Positions 1 through 55,423 of a stretch of 55,423 bases of DNA are shown piece after piece. Under the pieces are notes generated by a model. It saw only the letters and a program-made list of their open reading frames with translations, did no database searches and was not told where the DNA came from. The position numbers were made by a program, and so were the translations under genes. Position 1 is the stretch's first letter. The number at the start of each line of letters is the position of its first letter. Source of the DNA: a virus (taxonomy: Duplodnaviria > Caudoviricetes); the IMG/VR virus record IMGVR_UViG_3300048630_000485, positions 1 through 55,423 of that record, one strand, 5' to 3'.

Positions 1-434
1 TGCTGTTCGTTCGCAAATGAACGCCAGGCTACGGGAGCGTCGAAACCGAGATTAGCGGCCGGATATCCTGCGAGCGCACTGTTGGAATTCCATTCCAGCA
101 CCGGCGTCGGGGTTACGATGAGGGCAGGGGCGTGCGTGATGGCAACCGGCGACGTGTTGCGATCCGCGGCGGGCAAAGTGCGAAACGCGGCCGTCGGCGA
201 CCAAGGCCCTTCGACGCCGTTATCCACCACGCGGGCTTGGGCGTAATACGTCGTGTCCGCATTGAAACGCTGGAACGTCGTTTGGGCGAGCGGCTGGTTT
301 CTGATGATGGGGCAGACGCAATTCTCCCAAGTCGGGAAAATTGAAAATTGAATATCGATGGACTGCCCCGGTTCCGGGTCGGCATAAGTGGCGCGGATCG
401 AGGTCGCCGTTACGTTATCAATTACGAGGTCCAT
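1..434 (-). CDS. Tail-associated protein with FN3-like N-terminus, truncated by window edge
   Basis: Not in ORF track (no stop in window). AGGAG then ATG at 434; reads MDLVIDNVTATSIRATY...YYAQARVVDNGVEGPWSPTAAFRT, open to position 1. Confidence 0.7.
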   Translation of the reverse strand, partial: MDLVIDNVTATSIRATYADPEPGQSIDIQFSIFPTWENCVCPIIRNQPLAQTTFQRFNADTTYYAQARVVDNGVEGPWSPTAAFRTLPAADRNTSPVAITHAPALIVTPTPVLEWNSNSALAGYPAANLGFDAPVAWRSFANEQ

Positions 435-462
435 CGAGCGCTCCTATCGCAGCGCGGGCCGT

Positions 463-840
463 CTATTCGATGACCTCGACACTGTATCTATCGCCGCCCG
501 CCTCATAGACCCAAGCGCGCGTCCTCGCCACCTTGTCGAGCGAACGCTTCTCATCGAGGATGCGAAAAGCCGGCACCTGGGGGGCAAGAGGAACAGTCGA
601 GCCAAAACCGAAATCTTCGTTGATTTCGATACCTTCGTGCAACGCGCTGATCTGCGAGAGCAAATCGAAGCGTTCGTTAAGCACGAGTTGGGCATCTGCC
701 GGATTGTCGAAAAACATTTCGAGCTCACCGGTGGCATCATCCCGCGCGTCGGGGTGATTGTCTCGGATGGCGAGATCCTCACGAGTGAGGGCAACGCCGT
801 CCGAGGTGAATTTTGCAATGTCGGCAGGCGTGGCCGTCAT
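463..840 (-). CDS. Hypothetical tail-module protein, 125 aa
   Basis: TAATG coupling to upstream gene; position in tail operon. Confidence 0.75.
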   Translation of the reverse strand: MTATPADIAKFTSDGVALTREDLAIRDNHPDARDDATGELEMFFDNPADAQLVLNERFDLLSQISALHEGIEINEDFGFGSTVPLAPQVPAFRILDEKRSLDKVARTRAWVYEAGGDRYSVEVIE

Positions 841-1265
841 TATTCAGGCGCCGGTTCCGCAGTCGGTTCGGCTGCGGCAGGTGCCGCTTCCGGGTCCATA
901 AAGCGATCAATCGGTTTGGGATCGTCGGCAGCGTCGGGCCAGCTGGTCCCAGCCGGTGCCGAAAAGCCGCGCATCCGGTTCATCGCCTGGTTAATCTTCT
1001 GGCCCCGGTCCTGCATCCCATGAAATCCGTTGACCGCTGCGAATTGCGCCATCTGCCCGAGAAGGTCGCGCCCCTCGTTCGAAAGCTCGCCTTTGACGGC
1101 GTAAAGCGCTTCGGTCGTGTTCACCAGCCGGTCGACCGGTGAGGGATGGTTGGAGGACTCGAGCAGGTGATCGATAGTGTGCTGGGGCAACGCCGATGCA
1201 TGGTTCATCATAAACTTCTGCAAATTCGAAAATATCTGCGCGAAAGATTCAACGGGCGGAATCAT
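840..1265 (-). CDS. Hypothetical protein, 141 aa
   Basis: AGGAGAG ribosome-binding site before ATG; co-oriented with tail genes. Confidence 0.75.
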   Translation of the reverse strand: MIPPVESFAQIFSNLQKFMMNHASALPQHTIDHLLESSNHPSPVDRLVNTTEALYAVKGELSNEGRDLLGQMAQFAAVNGFHGMQDRGQKINQAMNRMRGFSAPAGTSWPDAADDPKPIDRFMDPEAAPAAAEPTAEPAPE

Positions 1266-1325
1266 AGTGCTCTCCTGTGTTCGCCTGGCCTTATATCAAT
1301 GCCACTGGCGCGCGGATAGCCGCAG

Positions 1326-4300
1326 CTATGCGCTTAGAAAACTGCGTGTTGGATCGGTGTTCGCGTTTGGGCCGACCGATACGATGGCGCGAAAGTCGAT
1401 CGCCATGCTGGACGTGCTCGAATTGGTATATGTCTGCACCGCGTCGGCTACGCCCGGCTCACCGGATGCGTAATTTGTAGTCGCAGGATCTCCGAGGTTC
1501 ACCCAGCCTGCACCGCTATTGTATTGCAGCTGCACCGATGCCGTCCCATTTTGGCTCGCTGTCACGTAGATCGATGCTGTGACGGTATGGCCAGTGTTTC
1601 CCGCGACGGCGCGGGTGATGGCCTGGCTGTTGCCGGGCGCAATTTTTATTGTCGACGATGCTCGAGCGTTCGCGAGTTGTTGCGCGGCGTCGCTGTCTAG
1701 GTCGATCAGATTATTTGCTGTAGCGCCTTTCCCTTGACCAGCAATCGAGGACGCTACGCCTACCGACGTGATAACCAGCGTTTCGCTCACGATCGTCGTG
1801 CCGTCCGCGCGAGTTATCGTGGTTGTGTTGAGCGTGACGCTATTCAGGGTTGCGAGCGCGGCCTGACCCTGAAACGCCGCCGCAGTTCGGTTTTCCGTTT
1901 TGTTGGCGTTCACCTCACCCGGGCGCAGCCCTTCGCCACTGTTTCCGTCATCATAAAGCATGTAGGCCATTTTCGGGCGAACATTTGCCGTACCTCCGTT
2001 CGCGCCGGAGTCTATGAACATTGCGGGCAGATCATTAAGGTCGCTAAAAAAGTTGGCCGCATTTTTCGTCGCCAGAGCACCTTGTCCGAACACCGACGCC
2101 GCAGTTGCGTTTTGCGTGCGGTTGGCCCCTTCGGTTTCAGGAAAATACGTGTCGAGGTTCTTGTTACCGCTATTGTCGAAAACCTCGCCAGATTTCAGAT
2201 AGCCAGCAGGGAAGAAGGCCGTATTCTGCAAAGCACGCGGGCGGGTCGATTCCACAACATCGCTCCACGATCCTGACGTGGCTATAGCCTTCTGCCCCGT
2301 TATGGCCGACGCAATGCCTTGCGAGGTTTTGAAATTGGCGAGCGTGGCGCTAGATCCGCCCGCAGCTTCCAAAAGATGCGGCGATCCGAAGACTAGGTTA
2401 GGAAGCGTCGCGAGAATGTCGAAGCCCGATAGAAGCGGAGAACCGTATGCGGCTTGATTGATAGTGGCGAACGCACCCTGCCCCGAGATCGAGGATGCGA
2501 TACCTTCCGAAGTCTTAAAATTCGGAAGTGTGGCCTGCGCACCGCCGCTCGTTTCTCGCACAAACGTCGATCCGAAATAAACATCGGAGCGAGGGGCCAG
2601 CTCGCCGAACCCGGTTAGCAACGCCGATCCGTAGGCTGCGCTCGATACTGTTGCGAAAGTTCCTTGGCCAGCGATGCTCGAAGCGACGCCGAGCGAGGTT
2701 TTGAAGTTTTCGAGCGTAACGACACTACCCCCGTCAGTCTCGCGCACCAGGGTCGATCCGAAATAGACGCTTTCCAACGTGGCTAACCCGCCTTGGCCGG
2801 TAAAAGCCGCCGCAACGCGGTTCTCGGTAATGTTCGCGCCGAATTCGCCGGGCCTTAGATTTTCCCCGGTCAGCCCATTATCGTAATTGAAATACGCAAG
2901 TCGGGGGCGAACATTGGGTGTTCCGGCGTTAGTTGCGCCATCAATAAAAAGCGAAGGGATGCCAGAAAGATCGCCGAAAAAGTCGGCGGCGCTCTTGGAT
3001 GCCAACGCTCCCTGACCTTGGAAACCCGACGCGATCCCAAGTGCGGTTTTGAATGCATCGATGGTCGCGCCTACCCCTCCAGGCTGCTCGAGCAAGTAGG
3101 GCGAACCGAACGCGAGGTTCGGAAGCGTGGCGAGGATATTGAAGCCCGAAAGAAGCGGCGAGCCGTAAGCCAGATCGGAGATCGTGGCGAACGGTCCTTG
3201 GCCAAAGAAACCAGCCGAAACATTGCCGGCCGTTGTGTCGGCACCAAGCTCTGCCGGTTTAAGGTTCTCGATCGGTGTGCCGTCGCCATAAACCAGATCG
3301 CTCGCTGTCGCGGGCGGCGTCAGGCTTTGCCAATATGCGTTCGCACTGCCGGTCCCGGTGTACGGCGGCGGCGCATTACCAGCCGTCGCGTCATCGGCGA
3401 TATAGAGCCAGCTGCTCTTGTCGGACAGCCAGACGTAATTTCCGGTGCGATAGGTCGTGGTCGGATTATATAGCCCGCGATCAATGATATCGTCTGCGTA
3501 ATTCACCTGGTCGAAGGTCAGCGTATTCGCCGGGCGCGCGGCGCGAGCGCGGAGCTTCCAAACCGGCGACACCGGCGCAGCGCTCGACCAGCCGATGACG
3601 CGAGGGAGCTGCGAGCCGCTGCGATCGAGCGTAGCGACAGGAGCGCCGCGCGTGCCGCGCGTGACCGTGATGAGACCTTGCGGAGTGACGATCGGCGTCG
3701 CGTTACCGCTCGCGGCCAATGCCTCAATCACCGCCTTGCAATCGCGCTGATCCTTGACCCACAGGCTGACAGGGTAGGGCAAGGTGGCATCGAGCGCGTC
3801 GAAAGCAGCCTTGTCGATTTTCGCGGCTGGGACGCTCCGGTGGGCCGTCAGAACGCGACGCATGAGAATTCCGAGGCGATCGGCGCCAAACTGTGCGTTG
3901 ACGCCTATTGGCTTCACAGGCGGCGCTCCCAGCCCCACCAACCCCTCGGCGAAGCAGGTGCCCCATCTGCCAGGCGCAATGCTTTTGTCATCGATCGCTG
4001 CAGCCAAAGCGGCGTAGCTCGGATAATCCGCCACCACCGCGCCCATATCGCTCGCTCCTTCCATCAGGCGCGTAATCGCGATCGTGTTGTTGTAGCCGTC
4101 GATTGCGCCGATCCAGCGCGTTTTATCGAACCAAACCGGTTCGATGTTCTCTTTCGCGCCGAACCCGGCCGGCCAGAGCGTGCCGCGCATTTCGGGTTCG
4201 CCCTCAATCCCGCCGCCACCGCTGAATTCGCGCGTTAGTAGCGGACCCTCCATCAGCGATATCGAGACCGTGCATGTCAGCGATATTGTCATCCCGTCGA

Positions 4301-4670
4301 GGTCGAGGCGTTGCGCCGTGACCTCACCGGTGAATTCGACAAAGCGTTTCGACCACGCCAGCTCATTGCAGGACCATAGTGTGATCGGTGCGCCGATCCA
4401 TTTCAGGGCTGTCGGTGCAACCGATGTGCCGAGATTGTCGAGGCCAATTTTGATCGTCATGCGCCCGGCCTGCACCTTGCCGTCGAGGTCGATCGACATG
4501 AGCTCGACGGTAATTTGTGGCCGCTCGAGAATGGCAGGCGTCCACGGCTGGCCGTCCATGCCGTAGATTTCGGCGTTGGGCCCGTTGGCGATGCGAATAG
4601 GAACGCGGCTCGACGTGTCGAGGCGCCAAGGTTCGATAAGAGAGAGGAGCGGTTTCATGGCCGCAGTCAT
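1326..4670 (-). CDS. Tail hub/fibre protein with internal GQG-x-x-AT repeats, 1114 aa
   Basis: Directly follows tape measure; Gly/Ala/Ser/Thr-rich repeated modules in the C-terminal half. Confidence 0.8.
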   Translation of the reverse strand: MTAAMKPLLSLIEPWRLDTSSRVPIRIANGPNAEIYGMDGQPWTPAILERPQITVELMSIDLDGKVQAGRMTIKIGLDNLGTSVAPTALKWIGAPITLWSCNELAWSKRFVEFTGEVTAQRLDLDGMTISLTCTVSISLMEGPLLTREFSGGGGIEGEPEMRGTLWPAGFGAKENIEPVWFDKTRWIGAIDGYNNTIAITRLMEGASDMGAVVADYPSYAALAAAIDDKSIAPGRWGTCFAEGLVGLGAPPVKPIGVNAQFGADRLGILMRRVLTAHRSVPAAKIDKAAFDALDATLPYPVSLWVKDQRDCKAVIEALAASGNATPIVTPQGLITVTRGTRGAPVATLDRSGSQLPRVIGWSSAAPVSPVWKLRARAARPANTLTFDQVNYADDIIDRGLYNPTTTYRTGNYVWLSDKSSWLYIADDATAGNAPPPYTGTGSANAYWQSLTPPATASDLVYGDGTPIENLKPAELGADTTAGNVSAGFFGQGPFATISDLAYGSPLLSGFNILATLPNLAFGSPYLLEQPGGVGATIDAFKTALGIASGFQGQGALASKSAADFFGDLSGIPSLFIDGATNAGTPNVRPRLAYFNYDNGLTGENLRPGEFGANITENRVAAAFTGQGGLATLESVYFGSTLVRETDGGSVVTLENFKTSLGVASSIAGQGTFATVSSAAYGSALLTGFGELAPRSDVYFGSTFVRETSGGAQATLPNFKTSEGIASSISGQGAFATINQAAYGSPLLSGFDILATLPNLVFGSPHLLEAAGGSSATLANFKTSQGIASAITGQKAIATSGSWSDVVESTRPRALQNTAFFPAGYLKSGEVFDNSGNKNLDTYFPETEGANRTQNATAASVFGQGALATKNAANFFSDLNDLPAMFIDSGANGGTANVRPKMAYMLYDDGNSGEGLRPGEVNANKTENRTAAAFQGQAALATLNSVTLNTTTITRADGTTIVSETLVITSVGVASSIAGQGKGATANNLIDLDSDAAQQLANARASSTIKIAPGNSQAITRAVAGNTGHTVTASIYVTASQNGTASVQLQYNSGAGWVNLGDPATTNYASGEPGVADAVQTYTNSSTSSMAIDFRAIVSVGPNANTDPTRSFLSA
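1700..3300 (-). repeat. Protein-level modular repeats in tail protein (9 GQG-type motifs); bounds approximate
   Basis: GFFGQGPFAT, GFQGQGALAS, AFTGQGGLAT, SIAGQGTFAT, SISGQGAFAT, AITGQKAIAT, SVFGQGALAT, AFQGQAALAT, SIAGQGKGAT; duplicated blocks such as AYGSPLLSGF(N/D)ILATLPNL. Confidence 0.85.
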
Positions 4671-4700
4671 ACCGGAGGACCGCGGCCATGCCCATACGGG

Positions 4701-7700
4701 TCAGAACACGTTGCGTTCTTGGATCATTCCGCCGCGCGCACCCTCGTTGATCGAAAAACCGGGCAGGGCCCCGATCGAGCTGCCTTGGCCTGCACCACCA
4801 CCGGTCAGGCCGTCGCGGATCTGGCCGAGCAAATCCGCCAGGATATCGGTCTGATTATCGATCGAATTCCCGACGCCCTTATACTGATCGAGCAGCGCTT
4901 TGACCGTGCTGTCGGTTTCGAACGGCGATGCCGGCAAGGTGCTGTTGCCAGCCGCATCGGTGCCGCCCGCCGTCGCATTGTCGCGCGCCTTGCCGAGCAG
5001 CTCGTAGAGCATATCGAAATCAGAGAAGAAGCTCTGGTTCGATCCATTGAGGTTCCGGCTCGCGTCCTGAAAATTCTGCGCCGCCGACACGAGTTTATTC
5101 TGGTCGACCACCTTGCCCGAATTCACCTCGGCGGCGAGCTCCTGCAAAGTGTCCTGCGCATTCTCGTAGACCGTGCGCTTGTTGAGCGGCGAGCTGCTTG
5201 AGCTCGTCATGCTCTCCATGAAATCGGAGATTGCGCTCACCGCGTTCTGCGTCGCGGATTCGATCGCATCGGCACGCTCGAGGTCGTAGAGCTGCGCAGC
5301 CTCGGCGAATTGCTCCGCCGTGGCGCCGCCTTCCTTGAGATAGCTGATGAGCTTCGAGAATTCGCTGTTGAGCTCTTGCACGGCGTATCGAACCGGATCG
5401 GTCTTGGCGAGCAACCGCTTGGGAATGCTCTCGATCGCCACCACCTTCTCGATCGCTTTCTGCAAGTCTTTCCCCGATCGCAGGATGCGTTGCGAGGCCT
5501 GGCTGATGCCCATTATGGCACCATCGCCCACCGCATCGGCGACGGCCGCCGCGATCGCCGCCTCGGCATCTTCGCCGAAGTCCTGCAGCCCGATCGCCGA
5601 GCTGCCTTTGAAATTGAGCTTGTTGCCTGCATATCCCGTGGTCGAGACGCGGTAATTACCCTTGTATTGGCCGATCGAGGTCCGGAACGATCCGACGGTT
5701 CCGCCTACCGCGTCAGCGATTTGAGCGAGCTGCGACAGAACGGAGTCGCCCAGGCCGCCAGCCGTCTTGCGATAATCACCATCGTTGCCCGCCACGCTCA
5801 CGCCGTCGGGCCCGGTCAGCAGCGCGGTGCCGTACTTCTTTTTCTTGAGGAGGCCGCCGATCGTGCCGCCGATGAGCCCGCCGATGATTTGGCCGCCGGG
5901 GATGGGCAGGAAGCTTCCGATCGCACCACCGATCCCCGCACCGGTGCTTGATTGCTGGATGCCGAGCAGCCCGCCAACCGCGCCCGATGCAGCCATACCG
6001 ACGCCCGCGCCCTCGAGCGCGTCGCCGAACGATTTCCCGATGCCTTTGAAAAACGTAGTGCCGAGCGCCTTGTCGAGGTTCTCTCCGACCGCTTCGCCGA
6101 TCGCCTTGAATCCAACGTCGGCATTCGGCGTCGTCGTGCGCTGCGGAACGCTGGATTTCTTGGTCCGGCTGCCGCTCACCACGATTACCGGATTGCCGTT
6201 CTCATCCAGCTCGGCACCGGCACCAGATCCGCCGTTGGCGGTTCCGAACACCTCATCGAACGCCTTGTTGAAAGCTGAATTTCCGCTCTGGTCGTTCCCG
6301 CCCTGGATATCGCCAGCCGCGCCAAGCGCAGCGGCGCCCAGCTCACGGATCGCTTCGGCAGTCGTTCGGCTATCGGTCGATAGCGTTTCGAATTCGCTGC
6401 CGGTGTCCTTCGCGTGCTTGGCGAGGAATTCGTATGCCGCATCGACACCGGTTTTCTGGCCGCCGACCAGATCCTTGAGCTTCTGCTCCGCTCCGGCAAA
6501 CAGCGTTTCAGTGATCCGGCGGGCGTAAATCTGCCGCACCTGGTTCGATAGGCCCTTGAAGAATTCCTTGCCGGCCGCCGGGCCTTTCTCCGGAAGGTCC
6601 ATCAGGAATTGTTCGGTCAGCTCTTTCGTGCGCTGCACACTCGAAAGAATTGGCTCCATCAGCGCTTGGCGATCGGCCAGAAGGCCGTTGATCCGCTCCT
6701 GCTCCATCGCCTGATCCACGAGCGTCTCGAATTCGTCTTGCGACAGCGCGCCCATGCGATCCTGTATCGACAGGGCGCGCTCGAGCGCATCGGCCACAAT
6801 GTCGTACCCCTGCAGGCGCAAGCTCGACACTTCGGCGAAGCGCTCCGCCTCATCAGCCGCGTCGCGGAGCGGCTGGCGCACGCCTTCCAGAATTCGCCGC
6901 TGATCCTCGGCGGCTTGCTCCGCGCTGTAGATCACAAGTTCCCCGTCGGTGTTCTCGATCAGGGAGTCGACCATGCCCCAGAGCTTATCGATTTGCTGCG
7001 CGGCTTTGGTCAGCGCCTTGGGCTGGTCGAGATACTCATCGAGGATGCCACGCCGTGTTTCGCCCTGTTTCTCGGCGAGCTTCTGCATTTCGCGGGTGTC
7101 GCGGATCATCTGCGCCACAGCCTTCGACGTATTCACCGCAGCGGCGTCGGTCGCCTCAATCTCTGCGTCGTACGTTTCGAGGAGCTTGATGCGCTCGGCG
7201 TAGAATGCGGCCTGGGTCAGCTGTGGCTTGCGCTGCTCTAGGTCGAGCAGGCCAGCCGCGAGGCGGGATTGCGCCAGCTCCTTGTTGTCGCGGATCTCTT
7301 GCCGTGCCGCCGCCGCCCTCTCACGAGCGCTTGCGGTGCGGGCCTTCGCCGCGGCGCGTGCACCCTCTACCTCCGCGTTGTAGGCTCGCTCGATTTCAGC
7401 GACGCGCGTGCGATACTCTTCGGCTTTCGCGCCAGGCACCTTGCCATTGGCAACGCCGAGCTCTTCGTTGAGCTGCCGCAGCGCTTCCTTCCGTCGAACG
7501 CCCGCGGCCTTAATCGCGCTGGTGCCGCTATCGAGAGCATCCGCAGCGGCTTGCGTGCGCAGGCTCGCGGCACTTACCGGCGCTTGAGGGTTGGCGCGCT
7601 CCTCGGCATTGCGGCGCTGCGCCTCCTGAATTTCCTTCTCGATTTCCTGCTGATCTTCGAGCGCCTCGCGCAGCGCATCATTCGTCAGCTGGTAGGCGAT

Positions 7701-9827
7701 CGCGCTATTATCGAAGCCGGAACGGGTCGTGTCGGGACCGACCTTGAACAAGCCGAGGTCGAGCGGTCCCTTGAAAAGCTCCGGGCGCCGCTTGGCAAAC
7801 TTCTGCAGCTCGCTATTGAGCTTGCCGACATTGGCAGTGCCCTTTTCGACCGCATCGGCCCACTTGAGCAGCGCATCACGATCCCCGCCGGGGCCCGCCA
7901 TAAACGCGACCTGGCGAATACGGCCGGCATATTCCTCGCGGTTCTCGCCCGCCTTTTCCTTCGCTTCGGCCACGGCCTTGCGCCCCATGGCGCGCGCGAT
8001 TTCGTAATAGCTCTGGGCGAGCTGGTGATTGGCGCCGGCCAGACCGATCGCTTTTTTCGCTGCATCCACCGTCTCGGCCGAGAACGATTCAAGCGTCCGC
8101 TCCGCCGCGCTGGTCTGCGATGCCATCGCGATGATCGCAGAGGTGGCGATGCCGATTGCGATGCCGAGCGGATTGACGGCGCTCCACGCATTACGCAGCG
8201 CGGTGCGGAAGATCCCCATGCGGCCCTCCGCTACGCGGGTGGCGCGGCTCAATCTGGTCTTTGCCACCTCTAGGCGTCGCTCTGCGGCGGCAAGAGAGTC
8301 TGCCGTCGCCACACCCTGCCGGTTCGCGTTGTTGAGCGCTTGCTGCGCCGCGACCTGTTCTCGCAAAGCCGCCTTGATTTGTGCGCTGTTTGCGGTGGGA
8401 TCGGATCGCGTCCTGCGTGTATCACTCTCTGCGGCGCGACGGCGGCGCTCTAGAAGCGCAATTTCCTCGCGAAGCTCGGCTTGCTGCGCATTCATTCCGG
8501 CGATTGCGCGCTGGGTAAAGGCAACTTGAGCCTTCGATTCAGCGACACGGTTTTGCGCCATAGATCGCATTTGCTTATTGAGTTCGACGCTTCGCGCTAT
8601 GCTTGCCTGCAAGCCTTGCGCAAAACCCGCCAGTTTGATCGAGGCAAACCCCACACCGACGCCCACCGCGCCAGCCGCCAGCACGTCCATTACGCTCGCC
8701 AGCGAGCCGAACAGCTGGCCGAGGCGGCTGGTCAAACCGATCGCCTCATCGAACCGGCCGATCATCAGTGTGAAGCTATTGCCGACTTCGGTAAGGCCCT
8801 GCCCCAAGGTTTTCGGCATCCGTTCGAACCGGGCGTCGACTTCGCGCGCTGAATTTTCGAGGGCTTGCACCACCACCTCGCCGGTGAGCTTGCCCTCTGC
8901 CGCGATTTCGCGAAGCGAGCCGATCGTGGTCGTTTCAAACCCTTCGATCTCGCGCGCGCCCTTGGCGATCATCTGGCCCAGCACGTTCGCGTTCTCGAGC
9001 ACGGAGCGCAATTCTTCGCCGCCGAGCCGATCGGATGCGAGCGCCTGACCAAACTGATAGATGGCTGCGCCCTGGCTGGTCCGCTCACCACCCGACAGCA
9101 CGGCAGACTTGATGACGGTTTCGGCGAGCTTGGCCGCCCGCTCTTGGCTGACATTGAGCTGGTCCGCGGCCTGGCTGATCTTCACATAGGTTTCGCCCAC
9201 CGCAGCGAGTTCGCCGCGCGCCCGGCTCGCAATGCCGGCGATGTTGTTCATCGCACGGTTCACGTCCTCCTGCGTGTCGTAGGCACCGCGCAGGCGCGAG
9301 GTCAGCTGGCTATACTGATTGCCGACCGAGCCGATGACGAACAGCGATGACGCCACACCGGCGAGGCCCAGCCGAAACCCGGTCAGCTCGGTCAAAGCGG
9401 TCGAGAGAGCGGAGACACGGCCGGCCAAGGGACCGAGAGGCCCCTGGACGACATTGAGCGACGTAGAGACGGCAGAGAGGCCGCTGGCGAGCCGTCGGCT
9501 TTGCGCGTCGGCCTGCTTCATGGAAGTGCGCTGGCGATCGAAACCGCGCGACACAGTGCGCGTCGAGGCTTCGACTTTGCGGTTCACTTGCTCGATCGCG
9601 CGCATCGATGCCGCTTGGCGCGCAAGGCCCGCTGTGTTGCCGATCCCGGTCCCGCCGGTGCCACGGCCCCCGACAAGCCCAGATCCCGCACGGCTGGCCT
9701 TCTCCGCGGCGCGAGCGATGTTGTCGTAGCTCTTCGTCGCTATCTGCTCGTAGCGCCGCCACACCTGGTCGACGTTCGACGGCAATTCTGCGTTGATGTA
9801 GCTGGTGAAGGTCGAGGCTTTTATCAC
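4701..9827 (-). CDS. Tail tape measure protein, 1708 aa
   Basis: Long Ala-rich helical protein with tape-measure motif AIYQFGQALASDRLGGEELRSVLEN and Gly-rich hydrophobic segments. Confidence 0.93.
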   Translation of the reverse strand: MIKASTFTSYINAELPSNVDQVWRRYEQIATKSYDNIARAAEKASRAGSGLVGGRGTGGTGIGNTAGLARQAASMRAIEQVNRKVEASTRTVSRGFDRQRTSMKQADAQSRRLASGLSAVSTSLNVVQGPLGPLAGRVSALSTALTELTGFRLGLAGVASSLFVIGSVGNQYSQLTSRLRGAYDTQEDVNRAMNNIAGIASRARGELAAVGETYVKISQAADQLNVSQERAAKLAETVIKSAVLSGGERTSQGAAIYQFGQALASDRLGGEELRSVLENANVLGQMIAKGAREIEGFETTTIGSLREIAAEGKLTGEVVVQALENSAREVDARFERMPKTLGQGLTEVGNSFTLMIGRFDEAIGLTSRLGQLFGSLASVMDVLAAGAVGVGVGFASIKLAGFAQGLQASIARSVELNKQMRSMAQNRVAESKAQVAFTQRAIAGMNAQQAELREEIALLERRRRAAESDTRRTRSDPTANSAQIKAALREQVAAQQALNNANRQGVATADSLAAAERRLEVAKTRLSRATRVAEGRMGIFRTALRNAWSAVNPLGIAIGIATSAIIAMASQTSAAERTLESFSAETVDAAKKAIGLAGANHQLAQSYYEIARAMGRKAVAEAKEKAGENREEYAGRIRQVAFMAGPGGDRDALLKWADAVEKGTANVGKLNSELQKFAKRRPELFKGPLDLGLFKVGPDTTRSGFDNSAIAYQLTNDALREALEDQQEIEKEIQEAQRRNAEERANPQAPVSAASLRTQAAADALDSGTSAIKAAGVRRKEALRQLNEELGVANGKVPGAKAEEYRTRVAEIERAYNAEVEGARAAAKARTASARERAAAARQEIRDNKELAQSRLAAGLLDLEQRKPQLTQAAFYAERIKLLETYDAEIEATDAAAVNTSKAVAQMIRDTREMQKLAEKQGETRRGILDEYLDQPKALTKAAQQIDKLWGMVDSLIENTDGELVIYSAEQAAEDQRRILEGVRQPLRDAADEAERFAEVSSLRLQGYDIVADALERALSIQDRMGALSQDEFETLVDQAMEQERINGLLADRQALMEPILSSVQRTKELTEQFLMDLPEKGPAAGKEFFKGLSNQVRQIYARRITETLFAGAEQKLKDLVGGQKTGVDAAYEFLAKHAKDTGSEFETLSTDSRTTAEAIRELGAAALGAAGDIQGGNDQSGNSAFNKAFDEVFGTANGGSGAGAELDENGNPVIVVSGSRTKKSSVPQRTTTPNADVGFKAIGEAVGENLDKALGTTFFKGIGKSFGDALEGAGVGMAASGAVGGLLGIQQSSTGAGIGGAIGSFLPIPGGQIIGGLIGGTIGGLLKKKKYGTALLTGPDGVSVAGNDGDYRKTAGGLGDSVLSQLAQIADAVGGTVGSFRTSIGQYKGNYRVSTTGYAGNKLNFKGSSAIGLQDFGEDAEAAIAAAVADAVGDGAIMGISQASQRILRSGKDLQKAIEKVVAIESIPKRLLAKTDPVRYAVQELNSEFSKLISYLKEGGATAEQFAEAAQLYDLERADAIESATQNAVSAISDFMESMTSSSSSPLNKRTVYENAQDTLQELAAEVNSGKVVDQNKLVSAAQNFQDASRNLNGSNQSFFSDFDMLYELLGKARDNATAGGTDAAGNSTLPASPFETDSTVKALLDQYKGVGNSIDNQTDILADLLGQIRDGLTGGGAGQGSSIGALPGFSINEGARGGMIQERNVF

Positions 9828-9880
9828 GTCGCCGGGCTCCTATCTGGCCCGAGTGCTTTACCCCATGCCGCAGCGATCGG

Positions 9881-10567
9881 CTAGGACGGCAAAAGCTGCT
9901 CCATTTCGTAGGCCAGCCGATCGGGCATAGTGCGCGCGACCTTGAACACCACCCGGTCCTTGTTGAAGCGCATCGCGCGTCGCGTGACTTTAATGAGCAC
10001 GAACGCCACCACCTCTTTCGCCGGTACGCGGGTGCGGACCCGGCCCGGCCCGGCGCGCTTGGCCCGATGCGTTCGGGGATGCAGCGTCACTTTCCGGATC
10101 ATCAGGAAGGCGAGGTTCGGTTTGACCTGGACGAATTGCAGCTGCCCGATGCGCGTCACCAGGCCGGATTTCTTGTAAAGCTCGGGCGTAATCTTCCGGC
10201 GATTGATGGTGCGCGGCACCGCGTTGGTCGGAAATGCCAGCCAGTTCCGCCGCCGGGCGCGGATCGTGGCGCCGCGGGTGTAGCTTTGCAGCGCTTGCCC
10301 GGCTCGGCTTTCGTCGCCGCCCTTCACGAATGTCGCGCCGTATGGCGTGCGGGGCTTCTGACCTTTGCGCTGCGAGCTGGTCTGGCCCACTGCTCCGGCC
10401 AGCCGGCCGAGGCCTACACCGGTGATCTTGGCTTTCAGCGCTGTGCGCGCGTCTTGGCTCGCGCCATTCGTCGCGCGCTGCGCCGCGGTGTAGAGCGCCT
10501 TATTGTGGCGCTTACGATCCGCGGCGAGCTTGGACCTGATAGGGGGAGGGCGGTGAATATGCTTCAC
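9881..10567 (-). CDS. Basic neck/tail-completion-type protein (DUF6441-like)
   Basis: GGAGGAGG upstream; GTG at 10567 overlaps stop of the frameshifted chaperone (GTGA); motif GATIRARRRNWLAFPT. Confidence 0.65.
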   Translation of the reverse strand: MKHIHRPPPIRSKLAADRKRHNKALYTAAQRATNGASQDARTALKAKITGVGLGRLAGAVGQTSSQRKGQKPRTPYGATFVKGGDESRAGQALQSYTRGATIRARRRNWLAFPTNAVPRTINRRKITPELYKKSGLVTRIGQLQFVQVKPNLAFLMIRKVTLHPRTHRAKRAGPGRVRTRVPAKEVVAFVLIKVTRRAMRFNKDRVVFKVARTMPDRLAYEMEQLLPS

Positions 10568-10869
10568 GGTGTCGTCTCGCCCTCCTCCTGATCGTAATAC
10601 CTTCGAATGACGGAGAAGGCCCATATCAGTTTCAACGGCTGGTCGATATGGGCCCTACCGTCGGGGTACGGCGGATTGTCTATTCCTTTTCGGCGCCACC
10701 AGAGGCCGAGGACTGTTCGGTGGTTTGGCGTGATCCGCGTGCGCGGGTTCGAGCGGAATTCGATTTCTTGGCCTTCTTCCGTCCAGGGGAAGCGCCAGAG
10801 GCCTTCCCGGTCGGGGCTTTCGAACCATTCGTCTGCGGCCCATTCACGGGCCGCGAGCCGTAGTTTCCC
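10564..10869 (-). CDS. -1 frame extension of tail assembly chaperone (gpT-like part of G-T fusion)
   Basis: About 100-codon open frame beginning at slippery G GGA AAC, preceded by an in-frame stop; contains PYPDGRAHIDQPLKLIWAF. Confidence 0.75.
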   Translation of the reverse strand, partial: GKLRLAAREWAADEWFESPDREGLWRFPWTEEGQEIEFRSNPRTRITPNHRTVLGLWWRRKGIDNPPYPDGRAHIDQPLKLIWAFSVIRRYYDQEEGETTP

Positions 10870-11618
10870 ACCTCATCCTGCTTGAGCTGATACATGCCGT
10901 CGATGCTGACGTAGAGTTCTTCCCAGACGATCCCGCCAATCTCCTCGCGCAGGGCCGTGATGGCCTCCGTGGTGACGATATCGATGCCGTCGGCAATCCC
11001 AGGATTGCTCTCGCCCTCGCGCTGCGTCGCAAGGCCTTCCCAGCCGCGCAGGTGCACACGGAGCATCATAATCTGATTCTCGCGATCCCAGCTGGCGCGC
11101 TTGGCCATCAGACGACGCAGACGCGCGCTCTTTTCGTAAAGCTGCTCGGTGATGTTCTTCGCCTTGATACGATCGGCCAGGCTGGTGAGCGGCTCGGGCT
11201 TCTTGAGCGGCTTGATCTCCTCGTCGGGCTTTTCCATCTGATCGAGCATGCGCTGTGTCTCGCGCTCTGCCCAGATTTCGAGCTGCTGCTCGTGAAGGCC
11301 CTGCAGCTGCCAGTGCCTTTCGAGGAAAAGCGCCTGCTCTTCGCCGTCGGCCAGGTGAACGATAGCCTCCTCGAGCGTCGCGGTTCGCACACGGTCCTGC
11401 CGCACCTCGATCAGGCCTAGCTCGTAGAGCAGCGAACCGATGAGCTCGCGCTCGACCAGCGTGGGCACTGCGATATGAAATACGGGCTTGATCGGCTTTT
11501 CGCCGCGTTCGGCTTCGGGCGCATCGGCCCACTCGGCAAGCTTCTCCTCGTATTGCGTTTCGAGGGTCGGCGGGGTGTAGCTGCGCGGGGCACGCGCGGT
11601 CAGAGGAATGTTCGACAT
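10680..11618 (-). CDS. Tail assembly chaperone (gpG-like), 312 aa
   Basis: Between tail tube and tape measure; contains slippery site; low-complexity tail after it. Confidence 0.8.
   Translation of the reverse strand: MSNIPLTARAPRSYTPPTLETQYEEKLAEWADAPEAERGEKPIKPVFHIAVPTLVERELIGSLLYELGLIEVRQDRVRTATLEEAIVHLADGEEQALFLERHWQLQGLHEQQLEIWAERETQRMLDQMEKPDEEIKPLKKPEPLTSLADRIKAKNITEQLYEKSARLRRLMAKRASWDRENQIMMLRVHLRGWEGLATQREGESNPGIADGIDIVTTEAITALREEIGGIVWEELYVSIDGMYQLKQDEVGNYGSRPVNGPQTNGSKAPTGKASGASPGRKKAKKSNSARTRARGSRQTTEQSSASGGAEKE
10863..10869 (-). other. Programmed -1 frameshift slippery heptamer GGGAAAC
   Basis: X XXY YYZ pattern in the correct phase of the chaperone ORF (GTG GGA AAC). Confidence 0.8.
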
Positions 11619-11665
11619 AAAAAAGCTCCCTGGGTTGCGGCGGAACCAACAACCCAGGGAGCTTT
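11619..11665 (-). terminator. Intrinsic terminator/attenuator hairpin after tail tube gene
   Basis: Perfect 16-bp inverted repeat AAAGCTCCCTGGGTTG / CAACCCAGGGAGCTTT ending in a T6 tract on the minus strand. Confidence 0.8.
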
Positions 11666-11689
11666 CGAATTGCGATCAGATCGCGGTCG

Positions 11690-12892
11690 CTACCACCAAA
11701 TTGTCAGTGCCAGCGACTTGTCTATACCAGTCGGGAACGCATCGCCAGTGAGGCTTACGAACCCGTTGCGCGAGCCCGGGTTGAGCGGGTTGATGACCAC
11801 GGCCGGGCAGAGCAGGCCGAACCGGTTGCCGGGGCCCATCCCCCATGTCGACATGACGGGCATCGAATTCTGCGCGTCCTCGCGCGCTTGGAAATCGAAA
11901 TCGCTGGCATCCATCTGGTTGAGGTCGAGCGACAAGGTGCGCTCGCCAGACATAATTTCGTAGCCGTCGATACCGTCGTCTTGGTTCTGGTTCGAAGGCG
12001 CGCCCACCTCCGTACCGGTCTGCCAGGTGATGCCCCCGTGACCGAGCGGCACGCGATCGAGCGCAAACTTGCCGGCCTTCGCAGGCGGGACAGGGATTTG
12101 CAGGATGGTGTTTGGCACGCCCGGCGCCGTGTCCTGCGCCACGTCGATGCACTTGCCCTTGAAGCTCGTTTCGATCGAGGGGAAGCCGGCGTTGTATTCG
12201 TTGCCCACCGGCGCGTCGAAATTAGCGCTCTGCGGTCGGCAGTCCTGGTAATCGTAGCGCTTGCGATCGCGCCAAACCGAAATCGAGAGCAGCGGCGGCG
12301 GCGTGTTCAACGTGCCCAGCACATAGCTCAAGTATTTCGGAATGGTGTAATTCACGCCAGCCGCAGGCGCCGCGCCAAGCGTTTCACCGATCGATGCGAG
12401 CTTACCCGCCCCGTCGTAATCAGTGATGAGCGTGGTGCCCTTGATCGCGCCAGTGCCAATCTCGGCCATCTGCAACGGCGCGCCGAGATAGATATCGTCG
12501 GTTGCGGGTGCGGCTGCGGCGAGCTTGATCGCAGTATCGGTAGAACCGGCTTCGGTGACGCCATTGATGACCGCGGCGTTGATGATTTCGGCCATACCCA
12601 TGCTGCGCAGTACGCGGCCCATCGGCCATGCACCTGCGGCCGGCACATCGTCACCGCTCGGCCCGCGCATCGGGAAGTTGAAGCCCACGGTGCCGGTGTT
12701 GCCGATCAGGATGCGCGGCGACTGCCACACCGTCCCGGTCTGGGTCGGATCTTCTGCCGTGACCGGATCGCGGGTGTTGGTGACGTTCGCAACGCCAATG
12801 ATATCGGCGGCGCTTGGCGGTGTGAATACGCCAGGCACGGCCTGAATGGCCACGGCAACGGCGATCACATTCTCACGATGATTCCAGGCCAT
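11690..12892 (-). CDS. Major tail tube protein, 400 aa
   Basis: Beta-rich protein after tail terminator-like gene, followed by hairpin and chaperone. Confidence 0.8.
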   Translation of the reverse strand: MAWNHRENVIAVAVAIQAVPGVFTPPSAADIIGVANVTNTRDPVTAEDPTQTGTVWQSPRILIGNTGTVGFNFPMRGPSGDDVPAAGAWPMGRVLRSMGMAEIINAAVINGVTEAGSTDTAIKLAAAAPATDDIYLGAPLQMAEIGTGAIKGTTLITDYDGAGKLASIGETLGAAPAAGVNYTIPKYLSYVLGTLNTPPPLLSISVWRDRKRYDYQDCRPQSANFDAPVGNEYNAGFPSIETSFKGKCIDVAQDTAPGVPNTILQIPVPPAKAGKFALDRVPLGHGGITWQTGTEVGAPSNQNQDDGIDGYEIMSGERTLSLDLNQMDASDFDFQAREDAQNSMPVMSTWGMGPGNRFGLLCPAVVINPLNPGSRNGFVSLTGDAFPTGIDKSLALTIWW

Positions 12893-12895
12893 CGG

Positions 12896-13363
12896 TTATT
12901 CTCCTGCGGGGGTTTCGTCGGCGGCTTCGAGCTCGGCAATCCGGGCATCGATCGCGCTAGTGGCACCCGACCGGGTTTCAGCGGAACGCATTTGGCGCAG
13001 CTTGGCCAGATCGGTGATTGTCGGAAGGTCGGCTTTCAGCTCCCGAACGGTCTGCTCGAGCAGCTGCTCGCCCGGCGCGGCAGCAACGGCCGCATCGCTT
13101 TTGGGATCGAATACGCGGACCTTCTCGGTGATACCCAGATCCTCGCGCTTGCGCTCGGTTACGGTTTGGTCGGCGCGCAGGGACAGGTCGCGATCGTCGG
13201 TATCGTCGAGGCGTGCATCGGCAATGGCCTTGCTGACCGCGCCGTCGTGCTCCGCGTCATCCGACTGCGCCGCGGCGTCGAGGCCGCCGCTCAACGCCTG
13301 GAGGTCGAAACTACCAGCCGGGAGCGACACCGCGGCATGGTTCGGGGTGGACTTCTCGCTCAT
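12896..13363 (-). CDS. Hypothetical virion-module protein, 155 aa
   Basis: ATGA overlap with upstream gene; acidic with short helical C-terminus. Confidence 0.75.
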   Translation of the reverse strand: MSEKSTPNHAAVSLPAGSFDLQALSGGLDAAAQSDDAEHDGAVSKAIADARLDDTDDRDLSLRADQTVTERKREDLGITEKVRVFDPKSDAAVAAAPGEQLLEQTVRELKADLPTITDLAKLRQMRSAETRSGATSAIDARIAELEAADETPAGE

Positions 13364-13917
13364 GTCAGATTTTCCTCGGCTGCAAGCAGGATGGACGGAT
13401 CATTGATCGCCGTGCGATATAGCACAACCACGCGGTGAATAAAGCGCGCCTCATCGGCCTCGCTATCGTCATCGGGCTGCACACCCTCATCGACCACATC
13501 GTCACAGACGCCGCGCATGAACATGCCATCGGCCGTCGTGAGCTCCGGGTCTTTCAATATGGTCAATGCGGCGTTGGCAATCATGCCGAGACGATCGAGC
13601 CCGGTGGGATCAATCTCGCTGTCCTCGGTCTGCAGCTCCGCGTCGATTTGCAAGTCAACTGACAGATAACAGAGCCGCTCGCTGTGCGTGGCGTAGGCCT
13701 CGGTATTCACCTCATCGGCGACCATACGAATCGAGATTGCGGGCTTCTCTTCCGAATTCGCCCAGCGATTGCGGGTGTGCCGCACCGTGATATTCGGAAG
13801 CCCCGCACGCCCTTCGAGGTCGTTTGCCGGGTTGCGGAGCATTTCGGCGATCCGCGTCAGGATCTTCGCGCGCGGCGTGCGCGGTACATTCAGCGGGACG
13901 GTGACGATATCGTTCAT
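13360..13917 (-). CDS. Putative tail terminator/completion protein
   Basis: ATG 13917 overlaps upstream stop; position and size fit lambda gpU-like proteins. Confidence 0.65.
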   Translation of the reverse strand: MNDIVTVPLNVPRTPRAKILTRIAEMLRNPANDLEGRAGLPNITVRHTRNRWANSEEKPAISIRMVADEVNTEAYATHSERLCYLSVDLQIDAELQTEDSEIDPTGLDRLGMIANAALTILKDPELTTADGMFMRGVCDDVVDEGVQPDDDSEADEARFIHRVVVLYRTAINDPSILLAAEENLT

Positions 13918-14258
13918 GTCGAGGCCTTCTGCATGTCGATGAGCCAGCGGCGGCCCGCATCGATCGTCACCCAATTCTCCGGCCGCCACAGGGTCGTGTC
14001 ATCGCCGAGCTGGGGGATGCGGAACCGCATCGACATTTTCGGCACCGGCACAATCGATTTGGCGATTTTGATGCGGGGTTGACCGCTCATCGTGTCGACC
14101 GGGGCGTAGCCGATATCCGCCTCACTCCCGGGAGGGAAGGCGAAGGCGGACACTGGCACGAACGTCACGCCGTCCGCAGCGAATTCGAATTCATCGCCCA
14201 GGCCGTCGTCGGTGTCGCGATCGAGCCCGTATTCCTCCACGTCATCGGCCCAGCCCAT
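13914..14258 (-). CDS. Putative head-tail joining (head closure) protein, 114 aa
   Basis: GAGGAG RBS; size and position equivalent to lambda gpFII. Confidence 0.65.
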   Translation of the reverse strand: MGWADDVEEYGLDRDTDDGLGDEFEFAADGVTFVPVSAFAFPPGSEADIGYAPVDTMSGQPRIKIAKSIVPVPKMSMRFRIPQLGDDTTLWRPENWVTIDAGRRWLIDMQKAST

Positions 14259-14275
14259 AGCGTGCTCCTCTTATG

Positions 14276-14311
14276 AAAACGGCCGCCCCGGGATTGCCCC
14301 GGGACGGCCGC
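14276..14311 (-). terminator. Intrinsic terminator after capsid operon
   Basis: Minus strand CGGCCGTCCCGGG-GCAAT-CCCGGGGCGGCCG followed by TTTT. Confidence 0.7.
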
Positions 14312-14338
14312 CGCAACCCCAAGGGCTCCCCTCGGGAC

Positions 14339-14929
14339 TTACGCAGGCTTCGCCTTCTTCGCCGGTGCACGCTTCGCAGCGGGCTTGGTGGCGGGCTTGG
14401 CCTCGGTTTCGGTCGCCGGGGGAGCGTCGGCCGTATCGCCGTCACCCGCACCTTCGTCGCCATCGCTGGCGGGCGGCGCATCGGCAGTGTCGGACGTGTC
14501 TGCGGTTTCGTCGCGCACCACATCGGCATTCGCCGCCGTGGTGCCGCCGCGATTTTCCGTGCCGCCGACGAACGCCGTGGTGTCGCGGGTGTCCATCCCG
14601 CTATTCACGTCGTTCTCGTCCGCATCGGTCTGCGCATTGCGCTTGAGCGTTTCCGCCGCGCCGTCCGCAATCGTCATCGTGCCGTCGCTGGCATCGGCTT
14701 CGTCGGTGCCGTCATCGATGATTTTGACGACGCCAGCGTTCTTGAGCTGCTCGGCAACGTCCGCTTCGACCAGGAATTTGTGCGCCGATCGCTGATTGGG
14801 CTTCGCCTCGCGAGCCTTGGCGTCGGCTTTCCCGTCGGCATTGGTGAACATGGGCACGGTGCCATTGGTGGTACGAACCGGCGTCGTCGCCGTCTTGATG
14901 GCTTGGACCTTTACGAGCTGCTTGGCCAT
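14339..14929 (-). CDS. Acidic/low-complexity protein after capsid (gpFI position), 196 aa
   Basis: GAAAGGGAG RBS; Asp/Ala/Thr-rich with basic PAKKAK tail. Confidence 0.75.
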   Translation of the reverse strand: MAKQLVKVQAIKTATTPVRTTNGTVPMFTNADGKADAKAREAKPNQRSAHKFLVEADVAEQLKNAGVVKIIDDGTDEADASDGTMTIADGAAETLKRNAQTDADENDVNSGMDTRDTTAFVGGTENRGGTTAANADVVRDETADTSDTADAPPASDGDEGAGDGDTADAPPATETEAKPATKPAAKRAPAKKAKPA

Positions 14930-14968
14930 GATGGCTCCCTTTCAATAGGTGGAGGCGATGCGACCGGC

Positions 14969-16006
14969 TTACGCGCCGGCACGCGCCGACATGAGGGCCT
15001 GGGGCGCCTTGGCGAACGGCAGGCGATAGGTGCGAACGTAGATATCGACCCACTCGTTCATGTTCGTCCGGTTGTCCGGAGACACGATCGAGTAAAGCTC
15101 GCGACCCAGCGCGCCCATGTCTTCCCAATCCTCGCCCGGTGCGATGAATTCGAAGAACATATCGGCTGCGCCCACCGGGAAAAGTCGAGCTTCGTCCGGT
15201 GCGATGGACAGCTCATCGTGGAACAGATCGTCCCAATGTTCCCAGGTGACGCCCGCGAACGAGAATGTCTGGAAAATGGTGCTCTCGTGGAGCTGCTCGA
15301 CCCGGCCCGCAACCTCGAGGGTCTTGCGATAGTCGGGATGCCGCAGGATCGCATTCTTGAAGTCGATGCCGCAGAAAGCGTGGATGCGCGTGCCGGTGGT
15401 GATCCGGCCCTTGAGCGCCTGGCGCATCGGCATCACGATCAGCGTTTCGATCTTTTCGCGCAGCTGACCCTCGGGGGTGTTCGCGATATCGAGCGCGATC
15501 TGCGCCGGCTCCGGGATGCCCATTTCGTCGTAGATATTCGAGACGACACGAACGCCGTCCGCATCCATGACCTTCCCTTGGAGCGCGCCGAAGCGGTGAT
15601 ATTCGTTGGTCAGCCGGATGCGGTCGACCATATCGAGCTGACGCTCCGCAACCAGCGCATTCGCGTTATCCAGCCGGATATCAAACGGCAGGGCGGGGTT
15701 GAGCAGATCCTTGACCTCGGCGGAGCTGACCCGCTCTCGCAGCGCGGTGCGCGGCGTGTCGATCTGCACCGTGTCCCTGAGCTGACGGCCGGTCAGCGGT
15801 TCGGGCGTGCCGCGCTCGCTGGTCGGGACCAGCTCAAGCGTGCGGTCCTTCTTGACGAACGTGACCGTCGTGGTGCGGATCGGCCGCTTGGTGAAATACC
15901 CGCGATCTTCGAGGACGGTGGGCACCTGGTCGATATCGCCGACCATATCCGTCATCGTGGTGGCCGCGAAGTCATCGGTGCGGAAAATGTCGAGCGCCAG
16001 TTCCAT
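14969..16006 (-). CDS. Major capsid protein, lambda gpE family, 345 aa
   Basis: Motifs LELVPTSERG, TNEYHRFGALQGKV, FSFAGVTWE; follows decoration protein. Confidence 0.92.
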   Translation of the reverse strand: MELALDIFRTDDFAATTMTDMVGDIDQVPTVLEDRGYFTKRPIRTTTVTFVKKDRTLELVPTSERGTPEPLTGRQLRDTVQIDTPRTALRERVSSAEVKDLLNPALPFDIRLDNANALVAERQLDMVDRIRLTNEYHRFGALQGKVMDADGVRVVSNIYDEMGIPEPAQIALDIANTPEGQLREKIETLIVMPMRQALKGRITTGTRIHAFCGIDFKNAILRHPDYRKTLEVAGRVEQLHESTIFQTFSFAGVTWEHWDDLFHDELSIAPDEARLFPVGAADMFFEFIAPGEDWEDMGALGRELYSIVSPDNRTNMNEWVDIYVRTYRLPFAKAPQALMSARAGA

Positions 16007-16069
16007 GTGTCTCTTTCCTTGAAATTCGAAACTTGCGGCTATGGCCCGACCGCTCGATTCCCGTGTGTC

Positions 16070-16456
16070 TTAGTAGCGAACCATCACGCCTTGCGCGGCG
16101 AGCTGCGCTTCGGCTGCTTTCTTCTGCGCGTCGGTGATCCCGGCGGGCCAGAACATCTTGTTGCCATTCAGCTCGCAATCGCGGGCCATGACGGACGTGC
16201 GAATGTGCGCGGCGGGGTCCAAGACCTCCTCGCGGTGATTGGCGACCGTTGCGGCAGTCTGCGTGCCGTCGGCGGCGCCCGGATTAAGCGGCAGATAGCG
16301 GCCCGTTGCCGTCACCTTGCCGAGCACCGTGCCGGGCAGGAGCGTGTCGGCGAGCGCGCTGTCGATAAGCGCCTGCTCGCGCGAACGACGGCCCTGCGCT
16401 TCGCTGATGACGTGTTCCTCGTCGCGAACGCTCGTGAAGCTCTTGGTCTTTGCCAT
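16070..16456 (-). CDS. Head decoration protein (gpD-like), 128 aa
   Basis: Motifs SEAQGRRSRE, GTVLGKVTATG, AADGTQTA, LAAQGVMVR. Confidence 0.88.
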   Translation of the reverse strand: MAKTKSFTSVRDEEHVISEAQGRRSREQALIDSALADTLLPGTVLGKVTATGRYLPLNPGAADGTQTAATVANHREEVLDPAAHIRTSVMARDCELNGNKMFWPAGITDAQKKAAEAQLAAQGVMVRY

Positions 16457-16459
16457 CGG

Positions 16460-17029
16460 TTAGGCGTCCTTCTTCTTCTGGCCACCGCGGCCAGTGTTGA
16501 CGTTTTGAACCGCCCGCTTACGGCTCTGCGCGGCGCGATCCTCACCCTCGCCGCCCTCGCCCTTCGGCGTGGCGCCGAGATTGTGACGCGGTGTGCTGGC
16601 GAGGCGCGAATTGTTGCTGGACTTGGCCTGGCCCTTGAGGATGCGCTTGATCGCATCGGCGCTCATGTCCTCGGCGAGCATGTCGGCCGCGAGAGCAAAC
16701 TTGCCTTCGGCTTCGGCGCTGGTCAGCACCTCGGCCCAGCGCTTGCGCTCGGCAGTTACACCGTTGTTAAAGGCCGCGCTGGTATCGGTCACGTTTTCGA
16801 CGCTGTTGACCGTGGCGAGCGATCCTTGACCGACAAAACTTGCGCTCGGCGAGTCGGCGCCTTCGGTGTCGTCGGCTTCCTGGCCTTCGCCATCGCCTTC
16901 ATCGGCGTTGCCTTCATCGCCGCCGCCCTCGCCATCGGTCTCGGTGCCGTCGGCTTCCTGGCCTTCCAATTCCTGGTCGGTATCGCCCGAAACGAGGCGG
17001 CGGAGGTTGGCGAGCGACTGAATTTTCAT
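16460..17029 (-). CDS. Capsid scaffolding protein (Nu3-like)
   Basis: Between protease and decoration genes; acidic N-half, AERKRWAEVL motif; start 17029 chosen from GAGG RBS (17041 alternative). Confidence 0.7.
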   Translation of the reverse strand: MKIQSLANLRRLVSGDTDQELEGQEADGTETDGEGGGDEGNADEGDGEGQEADDTEGADSPSASFVGQGSLATVNSVENVTDTSAAFNNGVTAERKRWAEVLTSAEAEGKFALAADMLAEDMSADAIKRILKGQAKSSNNSRLASTPRHNLGATPKGEGGEGEDRAAQSRKRAVQNVNTGRGGQKKKDA

Positions 17030-17044
17030 CGGAAACCTCATCGT

Positions 17045-18007
17045 TTATCGGGCAATCGCCCTTTGAAGCGCGTCCCAAGCCTGATGCTCGGTTGCGATCT
17101 TGTCAACGAAGCCGATGGCCTTGGCGTCGTCGCCCATATACGTGAGAGCTTCGGTTTTGAAAACCCTCGAGCGCGGGATGCCCCGGTTGTCAGCCACGCG
17201 CTGCACGAATAGCTCCCTGATCCGGTCGACCTCGGCTTGCACCCGCGCCTCATCGGCAGGCTCGAGCGGCTCGAGAGGGTGGGGCTTCGCCTTGTGCTTT
17301 CCCGCCCGGATAATGGTCAGCTCAATGCCCTTCTGCTCGTAGAACGGCCCCTGGTTGGCGTGCATGGTTATGACACCGACGCTACCCACCCCGCCAGTTT
17401 CGGGCACGAATACCTTGTCAGCCGCCGATGCCAGGGCATAGGCCGCGCTGTAGGCGTAATCGCCGGCATAGGCGTAGATCGGTTTCTTGCCGCCGTTTCG
17501 AACCGACATGGCCGAAATCATATCGACCAGCGGGAACAGGCCCGACACGTCGCCACCCCCGCTATCGAGCGCCATGAAAATACCCTTCACGTCGGGATCT
17601 GCTTGCGCCGCGACGAGCTTGGTTTCGATCCCGTCGTAGCCCGTCACCCCGCTGGACGGGTTCAAGCCCCAGCTTTTGGTGAGCGTGCCCTCGATCGGGA
17701 TATACGCGGCGTTATCCGAGAAATCGAACAGCTTGCGCCGCTTCTCGCGATCGCCGGTCTGCACCTTGGCTTGGCGCTCGCCGTCCTCGGCCAGCGCATC
17801 CAACACCTCACGGTCGAGACGGCGCTCCGCACTGCGCGGCGACACGCCGCCGGGATAATGGAAATCGCCGTCTGCGAGGTGGAGGGCGTCGATATCCAGC
17901 CGCGAATTCAGTGCGGCCACCATCATCGCGGCGTAGCTCGGTTCGATCGCAAGCGGGCGGTTGAGCATGCGCTGCAGGACATTCGAAAGGTGGTGCGGCT
18001 GGCTCAT
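17045..18007 (-). CDS. S49-family capsid maturation protease (gpC-like), 320 aa
   Basis: LDSGGG, AYSAAYALASAAD, GSVGV and AGKHK motifs. Confidence 0.92.
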   Translation of the reverse strand: MSQPHHLSNVLQRMLNRPLAIEPSYAAMMVAALNSRLDIDALHLADGDFHYPGGVSPRSAERRLDREVLDALAEDGERQAKVQTGDREKRRKLFDFSDNAAYIPIEGTLTKSWGLNPSSGVTGYDGIETKLVAAQADPDVKGIFMALDSGGGDVSGLFPLVDMISAMSVRNGGKKPIYAYAGDYAYSAAYALASAADKVFVPETGGVGSVGVITMHANQGPFYEQKGIELTIIRAGKHKAKPHPLEPLEPADEARVQAEVDRIRELFVQRVADNRGIPRSRVFKTEALTYMGDDAKAIGFVDKIATEHQAWDALQRAIAR

Positions 18008-19698
18008 CGGCTACTCTCCTGGCTCTCGCGGTCATCGGCCGCATCGGTTTCGTTGCTGTCGTCGGCATTCGTATTGTCTGCGTCGGTGTCGTCGTCATCC
18101 TCGCCGGCATCGCCATCGACCGCGGGCGCCACCCCTTCCTCGACCAGGCCAACGTCGCGCGCATATTCGTGCTCGATCGCTTGCTGATCCAGCGTGTCGC
18201 GCCAGTTATTGCCCTGCGATGCGTTTTCCTGCTCGAGCGTGGAAAACCGGCCGCTGACACGAAGGCCAGCCGCCTCGGCTTCCTTCTTCGGATCGACCCA
18301 ACCCATGCCCGGGCCGGTCCATGTGCACGCGGTGTAAGCCGTCCGCGCATCATCGAAACTAGGGGCGCCGGGGGGCACCTCGAGTAATCCGATATCGAAT
18401 GCTTCCTCGATCACCGCGTCATAGATGAGCCCGGCGATGTGCGAGGTAAACATGGTCCGCTCCATCGTGACGTTGCGCCACGCATCGATGAGGCTGGCGC
18501 GCGTGCTGGAATAATTGGCGCGGCTGTAATCCAACGAGAGCTGTTCGAATGGCATTCCGAGCGCCGATGCGAACGCCCGCAAGAACCCGTTTCGGAACGC
18601 ATCGCCATCCGGCATTGCGTTGGCCTGGCGCGCCATTTCGATCCTGTCGTTCGGACCCAGCACGGGAATGCGCTGATCGCCAACCTTCAAATCCATCTGC
18701 GCATAGTGATCGAGCTTCATGCCGAAGGCCGAATACTCATCCCCGTTCTCATCGCGAGCGGGGGCCAAGTGCTGCGCAACGTCCTGGGGTTCCATGTCGG
18801 TGCGAACGTAGGTCGCAAGCAGCGCATTGACCGCGGCGTTCTGCAACGTCACGTCATCCCACTTGTCGAGCATCTTGATGTGGCGGAGCGAGGTCACAAG
18901 GCTGGACACGGCCCTCTGCATCCCCGCGCGACGCTTGAAAAACCAATGGAACGCCATCGGGCGGCCCCAATAAGTCTCCCGGTCGACCAGCACCGGCTCG
19001 GTGTCGCGAATAATCGCGGTCCCGTCGCTGGGGTGCTCCGGCAAAATCCAAAGCCCGATCATCCGGCCGTGCCGATCGAGCTCGCGACCCTTGAACACGC
19101 GGCCATCCGTCTCGCTGCGCAGCGACGGCGTTTTCAGGCGATCGGGATCGATCAGCTGGACGTGCGTGCCCCACTTGGTCGCATATTCCTCGCGGCGTTC
19201 TTCCTCGAAATGGATGACGCCGCAGACCTCGGCATCGGCGCCGACCAGCGATCGGAACGCCTGCCACATCAGCCCGCCAAACTGATAATGCCCCTCGGTG
19301 TCGGCGAGGCATCGGCGATCGGTCGCCCAATCGGCGAACACGTCGGCCGCGGCCTGCGAATACTCCATCGCCCACCGCACGTCCTGGCCAAGCCTGCGAA
19401 ACGCAGGTTGCGGGTTCACGCGCAAGCTCGGGCCGACAACGGTGTTCGACTTGCGATCGAGGCCGCCCCGGATGATTTCGTTATTGCGATCGAGGTCGCG
19501 CACCGCCCGCACGGCTTTATCGCGGTTCCGCGCTTCTTCGCGCCCGCTGGTCAGCGGATAGATTTGCGCGACTTGGCCGGGCAGTTCGAGGTTACGATAC
19601 AGGCGGTAGTCGAAATTGGCAGACACGCGCAGACGGGGGCGGCCATCCTCGCCATCCCCGACGTGTCGAATGCTCATCGGCTTGTTGTCGCTGTCCAT
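18004..19698 (-). CDS. Portal protein, lambda family
   Basis: LIDPDRL, DYSRANYSSTRASL and GWVDPKKE motifs. Confidence 0.93.
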   Translation of the reverse strand: MDSDNKPMSIRHVGDGEDGRPRLRVSANFDYRLYRNLELPGQVAQIYPLTSGREEARNRDKAVRAVRDLDRNNEIIRGGLDRKSNTVVGPSLRVNPQPAFRRLGQDVRWAMEYSQAAADVFADWATDRRCLADTEGHYQFGGLMWQAFRSLVGADAEVCGVIHFEEERREEYATKWGTHVQLIDPDRLKTPSLRSETDGRVFKGRELDRHGRMIGLWILPEHPSDGTAIIRDTEPVLVDRETYWGRPMAFHWFFKRRAGMQRAVSSLVTSLRHIKMLDKWDDVTLQNAAVNALLATYVRTDMEPQDVAQHLAPARDENGDEYSAFGMKLDHYAQMDLKVGDQRIPVLGPNDRIEMARQANAMPDGDAFRNGFLRAFASALGMPFEQLSLDYSRANYSSTRASLIDAWRNVTMERTMFTSHIAGLIYDAVIEEAFDIGLLEVPPGAPSFDDARTAYTACTWTGPGMGWVDPKKEAEAAGLRVSGRFSTLEQENASQGNNWRDTLDQQAIEHEYARDVGLVEEGVAPAVDGDAGEDDDDTDADNTNADDSNETDAADDRESQESSR

Positions 19699-19940
19699 CA
19701 ATAATACCTCACGCCGATTGCGCGGCCCTGTGCGATGCCGCCGCTGGTCCTACGATCGAGTTCGTTGCGCGCAGCCGTGTAGAGGCGCCGCAGCTCCTTC
19801 GCGTTGCCCTGCGAGAATTCCTTGCGGCGGCCTTCACCGGCGATCACCTCGACCGCGCCCCCGCCAACGACCCTCTCGAGCTTGTCGCGCAGCTCACCCA
19901 CCTTGGTTTTCAGCGCGTCGTCGTCCAGGTCGTCATACAT
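19698..19940 (-). CDS. gpW-like head completion protein, 80 aa
   Basis: Small protein between terminase and portal, RKEFSQGNAKELR motif. Confidence 0.8.
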   Translation of the reverse strand: MYDDLDDDALKTKVGELRDKLERVVGGGAVEVIAGEGRRKEFSQGNAKELRRLYTAARNELDRRTSGGIAQGRAIGVRYY

Positions 19941-19943
19941 CGG

Positions 19944-22100
19944 CTATTCCTCGGCTTGGTCGCTTCGATTGATCTGGCGTAGGCGATCCCAGATATTGGA
20001 CTTTGCCGGGGCCGTCACCTCGATGCCGCGCTCTTTACCCTTTTCGAATGGCTTTGCCCATACGGGCGGGCGCTCCCAATCGATCTGCTGGCCGGCTGGC
20101 CGCGGCGGATCGAGCGTCTCGCGGCCGACCTCGCACGCCACCCATCCATCCCATGTTTCGTTCCGGCGCTGGATCGGAGTCCAAGCACCATTGACCAGCT
20201 GCTCGGCGCAGAGTTCGCGCACGACGTAATCCTTGACCACGGCAGGCAAGTGCATCCGTCCCGGCCCCGGCTCCTCCTTTTTCATTCGCATCGCGATTAG
20301 GTTCTTGATTTCGTGCACGTTCACCGTGCGCTCCCACACCGCGGCCGCAAGCGGTTTACCTTCGTCATCGTATTCGACCTTGCGGGGCTTGCCGTAGGTC
20401 ACGGTCTGCTTCGAGTTCGAGCCTTTGGTCAGGAGGATGCGGTAGAGCGGGATCGGATCAATCGGGCGTCCGACCACCTTGGCCGCCCATTTGCGCGCGT
20501 TGATGGTCGTTTCGTCCTCGCCGCCCGTGTCAACGCAGATACGCGCGATAGGCAGGTGCAAGCGCGGATCGAGCGCCAGCGGATATGTCTGGTTGAGCAC
20601 GCCGTTTTCGAGCACGTCCCAATCAGCCAGCCGGTGCGCGGGATCTATATTCGTAAATGCGGGCTGGCCGGTTTTTGGATCGGGCGGCGGTTGCTTGATC
20701 GCATACCAATCGATCAGCCAGCTCTCCCGATGCTCATCCCAGCCGATGACGCGCACCTCGAAGCGGTCGCCCTGAATATCCACGAATGCCGTGAGGAAAC
20801 GAACGCCGCTCGGCACTGTGCCGCGCAGATAGCTCGTATCGCGCAAGCGGCGCTTCACCGTCTGCCAATCGTCAATCTGCTTTTCGGTTTCGTTGCCCAG
20901 ATACGTCTCGCCGAGAGACTTGACCACGACCTCCTTGAGGCCGGTGTCGAGGCCGGTCCTGTCCGCTTCGAGCTTCGCGGCGACCCACTCGCGCGCCAAG
21001 CCGCCGATCGTGACGAACGGCGACATGAACCCGTGGATCGTGAAGCCCATGTATTCCTGTAGATGGGCCTCTCCCTGGATCAGGTTCTCATCGTCAATGT
21101 GCTGGTGCGGTTGCAGCCAGACACCGGCCCGGTTCATCTTGTCGCGTTCCGATCCAAGATAGCCCTTGGGATCGTCCTTCACCCGGTTGTCGCAGTGCGG
21201 GCATATCAGCTCGGCCTCGGCTTCGATCCGGTTGAGCAGGTCGCCGCGCTCCATGTCGATATACCGCTTGAGCAGATCGGCGACGTTCCAATTCATCCGG
21301 TGCTTCATGTCCGGCGAGGGCGAGGAATAGAAACCGCACGCCTGGCACTGCCACCACCAGAAATGCTCGAGACTGTCGCGCAGCACCGCATCGATGCCTT
21401 CGGCGGGGCCTTCGTCGGGGTGGGAGCAGATATACGCGAGCGCCGCGGTGCCGAATTCGCGCTGGCGGTTGATGAGGCGCGTGACGATCGATCGGCGCAC
21501 GGCCTTCGGGTAGCCGTCGATTTCGTCGGCGCCGATGAGCGGCGCGGCCTTGGCGCGCGTCGTGCCTTTCGTGGCAGGAAGCCAGCGCGCCAGCTTGCCG
21601 CCGATGCGCTTGCGCGATCGGGAATTGCGGCGATCGTTCCATTTGATTTTCGCGGCGACTTGCTCGTGGTTCTCGAGCATCCACTCGCCACGTTCTTCCA
21701 TGAAATCGTCAATGTCGGCGTTGCTCTGCATATACCAGAGCACGTTGACGGAAGGCCCGTATATCCAGTGCTTCAACGCTCGGTTTTCGAGGCCGACCGT
21801 TTTACCGGAACGCGCCGGCCCTTTGACCGCGACGACGCGCACCATCGGAATATCGGACGTGTCCTGGATGCCTACCATGTAGGGCGTGAGGTCGGGGTTC
21901 CACCGCACCTTGCCGCCAGCCGGGCCGGGAAGCACGCGGTGCTTGATGGCGCATTCGGTCGTGGAAATGTATTCGGCCGGCTTGGCCATATCGAGGTGCA
22001 GCGCGAATGCGGAGCGCGCGTCCCCGTCGTGCCTATGCTGGCTTAGATCGGCGAGCCTTTTTTCGAGGCTTCGCAGTTCGGCTTGGTCCGTCGTCAACAT
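19944..22100 (-). CDS. terL: Terminase large subunit, lambda gpA family
   Basis: TPY, Walker A GPARSGKT, ADEID, Zn-ligand CQAC/CPHC, nuclease FVDIQGD and RRNETWD; start uncertain (22100 or 22118). Confidence 0.95.
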   Translation of the reverse strand: MLTTDQAELRSLEKRLADLSQHRHDGDARSAFALHLDMAKPAEYISTTECAIKHRVLPGPAGGKVRWNPDLTPYMVGIQDTSDIPMVRVVAVKGPARSGKTVGLENRALKHWIYGPSVNVLWYMQSNADIDDFMEERGEWMLENHEQVAAKIKWNDRRNSRSRKRIGGKLARWLPATKGTTRAKAAPLIGADEIDGYPKAVRRSIVTRLINRQREFGTAALAYICSHPDEGPAEGIDAVLRDSLEHFWWWQCQACGFYSSPSPDMKHRMNWNVADLLKRYIDMERGDLLNRIEAEAELICPHCDNRVKDDPKGYLGSERDKMNRAGVWLQPHQHIDDENLIQGEAHLQEYMGFTIHGFMSPFVTIGGLAREWVAAKLEADRTGLDTGLKEVVVKSLGETYLGNETEKQIDDWQTVKRRLRDTSYLRGTVPSGVRFLTAFVDIQGDRFEVRVIGWDEHRESWLIDWYAIKQPPPDPKTGQPAFTNIDPAHRLADWDVLENGVLNQTYPLALDPRLHLPIARICVDTGGEDETTINARKWAAKVVGRPIDPIPLYRILLTKGSNSKQTVTYGKPRKVEYDDEGKPLAAAVWERTVNVHEIKNLIAMRMKKEEPGPGRMHLPAVVKDYVVRELCAEQLVNGAWTPIQRRNETWDGWVACEVGRETLDPPRPAGQQIDWERPPVWAKPFEKGKERGIEVTAPAKSNIWDRLRQINRSDQAEE

Positions 22101-22704
22101 CGACACCGAGCATATCACTCAATTCCGCGTGGATGGCCAGCTGTGCCGTGCGTCCCTGCTCGCCGATGGCCGCGCGCGTCTCGACCGGAAGCAGGCCGTT
22201 CGGGTCTACGCGCTGCTCCAAGGTCGACAGGTGATCGGACAGGATGGCGTAGATCCGGGCGGCGGTGGCCGTGACCTCGGAAGCCGGGATATATTCGCGC
22301 TGCGTGCGTTCCCGCTCCTCGATTTCGGCACGCACCCGCGACAGCTTGAGTAGCTCGCTCGGCGGGAGGATGACCGCGTTCTTGGGCCGTTTCCCACCTT
22401 TGCCGCCCAAGCCAAGGATCGCTGCGGCGCGCGCCTGGCGCTCGAGTTCTTCCTCATCCTCGCGCGTCTCGTATTTGAGCAGCGCCTCGATCGCGGCGCG
22501 GGCGGGAAACAGGAGCGATCCCCGCGGGCCATCCTGCGCCGCGGGGAAGTTCTCGACCTGATTGCGCAGGTTGGTGAAGGCCCCTTTGCTCGCCATTCCC
22601 ACCAGGTGCACGAGTTCGGTGTTCGAAAGCACGTCCTCGGGCTTGGCGCGCCGCAGAGCATTTTGCAGGCGCGTGATGCGCTCGATATTCGATCCGCGGG
22701 CCAT
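22033..22704 (-). CDS. terS: Terminase small subunit (Nu1-like), 223 aa
   Basis: Overlaps terL 5' end; N-terminal winged-HTH-like region and REYIPASEV motif. Confidence 0.75.
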   Translation of the reverse strand: MARGSNIERITRLQNALRRAKPEDVLSNTELVHLVGMASKGAFTNLRNQVENFPAAQDGPRGSLLFPARAAIEALLKYETREDEEELERQARAAAILGLGGKGGKRPKNAVILPPSELLKLSRVRAEIEERERTQREYIPASEVTATAARIYAILSDHLSTLEQRVDPNGLLPVETRAAIGEQGRTAQLAIHAELSDMLGVDVDDGPSRTAKPRKKARRSKPA

Positions 22705-22705
22705 G

Positions 22706-23230
22706 TCAGGTCACATTACCACGATCGTCGGCAATGTCTTGCAGGGCGTCCAGCATCGCACGCTCCGCTTCCAGCCGGGCAACGCGCGGCTCGATCGCAT
22801 CCACGACACGAGACACGAGCTTGTTGGGCCACGGCTCCCGCTTCCTCGCTTTCGCCAGTTCGGGCAAAACGAGCGACATGGGATATTCCTGTAGCTCATC
22901 GGCGGCCCCGGCGATCCATTCCTGCTTATCATCGGGATGCCAGCCGCCACCGGTCAACCGCAGGTAGGCACCGAGTTCAACCGTGAGCTGATCGTCAAGG
23001 CGTCCATCCTGGGAGGCATTGGTCATTTCGCCAGCCAATCCGGCTCGAGACAGCACAAGCTCCCGGCGAAATTCATCGCTAATAGTCGCGGCTATCTCCT
23101 CCCGATCGGCTTTGTTGGCGAGAAGCTCGGCGGCGCGCGAGCGCGCTAAGCGTTGCCTGCTCTGCTGGGCCCATCCGGCTTCCGTCAGCGCGTTCGCCGC
23201 TGTGCTGCCCGCTTCCACTATCGCGCTCAT
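22706..23230 (-). CDS. Replication-module hypothetical protein, 174 aa
   Basis: GGAGG RBS; directly downstream of and overlapping the initiator gene. Confidence 0.7.
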   Translation of the reverse strand: MSAIVEAGSTAANALTEAGWAQQSRQRLARSRAAELLANKADREEIAATISDEFRRELVLSRAGLAGEMTNASQDGRLDDQLTVELGAYLRLTGGGWHPDDKQEWIAGAADELQEYPMSLVLPELAKARKREPWPNKLVSRVVDAIEPRVARLEAERAMLDALQDIADDRGNVT

Positions 23231-24035
23231 AAACGCCCTCCATGATCTTGCCGAAATTAGCGGCCTTCAAGGCCCAGGTCAGTGCTAGTTTGAATGGTTC
23301 GGTGCGCTCTTTCGAAGGGCGCACCCTGCCTTGCAGGAACGGGCTGGCATCGATGTGATCGAAGAATTCGGCCCACATTTCGCCAACGTCCTGCCCCTGC
23401 TCGGTCTGCTTCGAGCGATTGAGGATCGCGCGGCGGCGGTTCGCATCGAGCGGCAATCTACAAGCCCTGATACCGGGATGCTTTTCGGCCGCTTCGTTCC
23501 ATCGCTCGGTCACTTTCTCGACCAGCTCGTTTTCCAAATCTGCTCGCTCACGAACGGCTGGCAACGCGATGTTGCCAGTGAATAAGGTTTCAGATTCGGT
23601 TTCACTTTGGTTTATGGGTGCACCCTGTGCACGGGGGGGTGCACCCTGTGCACGGGGGGGGTGCACCTCGTGCATGGGGGGGGGTGCACCCTGTGCACGG
23701 GGTTCATCGCCCTCATTCACGTCGAAAAGGTCGGCCAATCCGCGCTCTTTGTGGCCGCGCATCGCATCGAGCTTCGGCATGTTTTCGAGCACGAACTGAT
23801 AGACGTTCGAGCTATCCTTGCGGTGCAGGACGCGCAGCAATCCCATAGCGCATAGATCCGCCGTGGCTTTCTGCACCATGCGCCGCGAAATCCCGCATTT
23901 GCGCGCCAACGTCGCTACGGCTGGGAAGGCCGTGCCGTCATCCCAAGCACTGTCCGCGATCGCCACTGCGACAAATTTGGTCATCCCTCCAATATCCTCA
24001 CGCCACCAGACGCGATTGAGAACGTCGTTACTCAT
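23079..24035 (-). CDS. Replication initiator with N-terminal HTH (lambda O-like), 318 aa
   Basis: AFPAVATLARKCGISRRMVQKA HTH, internal iterons, C-terminal WALKAANFGKIMEGVY motif. Confidence 0.85.
   Translation of the reverse strand: MSNDVLNRVWWREDIGGMTKFVAVAIADSAWDDGTAFPAVATLARKCGISRRMVQKATADLCAMGLLRVLHRKDSSNVYQFVLENMPKLDAMRGHKERGLADLFDVNEGDEPRAQGAPPPMHEVHPPRAQGAPPRAQGAPINQSETESETLFTGNIALPAVRERADLENELVEKVTERWNEAAEKHPGIRACRLPLDANRRRAILNRSKQTEQGQDVGEMWAEFFDHIDASPFLQGRVRPSKERTEPFKLALTWALKAANFGKIMEGVYERDSGSGQHSGERADGSRMGPAEQATLSALARRRASRQQSRSGGDSRDY
23578..23702. repeat. Putative replication origin: 4 iterons plus adjacent AT-rich tract
   Basis: GGTGCACCCTGTGCACGGGG three times and variant GGTGCACCTCGTGCATGGGG at 23617-23702; AT-rich 23578-23615. 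Confidence 0.8.
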
Positions 24036-24044
24036 GTCTCTCTC

Positions 24045-25556
24045 CTAGAAACCCAGCTCACCGGACACGGCGGGCTTTTCGAAATCGCCGCCGCGGATCG
24101 CGGTGTATTTTCCGTAAAATTTGCAGGTGCGCGTTTTGACCTCGCCGTGGCGGTTCTTCGCCAGGATCAGGTCGACGCGGTTGCGACAGCGGGCCAAGTC
24201 GGCCTGCCACTCGTTATGCGCGTCCTGGTAGTCTTTGCGGCTGCGCTCCGGCTCGTTGCGCTCGAGGTAGTATTCCTCGCGATAGACGAACAGAACCGCG
24301 TCGGCGTCCTCCTCGATCCGCCCGCTCTCACGCAGATCGCTTAAGCGGGGCCGTTTGTCCTCGCGCTGCTCCAAGGCACGCGAGAGTTGCGACAGGGCGA
24401 TGACCGTGACGCCGAAATCCTTGGCGATCCCGAGAAGCGTGCTCGAAATCTCATTCACAGCCCGGCGATCGTCATCAATCTCGCGCCCATTTTTCGACGC
24501 CTTGAACAGCTGCATGTAATCAACCACCACGACGCGCAGGCGCCGCCCGCTTTCCTTCCATTTCGCAGCGGCACGCGAGACATAGGTGCGCAGGCGCCGA
24601 ACATCGCAGCGCCCCGGCACCTGGTAATCGATTGGGAGGCTCTCGGCCCTCTCGCGCAATGTCTGGTAGTGCGCGCGCTCGAGCGGCGTGAGCCGGTCCT
24701 TTCGGATCGCGTCATGCTCAATCGGAATGTCTGTATCGAGCGACAGGTCAGCGACGAACCGCATCGCGAGCGTCTCTGGGGTGCCTTCCGCCGCGAGATA
24801 GAGCGTCGGGAAGCCTTGCGAAGCGAAACCCCACGCCGCCGAGCTGCCCATTGTCGTCTTGCCCATGGACGGGCGCCCACCTAGCACGACGTAGGTTCCA
24901 TCCTCGATCGGGCCGAGCAGGGTGTTGAGGTCCGACACCGTGCCGCATTTGACGCCAACGTGTTCTTCGAGCGTCTCGCGGGTGATCCGGTCGGATCGAT
25001 CGATGACGCGCCCCACCATGTCGGCGGCGGTGTCGACCGGCGTTTTCTTGATGAGGCCCGATCCCTGCGCCATCGCTTCGTCAAGGATCAGCACGGACTC
25101 ATCGAGGTTGCCACCGTCCCGATAGTCCTCGACCATCATGCGCGTCGCGGTGACAATCTGCCGCAGCTGGGAGAATTCGGCTATTTGCGTGGCGAGCTCG
25201 CGGAACGCGAACACGCCCGATCCATCGGCGGTCAGCTTCGCGAGGTAGGCGATGCCGCCCAGATCGTTGATTGCCGGATCACGCTCGAAGATCGGCTTCA
25301 ATGTGACCGGCGTGACCGTCTTGCCCTGCTCGTAAAAGCGGAGCGTCTGCGCGAATAGGCGCTGATGCAGCGGGAGATAGAAATCCTCTGCGGTGAGCAG
25401 CTCCGATACGTGATCGAGCACCGCGTTATCGATCAGGATGGTGCCGAGCAGCAAAGCCTCGGCTTCGAGGTTCATCAGCCCGGCATGCGGGTCGTTTTCC
25501 GCGCTCCGGATGCCCTCCTGCTTCTTCCAATCTTCGAAATCAGTGTCGTCGCCCAT
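24045..25556 (-). CDS. dnaB: Replicative DNA helicase, DnaB family, 503 aa
   Basis: GRPSMGKT, VVDYMQL, LSQLSR, LSDLRESGRIEEDAD, AKNRHG. Confidence 0.95.
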   Translation of the reverse strand: MGDDTDFEDWKKQEGIRSAENDPHAGLMNLEAEALLLGTILIDNAVLDHVSELLTAEDFYLPLHQRLFAQTLRFYEQGKTVTPVTLKPIFERDPAINDLGGIAYLAKLTADGSGVFAFRELATQIAEFSQLRQIVTATRMMVEDYRDGGNLDESVLILDEAMAQGSGLIKKTPVDTAADMVGRVIDRSDRITRETLEEHVGVKCGTVSDLNTLLGPIEDGTYVVLGGRPSMGKTTMGSSAAWGFASQGFPTLYLAAEGTPETLAMRFVADLSLDTDIPIEHDAIRKDRLTPLERAHYQTLRERAESLPIDYQVPGRCDVRRLRTYVSRAAAKWKESGRRLRVVVVDYMQLFKASKNGREIDDDRRAVNEISSTLLGIAKDFGVTVIALSQLSRALEQREDKRPRLSDLRESGRIEEDADAVLFVYREEYYLERNEPERSRKDYQDAHNEWQADLARCRNRVDLILAKNRHGEVKTRTCKFYGKYTAIRGGDFEKPAVSGELGF

Positions 25557-25559
25557 GGC

Positions 25560-26972
25560 CTAGGCTCCTGCAAATAAGGGGGTATCTCCGCCGTCCATGG
25601 CATTGATGCGAAAATGAATATCGCCGACGTAATCGGCGCTCTGCTCGATAAGGATTGCTTCGAAGCCCTCACGGGCCGCTGCGATCCCGGTACTGCCCGT
25701 GCCGGCGAATATGTCGAGCACGGTGCCGCCTGGGGGCGTGACCAGCCGAACCAGCCACCGCATGAGGTCGAGCGGCTTCACCGTAGGGTGGCGAATGACG
25801 TGCTTCGATCCGTGACCGCAGCCCGGATCGCGCCCCAGCGCCCTCGCACCGCATTGCGAGCACCGCGAAACGCGGTCCATCGCATCGGCCTTGGCCGAGA
25901 AGAAGAAACGCGCAGCGCTGCCACCGAGATCATCATATTCGGCCCCGGTGTGCGTCATGCCCCACCCTTGTCCGGATTGGCCCGCACGCGGTTTTCCAGC
26001 CTTGGCAGGCGCAGTCATCGGGAAGCACGCGAGCACCTCCTCACTGCCGTCATGCACGAGGTTCGCGGGGAAGCGGCCGGGCGCGTCATAATCGTCACGA
26101 TCACGCGAGAACGCACCATAGATTTTGTTGTTCGTCGGGCCACTTCCGAACCGGGCGTGACTGTTCTTCGTTTTGCTCTCGGCTTCGTCCTCCGCAGAGG
26201 CGAACGGCACCCGGCATCCCTCGATATTCAGCGATCCGACGCCGTGGGCAATCACGTTGCGCGCGATGCTGGTTTGATCCATCGGCGCGCGCGCCATACA
26301 GATCGGTTCGAGCGCTGGTTTCAGCGCGGTCCCGTGGCCCTGTCTGGCCTTGGCCTCGTCGCTGGCCGGGAGATACCGACGGGCGGCCCGGTTCACGGCT
26401 TCGGCGTCGTCCATCCACGGCCGTTGCCAGCCCCCCTCACCCTCATCGCCGCGCATCGAGCCTCGCCTCTGCCAATCGGCGTGCGCCGCACTCTTGGCAT
26501 CCCCGTAGGTGCCTTCCTGCCCCAGGGCCTTGTCTATGAATTTGTCGACCGGCTGGCTTTTCGGCATCCCGGAGCCGTAGGTCCACGCGATCATGTCGCG
26601 GATATCAAATCCGGCATCCTCGATCGCTACCGCCATGCGGTGATACGTGCGCGTCGCACCGAACGACAGGAGATAGCCGCCGGGCCGAAGCAGCTGCCGC
26701 GCAAGATCCCAAGTCTCGCGCTCGAAGGCGATGCGGCGGCCATCAGCGTCCGCGCCATCCCAGCCCTGCCCCATAAAACCGCTCGAAGCCCGGGCGAACA
26801 CGCCGGTTTCCTTCGATTGCGCCGCAGCGGCGTTCTGCCCGCCAAACCGCTTGACGATAGATTCAAGGTGATAGGGTGGATCGCAGACGATGGAGTCGAC
26901 TTTGAAGCCCTCGGCGATGAGGCGGCGCATTTCCTCGTGGCAATCGCCGTGGTGCACTAGCGGGCGTGGCAT
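25560..26972 (-). CDS. DNA N6-adenine/N4-cytosine methyltransferase (beta class), 470 aa
   Basis: DPPY near N-terminus, HPTVKP and LDIFAGTGST near C-terminus. Confidence 0.92.
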   Translation of the reverse strand: MPRPLVHHGDCHEEMRRLIAEGFKVDSIVCDPPYHLESIVKRFGGQNAAAAQSKETGVFARASSGFMGQGWDGADADGRRIAFERETWDLARQLLRPGGYLLSFGATRTYHRMAVAIEDAGFDIRDMIAWTYGSGMPKSQPVDKFIDKALGQEGTYGDAKSAAHADWQRRGSMRGDEGEGGWQRPWMDDAEAVNRAARRYLPASDEAKARQGHGTALKPALEPICMARAPMDQTSIARNVIAHGVGSLNIEGCRVPFASAEDEAESKTKNSHARFGSGPTNNKIYGAFSRDRDDYDAPGRFPANLVHDGSEEVLACFPMTAPAKAGKPRAGQSGQGWGMTHTGAEYDDLGGSAARFFFSAKADAMDRVSRCSQCGARALGRDPGCGHGSKHVIRHPTVKPLDLMRWLVRLVTPPGGTVLDIFAGTGSTGIAAAREGFEAILIEQSADYVGDIHFRINAMDGGDTPLFAGA

Positions 26973-27193
26973 TTCGCCTCCCTATCTCCGAGCTGCTCGA
27001 GCACTCGGCCGCCAGCGGCGCAGGTGCAGGCCTGCCACTGGCTCGGCCCGATCGGGATGACGCCGCAATCGTCGCATCTCTGGCATTTCGCATCGCACGG
27101 GCCGGGGCGCCCCATGATGTGCAGCGTGGCGCCGTGCGTGGCGCGGTTCTTGGCCTGGGCGAATTCGCGGATATGGCGAGGAGCGCGCTTCAT
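26957..27193 (-). CDS. Small Cys-rich hypothetical protein
   Basis: ATGA coupling; CxxC pairs. Confidence 0.6.
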   Translation of the reverse strand: MKRAPRHIREFAQAKNRATHGATLHIMGRPGPCDAKCQRCDDCGVIPIGPSQWQACTCAAGGRVLEQLGDREAKCHAR

Positions 27194-27372
27194 TTCGCCA
27201 CCGCCGGGCAACACCGCGCCCATTCAGCTCTGGACAGAACGAACGGCGGGCAATCTGGTCGGCGCACCATGACGTGGGTGTCGGTCGCGACCATCGCGAC
27301 GATCAGACCACCACCTTTCATCGCTTTCGGCATGTTGCGGAGCTCGCCGCCTTGCGCTGCGGGCGCCTTCAT
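27190..27372 (-). CDS. Hypothetical protein, 60 aa
   Basis: ATGA overlaps on both sides. Confidence 0.6.
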   Translation of the reverse strand: MKAPAAQGGELRNMPKAMKGGGLIVAMVATDTHVMVRRPDCPPFVLSRAEWARCCPAVAK

Positions 27373-27575
27373 GGCCGTAGCTCCACGCGCGGGTCTGCTT
27401 TCAGCTGTTCGTATTCGTCGTGGGTCAGGTAAACGGTGCGGCCCTTGCGCACCGCAGATCCTTTACGAACGACCAGCGTATGCCCGAAATCATTAATTTC
27501 AGTGCCGGGATCGACCGGCACCAACGTAATCTGGTTCATCGCTGGCGTGACCAGCGTGCCGAGAAATTCGCTCAC
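27369..27575 (-). CDS. Hypothetical protein, 68 aa
   Basis: GTGA overlap with upstream gene. Confidence 0.65.
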   Translation of the reverse strand: MSEFLGTLVTPAMNQITLVPVDPGTEINDFGHTLVVRKGSAVRKGRTVYLTHDEYEQLKADPRVELRP

Positions 27576-27748
27576 AAGCGGTTCCCCCGGTCATCAATCG
27601 CGGCGCAGATGAGGAAGGTGCAAAGCATGAGCGTTGCGATTGCTCCCCCGACAATGACGCCCTCGAGGCTCTTTAGAAAGTTGGAGAGGGCGGTCAGCGC
27701 CATCGCCAGCACCATCCAGATCCTCGCCCATTTCGTTGCGTTACTCAT
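27572..27748 (-). CDS. Small membrane protein with two hydrophobic segments
   Basis: ATG overlaps RuvC-like stop; IWMVLAMALTAL and VIVGGAIATLMLCTFLICA. Confidence 0.6.
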   Translation of the reverse strand: MSNATKWARIWMVLAMALTALSNFLKSLEGVIVGGAIATLMLCTFLICAAIDDRGNRL

Positions 27749-28314
27749 TTTCGGTTCGCTCCCATGAAAGTCGCATCGCGCCACGGGCGGTTTTCGCCCG
27801 GGAGCTGCGTAAGGAAATAATCGAGGATGCCGCAGGCCTCGGCCGCGTTATCGTCGGTGGTCGGCCAGCCGAACGCTTCGCACTGCGTCAAACAGGCCTG
27901 CTTGACCTCGGCCCGCTTCATGCCGGTGCCTTTGCCGAGAAAGTGCTTGCGCCAGGTGCCGATCGGGACGGCCCAACAACTCACATTCGCCGCCTCGCAG
28001 AACATTTCGGTGATCGCAGCGAGCCCGATGAGCTTTTTCGCCACGTTCATGTCGAGCGTGACGGTTTCCTTGATCCCGCCAGGCCCGCGTTTCTTCTGCA
28101 TCGCGATGTGCTGCTCTTCGTAGGCGATGTGCGTGAAGCCGTAGGCCTGATGCTTCTCCAGCAACCAATTCCACAATTTGAGGCCGGCTGGTCCGATCAC
28201 TTGCGGATTACGAGGGAGCTGGAGCGAGCCGTAGAACGGGCGGTCCATGCCTGCGCGATGAACCGCCCACCCCGTGGTCGTAGCCAAGTCGAGAGCTAGG
28301 ACCGAAAAGCTCAT
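27745..28314 (-). CDS. RuvC-like Holliday junction resolvase
   Basis: VLALDLATTTGWA, AYEE, WRKHFLGKG and DDNAAEA motifs. Confidence 0.85.
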   Translation of the reverse strand: MSFSVLALDLATTTGWAVHRAGMDRPFYGSLQLPRNPQVIGPAGLKLWNWLLEKHQAYGFTHIAYEEQHIAMQKKRGPGGIKETVTLDMNVAKKLIGLAAITEMFCEAANVSCWAVPIGTWRKHFLGKGTGMKRAEVKQACLTQCEAFGWPTTDDNAAEACGILDYFLTQLPGENRPWRDATFMGANRK

Positions 28315-28901
28315 TTCGGATCGGTTTCCCAATCTGCCATAAGCTCATCGGCTTTCGCGACTGCGAGGGTGCGCGTCATCGCGCCCTTCTCCTCGGTCGT
28401 GAGGTCTTTGTAGATGCCATCGGCCAAGGGATAAGCCTCGGCATCGTTCATGTCGCTTTCGGCAGTGATGCGCTCCACCACGACGGACTTGAACGTCGCC
28501 GGGTCCAGCCGATCGCCCTCGCTCTGACTATCATCGCCATCGGACTTCGCGGTTTCGGACTTGCCGCCGCTGGGCATGCGAACGACGTTCGTGCCTTCGG
28601 CCTTGTCCATCATGTCGCCCTGGTCGTTCCATCCCGCAGCCTCGCCGAGCTTGATGATCGTGCGCAGAATATCCTTGCGCTCGTGATCCTCTTTCCCGTC
28701 GAGCGTGAGGAACATGCGAGCGCCGATCTTGTTGACGCCCTTCTTCTCGATTTGATCGTAGAGGCCGCTGACCTCGCCATTGATGCCCGAGACCTGATCC
28801 TTCTTCGCCTTCACGCGATCGCGTAGGATCGAGCAGGCACCGGCGTAATCCGGCCCCTTAATCTCGGCTGCGATCGCCTCGGCATTTGCCTTACGTCCCA
28901 T
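28311..28901 (-). CDS. GapR/DUF2312-like DNA-binding protein with acidic C-terminal extension
   Basis: AAGGA RBS; N-half pattern (coiled coil, LYDQIEKKGVNK, EDHERKD, LGEAAGW) resembles DUF2312 by eye. Confidence 0.55.
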   Translation of the reverse strand: MGRKANAEAIAAEIKGPDYAGACSILRDRVKAKKDQVSGINGEVSGLYDQIEKKGVNKIGARMFLTLDGKEDHERKDILRTIIKLGEAAGWNDQGDMMDKAEGTNVVRMPSGGKSETAKSDGDDSQSEGDRLDPATFKSVVVERITAESDMNDAEAYPLADGIYKDLTTEEKGAMTRTLAVAKADELMADWETDPK

Positions 28902-29163
28902 GCTGGTTTCCTTGGCCGGTGGGTTGAACACTCCGCCGCGACGCAACCGGCCGGTGCAAATGCGCGACGAAATCGGCTGGCAGAAGGTCGACCCCCACCT
29001 CTGCGGCGCGGTCGAGCAAGGGCTGATGCCATTCCTGGGGGATGGCGCCGCGCTGCTTCCAGTTCCACACTCGCTTGTAAGGATGGCCCGTGCGATCGGA
29101 CTGTTCGGCGGTGTCCTCGCCAAACTTCGACAATACGCAATCCGCCTGTGTTTCTTGCTGCAA
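28891..29163 (-). CDS. Cro-like HTH regulator, 90 aa
   Basis: VWNWKQRGAIPQEWHQPLLDRA...DF pattern; first gene of the leftward unit; TTG start. Confidence 0.7.
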   Translation of the reverse strand: MQQETQADCVLSKFGEDTAEQSDRTGHPYKRVWNWKQRGAIPQEWHQPLLDRAAEVGVDLLPADFVAHLHRPVASRRSVQPTGQGNQHGT

Positions 29164-29228
29164 CGCGATGGCCCCGCTTGCTTGTTGAACGAGCCGGGCA
29201 ATAGGCGCGCCGATCCGCTGCGGTCAAT

Positions 29229-29290
29229 GAGAATTATTCCATGGCGTGGAATTATCGGGGTTGCATGGCCAGTAATTTAAGGCCATTGGA
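29229..29290. promoter_or_regulatory. Divergent control region with two palindromes (candidate operators)
   Basis: AT-rich island between divergent units; ATTCCA-N5-TGGAAT (29236-29252) and ATGGCC-N10-GGCCAT (29265-29286). Confidence 0.6.
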
Positions 29291-29429
29291 GCGGGGCGCA
29301 GATAAGCGCGCATCGGGCCATCGACATGACACACGATCAGAAATTGAGGATGAAAATCGGCGTTGCGATGCTGACTTTGATCGTTCTGGTCGTCTCGTGC
29401 CAGGCCCACGTCGGTTGAAAGGAAAGCCC

Positions 29430-29666
29430 ATGGCGAAACCAGATACAGTTTACCGCGTCCCGGTCGGGGATGAGGTCAAGATCATCACCGCGCAGTCACG
29501 GGCGCAGGCGATCCGCGCTGCGGTCAAGCCGATGCTCGGCGAGGTTCAGCCGCTCTCCGCGATCGAGCTCGCTGCCGAATTGGCGGGCGGCGCGGCAATC
29601 GAGAACGCAGCCACGATCCTGGCCGGTGAGCCGGAAACGCAGGGAGGTGAAAATGAGCAGGAGTGA
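29430..29666 (+). CDS. Hypothetical protein, 78 aa
   Basis: GAAAGGA RBS before ATG 29430. Confidence 0.75.
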   Translation: MAKPDTVYRVPVGDEVKIITAQSRAQAIRAAVKPMLGEVQPLSAIELAAELAGGAAIENAATILAGEPETQGGENEQE

Positions 29667-29856
29667 GGCGATCGTCGTCAATCGTGGCGAGTTAGAGCAG
29701 GCTCTTCGCGAATGGGAGTCCGACGCGGAACGCGAGGATTGGTCAGAGCGGGAGGATGATGAGAGGTTTCGCGACAGTGCCGATTACCTTTTCGACAAGC
29801 TCAAGGCGAACAAGGGCGGCAAGGCGGTAGAACCTCCGCCTTCCGGCGACGACTAG
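29653..29856 (+). CDS. Hypothetical acidic protein, 67 aa
   Basis: GGAGG RBS before ATG 29653. Confidence 0.7.
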   Translation: MSRSEAIVVNRGELEQALREWESDAEREDWSEREDDERFRDSADYLFDKLKANKGGKAVEPPPSGDD

Positions 29857-29882
29857 AGCACCGGTCAAGGCCATCGACTGTA

Positions 29883-30287
29883 ATGCTCTCCCTCCTCCTC
29901 TCCTACGCCCCCGAAGCGACCGATGCGTTCGAGCCCGGCTTTTTCCGCTGGGATCGGCGCGGGCGGGTGCCGGTTCCGGTGCGCGTCTGGTTCGGTCAGC
30001 CCCTCGATCCTATCGACGGCACGCCGCTCGATCGCAGCTGGCGTTGGCAATTCGAATTCAACGGCTTCCCGCTCGAGACTTTCGCGGCCGACACCTGGGC
30101 CGAGCCCGCCGAGCTGCTTTCGCAATTCTGGCCCAAGGCCCGAGACACGCGGATCGAGCGCGGAGAGTATCAATTCCTCGTGGACACGGTGCGACACGAC
30201 CGGGCCCACGACCCCTACAGCCCTTTTTCATCGGCGAGCGGCAAGGTGGACTTGCTCTCCGCCTCCATCCCGACACCAGGAGATTGA
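29883..30287 (+). CDS. Hypothetical protein, 134 aa
   Basis: Trp/Pro-rich globular ORF (PVRVWFGQPLDPIDGTPLDRSWRW) upstream of recombination genes. Confidence 0.75.
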   Translation: MLSLLLSYAPEATDAFEPGFFRWDRRGRVPVPVRVWFGQPLDPIDGTPLDRSWRWQFEFNGFPLETFAADTWAEPAELLSQFWPKARDTRIERGEYQFLVDTVRHDRAHDPYSPFSSASGKVDLLSASIPTPGD

Positions 30288-30290
30288 CCC

Positions 30291-30413
30291 ATGAAATTGA
30301 GTGACCTTGGATGCTTCGCCCTCATTATGTTCGGCATCGTGATGATCCTGCTCGCACTCGGTGCCGCGGCGGGCGTTGCGAAGCTCGGCTTCGATCTGGT
30401 TGCGGGCCTGTGA
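30291..30413 (+). CDS. Small membrane protein, 40 aa
   Basis: AGGAG RBS; MKLSDLGCFALIMFGIVMILLALG... Confidence 0.55.
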   Translation: MKLSDLGCFALIMFGIVMILLALGAAAGVAKLGFDLVAGL

Positions 30414-31099
30414 GCGATCCGACCCTAGGCCACAATTCCGGCCTCTCGCCGGAGGATGCTGCGGCATCGATGACGCGCGCCCTCGCCCCGTGGGAAAAGC
30501 GCCGCGATGAGCTCGTGACCAAGGCCGAGAAGGTCGAGGTCAAGGATCTGCAAGCCGCAGAGGATGCCGTCGATTTCATTCGAATGGCGCGCGCCCTGAC
30601 CAGCAAAGCCGTCGAGCTTAAATCCGAGGTGCAGAAGCCTTACGATGAAGCGCAGGCTGCGGTGCGCAACACTGCGCAACGCTTTATCGACACCATCACC
30701 GGCGCCATCGAAACCGTGCAAGAGCGGCTGGATGATTACCGCGCCGAGCGCGCCGAGGCCGCGAGAAAGGCCCAGGCCGAGCAGGAAGCGGAAGAAGCTC
30801 GGCTACGCGCCGAGAACGCCCCTCCGTCGCTCCCAGCCGCCCCGGAGAGGTCGGACGCCGCAGCGCCGCCCCCGAAGCCGCGCAAGGCCGCGCCGATCCG
30901 CACCAAGCTGGGCGGGCTCGCTACGGAGCAACAGCGGTGGCGCGCGAAAGTGACCGACGTTTCTCTGGTGCCGGCGCACGTCCTCGAGTCCGACACGGTG
31001 AAGGATGCGATCGCGAAGGTGGCAGGCGGAATGATGCAGCACGGGATCGCCGTGCCGGGCGTCGAGAAAGAGCATTACACGACCACAAGCATAAGGTGA
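30410..31099 (+). CDS. Coiled-coil protein of the recombination module
   Basis: GTGA overlap; LGHNS N-terminus, long coiled coil, IAVPGV C-terminus. Confidence 0.7.
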   Translation: MSDPTLGHNSGLSPEDAAASMTRALAPWEKRRDELVTKAEKVEVKDLQAAEDAVDFIRMARALTSKAVELKSEVQKPYDEAQAAVRNTAQRFIDTITGAIETVQERLDDYRAERAEAARKAQAEQEAEEARLRAENAPPSLPAAPERSDAAAPPPKPRKAAPIRTKLGGLATEQQRWRAKVTDVSLVPAHVLESDTVKDAIAKVAGGMMQHGIAVPGVEKEHYTTTSIR

Positions 31100-31107
31100 G
31101 GCACGCC

Positions 31108-33246
31108 ATGACCAGGAATAATTCGCAGAATAATAATCGCAACGCGGTGGCGACGATCCAGCCCGCTCGTATGCAAATGCCGGCGCATCTGGCGGAGGAA
31201 TACGACCTCAATCAGGATAGCTGGCGCGCGCTAGTCGAGGCGGTGTTTCCCAGCGCCGAGACAGTCGGCGCCGTCGCGATGGCACTGGCCTATTGCAAGA
31301 AAAACCACCTCGATATCTTCCAGCGTCCGGTGCACATCGTCCCTATGTGGACCGGGGGCCGCAAGATCGAGACGGTCTGGCCCGGGATCGCGCAGCTGCG
31401 GATCATTGCGCAGCGCCAGCCGGATTTCGGCGGCTACGATGAGTGCGAATTCGGTCCCGACGTAACCGAGACATTCCAGGGCAAGGCCAAGGGATCGGGC
31501 GGCTCGACCTACGACGTTCAAGCCGAAGTGACATACCCGGAATGGGCGCGGTTCACGGTCTACAAAATCATCAACGGCGCACGCATCCCGATGCCCGGGC
31601 CGAAAGTCTGGTGGCGCGAGACGTTCTCCAACAAGGCGACGGCGGCGGGCGAATGCCCGAACGAAATGTGGCACCGGCGGCCTCGCGGTCAGCTCGAGAA
31701 GTGCTTTTCGCCCGACACCGAAATATTGACCGAGCAAGGCTTTCAGCGCTTCGACAGCGTGAGCGCCCCGGTTCTCCAAGTGAGCGAGCGTGGCCTGGAG
31801 TCGACAGCGGCGGAGCCATTCTGCCGAGCATGGTCGGGCGAAATGATCGTTTCCGACGGCCAATCCCTCAATTTTGCTGTCACGCCGAACCACGATATGG
31901 TGACAACAGACGGTAAGGTTGAGGCGGGCGTTATGCTCGATCAGTCGAGCACGATAGCAAAATATCGCATCCCCTTAACGCTATCGGCGACCAAGGCAGA
32001 AAGGTCGGACATTCCCGACACGTCTTTGCAGCTTGTCGCCGCGTTTCTTTGTGACGGCAGTGGACGCGCAGAGCGAAAACAGTTCGTTATTTCCGTTTCT
32101 CGGCCAAGAAAGGTTGCGACACTTGATGCGATGGAGGCGCACGACAATCGGTCTGTCCGAGTTTGCGCTGGTTCTAAGGCGATAGCCAAAAGCGGCAGGA
32201 CTATCGAGACGAAGCGGGACAAGGTGCAGTTCGCATATTCGCGCGATCTTCTTTGCGGATTGGTCAATCACAAAAAGGAGCCGAACTGGTCAGCGCTTCT
32301 TGAATTAAGTCAGCGCCAAGCTCGTGTGATTGTCGACTCCATGGTCGTATTCGACGGAGCAACCGGTGAAACTTATCGGCGTTTCTATACGAGCAATCCA
32401 ACGATCGCAGGAGTCTTCGAGCTTTTGGCGGTGGCGGCTGGCTATAGCGTGAGCCCACGGCGAGCAAGAACGTCGGATATCTCATCCCGACCTAATTTCT
32501 GCATTTCACTGTCTACCAAACGCGCCGCTCCGGTTCTTGCAAAATCCGATAAAGCGGAGGTCGTTCGCCGCGAAGCAGTCAATCCTTCGGGCGCCGTGTG
32601 GTGCGTCACAGTCCCGAGCGGCGTAATTGTCGTGCGACGAAACGGTCTTTCCATGCTGTGTGGGAACTGCGCCGAAGCCGCATCACTGCGCCGCGCTTTC
32701 CCCGACGTGCTTGGCAACGAGTATGCGATGGAGGAAATGGAAAACCGCGACCCTTCAAAGATGGGCATTGAGGTCGAGGGCGAATACACCGAAGTCGACC
32801 AGGGCGACGGCAAGGCGATCACCTCCAAACCGCGACGCAGCGATTATCAGGCTCGCGAGCGGGGCAGCGCAGCCGCGAAACAGGTGAGCGGGCGCGAGGT
32901 GCGCAAGGAGCAGGCGAAAGAGCAGGGGCAGCCCGATCCGCAACCCGAAGAGGTGCACCCGCTCGATACCGACGAAATCCCGAACAAGGAACAGTGGCCG
33001 TTTCACATGCGGCTTCTGCGCGAGCGGCTGGCTACGTTCGTTCACACCGCCCAGGTCGATGAATTGCAGCGCGATGAGCAATTTCGAACCGATTGCGCCC
33101 CGCCGGCAATTCAAGCCGAAATCCTCGAGATATTCGCAAACCGGGCCGCACACCTCGACGCTGGCGCATCACAGGCCGCCGATGGTAAGGATGACCAGCC
33201 AGAGCAAGACAATGGAGGTTCTGACAGTGAAGAAAGCAGTGATTGA
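31108..33246 (+). CDS. bet: Bet/RecT-family ssDNA-annealing recombinase interrupted by an intein
   Basis: YCKKNHLDIFQRPVHIVPM, YPEWA, MWHRRPRGQLEK|...|CAEAASLRRAFP; acidic C-terminus. Confidence 0.88.
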   Translation: MTRNNSQNNNRNAVATIQPARMQMPAHLAEEYDLNQDSWRALVEAVFPSAETVGAVAMALAYCKKNHLDIFQRPVHIVPMWTGGRKIETVWPGIAQLRIIAQRQPDFGGYDECEFGPDVTETFQGKAKGSGGSTYDVQAEVTYPEWARFTVYKIINGARIPMPGPKVWWRETFSNKATAAGECPNEMWHRRPRGQLEKCFSPDTEILTEQGFQRFDSVSAPVLQVSERGLESTAAEPFCRAWSGEMIVSDGQSLNFAVTPNHDMVTTDGKVEAGVMLDQSSTIAKYRIPLTLSATKAERSDIPDTSLQLVAAFLCDGSGRAERKQFVISVSRPRKVATLDAMEAHDNRSVRVCAGSKAIAKSGRTIETKRDKVQFAYSRDLLCGLVNHKKEPNWSALLELSQRQARVIVDSMVVFDGATGETYRRFYTSNPTIAGVFELLAVAAGYSVSPRRARTSDISSRPNFCISLSTKRAAPVLAKSDKAEVVRREAVNPSGAVWCVTVPSGVIVVRRNGLSMLCGNCAEAASLRRAFPDVLGNEYAMEEMENRDPSKMGIEVEGEYTEVDQGDGKAITSKPRRSDYQARERGSAAAKQVSGREVRKEQAKEQGQPDPQPEEVHPLDTDEIPNKEQWPFHMRLLRERLATFVHTAQVDELQRDEQFRTDCAPPAIQAEILEIFANRAAHLDAGASQAADGKDDQPEQDNGGSDSEESSD
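31702..32667 (+). mobile_element. Intein (322 aa) with probable LAGLIDADG-type endonuclease domain
   Basis: Block A CFSPDTEILT, block B VTPNH, AAFLCDGS and SMVVFDG motifs, block F VWCVTVPSG, terminal GN followed by Cys+1. Confidence 0.9.
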
Positions 33247-33487
33247 CGAGCTCCGCGAGAAACGCGGTCTCACGAGAGACGCCGCCGACCAGGCAATTCA
33301 GGACGTGTTCGGCGCGGTGTCCAGCGTTCTCGAGCGCGGCGATACCGTGTCGATCCCGGGTTTCGGGACGTTCAAGCGAGACTTTCGCGACACGCGCGAA
33401 GCTCGCAACCCCCGCACCGGGGAAACCGTGACGGTCCAGGGCCGCCACGTCATCAAATTCCGGGAGCCTCGCCAGCGCGCACGCTGA
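33227..33487 (+). CDS. HU/IHF-family DNA-binding protein, 86 aa
   Basis: GGAGG RBS, GTG start; GFGTF and ARNPRTGE signatures. Confidence 0.92.
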   Translation: MKKAVIDELREKRGLTRDAADQAIQDVFGAVSSVLERGDTVSIPGFGTFKRDFRDTREARNPRTGETVTVQGRHVIKFREPRQRAR

Positions 33488-33519
33488 CCTCTCCCGGCAG
33501 CGAAAGGGCCATCGACGCA

Positions 33520-34089
33520 ATGCCGACAATTCGACCAATCCTATTCAGCGGCGCCATGGTGCGCGCGCTGCTCGACGGGCGGAAAACGCAGACGCGCCGC
33601 CTCGCTACCTCACCCTGCGCCGCGTGGGAGCCTGGTGATCGGCTCTATGTCCGCGAAGCGTGGCGCACCCACAAAGAGCGCGAGGATCTGAAACCGTCTT
33701 GGCTTGAACAAGGCCGGGATCGCATCTGGTTCGAAGCCGATCGCGATAATTGCGACGCCCACGGCAGATTGCGGCCAGGCATCCACATGCCGCGATGGGC
33801 CAGCCGTCTCACCCTGATCCTGCGCGACGTGACGGTTTCGCCCTTGCAATCCATCAGCGATTTTGATGCCGAGGCCGAAGGCGTCGAGAAAATCGGATAT
33901 CCATCAGTGTGGAAGCATTACAGCTGCACCATGCGGGTCTGCGTCTCTCCGCGAGCAAGTTTCGAAACGCTATGGGATAGTCTGCACGGCACCAAGGCCG
34001 GGGAACGATGGGCCGACAATCCCGATGTGGTGGCGCTGACTTTCGAGGTCGCGCCTGGCAACGTCGACCAGCTCGGTGAATTCGAATGA
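33520..34089 (+). CDS. ASCH/PUA-like conserved phage protein, 189 aa
   Basis: PILFSGAMVRALLDGRKTQTRR, GDRLYVRE, IHMPRWASR, NPDV. Confidence 0.8.
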   Translation: MPTIRPILFSGAMVRALLDGRKTQTRRLATSPCAAWEPGDRLYVREAWRTHKEREDLKPSWLEQGRDRIWFEADRDNCDAHGRLRPGIHMPRWASRLTLILRDVTVSPLQSISDFDAEAEGVEKIGYPSVWKHYSCTMRVCVSPRASFETLWDSLHGTKAGERWADNPDVVALTFEVAPGNVDQLGEFE

Positions 34090-34436
34090 GTCCGCGCGAG
34101 GCAAAGCTCTACGAGCTGCTTTACTCCCGGCGCGCCGATCCAGTCAGCCCGACGATATCCGACATTTGCCGCGAGCTTGAGAACAAGTCTCGATCGAGCG
34201 TGTGGGCGCAGCTGCAAATGCTCGAGAAGGCCGGATATATCTCGATCGATCGGCGCGGTGGTGGTCGGCGGAATATCATTCGGCTCACTTCGAAGCGCCC
34301 CCCGGGGTTCGGGCATGTCATGGAAGGTTACATGATCCAGACTCGAAGCGGCGTGCTTCTGGTCAATAGCTTCACGAAGTTGCCGGGCGCGGCTCGCGTG
34401 CCCGTTACCCTTACGATCGAGGAGAAAAGGCCATGA
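34086..34436 (+). CDS. LexA-type winged-helix DNA-binding protein without peptidase domain, 116 aa
   Basis: SPTISDICRELENKSRSSVWAQLQMLEKAGYI. Confidence 0.75.
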   Translation: MSPREAKLYELLYSRRADPVSPTISDICRELENKSRSSVWAQLQMLEKAGYISIDRRGGGRRNIIRLTSKRPPGFGHVMEGYMIQTRSGVLLVNSFTKLPGAARVPVTLTIEEKRP

Positions 34437-35056
34437 ACGATCCCAACTCATACCCGCTGTCCTGGCCGATTGGCCGCCCGCGCACTCCGGCGCACAAGCG
34501 CAAACGCTCTGCATTCTCCCGCGAGAACGCGCACGCGCTGACCCTAGAGCAAGCACGGCGCCAGCTCGAAGATGAGTTTCATCGCCTCGGCGTGCGCTCA
34601 TACATACTTTCGACCAACGTAGAGCTTCGCCGCGACGGCCACCCCTATTCGAACCGTCGCGCTCCCGATGACGTTGGGGTAGCTGTCTATTTCGACCTCA
34701 ATAAGCGCCCGACCGTCCTGGCTTGCGACAAATGGGATCGCATACCGGACAACATTCGGGCGATCGTGAAGCATATCGACGCGCTGCGCGGTCAGGACCG
34801 TTGGGGCGTCGGCACGATCGAGCAGGCATTCGCTGGTTACGCCGCTCTGCCGCCGCCGATCGCGGGCCAGCCGCCGGAGCGGCCTTGGCCCGAGGTGCTG
34901 GGTGTCACCGATACCTATTTGCAGGAGCAGATGACGGTTGGCGACGTGCGCGCAAGGTATCGCGCGCTCGCCCGTGAAATCGGAACGACAGACGAGGCGG
35001 CGCTGCTCGAGCTTAATCTCGCGCGTGATGCCGCGATCGCAGAATTGGAGGGCTGA
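34433..35056 (+). CDS. Phage DnaJ-associated protein with degenerate C-terminal J-domain, 207 aa
   Basis: YPLSWP, DVGVAVYF, ACDKW, RWGV, AFAGYAALP, then WPEVLGV..YRALA. Confidence 0.8.
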   Translation: MNDPNSYPLSWPIGRPRTPAHKRKRSAFSRENAHALTLEQARRQLEDEFHRLGVRSYILSTNVELRRDGHPYSNRRAPDDVGVAVYFDLNKRPTVLACDKWDRIPDNIRAIVKHIDALRGQDRWGVGTIEQAFAGYAALPPPIAGQPPERPWPEVLGVTDTYLQEQMTVGDVRARYRALAREIGTTDEAALLELNLARDAAIAELEG

Positions 35057-35057
35057 C

Positions 35058-35951
35058 ATGGCCGAGAATACCGAAATCGAATGGGCAGATCACACTTTCA
35101 ATCCCTGGGAGGGATGCCAGAAGGTCGGGCCTGGCTGCGATCACTGCTATGCCGAGACGCGCAATGCCCGATACAACGGGGGCGAAACGCCGAATTGGGG
35201 GCCGGGTGCGCCGCGGCGCCGCACCAGCGCAGCGAATTGGGCCAAGCCCGAACGCTGGCAGCGCGATGCAGCTGCGTTCTATGCCGAGCACGGCCGCAAG
35301 CAGCGCGTATTCTGCGCCAGCCTGGCCGACGTGTTCGACAATGCGGTAGATCCGGCGTGGCGCGCGGACCTCTCCGCCCTGATCCGTCGCACTCCTGACC
35401 TCGAATGGCTCCTGCTGACCAAGCGTGCCGGGAATGTGCTGAATATGCTGATTGCGATGTTCCCAAGCGATCCGCCGGATAACGTGCGGTGCGGCTTCAC
35501 GATTGTCACGCAGGACGAATGGAACCGCGATCGCAATAAGATCGCAGCCGTCTCGGTGGCCTGTAAGCTCAAGCCGTTTCTTTCGATGGAGCCGCTGCTC
35601 ATGCCGGTCGACTTAGGGTGCAATAACGGCAAATGGCCCGCCTGGTATCGCTATATCGGCTGGGTCATCGTCGGCGGCGAGAGTGGGCCAAACGCGCGGC
35701 CTATAGATCCGAGCTGGGTTCGAGATATTCGCGATGAGTGCGCGGCAAGCGAGGTGCCGTTTCTCTTCAAGCAGTGGGGCGAATGGATGCCCGAAGAGGA
35801 TATGCACCCGGTGAAGGCCAAAGCCACGTACCAGCGCGACTTGGCGGCTGGTCGCACATATCGGTTTGTTGGAACGCCCATGCGGCGCGTTGGCAAGAAG
35901 GACGCTGGGCGGCTCCTAGATGGCCGCACGCATGACGAGGCTCCGGCGTGA
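35058..35951 (+). CDS. DUF5131 (phage Gp37/Gp68) family protein
   Basis: IEWADHTFNPWEGCQKVGPGCDHCYA, LLTKR, WVIVGGESG, FKQWG. Confidence 0.9.
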   Translation: MAENTEIEWADHTFNPWEGCQKVGPGCDHCYAETRNARYNGGETPNWGPGAPRRRTSAANWAKPERWQRDAAAFYAEHGRKQRVFCASLADVFDNAVDPAWRADLSALIRRTPDLEWLLLTKRAGNVLNMLIAMFPSDPPDNVRCGFTIVTQDEWNRDRNKIAAVSVACKLKPFLSMEPLLMPVDLGCNNGKWPAWYRYIGWVIVGGESGPNARPIDPSWVRDIRDECAASEVPFLFKQWGEWMPEEDMHPVKAKATYQRDLAAGRTYRFVGTPMRRVGKKDAGRLLDGRTHDEAPA

Positions 35952-36127
35952 GCTGCTACGTCTCACCGATCCCGGCGAAGATCGTTCCTGATTACCGCCA
36001 GCGCCGCGAAGGCGTGCCGGTCCTACGCCGATTGCATCACTACCCCCGTCACGGCGGCGGCGTTTCGCTCTGCGAGCCGCGCCTATGCCGCGAATGCCAG
36101 AAGGAAACGAGGTGTCGACATGACTGA
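35948..36127 (+). CDS. Small Cys/His-containing hypothetical protein, 59 aa
   Basis: GTGA overlap, fills the gap to the next gene; below ORF-track cutoff. Confidence 0.45.
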   Translation: MSCYVSPIPAKIVPDYRQRREGVPVLRRLHHYPRHGGGVSLCEPRLCRECQKETRCRHD

Positions 36128-36743
36128 AAAAACATCGAGCAAGGAGCTGGCGTCCCTCGCCGGTCGAATTCTCGCCGCGGGCAATCCGCTCGACAACGTG
36201 CAGGTATCGGCCGCGATCAAGAATGTCCTCGATCCGCTGCACCGCGATTTCGTTTTCGAGCGCATCAGCGCGGTATTCACGCCGTATTTCGAGAACATGA
36301 TGACGCTGGCCGGATCGGTGCTTTCGCAGGCAGACGATGACGACGATGAGGAACCCGCCCCGATCGGCGACGTGCGTGTTCTAAACGGCACGATCAACGA
36401 TGCCGAGGGCGTGCAGCTATATTCGGAATTCTTCGACAGCGCTCTCGTGACATACGGGACCGAAAAGCTCGTGTCGGTGGCTGCGGTGGACCGGATCAAC
36501 GAATTATCAACCAGAGAGGCGGTTCTCTCGCTGCTCAAGGGGCTTTACCCCAACGGGACCGATTGGGGGCGCCTGGCGCTGGTCACGAACGTCTCGAACC
36601 TGACCGACCTCGCGCGGGAGCTGAAAGCCGAGGACATGGTGCGCCAGGACGATGCAACGGTTTTCGCCTCGCTCAAGACGATGGGCGATAAAAGCATCAC
36701 CGCTATCCCGTGGGTCAGCGCATCGGGGAGGAAATCGTCGTGA
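36120..36743 (+). CDS. Hypothetical protein, 207 aa
   Basis: GAGG RBS; operon continuity. Confidence 0.75.
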   Translation: MTEKTSSKELASLAGRILAAGNPLDNVQVSAAIKNVLDPLHRDFVFERISAVFTPYFENMMTLAGSVLSQADDDDDEEPAPIGDVRVLNGTINDAEGVQLYSEFFDSALVTYGTEKLVSVAAVDRINELSTREAVLSLLKGLYPNGTDWGRLALVTNVSNLTDLARELKAEDMVRQDDATVFASLKTMGDKSITAIPWVSASGRKSS

Positions 36744-37156
36744 GAAAAGCCAGACTGCTCAAGGTGCTCCCGGGCGAGCAGCGCGTCGTCACTATCGCGT
36801 CGAGCATCAGCCTGCGCGATATGCGCCGTCTCTGTGGAACTGCGGACATGCTCGCCACGGATTACGGAATGTTCGATGATTATCTGCTCCGCGCGCTCAA
36901 GCCCCGCCGGGATCTGCTCGAGGAGCGCAATCTGCCACGCTTCCGCATCGGCGAATACGCGGCACTTGCCGGCGATACGATCCTGTTCGGCGCCAATCGC
37001 ACCGGCGCGGCGGCGGAATGTCCGCTCACTGCGGCGCAGGTGCTCGAACTGATCGAATATCTGCCCAGCCTGGCGGACCTCGATGCCGATCGGGCCAAGC
37101 TATGGTCCGCAGAGGAAGCGATCGAGATTGCCGGGGAGCTTGATGCCGAAGCGTAA
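36740..37156 (+). CDS. Hypothetical protein
   Basis: GGAGG RBS, GTGA overlap. Confidence 0.7.
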   Translation: MRKARLLKVLPGEQRVVTIASSISLRDMRRLCGTADMLATDYGMFDDYLLRALKPRRDLLEERNLPRFRIGEYAALAGDTILFGANRTGAAAECPLTAAQVLELIEYLPSLADLDADRAKLWSAEEAIEIAGELDAEA

Positions 37157-37478
37157 GCTCGAGCGGTCGAGCTATCCCCGGATCAACTGTTGCATTCCCG
37201 GGTGCCGCCGCGGCACAACGACGTTCGAGCCGGGCACGACAATGATTTGCGGCAAATGCTGGCGGCGCGCACCGAAACGGCTTCGCGATCGCTGGTCGTT
37301 CTGGCGGCGCAAGGCGAAGCTCCTGCGCAAGAAAGAAGATGGGCGGTGGGAGGCGTGCGAGGATCGCGCCTACGTCCAGTTCGAACATATCCGAATGCTT
37401 CTGACCGGCGAGGGGGAGGATGGAGGGACGTTGCCCGCATTGATGGCCGAGGAGCTGCGAAGGATCGGGCTTCCCTGA
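37143..37478 (+). CDS. Putative zinc-finger protein
   Basis: CCIPGC...ICGKCW; GGGAG RBS. Confidence 0.7.
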   Translation: MPKRKLERSSYPRINCCIPGCRRGTTTFEPGTTMICGKCWRRAPKRLRDRWSFWRRKAKLLRKKEDGRWEACEDRAYVQFEHIRMLLTGEGEDGGTLPALMAEELRRIGLP

Positions 37479-37486
37479 TCGGCATA

Positions 37487-37516
37487 CGGGGGCGAGCTAC
37501 CTGACACTCGCCCCCG
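37487..37516. terminator. Hairpin between convergent units (possible terminator)
   Basis: CGGGGGCGAG-N10-CTCGCCCCCG perfect 10-bp stem; no clear T tract. Confidence 0.5.
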
Positions 37517-37736
37517 GCTACATGCAGCTGCGACGGTGGGCCAGGAGTTCTCTGGTCGGCCGCCGCAGTCAGACTATTGCGGAGCAGCCTGCTCGGCGCA
37601 ACCTCGGATCACCAATCGCCGAACAATAGCCAGGCGAGACCGGCATAGAGCGCGACCGCGATCGGGATGCCGATGTAGATCAACGGGCCGGGCCTGCCGC
37701 GCATCAAGCCGCTGTCAGCCGTGTGAGGAGCGCGGA

Positions 37737-39581
37737 TCATACCGGCACGCTGGCGTTGCCGTCGCGGCGGTGCTGCTGCGCCTTGGTCAAAACCATACCG
37801 ATGCCTGCATCTTCGTCGGCCTTCATAGCGTCGAGGAAAATGGCGAGGTTCTCGGCATAAACATCAATGCTTGGATTGGCGCTTGAACCATCGACGTTGC
37901 CGCCCGACACGACGTTATGAAAATAATACTCGACCGTTCCGCCGCGTAATTTCGCCTGCGTCCAACCTGCCTGCATTTGCGAGGCGGTAAGGCCCGTGAC
38001 CCCGAAACCCGGATAGGTAAAGGCGAGTCCGGCCTCCCCAAACCGAGTGAGCCGCGAACCTTTGAACACCGTGTTCTGAAAAGTCGTGCGGCCCGACACG
38101 ATGCCTTCTTCGGCCATAATCGCCTGAATGCGGCCAGTGTGGAAAAGCGCCTGATCGTTCGTAAACGACATGCCGTGCACACCCGAAAGCGAAGCATTCA
38201 GCGTCAGCGTGACTTGTGTTCCGCTATCGACGCTTTGCACCCGCGCGAATGGTGCAGTCGTGGGCAGACCCTTGCCGACCGCCTTCATGCCCGCTGTGAT
38301 GCCGGTCGTGCTGGACATCGTAACGACAGCCGATCCGCTCGTTTTCGTGACGCTCGGCACATTGATGCGTGTGCCGCCGACATTGGCTGTCCCGGCTGTG
38401 TTCCTGCCCCGAAAGACGCCGTTCGGGTAACAAAGGTGTTTCGGTTCCGGTAGGCCGCGAGCCGCGAACCACGCTTTTTGTGCCTGTAGGTCGGCGCGAA
38501 ACGCTGCTTCACTCGCGAAATCGGTAATCAATGTGTCGTCGCTGCGCCCGTCAATCTGGAGGTCGTGACCGCGAGCGGCAAGGTCCAATACCTCCGCTTC
38601 GGTGATGCGACTAGCTTGGCCGACAAGAGCGGTCGGAACGTAGAACGTCCCCCGCCAACCGCGTTCCTCCAGCATGGTTGCGGCAATGCTATATTGGCCG
38701 GGTCGCAGGTCGTCGAAGCCCGGAACGAAAGTCGGGAAGCCACCCGCGCGGGCCACGAGAGAGTCATACAAGACGGTGCCGTTAAAGGGGCTTCCGGTCT
38801 GCTGCCCGATCGCACGATAGCCAATTTTCGTCGTCGGAGAGAAAGCCGAAACCGCCGCGTTTTCGGAAACGTGTTGCGCTTCCCAATAGCCGTTGAGCTT
38901 GTAATCGTTCACACCGCCTTCGCTGGCACCATCTGAAATCCGCCCATTGAACGGATAGCTGCCATTTTGGCCCAAACGGAGGCTCTCGCCCGAGAACTGA
39001 TGCAATTCGGGATCGCTGCCCGCGTTCCAATACACTGCCAGCGTTCCAAGAGTGGATGGATCGAACGGCCCCGCGACATCGGCTTTGCTGAACGATCCAG
39101 ACTGCGTGCCGTCGCTGGTGAGCGCGATAGCCCCGGCACCTTGGACATTCCGTGTCGTATCGAGCGCGATCGTCCCACCGTTCAAGGTTGACGCGCCAGT
39201 GGTGGCGTCGAGCGACGCCAAAAGGATCGGGGCGTCCAATACCACCTGCAACGCCGTCGCCTTGGTCAACACGCCGTTCGCATCACGCCCTATCACGACT
39301 GGGCGGAACCCCGCATCCGCTGGAGCAAGGTCGTAATTCTGTTCGGTCGCACCGTCTATCTTGGTGTCGACCGGATTGACCCCCACTGTCTGTCGATACC
39401 ACTGCGGGTCTGTGAGTGTCGTGCTCATGGTGTCATTGACCGATGCGTCAGCCGCAGCGGTGATGAAGTCGCCAAGACGCGCAGCCACATGCGGCGGCAC
39501 GACACCGGACGCTTTTCTAAACCGCCGCAGCGGGTTGGTTTTTGATCCGAAGATGCGAGCGATCGGATTGAGGGCGGGCAT
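37737..39581 (-). CDS. Virion-like protein with polysaccharide deacetylase (NodB/CE4-like) domain, 614 aa
   Basis: GFDD, RGTFYV, LAARGHDL, YPNG and YFHNV motifs; beta-rich N-half; ATG 39581 coupled (TAATG) to upstream gene. Confidence 0.75.
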   Translation of the reverse strand: MPALNPIARIFGSKTNPLRRFRKASGVVPPHVAARLGDFITAAADASVNDTMSTTLTDPQWYRQTVGVNPVDTKIDGATEQNYDLAPADAGFRPVVIGRDANGVLTKATALQVVLDAPILLASLDATTGASTLNGGTIALDTTRNVQGAGAIALTSDGTQSGSFSKADVAGPFDPSTLGTLAVYWNAGSDPELHQFSGESLRLGQNGSYPFNGRISDGASEGGVNDYKLNGYWEAQHVSENAAVSAFSPTTKIGYRAIGQQTGSPFNGTVLYDSLVARAGGFPTFVPGFDDLRPGQYSIAATMLEERGWRGTFYVPTALVGQASRITEAEVLDLAARGHDLQIDGRSDDTLITDFASEAAFRADLQAQKAWFAARGLPEPKHLCYPNGVFRGRNTAGTANVGGTRINVPSVTKTSGSAVVTMSSTTGITAGMKAVGKGLPTTAPFARVQSVDSGTQVTLTLNASLSGVHGMSFTNDQALFHTGRIQAIMAEEGIVSGRTTFQNTVFKGSRLTRFGEAGLAFTYPGFGVTGLTASQMQAGWTQAKLRGGTVEYYFHNVVSGGNVDGSSANPSIDVYAENLAIFLDAMKADEDAGIGMVLTKAQQHRRDGNASVPV

Positions 39582-39874
39582 TACGGCGCCAACCGATAGT
39601 TCACCTGCCCCGAGGTGAGGGTGATCCGCAGAAAAAGGCGCGCTTTTCCGGTCGTTTCGTAGTGCGCGATTTCGCAGCACGGGCCGCTGAATTTCGCGAT
39701 CTGCTCGCCCTTTTCGGTCAGCGGCAGCTTCGTCGCGCCCCCGTCGGTTGAGCGCAACAGCTCGACGGTTCCGGTGAATGCTCCCGTCAGTTCAAGCCAC
39801 AGATATTGATTCTGCGGCGGATCGAACGGCCCCACGGTTCCCGAGGCTGCGGCTTGTCCTGCTAATTCATCCAT
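39581..39874 (-). CDS. Small beta-rich protein, 97 aa
   Basis: GGAGAG RBS; GAFTGTVELLRSTDGG motif. Confidence 0.75.
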   Translation of the reverse strand: MDELAGQAAASGTVGPFDPPQNQYLWLELTGAFTGTVELLRSTDGGATKLPLTEKGEQIAKFSGPCCEIAHYETTGKARLFLRITLTSGQVNYRLAP

Positions 39875-40070
39875 AACGCTCTCCGTTCGGTGTGCGGAAC
39901 GGCACATATCACGCCGGCCGCCTGGCTGAAATCGCCGAATGCCGGGGGCGCAGCCACGCGCACCATTTCCGCCGAATTTCGAAATAGCGCAATTTCGCTC
40001 TCTCGAGCACGCGGTTTTCGTTCGACCTGTTGTTTTCGGCCATTGAAACTTGAGCGAGCCTCGATTTGCG

Positions 40071-40117
40071 TGCGGTCCCCAACCGCATCCATCCTGGCCG
40101 ATCGCTGGGGAGGACCC
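40071..40117 (-). other. Candidate cos site (cosQ plus cosN-like dyad)
   Basis: Minus strand GGGTCCT (identical to lambda cosQ, 40117-40111), then 23 nt, then dyad TGCGGT-TGGGG-ACCGCA, in a large non-coding gap; terminase is gpA type. Confidence 0.6.
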
Positions 40118-40220
40118 GCGCCCCTATCGGGCCGGCTCGAGCTGGCCGGGGGCGTGATCGATCTCGGCGGGGCGGGGCGTATGGCCAAGGGGGCAAAGGG
40201 CAGGCGCGCGCTGTAGGGGG

Positions 40221-40249
40221 TTGCGGAAATAGTGCGGCGCGCCTAGATA
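40221..40249 (+). promoter_or_regulatory. Candidate sigma70-type early promoter 1
   Basis: TTGCGG-N17-TAGATA; similar to 47616-47644. Confidence 0.6.
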
Positions 40250-40297
40250 GGGGGTGCACCGCGATTCGGTGCGGATTGATTGAAAAGGAATTGCCCC

Positions 40298-40477
40298 ATG
40301 GCCCTTGCCATCGCTTCCCTCATTTTTTTCGGTTCGATCCTTGCGGGCGTCTATATGCTCGCGAGCATTGCGCTCGAGGATCACAAGCGCGCCCGCCATT
40401 ATCGCGACGTGATCGCGCCCGCATTTGAAGCACAAGCGCGCGCACGTCGCGCCGCTCGCAACGGGGGGGCAATCTAA
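40298..40477 (+). CDS. Small membrane-anchored protein, 59 aa
   Basis: GATTGATTGAAAAGGA leader; N-terminal hydrophobic helix. Confidence 0.7.
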   Translation: MALAIASLIFFGSILAGVYMLASIALEDHKRARHYRDVIAPAFEAQARARRAARNGGAI

Positions 40478-40728
40478 TGGGCAACCCCCGCCACAATCGA
40501 ATTCGCGCCCGGCAGATTACGACGCGCCGCAACCCTAGCGCGCGCGGCTTTGTCGTCACCCTGCTAGAGCGCGACATATCGCGCGACGTGCGCGACGAAA
40601 CTGGCGCGCTTGTGCAATCGTCCTGGACTCCGCTCGAGCGGTTCACGGCTGGCACAAAGCGCAATGCCGACTCGATCCACGCGGCATTGCTCGCACGTTT
40701 CACCTATGGCCCGGAGCTCGCACGATGA
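40477..40728 (+). CDS. Hypothetical protein, 83 aa
   Basis: TAATG coupling. Confidence 0.7.
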   Translation: MGNPRHNRIRARQITTRRNPSARGFVVTLLERDISRDVRDETGALVQSSWTPLERFTAGTKRNADSIHAALLARFTYGPELAR

Positions 40729-41069
40729 ACGCCCCCCTTTCCTTTGCGCTGATTATTAACGGCGATGACGCCCCTACGCCTGCCCCCCGTTGCGCCGTCG
40801 CAGATTGCGCGACGGGTGCGGGCGTCTATCACGTCGCGAGCGGGCGGATATTGCGCCCCGATTATGAGACTTTCCGGGCCGCCCTCCCCTCCCGCTTGCG
40901 CCGCTATGTCACCCGGGAGCGTGAGCCGTTCCCTTCCCTATGGTTCGACAAGCGCGCGCGGTTCGAGCATGGCCGCACCGCTCCCGCCCTGCCCTATTTC
41001 ACAATTCGCAACGCGCGCGGCGATTACGTCGCCACGGTTTATGCGGCGCTTGTGGAGGGGGAGGCGTGA
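40725..41069 (+). CDS. Hypothetical protein, 114 aa
   Basis: ATGA coupling. Confidence 0.7.
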   Translation: MNAPLSFALIINGDDAPTPAPRCAVADCATGAGVYHVASGRILRPDYETFRAALPSRLRRYVTREREPFPSLWFDKRARFEHGRTAPALPYFTIRNARGDYVATVYAALVEGEA

Positions 41070-41185
41070 TGGCCGCCCTTGCCGCCCTCGCACCGCTGGC
41101 CCTCGCCATAGGTGCGGCCATTGCCCTTGCCCCCGTTCCCGCTCAATTCGTGCGCGCATGGCGCACCCTCAATCGGAAAGGCTAA
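41069..41185 (+). CDS. Small hydrophobic peptide, 38 aa
   Basis: GGAGG RBS, TGATG coupling; MAALAALAPLALAIGAAIAL. Confidence 0.55.
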   Translation: MAALAALAPLALAIGAAIALAPVPAQFVRAWRTLNRKG

Positions 41186-41189
41186 CCCC

Positions 41190-41591
41190 ATGATCTTTGC
41201 CAACCCCTCGCACGCCCTCGCCCACCATGTCACCGGGGCAATCGCCCGGGGGCAGGGAGTCCCTATCGTGGAGCAACCCGCCACGCCTGCCCCTGCCCCC
41301 TGCCCTTGCCAGCGGTGCACCGAACCGGCGGGCCCCTTTGTGGGGGGCGAGCGCTCGAGCCGTTACCTCGCCCGGCACAAGGCCGCCAACCCGCACAACC
41401 TTGGCCGCGTGCAAGGCTGGCCGCCCCTTCACGGGTTCGAGCTATCGCGCCGCGATGCAGAGGCGCAAGGCCGGGCCGCTCCCCGTGGCGAGACGTGCCC
41501 TCCGCACATAGCGCGCCCGGGTTCCGCGTGGGCGTCATGGTGGGCGCATGGGAACGGCCCCGCGCGCTATGTCGACGGGGGGGCCGCGTGA
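41190..41591 (+). CDS. Hypothetical protein, 133 aa
   Basis: GAAAGG RBS before ATG 41190. Confidence 0.65.
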   Translation: MIFANPSHALAHHVTGAIARGQGVPIVEQPATPAPAPCPCQRCTEPAGPFVGGERSSRYLARHKAANPHNLGRVQGWPPLHGFELSRRDAEAQGRAAPRGETCPPHIARPGSAWASWWAHGNGPARYVDGGAA

Positions 41592-41797
41592 TGGCTTGGC
41601 AAATAGACGCCCGCGCTTGCTGGCAGGGTGACGCCCGCGCTTGCGCCCACCTTGCCCACCTATGCGCCACGCTATGGGGCGGAAGCTTTGCTCGCACGCG
41701 GCGCGAAATTAGGTGGAGGCGCGCGCCCCTAATCGCCGCGCTCCGCATAGGTCGCGCCGTGATCGAACGGGGGGCCTATACGCCCCGCGCACTTTAA
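41591..41797 (+). CDS. Hypothetical protein, 68 aa
   Basis: TGATG coupling; stop immediately before repeat element A. Confidence 0.6.
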   Translation: MAWQIDARACWQGDARACAHLAHLCATLWGGSFARTRREIRWRRAPLIAALRIGRAVIERGAYTPRAL

Positions 41798-41897
41798 CCG
41801 GGCGGCGGCGGGCCCGTCCCGCCGTCCCTGTAACGGCTTGGCCAGCTCGAGCCGTTACAGGGGCAACCCCGCCCCGATTGATTGAAAGGTTTACCCT
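41798..41897 (+). repeat. Structured intergenic element, copy A
   Basis: P1 GGCGGCGGG/CCCGCCGTC; P2 CCTGTAACGGCT-TGGCCAGCTCG-AGCCGTTACAGG; P3 GGGC/GCCC; GATTGATTGAAAGG. Confidence 0.85.
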
Positions 41898-42290
41898 ATG
41901 TCCTACTCCAGCGCCGCCGCCTTTTATCGTGCCTGCCCGGGCAAGCGCGTTGCGCGCGTCATCACTGGCCAGCCCGTCTTAGACGATTGGGAGGCGGCCC
42001 GCTTTAACGTGCTCGAGCAGCTCCGCGCGCAATCTTGCCCTGCCGATAAGATCACGGATGACGCCAAGGGCCTTTCATGGCCCGGCGGGTTCCTTTTGAA
42101 GCCCCGGCAATATCGCCGGGAGGTGGGCGCGCTCGAAATACGCTCGAACGATATGCTTTTTTCTAATCCCGACATGCGCGACGGCCAGCCTATCACGGGT
42201 GACAAGCGCGGCTCCCGGATTGAGGATAACCGCCTAGTGCGCGACCTCCCGAACGGCGCGCGCGTCTCGTTTGAGATCCTGCCCGATTGA
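41898..42290 (+). CDS. Hypothetical protein, 130 aa
   Basis: Single ORF bounded by elements A and B. Confidence 0.8.
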   Translation: MSYSSAAAFYRACPGKRVARVITGQPVLDDWEAARFNVLEQLRAQSCPADKITDDAKGLSWPGGFLLKPRQYRREVGALEIRSNDMLFSNPDMRDGQPITGDKRGSRIEDNRLVRDLPNGARVSFEILPD

Positions 42291-42397
42291 CGGCACGCGG
42301 GGGCGCGTCTCGCGTCCCCCGTCCCCCTAGCGGCTTGCCAGCCGTTCGAGCCGCTAGGGGGGCGCTATTGCCCCGGATTGATTGAAAGGCCTATGCC
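42291..42397 (+). repeat. Structured intergenic element, copy B
   Basis: P1 GGGGGCGCG/CGCGTCCCC; P2 CCCCCTAGCGGCT-TGCCAGCCGTTCG-AGCCGCTAGGGGG; P3 GGGGCG-CTAT-TGCCCC; GATTGATTGAAAGG. Confidence 0.85.
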
Positions 42398-42538
42398 ATG
42401 ACGAATTCCTGCCCGCGCGAGCGATCGCGCACCGTTGAAGCCCGCACCGCGACAATCGAGCGCCGGAACGCCCGCCGGGGCAAGCGCGCCCGCAAGTTTC
42501 TTGCCTTCGCAATGCCGCGCGCGCTGGAGCTGGCATAA
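42398..42538 (+). CDS. Small basic peptide, 46 aa
   Basis: ATG after element B RBS; TAATG coupling to next gene. Confidence 0.6.
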   Translation: MTNSCPRERSRTVEARTATIERRNARRGKRARKFLAFAMPRALELA

Positions 42539-42855
42539 TGGGCGCGCCTATCGTCACCGCCCCGCCCGTCTATTCGCTCGAGACCGTGGAGACCGCGCTT
42601 TGCCTATGGGAGGCCGCGCTAGAGGCGCGCGATACGCCGCTAGGGCGCGCCCTATTCGAGCGGGAAGGGACGTGCGCGGCGCGCTCCGCCGTTATCGGGT
42701 GGGCGGAGCAATGCGACTCCGATTACGCGGCTTGCTATGGGGCCGGGCAAGCGCTCGAGCCGTTCGATTGGGAGCACTGCCCCGCTTGGCTGGCCATGCG
42801 CCTTGCAATCGAATTTCCCGAGACGTGGGCCGCTATGGCCCGGGGGGACGTGTAA
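42538..42855 (+). CDS. Hypothetical protein, 105 aa
   Basis: TAATG coupling at both ends. Confidence 0.75.
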   Translation: MGAPIVTAPPVYSLETVETALCLWEAALEARDTPLGRALFEREGTCAARSAVIGWAEQCDSDYAACYGAGQALEPFDWEHCPAWLAMRLAIEFPETWAAMARGDV

Positions 42856-43181
42856 TGGCCGCCACAATCGAAAAGCGCCGCACCGTGCACGGCGGCCCCG
42901 ATAGCGCCCTATCGGTGGAGGTCTCCCCCGTCCGTAAATGTGCCGACGGGTTCGAGACGTGCGCGCATGAACCGGAAAGCGCGACGCGATTCGGCGTTTA
43001 TATTCGCAATCCGCTTGCGCTTCACGTTCGCGATTTCGTGACGCCATCACGGAACGGTAACGCCACCTCGCAACGGCTCCAGCTGGATCGCTTGCAAGCC
43101 TATGGCGAGGCCATCACATTCGCGAGCGCGCTTGCAGATCATTTAGGGTGCGGCGTCCATGTGCCCGGGGGGTTCGCATGA
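42855..43181 (+). CDS. Hypothetical protein, 108 aa
   Basis: TAATG and ATGA coupling. Confidence 0.7.
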   Translation: MAATIEKRRTVHGGPDSALSVEVSPVRKCADGFETCAHEPESATRFGVYIRNPLALHVRDFVTPSRNGNATSQRLQLDRLQAYGEAITFASALADHLGCGVHVPGGFA

Positions 43182-43597
43182 CGCCCCGGGAGCTATGGCG
43201 GGACACCTACCGGGCGGCGCGCGGGGGCGGGTTTGTCTCGCGGGCCGATTGGCCAGCCGTGCACGCCCTTGCCCTTGAATGGGCAGGCCATACGCCCCGG
43301 GCACGGTTCCGGGCCGCACGGGTGACGACGGCGGCGCAATATGCGCTCGAGCGCTTCCCGGATGGCCGCACGACGCTTGCAAGCGCGGTCTTGAACGGGT
43401 GGGGAAGCAAAAACCCTTGGGGGCCGCGCCGGGGCCGCCGTTCCGATACCTCCCCGAGATCGCACGGGGCGCGCATTGCCAGCCGTGCGCGGGCCTTGCG
43501 TGAACGGCTCGAGCGGCGCGGCGTGCTCGAATGTGACGCGGGCGGCTGGGTTCGCGAGGTGCGCGGCGCTCCCGGCTATGGCTGGCACTATACTTGA
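43178..43597 (+). CDS. Hypothetical Arg-rich protein, 139 aa
   Basis: ATGA coupling; stop immediately before element C. Confidence 0.65.
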   Translation: MTPRELWRDTYRAARGGGFVSRADWPAVHALALEWAGHTPRARFRAARVTTAAQYALERFPDGRTTLASAVLNGWGSKNPWGPRRGRRSDTSPRSHGARIASRARALRERLERRGVLECDAGGWVREVRGAPGYGWHYT

Positions 43598-43698
43598 ACG
43601 GGCGGCGGCGGGTTGCGTCCCGCCGTCCCTCCAACCCCTTGCCAGCCGTGCGAGGGGTTCGAGGGGCGACCCTGCCCTAGATTGAAAGGACTCGAATT
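43598..43698 (+). repeat. Structured intergenic element, copy C
   Basis: P1 stem identical to copy A; P2 CCCTCCAACCCCT-TGCCAGCCGTGCG-AGGGGTTCGAGGG; P3 GGGCG/TGCCC; GATTGAAAGGA. Confidence 0.85.
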
Positions 43699-45783
43699 AT
43701 GAACGCTCAAACGACGATCACGCCCGCGAACGATTGCCACGACGGCGCGCCCGCTATCGGGACGCCTGCCAACCCGCCCGGCGGCGGTGCGACGGCCTAT
43801 GTAGTGGCGGTGGAACGCGAGACGGCGGAGACCTTCACGATTGGTGCGGGCATGGCGCGCAACCGGTTCCGCGTCACTTTCGCACGCGGTGACGGCTATG
43901 TAAGCTCCCCGCTTTCCGAGCATATCGCGGCCCCCATGATCGCGAGGGCGCGCGGCGTTGCGCCTATCAGCTCGAGCGAAGCGGCGGAGCTATTCGAGAC
44001 GGCGAAGCGGTTACAGGCGGAGCAGCGCGCGGCGGCGCGTGCGGAGCAGGCGCGGAGCGAAGCCAGCCGGGACTCCTCCCGGGAGCTTGTCGCGCGGTTG
44101 CGCCCGGCATGGGCCAAGGCCGCTATTGTGGCCGAGCTTGTCGTAGATCAGTCGGACTCGATGACGGACTATTGGGGATCGACGCGCTCGCGCACGGTTG
44201 TCCTCGCATGGTCGCGCCATACTCGCGATCTATTCCCGGAGCTTCGCGCGGCGGCGGCTCTATTGCCCGAGACGGCGGAGCTTCAAGGCGCGCCGGAAAG
44301 CGCGGAGCACCGCGAAAAGTATTCGATGGGCGGCGGGTATTATCTGAAAGCCGGTTCGCGGCATTCGGACGGCTGGAAGGTCTCGAAGGATAGTTACACG
44401 GTCGCGACGGGCCGCGACGGGCTGGAATTCACCGAGGCGGCGCGCGCCGGGTTCGACGTGAAGCAAGCCGCACGGCTGGCCAGCTCTGCCCCGCGTGCAC
44501 CGCGCGCCACGCCCGCGCCGGGATCGGAAAGCGCCACGGCGTGCGGGTTCGAGGTGTCCGAGCATATCCACACAAAGAAAGGCTTTCGCATGTGGATTGC
44601 GACGGCAAGCGAACGGGTGGCGCGCGACGTATTCGAGGCGCAACGCGACGCGGCAAAGGCCTTGGGCGGTTGGTATTCGCGCCCGTGGGGCAAGACGCCC
44701 GGGGGCTTCGCCTTCAAGGATCACGACGCGGCTTTGCAATTCGTGATCGAGCAGGGCAGCGGCGATGCGCCGGAGCCGGGCCCGGGCAAGGGTTCGAGCG
44801 ATACGACGGCACCGGCGCGCACCGGCGTCGCTGATAAGCTCCGGGAGCTGGCCGACGGCATGGCCGACGCGGTGGCCGATTGCTTCCGCCCTCGCGACAC
44901 GAACACGCCAAAGAAAGCCCGGCAGGCCGCCGAGAAGCGGAACGACGGAGTCGAGCTTGAACGGGCACAAGCGATCATGCGGGCGCTGGCTGATGCGCAC
45001 GACGCGGGGACCGTTCCGGCGTGCCTGGCAGGCGTGACGACGAAAAAGGCGGCGCTCGAGCTGGCCAAGGAGGAATGCGACCGGAGCCGGGCCGGGTATT
45101 ACGACGCGGGAATTCTGACCGGGCGGCCCTATCCGTGGGCCGATATCGGCAAGCATGACGTGGCGGAGCGCGCCGCAGCGGCGTGGGCGTTGATTGCCAA
45201 GGGTGGCGACGCTGGCCCGGATCGGGCCGCCGAGCTCGCACTTGCGCAAAAGCTCGAGGCTCTCCGGTTCGCGAAGATCCCGGGTTATTTCCCCACCCCC
45301 GCCCCTATCGTGGCGCGCATGATCGAGGCCGCCGGGATCGAGGCTGGCCAGCGGGTGCTAGAGCCAAGCGCCGGGAGCGGGGCAATCGCTGACGCGGTGC
45401 GCGACGCCGGGGCCAAGGTCGAATGCGTGGAGGCGTGGAATTCGCTTGCCGAGGTGCTCGAGGCAAAGGGCCATCGCGTCACGCACGGCGATTTCATGGG
45501 CCAGCCGGTCGAGGGTGCGAGCTTTGACGCGGTGCTGATGAATCCGCCCTTCGAGAAGGCGCAGGACGTGGCGCACGTTCGCCACGCGCTTAAATTCGTG
45601 AAGCCCGGCGGCGTGCTGGTGGCGATCATGGGCGCGGGCGTCACGTTCCGAAAAGATCGGGCATATGCCGAATTCCGCGAACTGGTGGACGATATGGGCG
45701 GCGATCTTGTCGAGCTTCCCGCCGGGGCGTTCAAGGAAAGCGGCACCGGCGTTGCGAGCGTGATGGTGACGCTTCACCCGTAA
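43699..45783 (+). CDS. Multidomain protein with C-terminal N6-adenine DNA methyltransferase, 694 aa
   Basis: YFPTP, VLEPSAGSG, LMNPPF, GAFKESGT; N-terminal domains with SDSMTDYW and EHREKYSMGGGYYL. Confidence 0.88.
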   Translation: MNAQTTITPANDCHDGAPAIGTPANPPGGGATAYVVAVERETAETFTIGAGMARNRFRVTFARGDGYVSSPLSEHIAAPMIARARGVAPISSSEAAELFETAKRLQAEQRAAARAEQARSEASRDSSRELVARLRPAWAKAAIVAELVVDQSDSMTDYWGSTRSRTVVLAWSRHTRDLFPELRAAAALLPETAELQGAPESAEHREKYSMGGGYYLKAGSRHSDGWKVSKDSYTVATGRDGLEFTEAARAGFDVKQAARLASSAPRAPRATPAPGSESATACGFEVSEHIHTKKGFRMWIATASERVARDVFEAQRDAAKALGGWYSRPWGKTPGGFAFKDHDAALQFVIEQGSGDAPEPGPGKGSSDTTAPARTGVADKLRELADGMADAVADCFRPRDTNTPKKARQAAEKRNDGVELERAQAIMRALADAHDAGTVPACLAGVTTKKAALELAKEECDRSRAGYYDAGILTGRPYPWADIGKHDVAERAAAAWALIAKGGDAGPDRAAELALAQKLEALRFAKIPGYFPTPAPIVARMIEAAGIEAGQRVLEPSAGSGAIADAVRDAGAKVECVEAWNSLAEVLEAKGHRVTHGDFMGQPVEGASFDAVLMNPPFEKAQDVAHVRHALKFVKPGGVLVAIMGAGVTFRKDRAYAEFRELVDDMGGDLVELPAGAFKESGTGVASVMVTLHP

Positions 45784-45858
45784 GCGCATGGCCCGGCGCG
45801 GATTGGCCAGCCGCGCCGGGATCGAACCGGCCACGATTGACACGAAAGGACTCTAGAT
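45784..45858 (+). repeat. Structured intergenic element, reduced copy D
   Basis: CCCGGCGCGG-ATTGGCCAG-CCGCGCCGGG; CGATTGACACGAAAGGA. Confidence 0.7.
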
Positions 45859-46440
45859 ATGCAGTTTTCAACCTCCCGCCCCCTCGCTCTCGTGATGAAT
45901 ACGGGCGACGCCTTCGAGGGGCCGCGCTTTGTCCTGCCCGCCGGTTCCAAGGTCGCGCTTGTGCGCGGGATCGAGGGCGGCACGGTCGACGGTTACGCCG
46001 TGGGCGATGAAACCCAGCTCGCGGAGCTGACCGGCAACCCGCACGACGCGGCGCACCGCTGGACTCGGGTTCCCGCGAACGCCGTTAAATGCCGCGACGC
46101 GAACGGCAACGGGCAGCAGCTCGAGGGGATCATTGCAGCCGAGGCGGCCAAGGCCCGGCACGCGGCGGAGCGCGCGGGGCACGTCTGGCAGGCGTTCACC
46201 GTCACGCTTCGCAGCGGCGCGATTTACTATTGGCAGGGGTATGGCCCTTATGGCGAGCGCACCGAGGCGCTCGCGATCAAGGCGGCGGAGGCACTCGAGG
46301 GCGGGCGAATGCTCGAAGGCGTGGGGCCGTGGAGCATCGGGGCCTATCCCATGGCGTCAACCGACGTGGCGCTGATATCGCAGGGGCCGGGTATCTGGCC
46401 CGTTGCGCACCCTATCACGGGAAAGGCGGTGCAATCGTGA
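45859..46440 (+). CDS. Hypothetical protein, 193 aa
   Basis: ATG after element D RBS. Confidence 0.8.
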   Translation: MQFSTSRPLALVMNTGDAFEGPRFVLPAGSKVALVRGIEGGTVDGYAVGDETQLAELTGNPHDAAHRWTRVPANAVKCRDANGNGQQLEGIIAAEAAKARHAAERAGHVWQAFTVTLRSGAIYYWQGYGPYGERTEALAIKAAEALEGGRMLEGVGPWSIGAYPMASTDVALISQGPGIWPVAHPITGKAVQS

Positions 46441-46979
46441 GCGTTCAGCTACGCCCAGACGAGGCGCTAGAGGCGCTGCAAGCCGTGGATGCGGAAAGCG
46501 CGGCGCGGTGGGAGGCGCTCTTGTGCGCCGCCACGAGCGCAATCGGCGCGGAGCTGGCCCGGCATCACGATTGCATAGCAGGCGAGGCGACCATGCAGGC
46601 GGGCTTCGGCGGGCTTTGCGTGCCGATGAATCCGGCCCGGCCCGGCCAGCCGTTCCCGGATGATTGGGAGCACCTTGACGACGGCGGGCGCGCCGAATGG
46701 GAGGCCGAGGCCGAGCGGCTCGAACGCGAAGCCGAGGAAGGCCCGGCAAAGCATGACGGCACGGTCAACGGCTGGCGGCTTGTCCTGCAATCCGGGCGCG
46801 CCTGCTATTGGTTCAAGGCGGGCGTTTATGTCGCGCTCCGCCCAGGCCAGGAACCGAGCGACGGCATGGGCGGCTGGACGCGCCTGGACTCGCTGATGAA
46901 AGCCAAGGGCGAGGCCGCCGATTTCATCGCCCTGCAATGCAACGCTAATGGCCACCTCAAAGGCCATGGCGAAGCCTGA
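46437..46979 (+). CDS. Hypothetical protein, 180 aa
   Basis: GTGA coupling. Confidence 0.7.
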   Translation: MSVQLRPDEALEALQAVDAESAARWEALLCAATSAIGAELARHHDCIAGEATMQAGFGGLCVPMNPARPGQPFPDDWEHLDDGGRAEWEAEAERLEREAEEGPAKHDGTVNGWRLVLQSGRACYWFKAGVYVALRPGQEPSDGMGGWTRLDSLMKAKGEAADFIALQCNANGHLKGHGEA

Positions 46980-47021
46980 CACCTCCACCCCCGATTGATC
47001 GAAACGAAAGGAAACGACACC

Positions 47022-47603
47022 ATGACGACACAGACAGCACTATTCCGCACCGGCCATGGCTATGAGCGAAGCGAGGAAGGCCCCTGCAACGCCTTCGACG
47101 GTCTCGAAATTGTGGCCAACCCCCTTGGCGGGTTTAGCGCGGCGGAGCGGGAGCGGCGCGGGTTCGATCGGGCCGACGGCTCGCCCGGAGTGACCTACGG
47201 CTCGCACGCGCTCTATCTCTTGCGAAGCGCTGGCGATGCGCACCCGGCCCGGCGGGAGTATTTCGTGGCGGTCCATAACGGATCGGGGCGGCAAGTCTGG
47301 CGGCTCCCGGCCTGTTACGGCACGCTTGCCGAGACGGTCGACGCGCTGGCGGCCATGCCGGAGCGGGCGCTTTATTCGCTCCTCTGGGGCATTGTCGAGG
47401 CGCTGGATAACACCCGGCGCGCGGCGCGTGACGACACCCGGGCAGAATGGATCAGGGCGACGGTGCAAAAGCGCGTGAAGGTATCGCGCCAGCCGTCAAA
47501 GGGCCGCGCCTTTGCGTGGATCGAGCCGGAGCGGCGCGAGGGCGAGACCGAGGAGCAGCACAAGGTCCGTTGCATATTCGCGAAGCCGCCGGGCGTGAAA
47601 TAG
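47022..47603 (+). CDS. Hypothetical protein, 193 aa
   Basis: CCCGATTGATCGAAACGAAAGGA leader (46990-47012). Confidence 0.8.
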   Translation: MTTQTALFRTGHGYERSEEGPCNAFDGLEIVANPLGGFSAAERERRGFDRADGSPGVTYGSHALYLLRSAGDAHPARREYFVAVHNGSGRQVWRLPACYGTLAETVDALAAMPERALYSLLWGIVEALDNTRRAARDDTRAEWIRATVQKRVKVSRQPSKGRAFAWIEPERREGETEEQHKVRCIFAKPPGVK

Positions 47604-47615
47604 CGTGCAACTGGG

Positions 47616-47696
47616 TTGCGCACATAGCGCGCCCCGCTTATATGGCCAGAGCGGGCAAGGCCAGAATGCCCGCGCAGATTGATCGAAACGAAAGGA
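47616..47696 (+). promoter_or_regulatory. Candidate early promoter 2 with GGCCAG-loop hairpin and shared leader
   Basis: TTGCGC-N17-TATATG; GCGGGCA-AGGCCAGAA-TGCCCGC; GATTGATCGAAACGAAAGGA. Confidence 0.65.
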
Positions 47697-47704
47697 TTTA
47701 CCCC

Positions 47705-48421
47705 ATGCTTATGCAATTCGACGCCGCCACCCGAGTCGGGGCCGTCGCCCTCGCCGCCCTTCGCATGTTTCAAGAAAGCGCCTATGAGGCGCGCCAGCCC
47801 TATGCCGATATTCTCGACGCGGGCGGCCTGCACAAAAAGGCCCTTTCCAATACCGCATCAGCCGTGGACGCGATCTGCGAAGCGTTCGCCCATAGCGGCG
47901 CGCTGGTGATCGACACCGAGGCGGCGGCCAAGGGCACCCGGGCGCTTTATCCCGACGAAACCGCGGGCGGCCAGCCGGTCCCCGGCCCCTCGCCGCGCGA
48001 GACGGCCATGCTCGCCGCTATCAATGAGCTTCTTTGCAATCGTGACCACCTAGAGCTGCATCGCGATGATCGCGCCATGCTGGCCGAGGCCGCCGGGATC
48101 GAGGACCCGCAGGCCAAGGCCTGGCGCGTCAGGCTGACCGCCGAGGGCATCGATGTAACGGCGCATGACGAGGAGGCCGCGCGCCGCCACGCTCTGGCCG
48201 ACGCGCGCGAATTCATGGCGCAAAACACCGTCACGCTAGGCGATATCGAGCCGGGCGACGCGAGTGACGCAGAGGACGACGTAGGAATCGAGGTCGAATG
48301 TATGCGGGGCGATCACACCGATTTCACGTTTGCCGCGACCTATACCGTGACCGTGCTTTGCCCCGAGGAGGAGGCCGAGGAAGCCGCCCGCGAGATCCTC
48401 GCGGAAGGAGGGGAATTCTGA
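47705..48421 (+). CDS. Hypothetical acidic protein, 238 aa
   Basis: ATG after shared leader. Confidence 0.75.
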   Translation: MLMQFDAATRVGAVALAALRMFQESAYEARQPYADILDAGGLHKKALSNTASAVDAICEAFAHSGALVIDTEAAAKGTRALYPDETAGGQPVPGPSPRETAMLAAINELLCNRDHLELHRDDRAMLAEAAGIEDPQAKAWRVRLTAEGIDVTAHDEEAARRHALADAREFMAQNTVTLGDIEPGDASDAEDDVGIEVECMRGDHTDFTFAATYTVTVLCPEEEAEEAAREILAEGGEF

Positions 48422-48741
48422 TGGCCAGTTTCCTTTTCGATTTCACCCTCAACGCCACGGCCCGGGTGGAGGCTGACACCGAGGAGCAGGCCCGCGCCGC
48501 GATCATGGCGGAGCTGGAATGCTATGGGCCAGTGGCGACGATTACGGCGCGCGACGGCACCATGCTCGAGCTTTCCGAGATTTCACCCGCGAAAGGCCCC
48601 GAGGCGCTGGAGCTTGTCGAGGTCGACGGCGAGGTCCCGGAGCCTGCGCGCACCTTTGCCCACCACCCCGAGGCCTGCCCTTCCAAGCACTGGAACGGCG
48701 GCGACGATATCTGCGCCGATTGCGGAGCGGATCTGAATTGA
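48421..48741 (+). CDS. Hypothetical protein with C-terminal Cys/His cluster, 106 aa
   Basis: TGATG coupling; CPSKHW...ICADC. Confidence 0.75.
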   Translation: MASFLFDFTLNATARVEADTEEQARAAIMAELECYGPVATITARDGTMLELSEISPAKGPEALELVEVDGEVPEPARTFAHHPEACPSKHWNGGDDICADCGADLN

Positions 48742-48844
48742 AGGCGCGCGGGCTTCGGCCCGCCGCCCCCGCAAGGGCTTGGCCAGCCGGTCGAGCCTTT
48801 CCGGGGGCGCTATTGCCCCGAACGATTGAAAGGAAACGATTACC
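48742..48844 (+). repeat. Structured intergenic element, copy G
   Basis: P1 GCGGGC-TTCG-GCCCGC; P2 CCCCGCAAGGGCT-TGGCCAGCCGGTCG-AGCCTTTCCGGGG; P3 GGGGCG-CTAT-TGCCCC; CGATTGAAAGGA. Confidence 0.85.
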
Positions 48845-50608
48845 ATGATGAACACCACCACCGCCGCCCTTCGCGCCGCTGTAACCGCCCTGACCCTTGG
48901 CACCGCTGGCCGTGCCGCCATTGTCCACCCGCGCAGCACTATCCCCTTGCTGCAATGCGTCTTGCTCTGCGCGTCGGACGCGGGCGCGCCTGTCATCGAA
49001 GGGTGCAGCCTTGACCTTTCCGCTTCCACCACCCTGCCCGGCACCGCGTCGCGCGGCTTCCGCGTCGCTGTCGACGGTCGCGCGCTCAAGGCCGCTGTCG
49101 CCAAGCTCAAGGCCAAGGAGGTCGAGCTGACCGATCTGGGCGGCTCGATCACGTTGCGCAGCGCGGACGGCACCGGCCCCACGGTCAAGCTCGCCACGAA
49201 TAGCGAGGCGCACGATTACCCGCGCGTTTCGCCCACCGCCCCGGCAGGCGTCGCGCTGTCGTTCCCGGTCGAGCAATTCGCAACCGATCTGGGCCGCCTG
49301 ATGACGGCTATGTCGAAAGAGGAAACCCGGTATTACCTCAACGGCGTATTCATGCACCGCACCGGCGACGGGCAGCTGGCCATGGCCACGACCGACGGCC
49401 ACCGCCTTGTGAGGGTCTCGCGCCCCGCGCCTGCCGGAACCGAGACGGTTGCGGACACGATCATTCCCGCCGAGGCCGTGGCGCTCTTGTCGCGCGTCAC
49501 GAAAAAGGGCGAGGGGGACGTGGCGCTCACATTCCACGGCGTGCGCCTGGCCATCGAAGCGAACGGCTGGCGCATCGTCACAAAGACTGTGGATGGCACG
49601 TTCCCGGATTACACCCGCGTGATCCCTTGCCACAATGAGCACCGCGTCACGGTCGACACCGCCGCGCTGGCGCAGGACGTGGAAGCGCTGACCGCGCACC
49701 AGACCGGCAGGCACCGCAATTTCACGCTTTCGGCTGGCGACGGCTGGGCCACGGGCTGGGCCGTCGACGTGGATGCAGGGAGCGCCGGGGCCGTGCTCGA
49801 GAGTGCCGAAGGCACCACCACCGGGGCCGAGACGTTCGCGAGCTTCAACGCGGCCTATTTCACCGCGTCGCTCGGCCTGGTCAAAGGCAAGGCCACGATT
49901 GCCATGCAGGATTACGGCGCGCCGGTGCGGTTCGAGTATGTCGACGCCCCGGAGCTGACCGCCGTGCTTATGCCGATGCGCAACGCTGATCGCGCTTACA
50001 CCCGGGACGACGTGGCGCGCCTCAATATGACGGCGGTGGAACGGTTCGAGGATCGCGCCCCCGGCCTGGTGGGCGTCGAGCTGGCTTCGATGCGCGCGGA
50101 TCTGCGCCGTCTCACCGTCGCAGCGATCGAGGAAAAGGCACGCGACGCGGTGCGCGACGGGGCCGATGCGGTCGAGGCACGGCGCGGGGCTCGGCTGGCC
50201 ATCCTCGCCCGGCTCGAAGCTATGGCAGGCGAGCCGGGCCGGGCCACGGCGCAGCTCGAGCACCAGCCGCGCGGCGAATTCGCGGGCAATTTCGCAGGCT
50301 GGGCCGCGTGGTGCGACGATATGACCCGCTTCTGGCGCTTCCATGCCAGCGAAGCGCGCGCCGCTGTCATGGAAGCCGCCGCCCCTGTCATGGATGGCAA
50401 CGCCGCTATCATGGAAGCCATGCAACGCCGTGAGCGCCGCCTGCGCATGGTGCTCGAGGGCCGCAAGGCGCAGCTCGCCGCCGTGGGCCAGGCTCTCGCC
50501 CGGTCGCAGGATCGAAACGCCGTGCTGCAGCGCCGCGTAGCCAGCGCGGGCAGCTCCTCGCTCGCCGCCGCTATCGCCGACACCCTCGCCTTGCAGAACG
50601 CGGCCTGA
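48845..50608 (+). CDS. dnaN: DNA polymerase III beta-clamp homolog with C-terminal helical extension, 587 aa
   Basis: IPLLQCVLL, EETRYYLNGVF, ATTDGHRL, DGTFPDYTRVIP, VLMPMR. Confidence 0.85.
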   Translation: MMNTTTAALRAAVTALTLGTAGRAAIVHPRSTIPLLQCVLLCASDAGAPVIEGCSLDLSASTTLPGTASRGFRVAVDGRALKAAVAKLKAKEVELTDLGGSITLRSADGTGPTVKLATNSEAHDYPRVSPTAPAGVALSFPVEQFATDLGRLMTAMSKEETRYYLNGVFMHRTGDGQLAMATTDGHRLVRVSRPAPAGTETVADTIIPAEAVALLSRVTKKGEGDVALTFHGVRLAIEANGWRIVTKTVDGTFPDYTRVIPCHNEHRVTVDTAALAQDVEALTAHQTGRHRNFTLSAGDGWATGWAVDVDAGSAGAVLESAEGTTTGAETFASFNAAYFTASLGLVKGKATIAMQDYGAPVRFEYVDAPELTAVLMPMRNADRAYTRDDVARLNMTAVERFEDRAPGLVGVELASMRADLRRLTVAAIEEKARDAVRDGADAVEARRGARLAILARLEAMAGEPGRATAQLEHQPRGEFAGNFAGWAAWCDDMTRFWRFHASEARAAVMEAAAPVMDGNAAIMEAMQRRERRLRMVLEGRKAQLAAVGQALARSQDRNAVLQRRVASAGSSSLAAAIADTLALQNAA

Positions 50609-50660
50609 CCCCATCCCCCGGGGCGGCACAGTGTCGCCCCGGGCCAACATAGGAAACGAC

Positions 50661-50984
50661 ATGCTCCCGCACATTTTCCCACCGCTCGAATGCCTGCCCG
50701 AAGATCGCGCTACGCTCGCAAAGTCGATGATCGACAAAGGCATTGAAACCAGCGCGGCACACGAAACCGCTGACCTTGCGCTTCACGCTGCGACCGAGGC
50801 CATGAAAACGCTCGAAACTGTCGCGGCGCGTGGGTCGGACTGCGGCGTCCAATTTCAAGCCGTCGATATCGCCATGCAAATCCTACGGGCCGACCTTCAC
50901 CGGAAGGATGAAATGCTGCGCAAGGCGGCCCGCAATTTCGGGTTTTCACCGATTGAAGCCAACCTCACTCTGAAAGGCGATTAA
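50661..50984 (+). CDS. Hypothetical protein, 107 aa
   Basis: AGGA RBS after hairpin CCCGGGGCG..CGCCCCGGG. Confidence 0.7.
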   Translation: MLPHIFPPLECLPEDRATLAKSMIDKGIETSAAHETADLALHAATEAMKTLETVAARGSDCGVQFQAVDIAMQILRADLHRKDEMLRKAARNFGFSPIEANLTLKGD

Positions 50985-50985
50985 C

Positions 50986-51531
50986 ATGACCACCACCCCC
51001 GACCTCACCAATGCCCGGCGCATCGCGTTCGCCGATACCTCCCACCTTGGCCGCCCCCGGTGGACCGAGCTGGCTGTGCATCACGTCCCGCAGGCCAGCG
51101 ACGGCAAGTGCTGGGTGGCCGAGAATGTGGGACGCTCGAGCGTCGCGGGCGAAGAGACGCGCCGCGTGTTCCTCGCCACGTTCGGGCTCGAACGCGCGCT
51201 CGAGCTCTTCGATGATTCCGCTATCGGGATCGCGGTCAAAGCCCAGGCGCGGGATTACGCCGAGACGCAGCTCGGGGCCCATGGCCACCCTGCCAGCCGT
51301 GAGCGTGCCGCTGTGCCGGGCGAGGCGCTCGAGAGCGACCAAGAGGCGCTGCGCTGGCTCTTCCCCTCCGAAATGCCGCGCTCCCACATGGCGCGGGCTC
51401 TGGGGATCGGTGAGAGCACGTTGCGTAAGCAGCTCGGCGGGACCGGCGTTCGCGTCGGGCTGCGCCACCTCCTGCCGTTCGTGGATCGCGACGCCTTTCT
51501 CGCCAGCGTGACGGAACAGGCCGATGCTTAA
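50986..51531 (+). CDS. Protein with C-terminal HTH, 181 aa
   Basis: RSHMARALGIGESTLRKQL. Confidence 0.7.
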   Translation: MTTTPDLTNARRIAFADTSHLGRPRWTELAVHHVPQASDGKCWVAENVGRSSVAGEETRRVFLATFGLERALELFDDSAIGIAVKAQARDYAETQLGAHGHPASRERAAVPGEALESDQEALRWLFPSEMPRSHMARALGIGESTLRKQLGGTGVRVGLRHLLPFVDRDAFLASVTEQADA

Positions 51532-51793
51532 ACTATCGGAACGCCAGCGCGGCAAGCTCCTGGTGATCGAGGGCGACATGGCGGGTGCGGTGTCGCGCAA
51601 CGGCGCGGCGGCGAAGCGCGGCAAGTTTCGTCGCGAACCGGTCGGGCACGTCGCTGCACCGGAGCGCACGCTCTATGCCTTGGAACGGCGCGGCCTTGTC
51701 GCAAAGGCACCTCTGCCGGATAGCGCCACGGCTCTGCTGTGGACCCTCACTCCGGAAGGAAAGGAATCTCTCGATGCCAACCGCGAACAATGA
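51524..51793 (+). CDS. Small winged-helix-like protein, 89 aa
   Basis: TLYALERRGLV..WTLTPEG. Confidence 0.65.
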   Translation: MLKLSERQRGKLLVIEGDMAGAVSRNGAAAKRGKFRREPVGHVAAPERTLYALERRGLVAKAPLPDSATALLWTLTPEGKESLDANREQ

Positions 51794-52220
51794 ACCGCCG
51801 TGGCGCGCAGCGCGGAACAAGGCCAAGCCGCACGAATGGCTGGTCGAGCGCACCGTGTTCGATGCCGACGGGAAACCGATGCGCGAGGTCGCGCGCCACA
51901 CCAGAGAGAACGGCGAGGCCCAGCCGCACACGTTCTGCAGCGAGGATGACGCCTGGGCCATGTGCGACCAGCTCAACCCCCGCCCCGGTGAGACGCACAC
52001 ACGCCCGCTGACCATGACCGAGCTGCATTGGCTTCGCCGCGTGGGCCAAGCTCCGGAGGGCACCATGCAGCCCGAAACCACCACCGCCCTGCTCTCGCTC
52101 GAGGCGCGCGGGCTGGTTTACTCACGCGCCGAGCATGACCGGCCCGGCTTCGACCGGTGGACCCTTACCGACGCGGGGAAGCAACACCTCGCCGATCGCG
52201 AAACGAAACGAAAGGATTGA
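51774..52220 (+). CDS. Hypothetical protein with winged-helix-like C-terminus, 148 aa
   Basis: ALLSLEARGLV..WTLTDAG, similar to preceding gene. Confidence 0.65.
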   Translation: MPTANNEPPWRAARNKAKPHEWLVERTVFDADGKPMREVARHTRENGEAQPHTFCSEDDAWAMCDQLNPRPGETHTRPLTMTELHWLRRVGQAPEGTMQPETTTALLSLEARGLVYSRAEHDRPGFDRWTLTDAGKQHLADRETKRKD

Positions 52221-53192
52221 ATGATGGGATTTGACTTTGGATATATCGCCCGCCGGGTGTGCGACGCTCTCGCCGGCACCCTGCCCCCGCCCCAGCCCGT
52301 GCGGCTGATCGATGGCGGCCCGAATGCGCCGGAGCTGGCGCAACGCCCCAAGGATATCGACCGGACCGCAGGCCTGCCAGCCGATCAAGGCCCGTGGGAC
52401 GCAGAAGTGAAGATCGACGGCATTCGATGCCTGTTCGCCGACAATCTGCTTTTCACGCTGCAAGGCCAGCCGATGAATTGCGCCAGGCATTGCGTCGAGG
52501 GGCTGATGCAGCTCGAGCGGCGCTATGGCGAGCCGATGTTCTTCGATGGCGAGTATGTCGAGGAGGAGGGGTTCGAGGCGACCAACACGGCCTTCAAGAA
52601 GGGCGAAGGCATGGGTGTGCTCTGGCTGTTCGATGCGATGCCGCTGCGGGAATGGAAGGCCAACGCCTGCACGACGCCCCGCTGGCAGCGCAAGGCCGCG
52701 CTGATCGAAAACGTGCAGGCGGTGGGGTCGCGCTGGGTCGGCGCGCTCGATGACTTCCCGATCGATAGCGTCGCGGATCTGCACACCCTGTTCATGCGCA
52801 TTCAGGCGCACGGCCACGAGGGGCTTGTCTGCAAGCGCCAGGACTCGATCTACGACCGGGCGCGCAATGGCGATTGGCTGCGCATGAAACCAGACGACAC
52901 CACCGACATGCTTCTGGTGGATATCGAGGGCACCGACAAGGGCGGCGCGAAGCGGCTGGTGCTGCGCGATCCCTCCGGCCCGGTGATCCTGACCACGGGC
53001 TTCGCGTCGGTGCGGCATGTGCTCTGGGTCAATCGCGATCTGTTTCTGGGTCAGGACGACCAGGGCGGCGTGATGGTCGAGGTGCGCCACAATGGCCGCA
53101 CGGCGAAGGGCAAGCCGCGTCACGCGCGTTTCTCGAAGCTCCGGGAGGACAAGGCCGCGCCGGGCGCCTTCGAGCAGGAGCGCAGCGCGTGA
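52221..53192 (+). CDS. ATP-dependent DNA ligase, 323 aa
   Basis: Motif I EVKIDGIR, FDGE, LFD, EGLVCK, WLRMK, PRHARF..LREDK. Confidence 0.9.
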   Translation: MMGFDFGYIARRVCDALAGTLPPPQPVRLIDGGPNAPELAQRPKDIDRTAGLPADQGPWDAEVKIDGIRCLFADNLLFTLQGQPMNCARHCVEGLMQLERRYGEPMFFDGEYVEEEGFEATNTAFKKGEGMGVLWLFDAMPLREWKANACTTPRWQRKAALIENVQAVGSRWVGALDDFPIDSVADLHTLFMRIQAHGHEGLVCKRQDSIYDRARNGDWLRMKPDDTTDMLLVDIEGTDKGGAKRLVLRDPSGPVILTTGFASVRHVLWVNRDLFLGQDDQGGVMVEVRHNGRTAKGKPRHARFSKLREDKAAPGAFEQERSA

Positions 53193-53344
53193 GCCGCTCG
53201 AAGGCGTCGCGAGCCGGATCGCTGATCGCTACGGCCTGGGCGACGTGGGCCGTCGGGCTGATCCTGACCCTGGGCGTGCTTGTGTTCGGCCTCGATGCGC
53301 TGATCTGGTGCCTCGAGGCGCTGCAACCGCTCTCCAATATGTGA
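53189..53344 (+). CDS. Small membrane protein, 51 aa
   Basis: GTGA coupling; long hydrophobic stretch. Confidence 0.55.
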   Translation: MSRSKASRAGSLIATAWATWAVGLILTLGVLVFGLDALIWCLEALQPLSNM

Positions 53345-53361
53345 AACGAAAGGCCATAACC

Positions 53362-54381
53362 ATGACAGACAACACCAAATACGAAGTGACGCAGGCGGAT
53401 ATTGAAACCGCTGCTGTTCGCTGGTGCGGCGATAAAGAGCGCGAGACGTTCCCGGAGGACATAGACTACTTCAAGCAGAACTGGCGCGCCCTTCCCGGAT
53501 TGCGAAAATATGTCGAGGAAGCCGCCCGCCACCGCCTCACCAGCCAACCCGCAAGGAGCGATCAGGAACCGGTTGCGTTCCCGCTTATGAACGCGGCATT
53601 TCGGACGACGCAGGCTGGCCCCAGCGGCTACACGATGACGTTCAAATTCCCGGACATTGATGCACTTCACGCCGCCGACGACGAATGGAGAGCAGCGCGC
53701 GATGCTTCCACCCCCACCGCTCCCCAGCCCGACCGAGAGAGTGTGCTGCCCGATCACGCGAAGCGATACCTCGCCTATATGTGCGCCTACTTTCGCGGCT
53801 ACGTGAACCAAGGCGGCGTCAGTCTGCAAAGCGAAGCCGCGAACGACAGCATCGCGGAAATCATGGAACTGCTGCCCGACGAATATCACGACGCGGATTA
53901 TCACATTCCGGCGTTCGGGGCAGACGAAGGGCCGTGGCGCTGCTTCCACTGCAATGCGCTATTCGAGGATCGCGAGGCCGCGCATTTCCATTTTGGTGAA
54001 AGCGAGGACGAAATTGCCGCGTGCTTGTTGGAGCGAGGGATCACCCACCCCACCACCGATACGCAGAGCGATGCGGTGCGGGAGGCTGTGCTTGCCGAGC
54101 GAGAGCGGTGCGCGAAGATCGCAGAGAATCGCATCGCGAATGCACCCGACGACAGTCGGCAGTCCGACGCGCAGGGAAGCACAACGCCGACCGACGATTG
54201 GCGCTACGGCTATCGCTGCGGGATTGAAGGTCGCACGCCGATTGTCATGAACATGCCGGAGAGCGCGAGGCAGGATATTCGCGACGGTCACGGTGCCGCC
54301 CTGGTCGACCTCGCAGACGCCAACCCGACGAAGCCCTGCCCGAAGCACGGCAATGTCGCCTGCTCGGAGTGCCACGTATGA
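53362..54381 (+). CDS. Mosaic hypothetical protein with zinc-finger-like motifs, 339 aa
   Basis: GAAAGG RBS; WRCFHCNALFEDREAAHFHFG and CPKH..CSEC. Confidence 0.7.
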   Translation: MTDNTKYEVTQADIETAAVRWCGDKERETFPEDIDYFKQNWRALPGLRKYVEEAARHRLTSQPARSDQEPVAFPLMNAAFRTTQAGPSGYTMTFKFPDIDALHAADDEWRAARDASTPTAPQPDRESVLPDHAKRYLAYMCAYFRGYVNQGGVSLQSEAANDSIAEIMELLPDEYHDADYHIPAFGADEGPWRCFHCNALFEDREAAHFHFGESEDEIAACLLERGITHPTTDTQSDAVREAVLAERERCAKIAENRIANAPDDSRQSDAQGSTTPTDDWRYGYRCGIEGRTPIVMNMPESARQDIRDGHGAALVDLADANPTKPCPKHGNVACSECHV

Positions 54382-54731
54382 GCCGCGATATCGTCAACAT
54401 TCCGGCGCGGCGCTTCGGCAAAACTGCGCTGTATTCCTACCCCATGCTCCCCGATCTCGGCACCAAGCGACGGCGCACGATCGCGCGGCTGTGGAACGCC
54501 ACAGATCCACGCAAGCGCAAGCGGGCGCGCCGACTGATGCGGATCGAAAGTAAAGAGCGCAGGCACCAATTCATCGTCGCTGCGCAGAGCATGGCAGAAG
54601 CCATCCAGCGCTTCGGCGTGCAGGCCCGATCGCTTGAGCGATCGATGGAGGAGTTTCGCGCGGTTATGAACCGGCGGATTGCCAAGACCTACCAAGTCCC
54701 GCGTTACTTGCTCGAAGGTCAGCCGAAATGA
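54378..54731 (+). CDS. Hypothetical basic protein, 117 aa
   Basis: ATGA coupling at both ends. Confidence 0.65.
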   Translation: MSRDIVNIPARRFGKTALYSYPMLPDLGTKRRRTIARLWNATDPRKRKRARRLMRIESKERRHQFIVAAQSMAEAIQRFGVQARSLERSMEEFRAVMNRRIAKTYQVPRYLLEGQPK

Positions 54732-55018
54732 TGCACTGCCAATGCTGCGGGCGGGCGCGAGGCGTAAAGGCCGATGGCACCGTTCCCATGCACCATTACC
54801 GCAATGCCCCGTGCGAGGGCGCTGGCTTCCCGCCGATCGAGCAGGACGACGCGCGCCTAGCCGAGCTGGTCGAGGCGAGCGTGGAAACGGCGGCCGAGCA
54901 CAAGCGCCTGAAACGGCGCTTGCAGCGGCATCGCAGCTGGCCCGAACGGTTCCGTCGCGAAATGGAGCGAGACGGATACGGCCAGCCCCCGCCCGAATAT
55001 CTCTGGTCGCGCAAATGA
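54728..55018 (+). CDS. Hypothetical protein with Cys/His motif, 96 aa
   Basis: CQCCGR..HH..CEG. Confidence 0.7.
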   Translation: MMHCQCCGRARGVKADGTVPMHHYRNAPCEGAGFPPIEQDDARLAELVEASVETAAEHKRLKRRLQRHRSWPERFRREMERDGYGQPPPEYLWSRK

Positions 55019-55215
55019 CTTGGCGGGCGCCCACACCGAAGCGCGAGGAGCCGTTCGAGCCATGGAAGCCGGAGTTCTGCGAGCACCCGGGATGCGATGC
55101 GCGTCACCCACCCTACAGTCGAAATGGTAGGGGCGGCCCCTGGCTATGCCCCGATCACTATCACGCCGCGGAACGCGCGACACAGGAGCGGTCCCAGCCG
55201 CCCCGCCTCCTGTAA
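55015..55215 (+). CDS. Small zinc-finger-like protein, 66 aa
   Basis: ATGA coupling; CEHPGC..WLCPDH. Confidence 0.65.
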   Translation: MTWRAPTPKREEPFEPWKPEFCEHPGCDARHPPYSRNGRGGPWLCPDHYHAAERATQERSQPPRLL

Positions 55216-55246
55216 ATTGAAACGGCATATCGAAGGAGAAAGACTG

Positions 55247-55423
55247 ATGCTTGGCCATGGCCTTAAATACCGCAATCCGTTCCGCCAGCCCGTTCGCAAA
55301 CCGAAGGGCGCGGCTTCTGGCCGCTGGGTTTGGTGCTGGCTTCCGCGCCGCACGAGCAAAGGCTGGAAGGCATGTTGCTGGCTATGGAAGCCAGATTGCC
55401 ACCCCAACGGGGCGATCACCTGA
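55247..55423 (+). CDS. Hypothetical protein, 58 aa
   Basis: AAGGAG RBS; stop at the window end. Confidence 0.55.
   Translation: MLGHGLKYRNPFRQPVRKPKGAASGRWVWCWLPRRTSKGWKACCWLWKPDCHPNGAIT

Follow-up and report, generated by a model that had tools for sequence, protein, structure and literature searches.

A three-way-junction element between stop and start codons in the early operon of an uncultured phage: a candidate leader module of the downstream genes

Why would the early, rightward operon of an uncultured phage carry a folded element of ~100 nt before several genes of unassigned function? The window, that is, the whole stretch of DNA analysed here, is the complete phage genome (55,423 bp), and the relatives of its genes are found in Alphaproteobacteria. 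Gene strands and one promoter-like site suggest that a single long early transcript runs rightward from ~40.2 kb, headed by the following site:

40221..40249, + strand: candidate early promoter (TTGCGG, 17 nt, TAGATA) where the rightward operon starts; 8/12 consensus positions

As our promoter scan required 9/12 consensus positions, we only infer a promoter here.

Position and copies of the element

The first-pass annotation placed four full copies in the gaps between a stop codon and the next start, at 41798, 42291, 43598 and 48742. All of them were recovered, and every one (4/4) spans exactly from the stop codon to the next ATG on the coding strand. In the following list, the bit scores refer to model R1, which was built from the full copies, and the helix names are those of the fold described below.

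41798..41897, + strand: copy c1; P0 41800-41805 with 41869-41874, P1 41807-41823, P2 41824-41864, box 41876-41889, ATG 41898; 87.4 bits
42291..42397, + strand: copy c2; P0 42292-42295 with 42369-42372, P1 42299-42319, P2 42321-42363, box 42376-42389, ATG 42398; 96 bits
43598..43698, + strand: copy c3; P0 43600-43605 with 43672-43677, P1 43607-43624, P2 43625-43667 with one C.C mismatch, box 43680-43689, ATG 43699; 85.9 bits
48742..48844, + strand: copy c4; P0 48743-48746 with 48814-48817, P1 48748-48763 (UUCG loop), P2 48764-48809 with one C.C mismatch, box 48824-48833, ATG 48845 (clamp gene); 92.2 bits

Over their length the copies share 60-74% identity; they contain identical stretches of 13-18 nt, and are connected by the direct-repeat families D1, D2, D4 and D10. 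Full elements are confined to non-overlapping gene junctions without translational coupling, the remaining junctions being ATGA-type overlaps, and in this descriptive sense the region is indeed divided into cassette-like units. None of the ten proteins neighbouring the elements could be assigned to a PHROG family. The genome G001 carries L101; in 401 genomes sampled from its class the element was not found, and thus it is not a host repeat among the genomes searched. No match to an Rfam family, a tRNA, or a consensus promoter or terminator was obtained either, in agreement with the earlier failure to recognise a known family.

Two reduced copies had also been proposed:

45784..45858, + strand: reduced copy r1; 10-bp hairpin 45792-45820 with loop AUUGGCCAG, box 45835-45849, ATG 45859; R1 18.5 bits, E 0.008
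47604..47704, + strand: doubtful reduced copy r2 (annotated at 47651); small alternative hairpins, two of them with a GGCCAG loop (about 47634-47673), box 47677-47695, ATG 47705; R1 10.5 bits, E 1

By these scores the former is marginal, and the latter, which has in common with the full copies only the box and GGCCAG in the loops of two small hairpins that exclude each other, is inseparable from chance. Neither folds better than its shuffles (z -0.03 for r1 and -0.44 for r2).

The GATTGA..AAAGG box yields 14 pattern matches against 1.42 expected, a number reached in 0/100 shuffles. Eleven of these 14 matches, some overlapping, make up eight distinct plus-strand sites from 40274 to 48833, each a few nucleotides ahead of an ATG. 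Two such sites, which were not part of the first-pass annotation, carry the box only:

40274..40288, + strand: start-associated box GATTGATTGAAAAGG before the first gene (ATG 40298), with a 6-bp hairpin upstream and no junction
46993..47011, + strand: box-only site GATTGATCGAAACGAAAGG before ATG 47022, hairpin absent

Fold, strand and conservation

The element is predicted to form a three-way junction, P0-P1-P2, followed by the ribosome-binding site. P1, a variable GC hairpin, comes straight after the upstream stop codon in the full copies, and P2, a stem with a loop of 4-9 nt, follows at a distance of 0-1 nt. Both are enclosed by P0, a helix of 4-6 nt whose 5' strand begins 1-2 nt past the stop codon in c1-c4 as well as in the homolog described below. 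Beyond the junction, an AU-rich, single-stranded linker reads GAUUGA ... GAAAGG and is followed by 7-11 nt and the AUG. The third hairpin, P3, proposed earlier had to be abandoned, as it occurs in the minimum free energy (MFE) structure of 0/4 copies: its 5' arm belongs to the P2 base, while its 3' arm pairs with the 5' strand of P0 and closes the junction. The P2 stem proposed earlier is present in all four copies, yet it measures 17-18 bp instead of 12-13 bp, because the CUUG of the reported loop pairs with CGAG, a pairing that includes a U.G in 4/4 copies. The C(UUCG)G tetraloop reported for one P1 was located in c4. Two uninterrupted 18-bp stems, 41824-41864 and 42320-42364, head the hairpin list of the whole genome (55 kb), in which the next stem has 16 bp.

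Plus-strand MFE values of c1-c4 range from -54.9 to -60.7 kcal/mol (z -3.1 to -4.65), compared with -48.2 to -58.3 kcal/mol (z -0.5 to -3.0) for the minus strand, so that the plus strand is steadier by 2.3-7.9 kcal/mol. The plus-strand folds contain 13 G.U pairs, no A.C and two C.C mismatches; the earlier remark that the wobbles are G-T on the plus strand thus holds for 13/13, and the minus strand pairs worse for this reason. G.T wobbles would fit a fold of the plus DNA strand equally well.

Covariation was assessed on a very small sample, four paralogous copies and one homolog. Among the 17 aligned pairs of P2 in c1-c4, standard pairing is found in 66/68 cells and both sides have changed in 6/17 pairs, which bears out the claim that the P2 stems differ and still pair; when the partners are shifted by 1-3 columns, only 30-57% are paired. 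The observed pairing or covariation score was reached in 0/500 shuffles, a control that overstates the significance since the copies are related. With the homolog added, 81/85 cells are paired and 9/17 pairs are compensatory, although this five-sequence alignment leans towards structure, having been fitted to the model. One pair of P0 is G-C, A-U, G.U and G.U in the different copies.

A single homolog was found beyond this genome, L026:2881-2952 on an IMG/VR contig (37.2 bits, E 2e-6; 80 loci, 1.4 Mb). It is an ortholog of c4 and, like c4, lies directly upstream of a clamp gene, whose product is only about 35% identical to the clamp here. Its own MFE structure is again the P0-P1-P2 junction, with altered stems that still pair and an apical loop that differs; the junction core common to both phages comprises P0, the P2 base and UGCCC ahead of the ribosome site. 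No similarity could be detected between the gene that precedes the L026 clamp element and its counterpart here. Besides, a second copy, decayed in its 3' arm, lies at L026:1740-1831, ahead of a gene homologous to the 46-aa gene downstream of c2 (30 aa at 47% identity). Both elements of L026 are hence linked to homologs of the downstream genes here, and the element travels together with its downstream gene. The loop CUUG(G)CCAGC..CGAG, which had been described as fixed, is so within this genome (4/4 full copies, while the mid-stem varies) but not across phages, where the different apex of the L026 homolog marks it as lineage-specific. Compensatory P2 changes, wobbles confined to G.U and a homolog that keeps the fold with changed letters support the earlier proposal that selection acts on a sense-strand fold.

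Possible roles of the element

At a probability of roughly 0.45, we favour a reading in which the element acts in cis as a leader or punctuation module of the sense RNA, belonging to the leader of the downstream gene and serving stability, processing and an open ribosome site. The active form is inferred to be RNA, not plus-strand ssDNA. The most likely mechanism would be mRNA punctuation, in which the gaps between uncoupled genes on a long transcript are filled by a compact three-way junction that locks the C-rich spacer into a stable knob. An endonuclease might cut in the AU-rich linker or in P2, whereupon the knob would shield the upstream segment at its 3' end, and it would keep Rho and exonucleases from loading. 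In addition, it would keep the ribosome-binding site of the next gene unpaired, and the two actions would presumably affect stability and translation. The mean unpaired probability from -16 to +3 is 0.55-0.71 at the ribosome sites of the elements, compared with 0.40-0.42 in the surrounding 170 nt. However, the ribosome sites of genes without a junction are similarly open (0.46-0.69), implying that the junction is not required for access.

A plain stabiliser or insulator needs no conserved apex, yet the apex is kept, and together with the density of GCCAG this hints at a sequence-specific reader. The junction would then be a mere scaffold for an operator, where a phage or host RNA-binding protein recognises the (G)GCCAG loop on the CUUG/CGAG stem with its conserved U.G and times the translation or decay of the accessory genes. 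An apex that is invariant above a variable mid-stem speaks for such a reader, as does the fact that r1 and r2, which are unrelated in other respects, also have GGCCAG in their hairpin loops. GCCAG itself occurs seven times in 729 nt of gaps, whose minus strand lacks it, versus 19 times in ~9.6 kb of same-strand coding sequence (~4.8-fold denser in the gaps), and the different apex in L026 would be expected if loop and reader co-evolve in each lineage. Against this, GCCAG is a common word, with 130 plus-strand copies genome-wide, some of them within genes (41306, 43249 and 43476); c1-c4 are paralogs whose common apex may reflect recent descent or gene conversion; and no candidate reader emerged from the neighbouring proteins. 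We regard an operator as unlikely, albeit the strongest of the alternatives.

Rather improbable is a neutral or selfish repeat, copied together with new genes or spread in a REP/MITE-like manner, whose sole function would be to carry a ribosome site. Such a repeat could account for copies that are 60-74% identical and move with the downstream gene, for the decayed 3' arm of the small-gene copy in L026, and for the shuffle-like folds of r1 and r2, whereas it does not explain why the mid-stem changes are compensated and non-random, why the fold is retained in a phage with so diverged a clamp, or why the repeat is missing from the 401 genomes.

Processive antitermination, or an anti-Rho RNA, by which the element would re-arm the polymerase or block Rho loading and so allow readthrough of the 15-kb operon, seems very unlikely. 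HK022 put and lambda nut/boxB are the antitermination analogues, but these occur once, behind a promoter, and not ahead of each gene block. Adjacent hairpins on nascent sense RNA, recurring along one long operon, would suit this role, and the C-rich spacers might otherwise be good Rho substrates; nevertheless, no downstream terminator-like sites in need of suppression and no boxA-like or known-family match were detected.

A DNA-level site of cassette gain and loss, at which a plus-strand hairpin or the repeat itself serves recombination, is very improbable indeed, and the ssDNA or integron-like site proposed earlier received no positive support. Integron attC sites likewise are imperfect palindromes after each gene unit of which one strand folds better; they keep conserved boxes at the stem base with a variable middle and loop, follow the gene of their cassette and work with an integrase, whereas here the apex and junction are kept and the element goes with the downstream gene, and no integrase or recombinase family was found among 19 proteins scanned with Pfam (a scan that is not exhaustive). 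Gene blocks are bounded by elements, both L026 elements are followed by homologs of the downstream genes found here but preceded by other neighbours, and 13-18 identical nt could support illegitimate exchange. In addition, a relative in run X4 lacks 41556-41794, a deletion whose right end is the first base of the stop codon preceding c1. This is, however, the one of five replacement or deletion breakpoints in near relatives that abuts an element edge, the others (42837/43176, 45470/45523, 47971/48625 and 50612/50987) lying off the edges, and wobbles of the G.U type only leave the other strand pairing worse. A promoter, which the sections of the PeSL report on which we draw (PMC2839356) present as a requirement, was not found.

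Ordinary transcription signals, with P1 as terminator and a promoter in or behind P2 as in a moron- or PeSL-type cassette, are the least probable: a GC hairpin does follow the stop codon directly and the apex TTGCCA matches 5/6 positions of the sigma-70 -35 hexamer, but no U tract follows any hairpin of the four copies, as noted at first pass, the spacing between the apex and the GATTGA box is not constant (39-46 nt), and a scan of 15.9 kb returned two promoter-like and 12 terminator-like sites (shuffle means 2.5 and 13.8), none within an element.

Comparison with known systems

Coliphage T7 carries RNase III sites between its early genes, which are single irregular hairpins with an internal loop. 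These are likewise structured sense RNA between the cistrons of a long early transcript, and they leave the upstream message with a 3'-terminal hairpin, as we propose for the element. In contrast to them, the element is a predicted junction fused to a conserved start box, and it has neither sequence similarity to them nor an Rfam match.

The PeSL of T4-type phages, in the sections of the report considered (PMC2839356), are small repeated cassettes between non-essential, unassigned genes of a plastic region whose content varies among relatives, a setting like the present one. They consist of a strong sigma-70-like promoter and a terminating stem-loop, whereas neither a promoter nor a U-tract terminator was found here and there is little evidence that exchange takes place at the elements.

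The closest described analogue, judged from the sections of the cluster K mycobacteriophage paper on which we draw (PMC3203893), is the SAS/ESAS system, and the element adds a new example to the little-understood leader repeats of certain phages. SAS is likewise a short, asymmetric box, situated just ahead of the starts of some genes and containing the ribosome-site core; it is limited to the non-structural half of the genome and nearly always points in one orientation. As described there, it accompanies the family of the downstream gene from phage to phage and is not found in the host, and those sections assign it no function. About half of the SAS boxes have a 17-bp imperfect inverted repeat with a 4-13-bp spacer immediately upstream (PMC3203893), similar to P2 with its 17-18 bp and 4-9-nt loop at four (perhaps five) of the eight boxes here. 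The box sequences are unrelated, SAS reading GGGATAGGAGCCC (PMC3203893) versus GATTGA..GAAAGG here. The ESAS half-sites follow a consensus per subcluster, whereas the mid-stem here differs, with compensation, among copies of one genome. Moreover, a second hairpin and a closing helix turn the present element into a predicted three-way junction abutting the upstream stop codon, and the host group is another one, as the gene relatives here are alphaproteobacterial.

Early operon and its gap elements

The record is complete: it consists of one contig, whose 55,423 bases are the same as those of the window. It carries tailed-phage genes (tape-measure protein, lambda-type large terminase and portal), an HTH_36 replication initiator gene that adjoins a DnaB-like helicase gene, and genes for a DnaN-like clamp, an ATP-dependent ligase and two DNA methyltransferases. 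Pfam analysis of 19 proteins returned a methyltransferase domain, clamp, ligase, tape measure, terminase gpA, lambda-type portal, the HTH_36 initiator, a second DNA methylase and a deacetylase, and no RNase, antiterminator or recombinase was found among these 19 proteins, which are a part of the proteome. All ten proteins searched from the early gene blocks were without a PHROG family. Blastn against 50,697 phage records gave no match and hence no close cultured phage, all protein matches were below 60% identity, and tblastn with the clamp and the helicase led to distant phages only. Relatives of the window genes reside in prophage-like stretches of Alphaproteobacteria (Mangrovibrevibacter, Ahrensia, Tritonibacter, Leisingera), and near-identical DNA is present in hydrothermal-vent and marine metagenome runs, no RNA run being among those listed. 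As a side observation, the HTH_36-domain gene (23079-24035, minus strand) contains four tandem copies of a ~22-nt unit (GGGTGCACCCTGTGCACGGGG-like) at 23616-23703 (and 23557-23579), each unit being palindromic, which resemble the iterons of a lambda-style origin within an initiator gene. To the left of these repeats, at a distance of 40 nt, is a 10-bp palindrome that includes TTGCCAG together with its complement.

From ~40.2 kb to the right end, every gene is carried by the plus strand, and the early region has 67% G+C vs ~62% in the rest of the genome. The 400-nt gap that precedes the first gene contains a candidate promoter (TTGCGG, 17 nt, TAGATA; 40221-40249), which scores below the threshold of the consensus scan. 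Most neighbouring early genes overlap (ATGA or similar) and should therefore be translationally coupled; gaps divide the operon into the blocks g1-g6, g7, g8-g11, g12, g13-g14, g15, g16-g17 and the clamp gene. The elements and start boxes of this region are as follows.

40274, plus strand: start box without junction
41798-41897, plus strand: full element copy c1
42291-42397, plus strand: full copy c2, followed by a gene for 46 aa
43598-43698, plus strand: full copy c3, followed by a gene for 694 aa
45784, plus strand: reduced copy
46993, plus strand: start box without junction
47651, plus strand: reduced copy
48742-48844, plus strand: full copy c4, followed by the clamp gene (ATG 48845)

The start box, GATTGA followed after 0-7 nt by GAAAGG, occurs at eight plus-strand sites between 40274 and 48833, with an ATG 7-11 nt 3' of every box. 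The pattern matched 14 times in all (1.4 expected; a number reached by 0 of 100 shuffles), and 11 of these matches fall at the eight sites. GAAAGG, which we take to be complementary to the 3' end of alphaproteobacterial 16S rRNA, also stands alone, without GATTGA, before other early genes. Since the boxes at 40274 and 46993 come without the junction, box and junction are separable modules. The A+T content of the linker is the highest of the region, and the unpaired probability of the ribosome site is 0.55-0.71 vs ~0.41 for the surroundings.

Two of the downstream proteins deserve a brief description. The clamp gene (48845-50608) encodes a C-terminal extension of ~210 aa; its nearest relatives have 569-587 aa, more distant phage clamps 785-989 aa, and the clamp of the related IMG/VR contig L026 (2959-5430) 823 aa. 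Extended phage clamps thus constitute a family. The 694-aa protein (43699-45783) combines an N-terminal part of no known kind with a C-terminal methyltransferase domain; relatives of it are encoded by Alphaproteobacteria and by 47 metagenome loci. At one related locus (L100, 10001-12342), its homolog is split at the domain boundary into two overlapping genes.

Fold of the element and its homologs

All four full copies were found where the first-pass annotation had placed them, each taking up all of the space between a stop codon and the following ATG. They are connected by the direct-repeat families D1, D2, D4 and D10 and share 60-74% identity. With R1, a covariance model of the long stem P2 plus tail of the full copies, c1-c4 score 86-96 bits (by construction) and their minus-strand images 19-28 bits; besides these and the 45784 copy, no further match fell below E 0.19 in 55 kb. 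Folding energy favours the plus over the minus strand by 2.3-7.9 kcal/mol (z -3.1 to -4.65 vs -0.5 to -3.0). As had been annotated, the wobble pairs are G-T on the plus strand, 13 G.U and no A.C being counted in the plus-strand folds, which also contain two C.C mismatches in the same column of c3 and c4. The better folding of the plus strand together with the G.U-only wobbles argues that the plus (sense) strand is under selection. Most simply, the selected strand would act as mRNA in a dsDNA phage, a fold of the plus DNA strand being the alternative.

The proposed row of three hairpins was replaced by a three-way junction, since the minimum-energy fold of all four copies is one in which a closing helix, P0, encloses the variable GC hairpin P1 and P2. 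The 5' arm of P0 comprises 4-6 nt starting 1-2 nt past the stop codon (GGGCGG in c1 and c3, GGCA in c2, GGCG in c4), and its 3' arm is the conserved (C/U)(C/U)GCC(C) just 5' of the GATTGA box. One P0 pair reads G-C, A-U, G.U and G.U in the four copies. The junction helices are separated by 0-1 nt, and a 4-nt strand leads from P2 back to P0. The third hairpin of the earlier proposal, P3, needs the G-run of the P2 foot; it therefore competes with P2 and is absent from every best fold.

P2 itself had been described as a stem of 12-13 bp. It is in fact longer, with 17 aligned pairs (17-18 bp), as the CUUG before the supposed loop pairs with the CGAG after it, and a U.G pair is found within this CUUG/CGAG helix in four of four copies. 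The claim that the stems differ between copies and still pair proved sound: standard pairs occupy 66 of 68 cells, six pairs are altered on both sides, and none of 500 shuffles matched the observed pairing, the compensatory-cell count or the covariation score. Pairing falls to 30-57% when the partners are shifted by 1-3 columns. Variation is confined to the mid-stem, with five foot pairs, four apex pairs and one mid A-U pair being invariant. The two unbroken 18-bp P2 stems are the longest in the hairpin list for the genome. The sole other stem of such length is a perfect 16-bp hairpin between structural genes (11622-11665, flanks AAAG/CTTT), which looks like a two-way terminator.

For the two reduced copies the annotation held in part. 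They share the loop word and the box with the full copies, but the full-copy fold is absent and their folding is no better than that of shuffles (z -0.03 and -0.44). The copy at 45784 has a single 10-bp hairpin with the loop AUUGGCCAG plus the box (18.5 bits, E 0.008 with the P2 plus tail model), and the copy at 47651 has small, mutually exclusive hairpins, two of which show GGCCAG in the loop. The word GCCAG occurs 7 times in 729 nt of gaps vs 19 times in ~9.6 kb of coding sequence, and not at all on the minus strand of the gaps, an excess that is only a hint because the word is common genome-wide (130 plus-strand copies). TTG(G)CCAGC was counted 11 times on the plus strand and twice on the minus strand, with 8 of the 11 plus-strand copies between 41.3 and 48.8 kb. 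Where g16 and g17 overlap, a hairpin (48406-48438) has a ribosome site in its stem and an ATG plus TGGCCAG in its loop, which may be due to chance.

The nearest relatives of the clamp (P0002-P0005; 48-52% identity) come from ENA and Logan, on contigs of up to 61 kb. Of 80 IMG/VR loci whose clamp genes are more distant, one, from the 29-kb contig L026, matched the element with 37.2 bits (E 2e-6), directly upstream of its clamp gene, like c4 in the window. The minimum-energy fold of this L026 gap is again P0-P1-P2, with P0 (GGCA with UGCC) starting 1 nt past the stop codon. In the P2 foot, the return strand to P0 and the start box, the two phages can be recognised as alike; the mid-stem has other letters with pairing kept, and the apex is different. 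The "fixed loop" of the annotation is hence not fixed across phages, the L026 homolog having a different apex on the same junction. With L026 included, compensatory pairs amount to 9/17 and paired cells to 81/85, figures that lean towards structure because the alignment was fitted to the model. At L026 1740-1831, the 5' arm of a c2-like P2 is kept and the 3' arm has decayed, and the gene that follows is a homolog of the 46-aa gene following c2 (47% over 30 aa, pairwise E 7e-5). No similarity was detectable between the gene upstream of the L026 clamp element and its counterpart upstream of c4, and the g10 homolog in L026 lies on the opposite side of the c2-like element. As downstream homologs are kept and upstream genes differ, the element goes with the downstream gene, and the genes around it have been reordered.

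Pattern scans of IMG/VR, with the apex plus foot or with features common to both phages, yielded chance matches or the L026 contig only. The returns were 18 stretches, every one of them due to chance when inspected, 4 stretches that reached at most 11.5 bits with R1, and 1 stretch, the L026 contig. L026 was also the sole return when protein patterns were searched with the g10 alignment. Gap hairpins of another make are present at loci whose methyltransferase-fusion gene is related at 40-55% identity; none of them amounts to the window element, the best being the doubtful candidate L113: R1 gave it 22 bits (E 0.009) over 52 such loci, and a second covariance model, R2, 24.2 bits (E 0.0015) over 99 loci, with no other locus below E 0.079. 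On G001, the genome containing L101, the best E with R1 was 0.3. The known distribution of the element is small, namely the lineage of the window phage and one IMG/VR contig. L113 and L115 have a GC hairpin with a CCAG word in the loop just upstream of the methyltransferase-fusion homolog. L100 has its own two-copy gap element (9905-10000 and 12343-12442), consisting of the stop codon in TGACCCA, a covarying GC hairpin, TGGGCCA, a second hairpin with the loop ATTGAACC and a ribosome site, suggesting that lineage-specific leader repeats are common in this group. Moreover, an oriented CCCTA(Y)CC(G)-type word was observed in many copies in early regions of related prophage-like loci, inside genes and between them (L099, ~4680-8520; L113, 1892, 2296, 6986, 9872, 10997 and 11050; L115, 3853, 5726 and 9238), some L113 copies lying in hairpin loops.

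Proposed function and alternatives

The element is a real, strand-specific and structurally conserved leader element. We consider it most likely to serve as punctuation of the mRNA, given the compensated fold of the sense strand, its occurrence only at positions where coupling is broken, the start of P0 1-2 nt past the stop codon, the open, A+U-rich ribosome site at the 3' foot and the linkage to the downstream gene. The junction would pack a C-rich untranslated spacer into a stable knob that offers no foothold for Rho or 3' exonucleases, and after a putative cut in the linker or in P2 the knob could remain as a protective 3' end of the upstream message, with the ribosome site of the next gene presumably staying open beside the junction. 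A terminating ribosome would have to melt P0, and we speculate that upstream translation could thereby remodel the foot next to the ribosome site.

A trans-acting factor that reads the apical loop is kept as a live alternative, the conserved apex (the U.G pair and (G)GCCAG) being unaccounted for by the punctuation reading. In its most elaborate form, which we regard as rather improbable, the junction would be an RNA platform recognised through its (G)GCCAG loop by a hypothetical co-evolving phage factor, with the accessory genes controlled as one regulon in their processing and translation. The different apex of L026 would then arise because the putative reader co-evolves with the loop, and the regulon would comprise the first-expressed accessory genes, possibly ones for counter-defence. 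Since the leader of each gene would be such a platform, recombination at the 5' edge of the element would be enough to bring further genes into the regulon.

Several descriptions exist of leader or spacer elements that recur in the non-structural half of a phage genome (SAS/ESAS, PeSL, T7 processing sites), and to our knowledge nobody knows the readers of such elements outside T7 and T4. We think that the window element may work like the RNase III sites of T7. In a T7-type processing site, RNase III cleaves within a roughly two-turn double-stranded segment; P2 has 17-18 bp, and its stacking on P0 (4-6 bp) appears possible from the fold.

The closest described system is SAS/ESAS of cluster K mycobacteriophages. 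SAS is a 13-bp start-associated box that precedes some of the non-structural genes and almost always faces the same way. About half of the boxes are extended on their upstream side (ESAS) by an imperfect inverted repeat of 17 bp whose spacer measures 4-13 bp; both are kept with the downstream gene family, are not found in the host and are of unknown function (PMC3203893). The window resembles this system in its P2 of 17-18 bp with a 4-9-nt loop at four of eight boxes plus a 10-bp hairpin at a fifth, in having all boxes on the plus strand (40.2-48.8 kb) and in the downstream-gene linkage seen in L026 (PMC3203893). However, the window box, GATTGA..GAAAGG, is unlike the 13-bp SAS consensus, so that the architecture is shared and the family is not, and the window element differs further by mid-stem covariation within one genome, a second hairpin and a closing helix at the stop codon (PMC3203893). 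PeSL cassettes do not match, the window element lacking their defining features (PMC2839356).

The absence of a known family, as stated in the first-pass annotation, was borne out. Rfam 15 gave no match at gathering thresholds over the whole window, and at E<=1 over 39800-55423 there were three weak matches, two of them outside the elements and the third, Ms_IGR-5, overlapping c2 at noise level (19.2 bits vs a gathering score of 45). ARAGORN found no tRNA or tmRNA gene in the window, and no published description was found in the literature searched at the level of titles and abstracts. For now the element counts as a candidate for a new RNA motif. It is a tractable case for experiments, as its three-way junction is stable and shows clear compensatory changes, a U.G pair is conserved, its distance from the upstream stop codon is fixed at 1-2 nt, and a second phage keeps the fold with another apex. 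If it controls the first-expressed accessory genes, it would help to learn how genes without known function are organised in uncultured phages. It may also be of use as a portable insulator-plus-ribosome-site part for high-GC bacteria.

We give low odds to an RNA anti-CRISPR or mimic of a solitary CRISPR repeat. A word similar to the start box closes many CRISPR repeats, and words of this kind do turn up in the CRISPR papers listed by a word search, but the likeness is limited to the box beside a small hairpin, the box halves are 3-7 nt apart in three of eight sites, and P2 is far longer than the stem of a CRISPR repeat. Copies of the kind expected for a host REP/BIME-type repeat were not found in the genomes searched: the P2 apex-plus-base pattern occurred in none of 401 genomes sampled from the class of G001.

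Signals of several other kinds were rejected. Among 12 terminator-like sites in 39500-55423, none lies in an element and none on the plus strand, and the tails past P1 and P2 are C- or G-rich, in agreement with the annotated lack of a U tract. Two consensus sigma-70 sites (sigma-70-type hexamers, 16-18 nt spacing) were found, neither in an element, which disfavours a promoter or PeSL cassette; counts of promoter-like and terminator-like sites in the region are not above those of shuffles. A fixed-spacing promoter is excluded by the variable apex-to-box distance (39-46 nt), and inspection by eye of the apex and flanks for sigma-70, sigma-54, ECF-type and Caulobacter-type promoters revealed no consistent -10 or spacing. 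A palindromic dsDNA operator is rejected since the half-sites differ among copies but stay complementary, a T-loop or tRNA-like reading of the P2 3' arm fits c2 only, and a Chi-like or other oriented DNA word was rejected as the main explanation since it would leave the covarying stems unexplained, a k-mer scan of 40.25-52.3 kb having found no strongly over-represented oriented 7-9-mer.

Possible exchange at the elements

In integron attC sites, conserved core boxes occupy the stem base and the centre varies; the sites lie 3' of the gene of their cassette and work with an integrase. In contrast, the window element is conserved at the apex and junction and stays with the downstream gene, and no integrase was found among the 19 proteins scanned. 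Contigs of four DNA runs were aligned to the window for comparison with near relatives. Those of run X3 span all six elements, their aligned pieces having 3-8% substituted letters, which indicates that the elements were kept in a diverged strain. The suggestion that gene gain and loss break at the elements was borne out at one joint among the differences listed, the joint 41555/41795 of run X4, which ends at the stop codon before c1 and is the only one of its kind. The four others, from the X3/X4 comparison, speak against it: 42837/43176, where one gene was swapped at its own boundaries, 45470/45523 (inside g12), 47971/48625 (mid-gene) and 50612/50987. Support for exchange at the elements is accordingly thin. 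The X4 deletion begins, at 41555, inside a long imperfect inverted repeat (41503-41577) across the 3' end of g5. The left arm of this repeat shares the 15-mer GCACATAGCGCGCCC with the gap at 47620 (47620-47634), forming a second, smaller repeat family.
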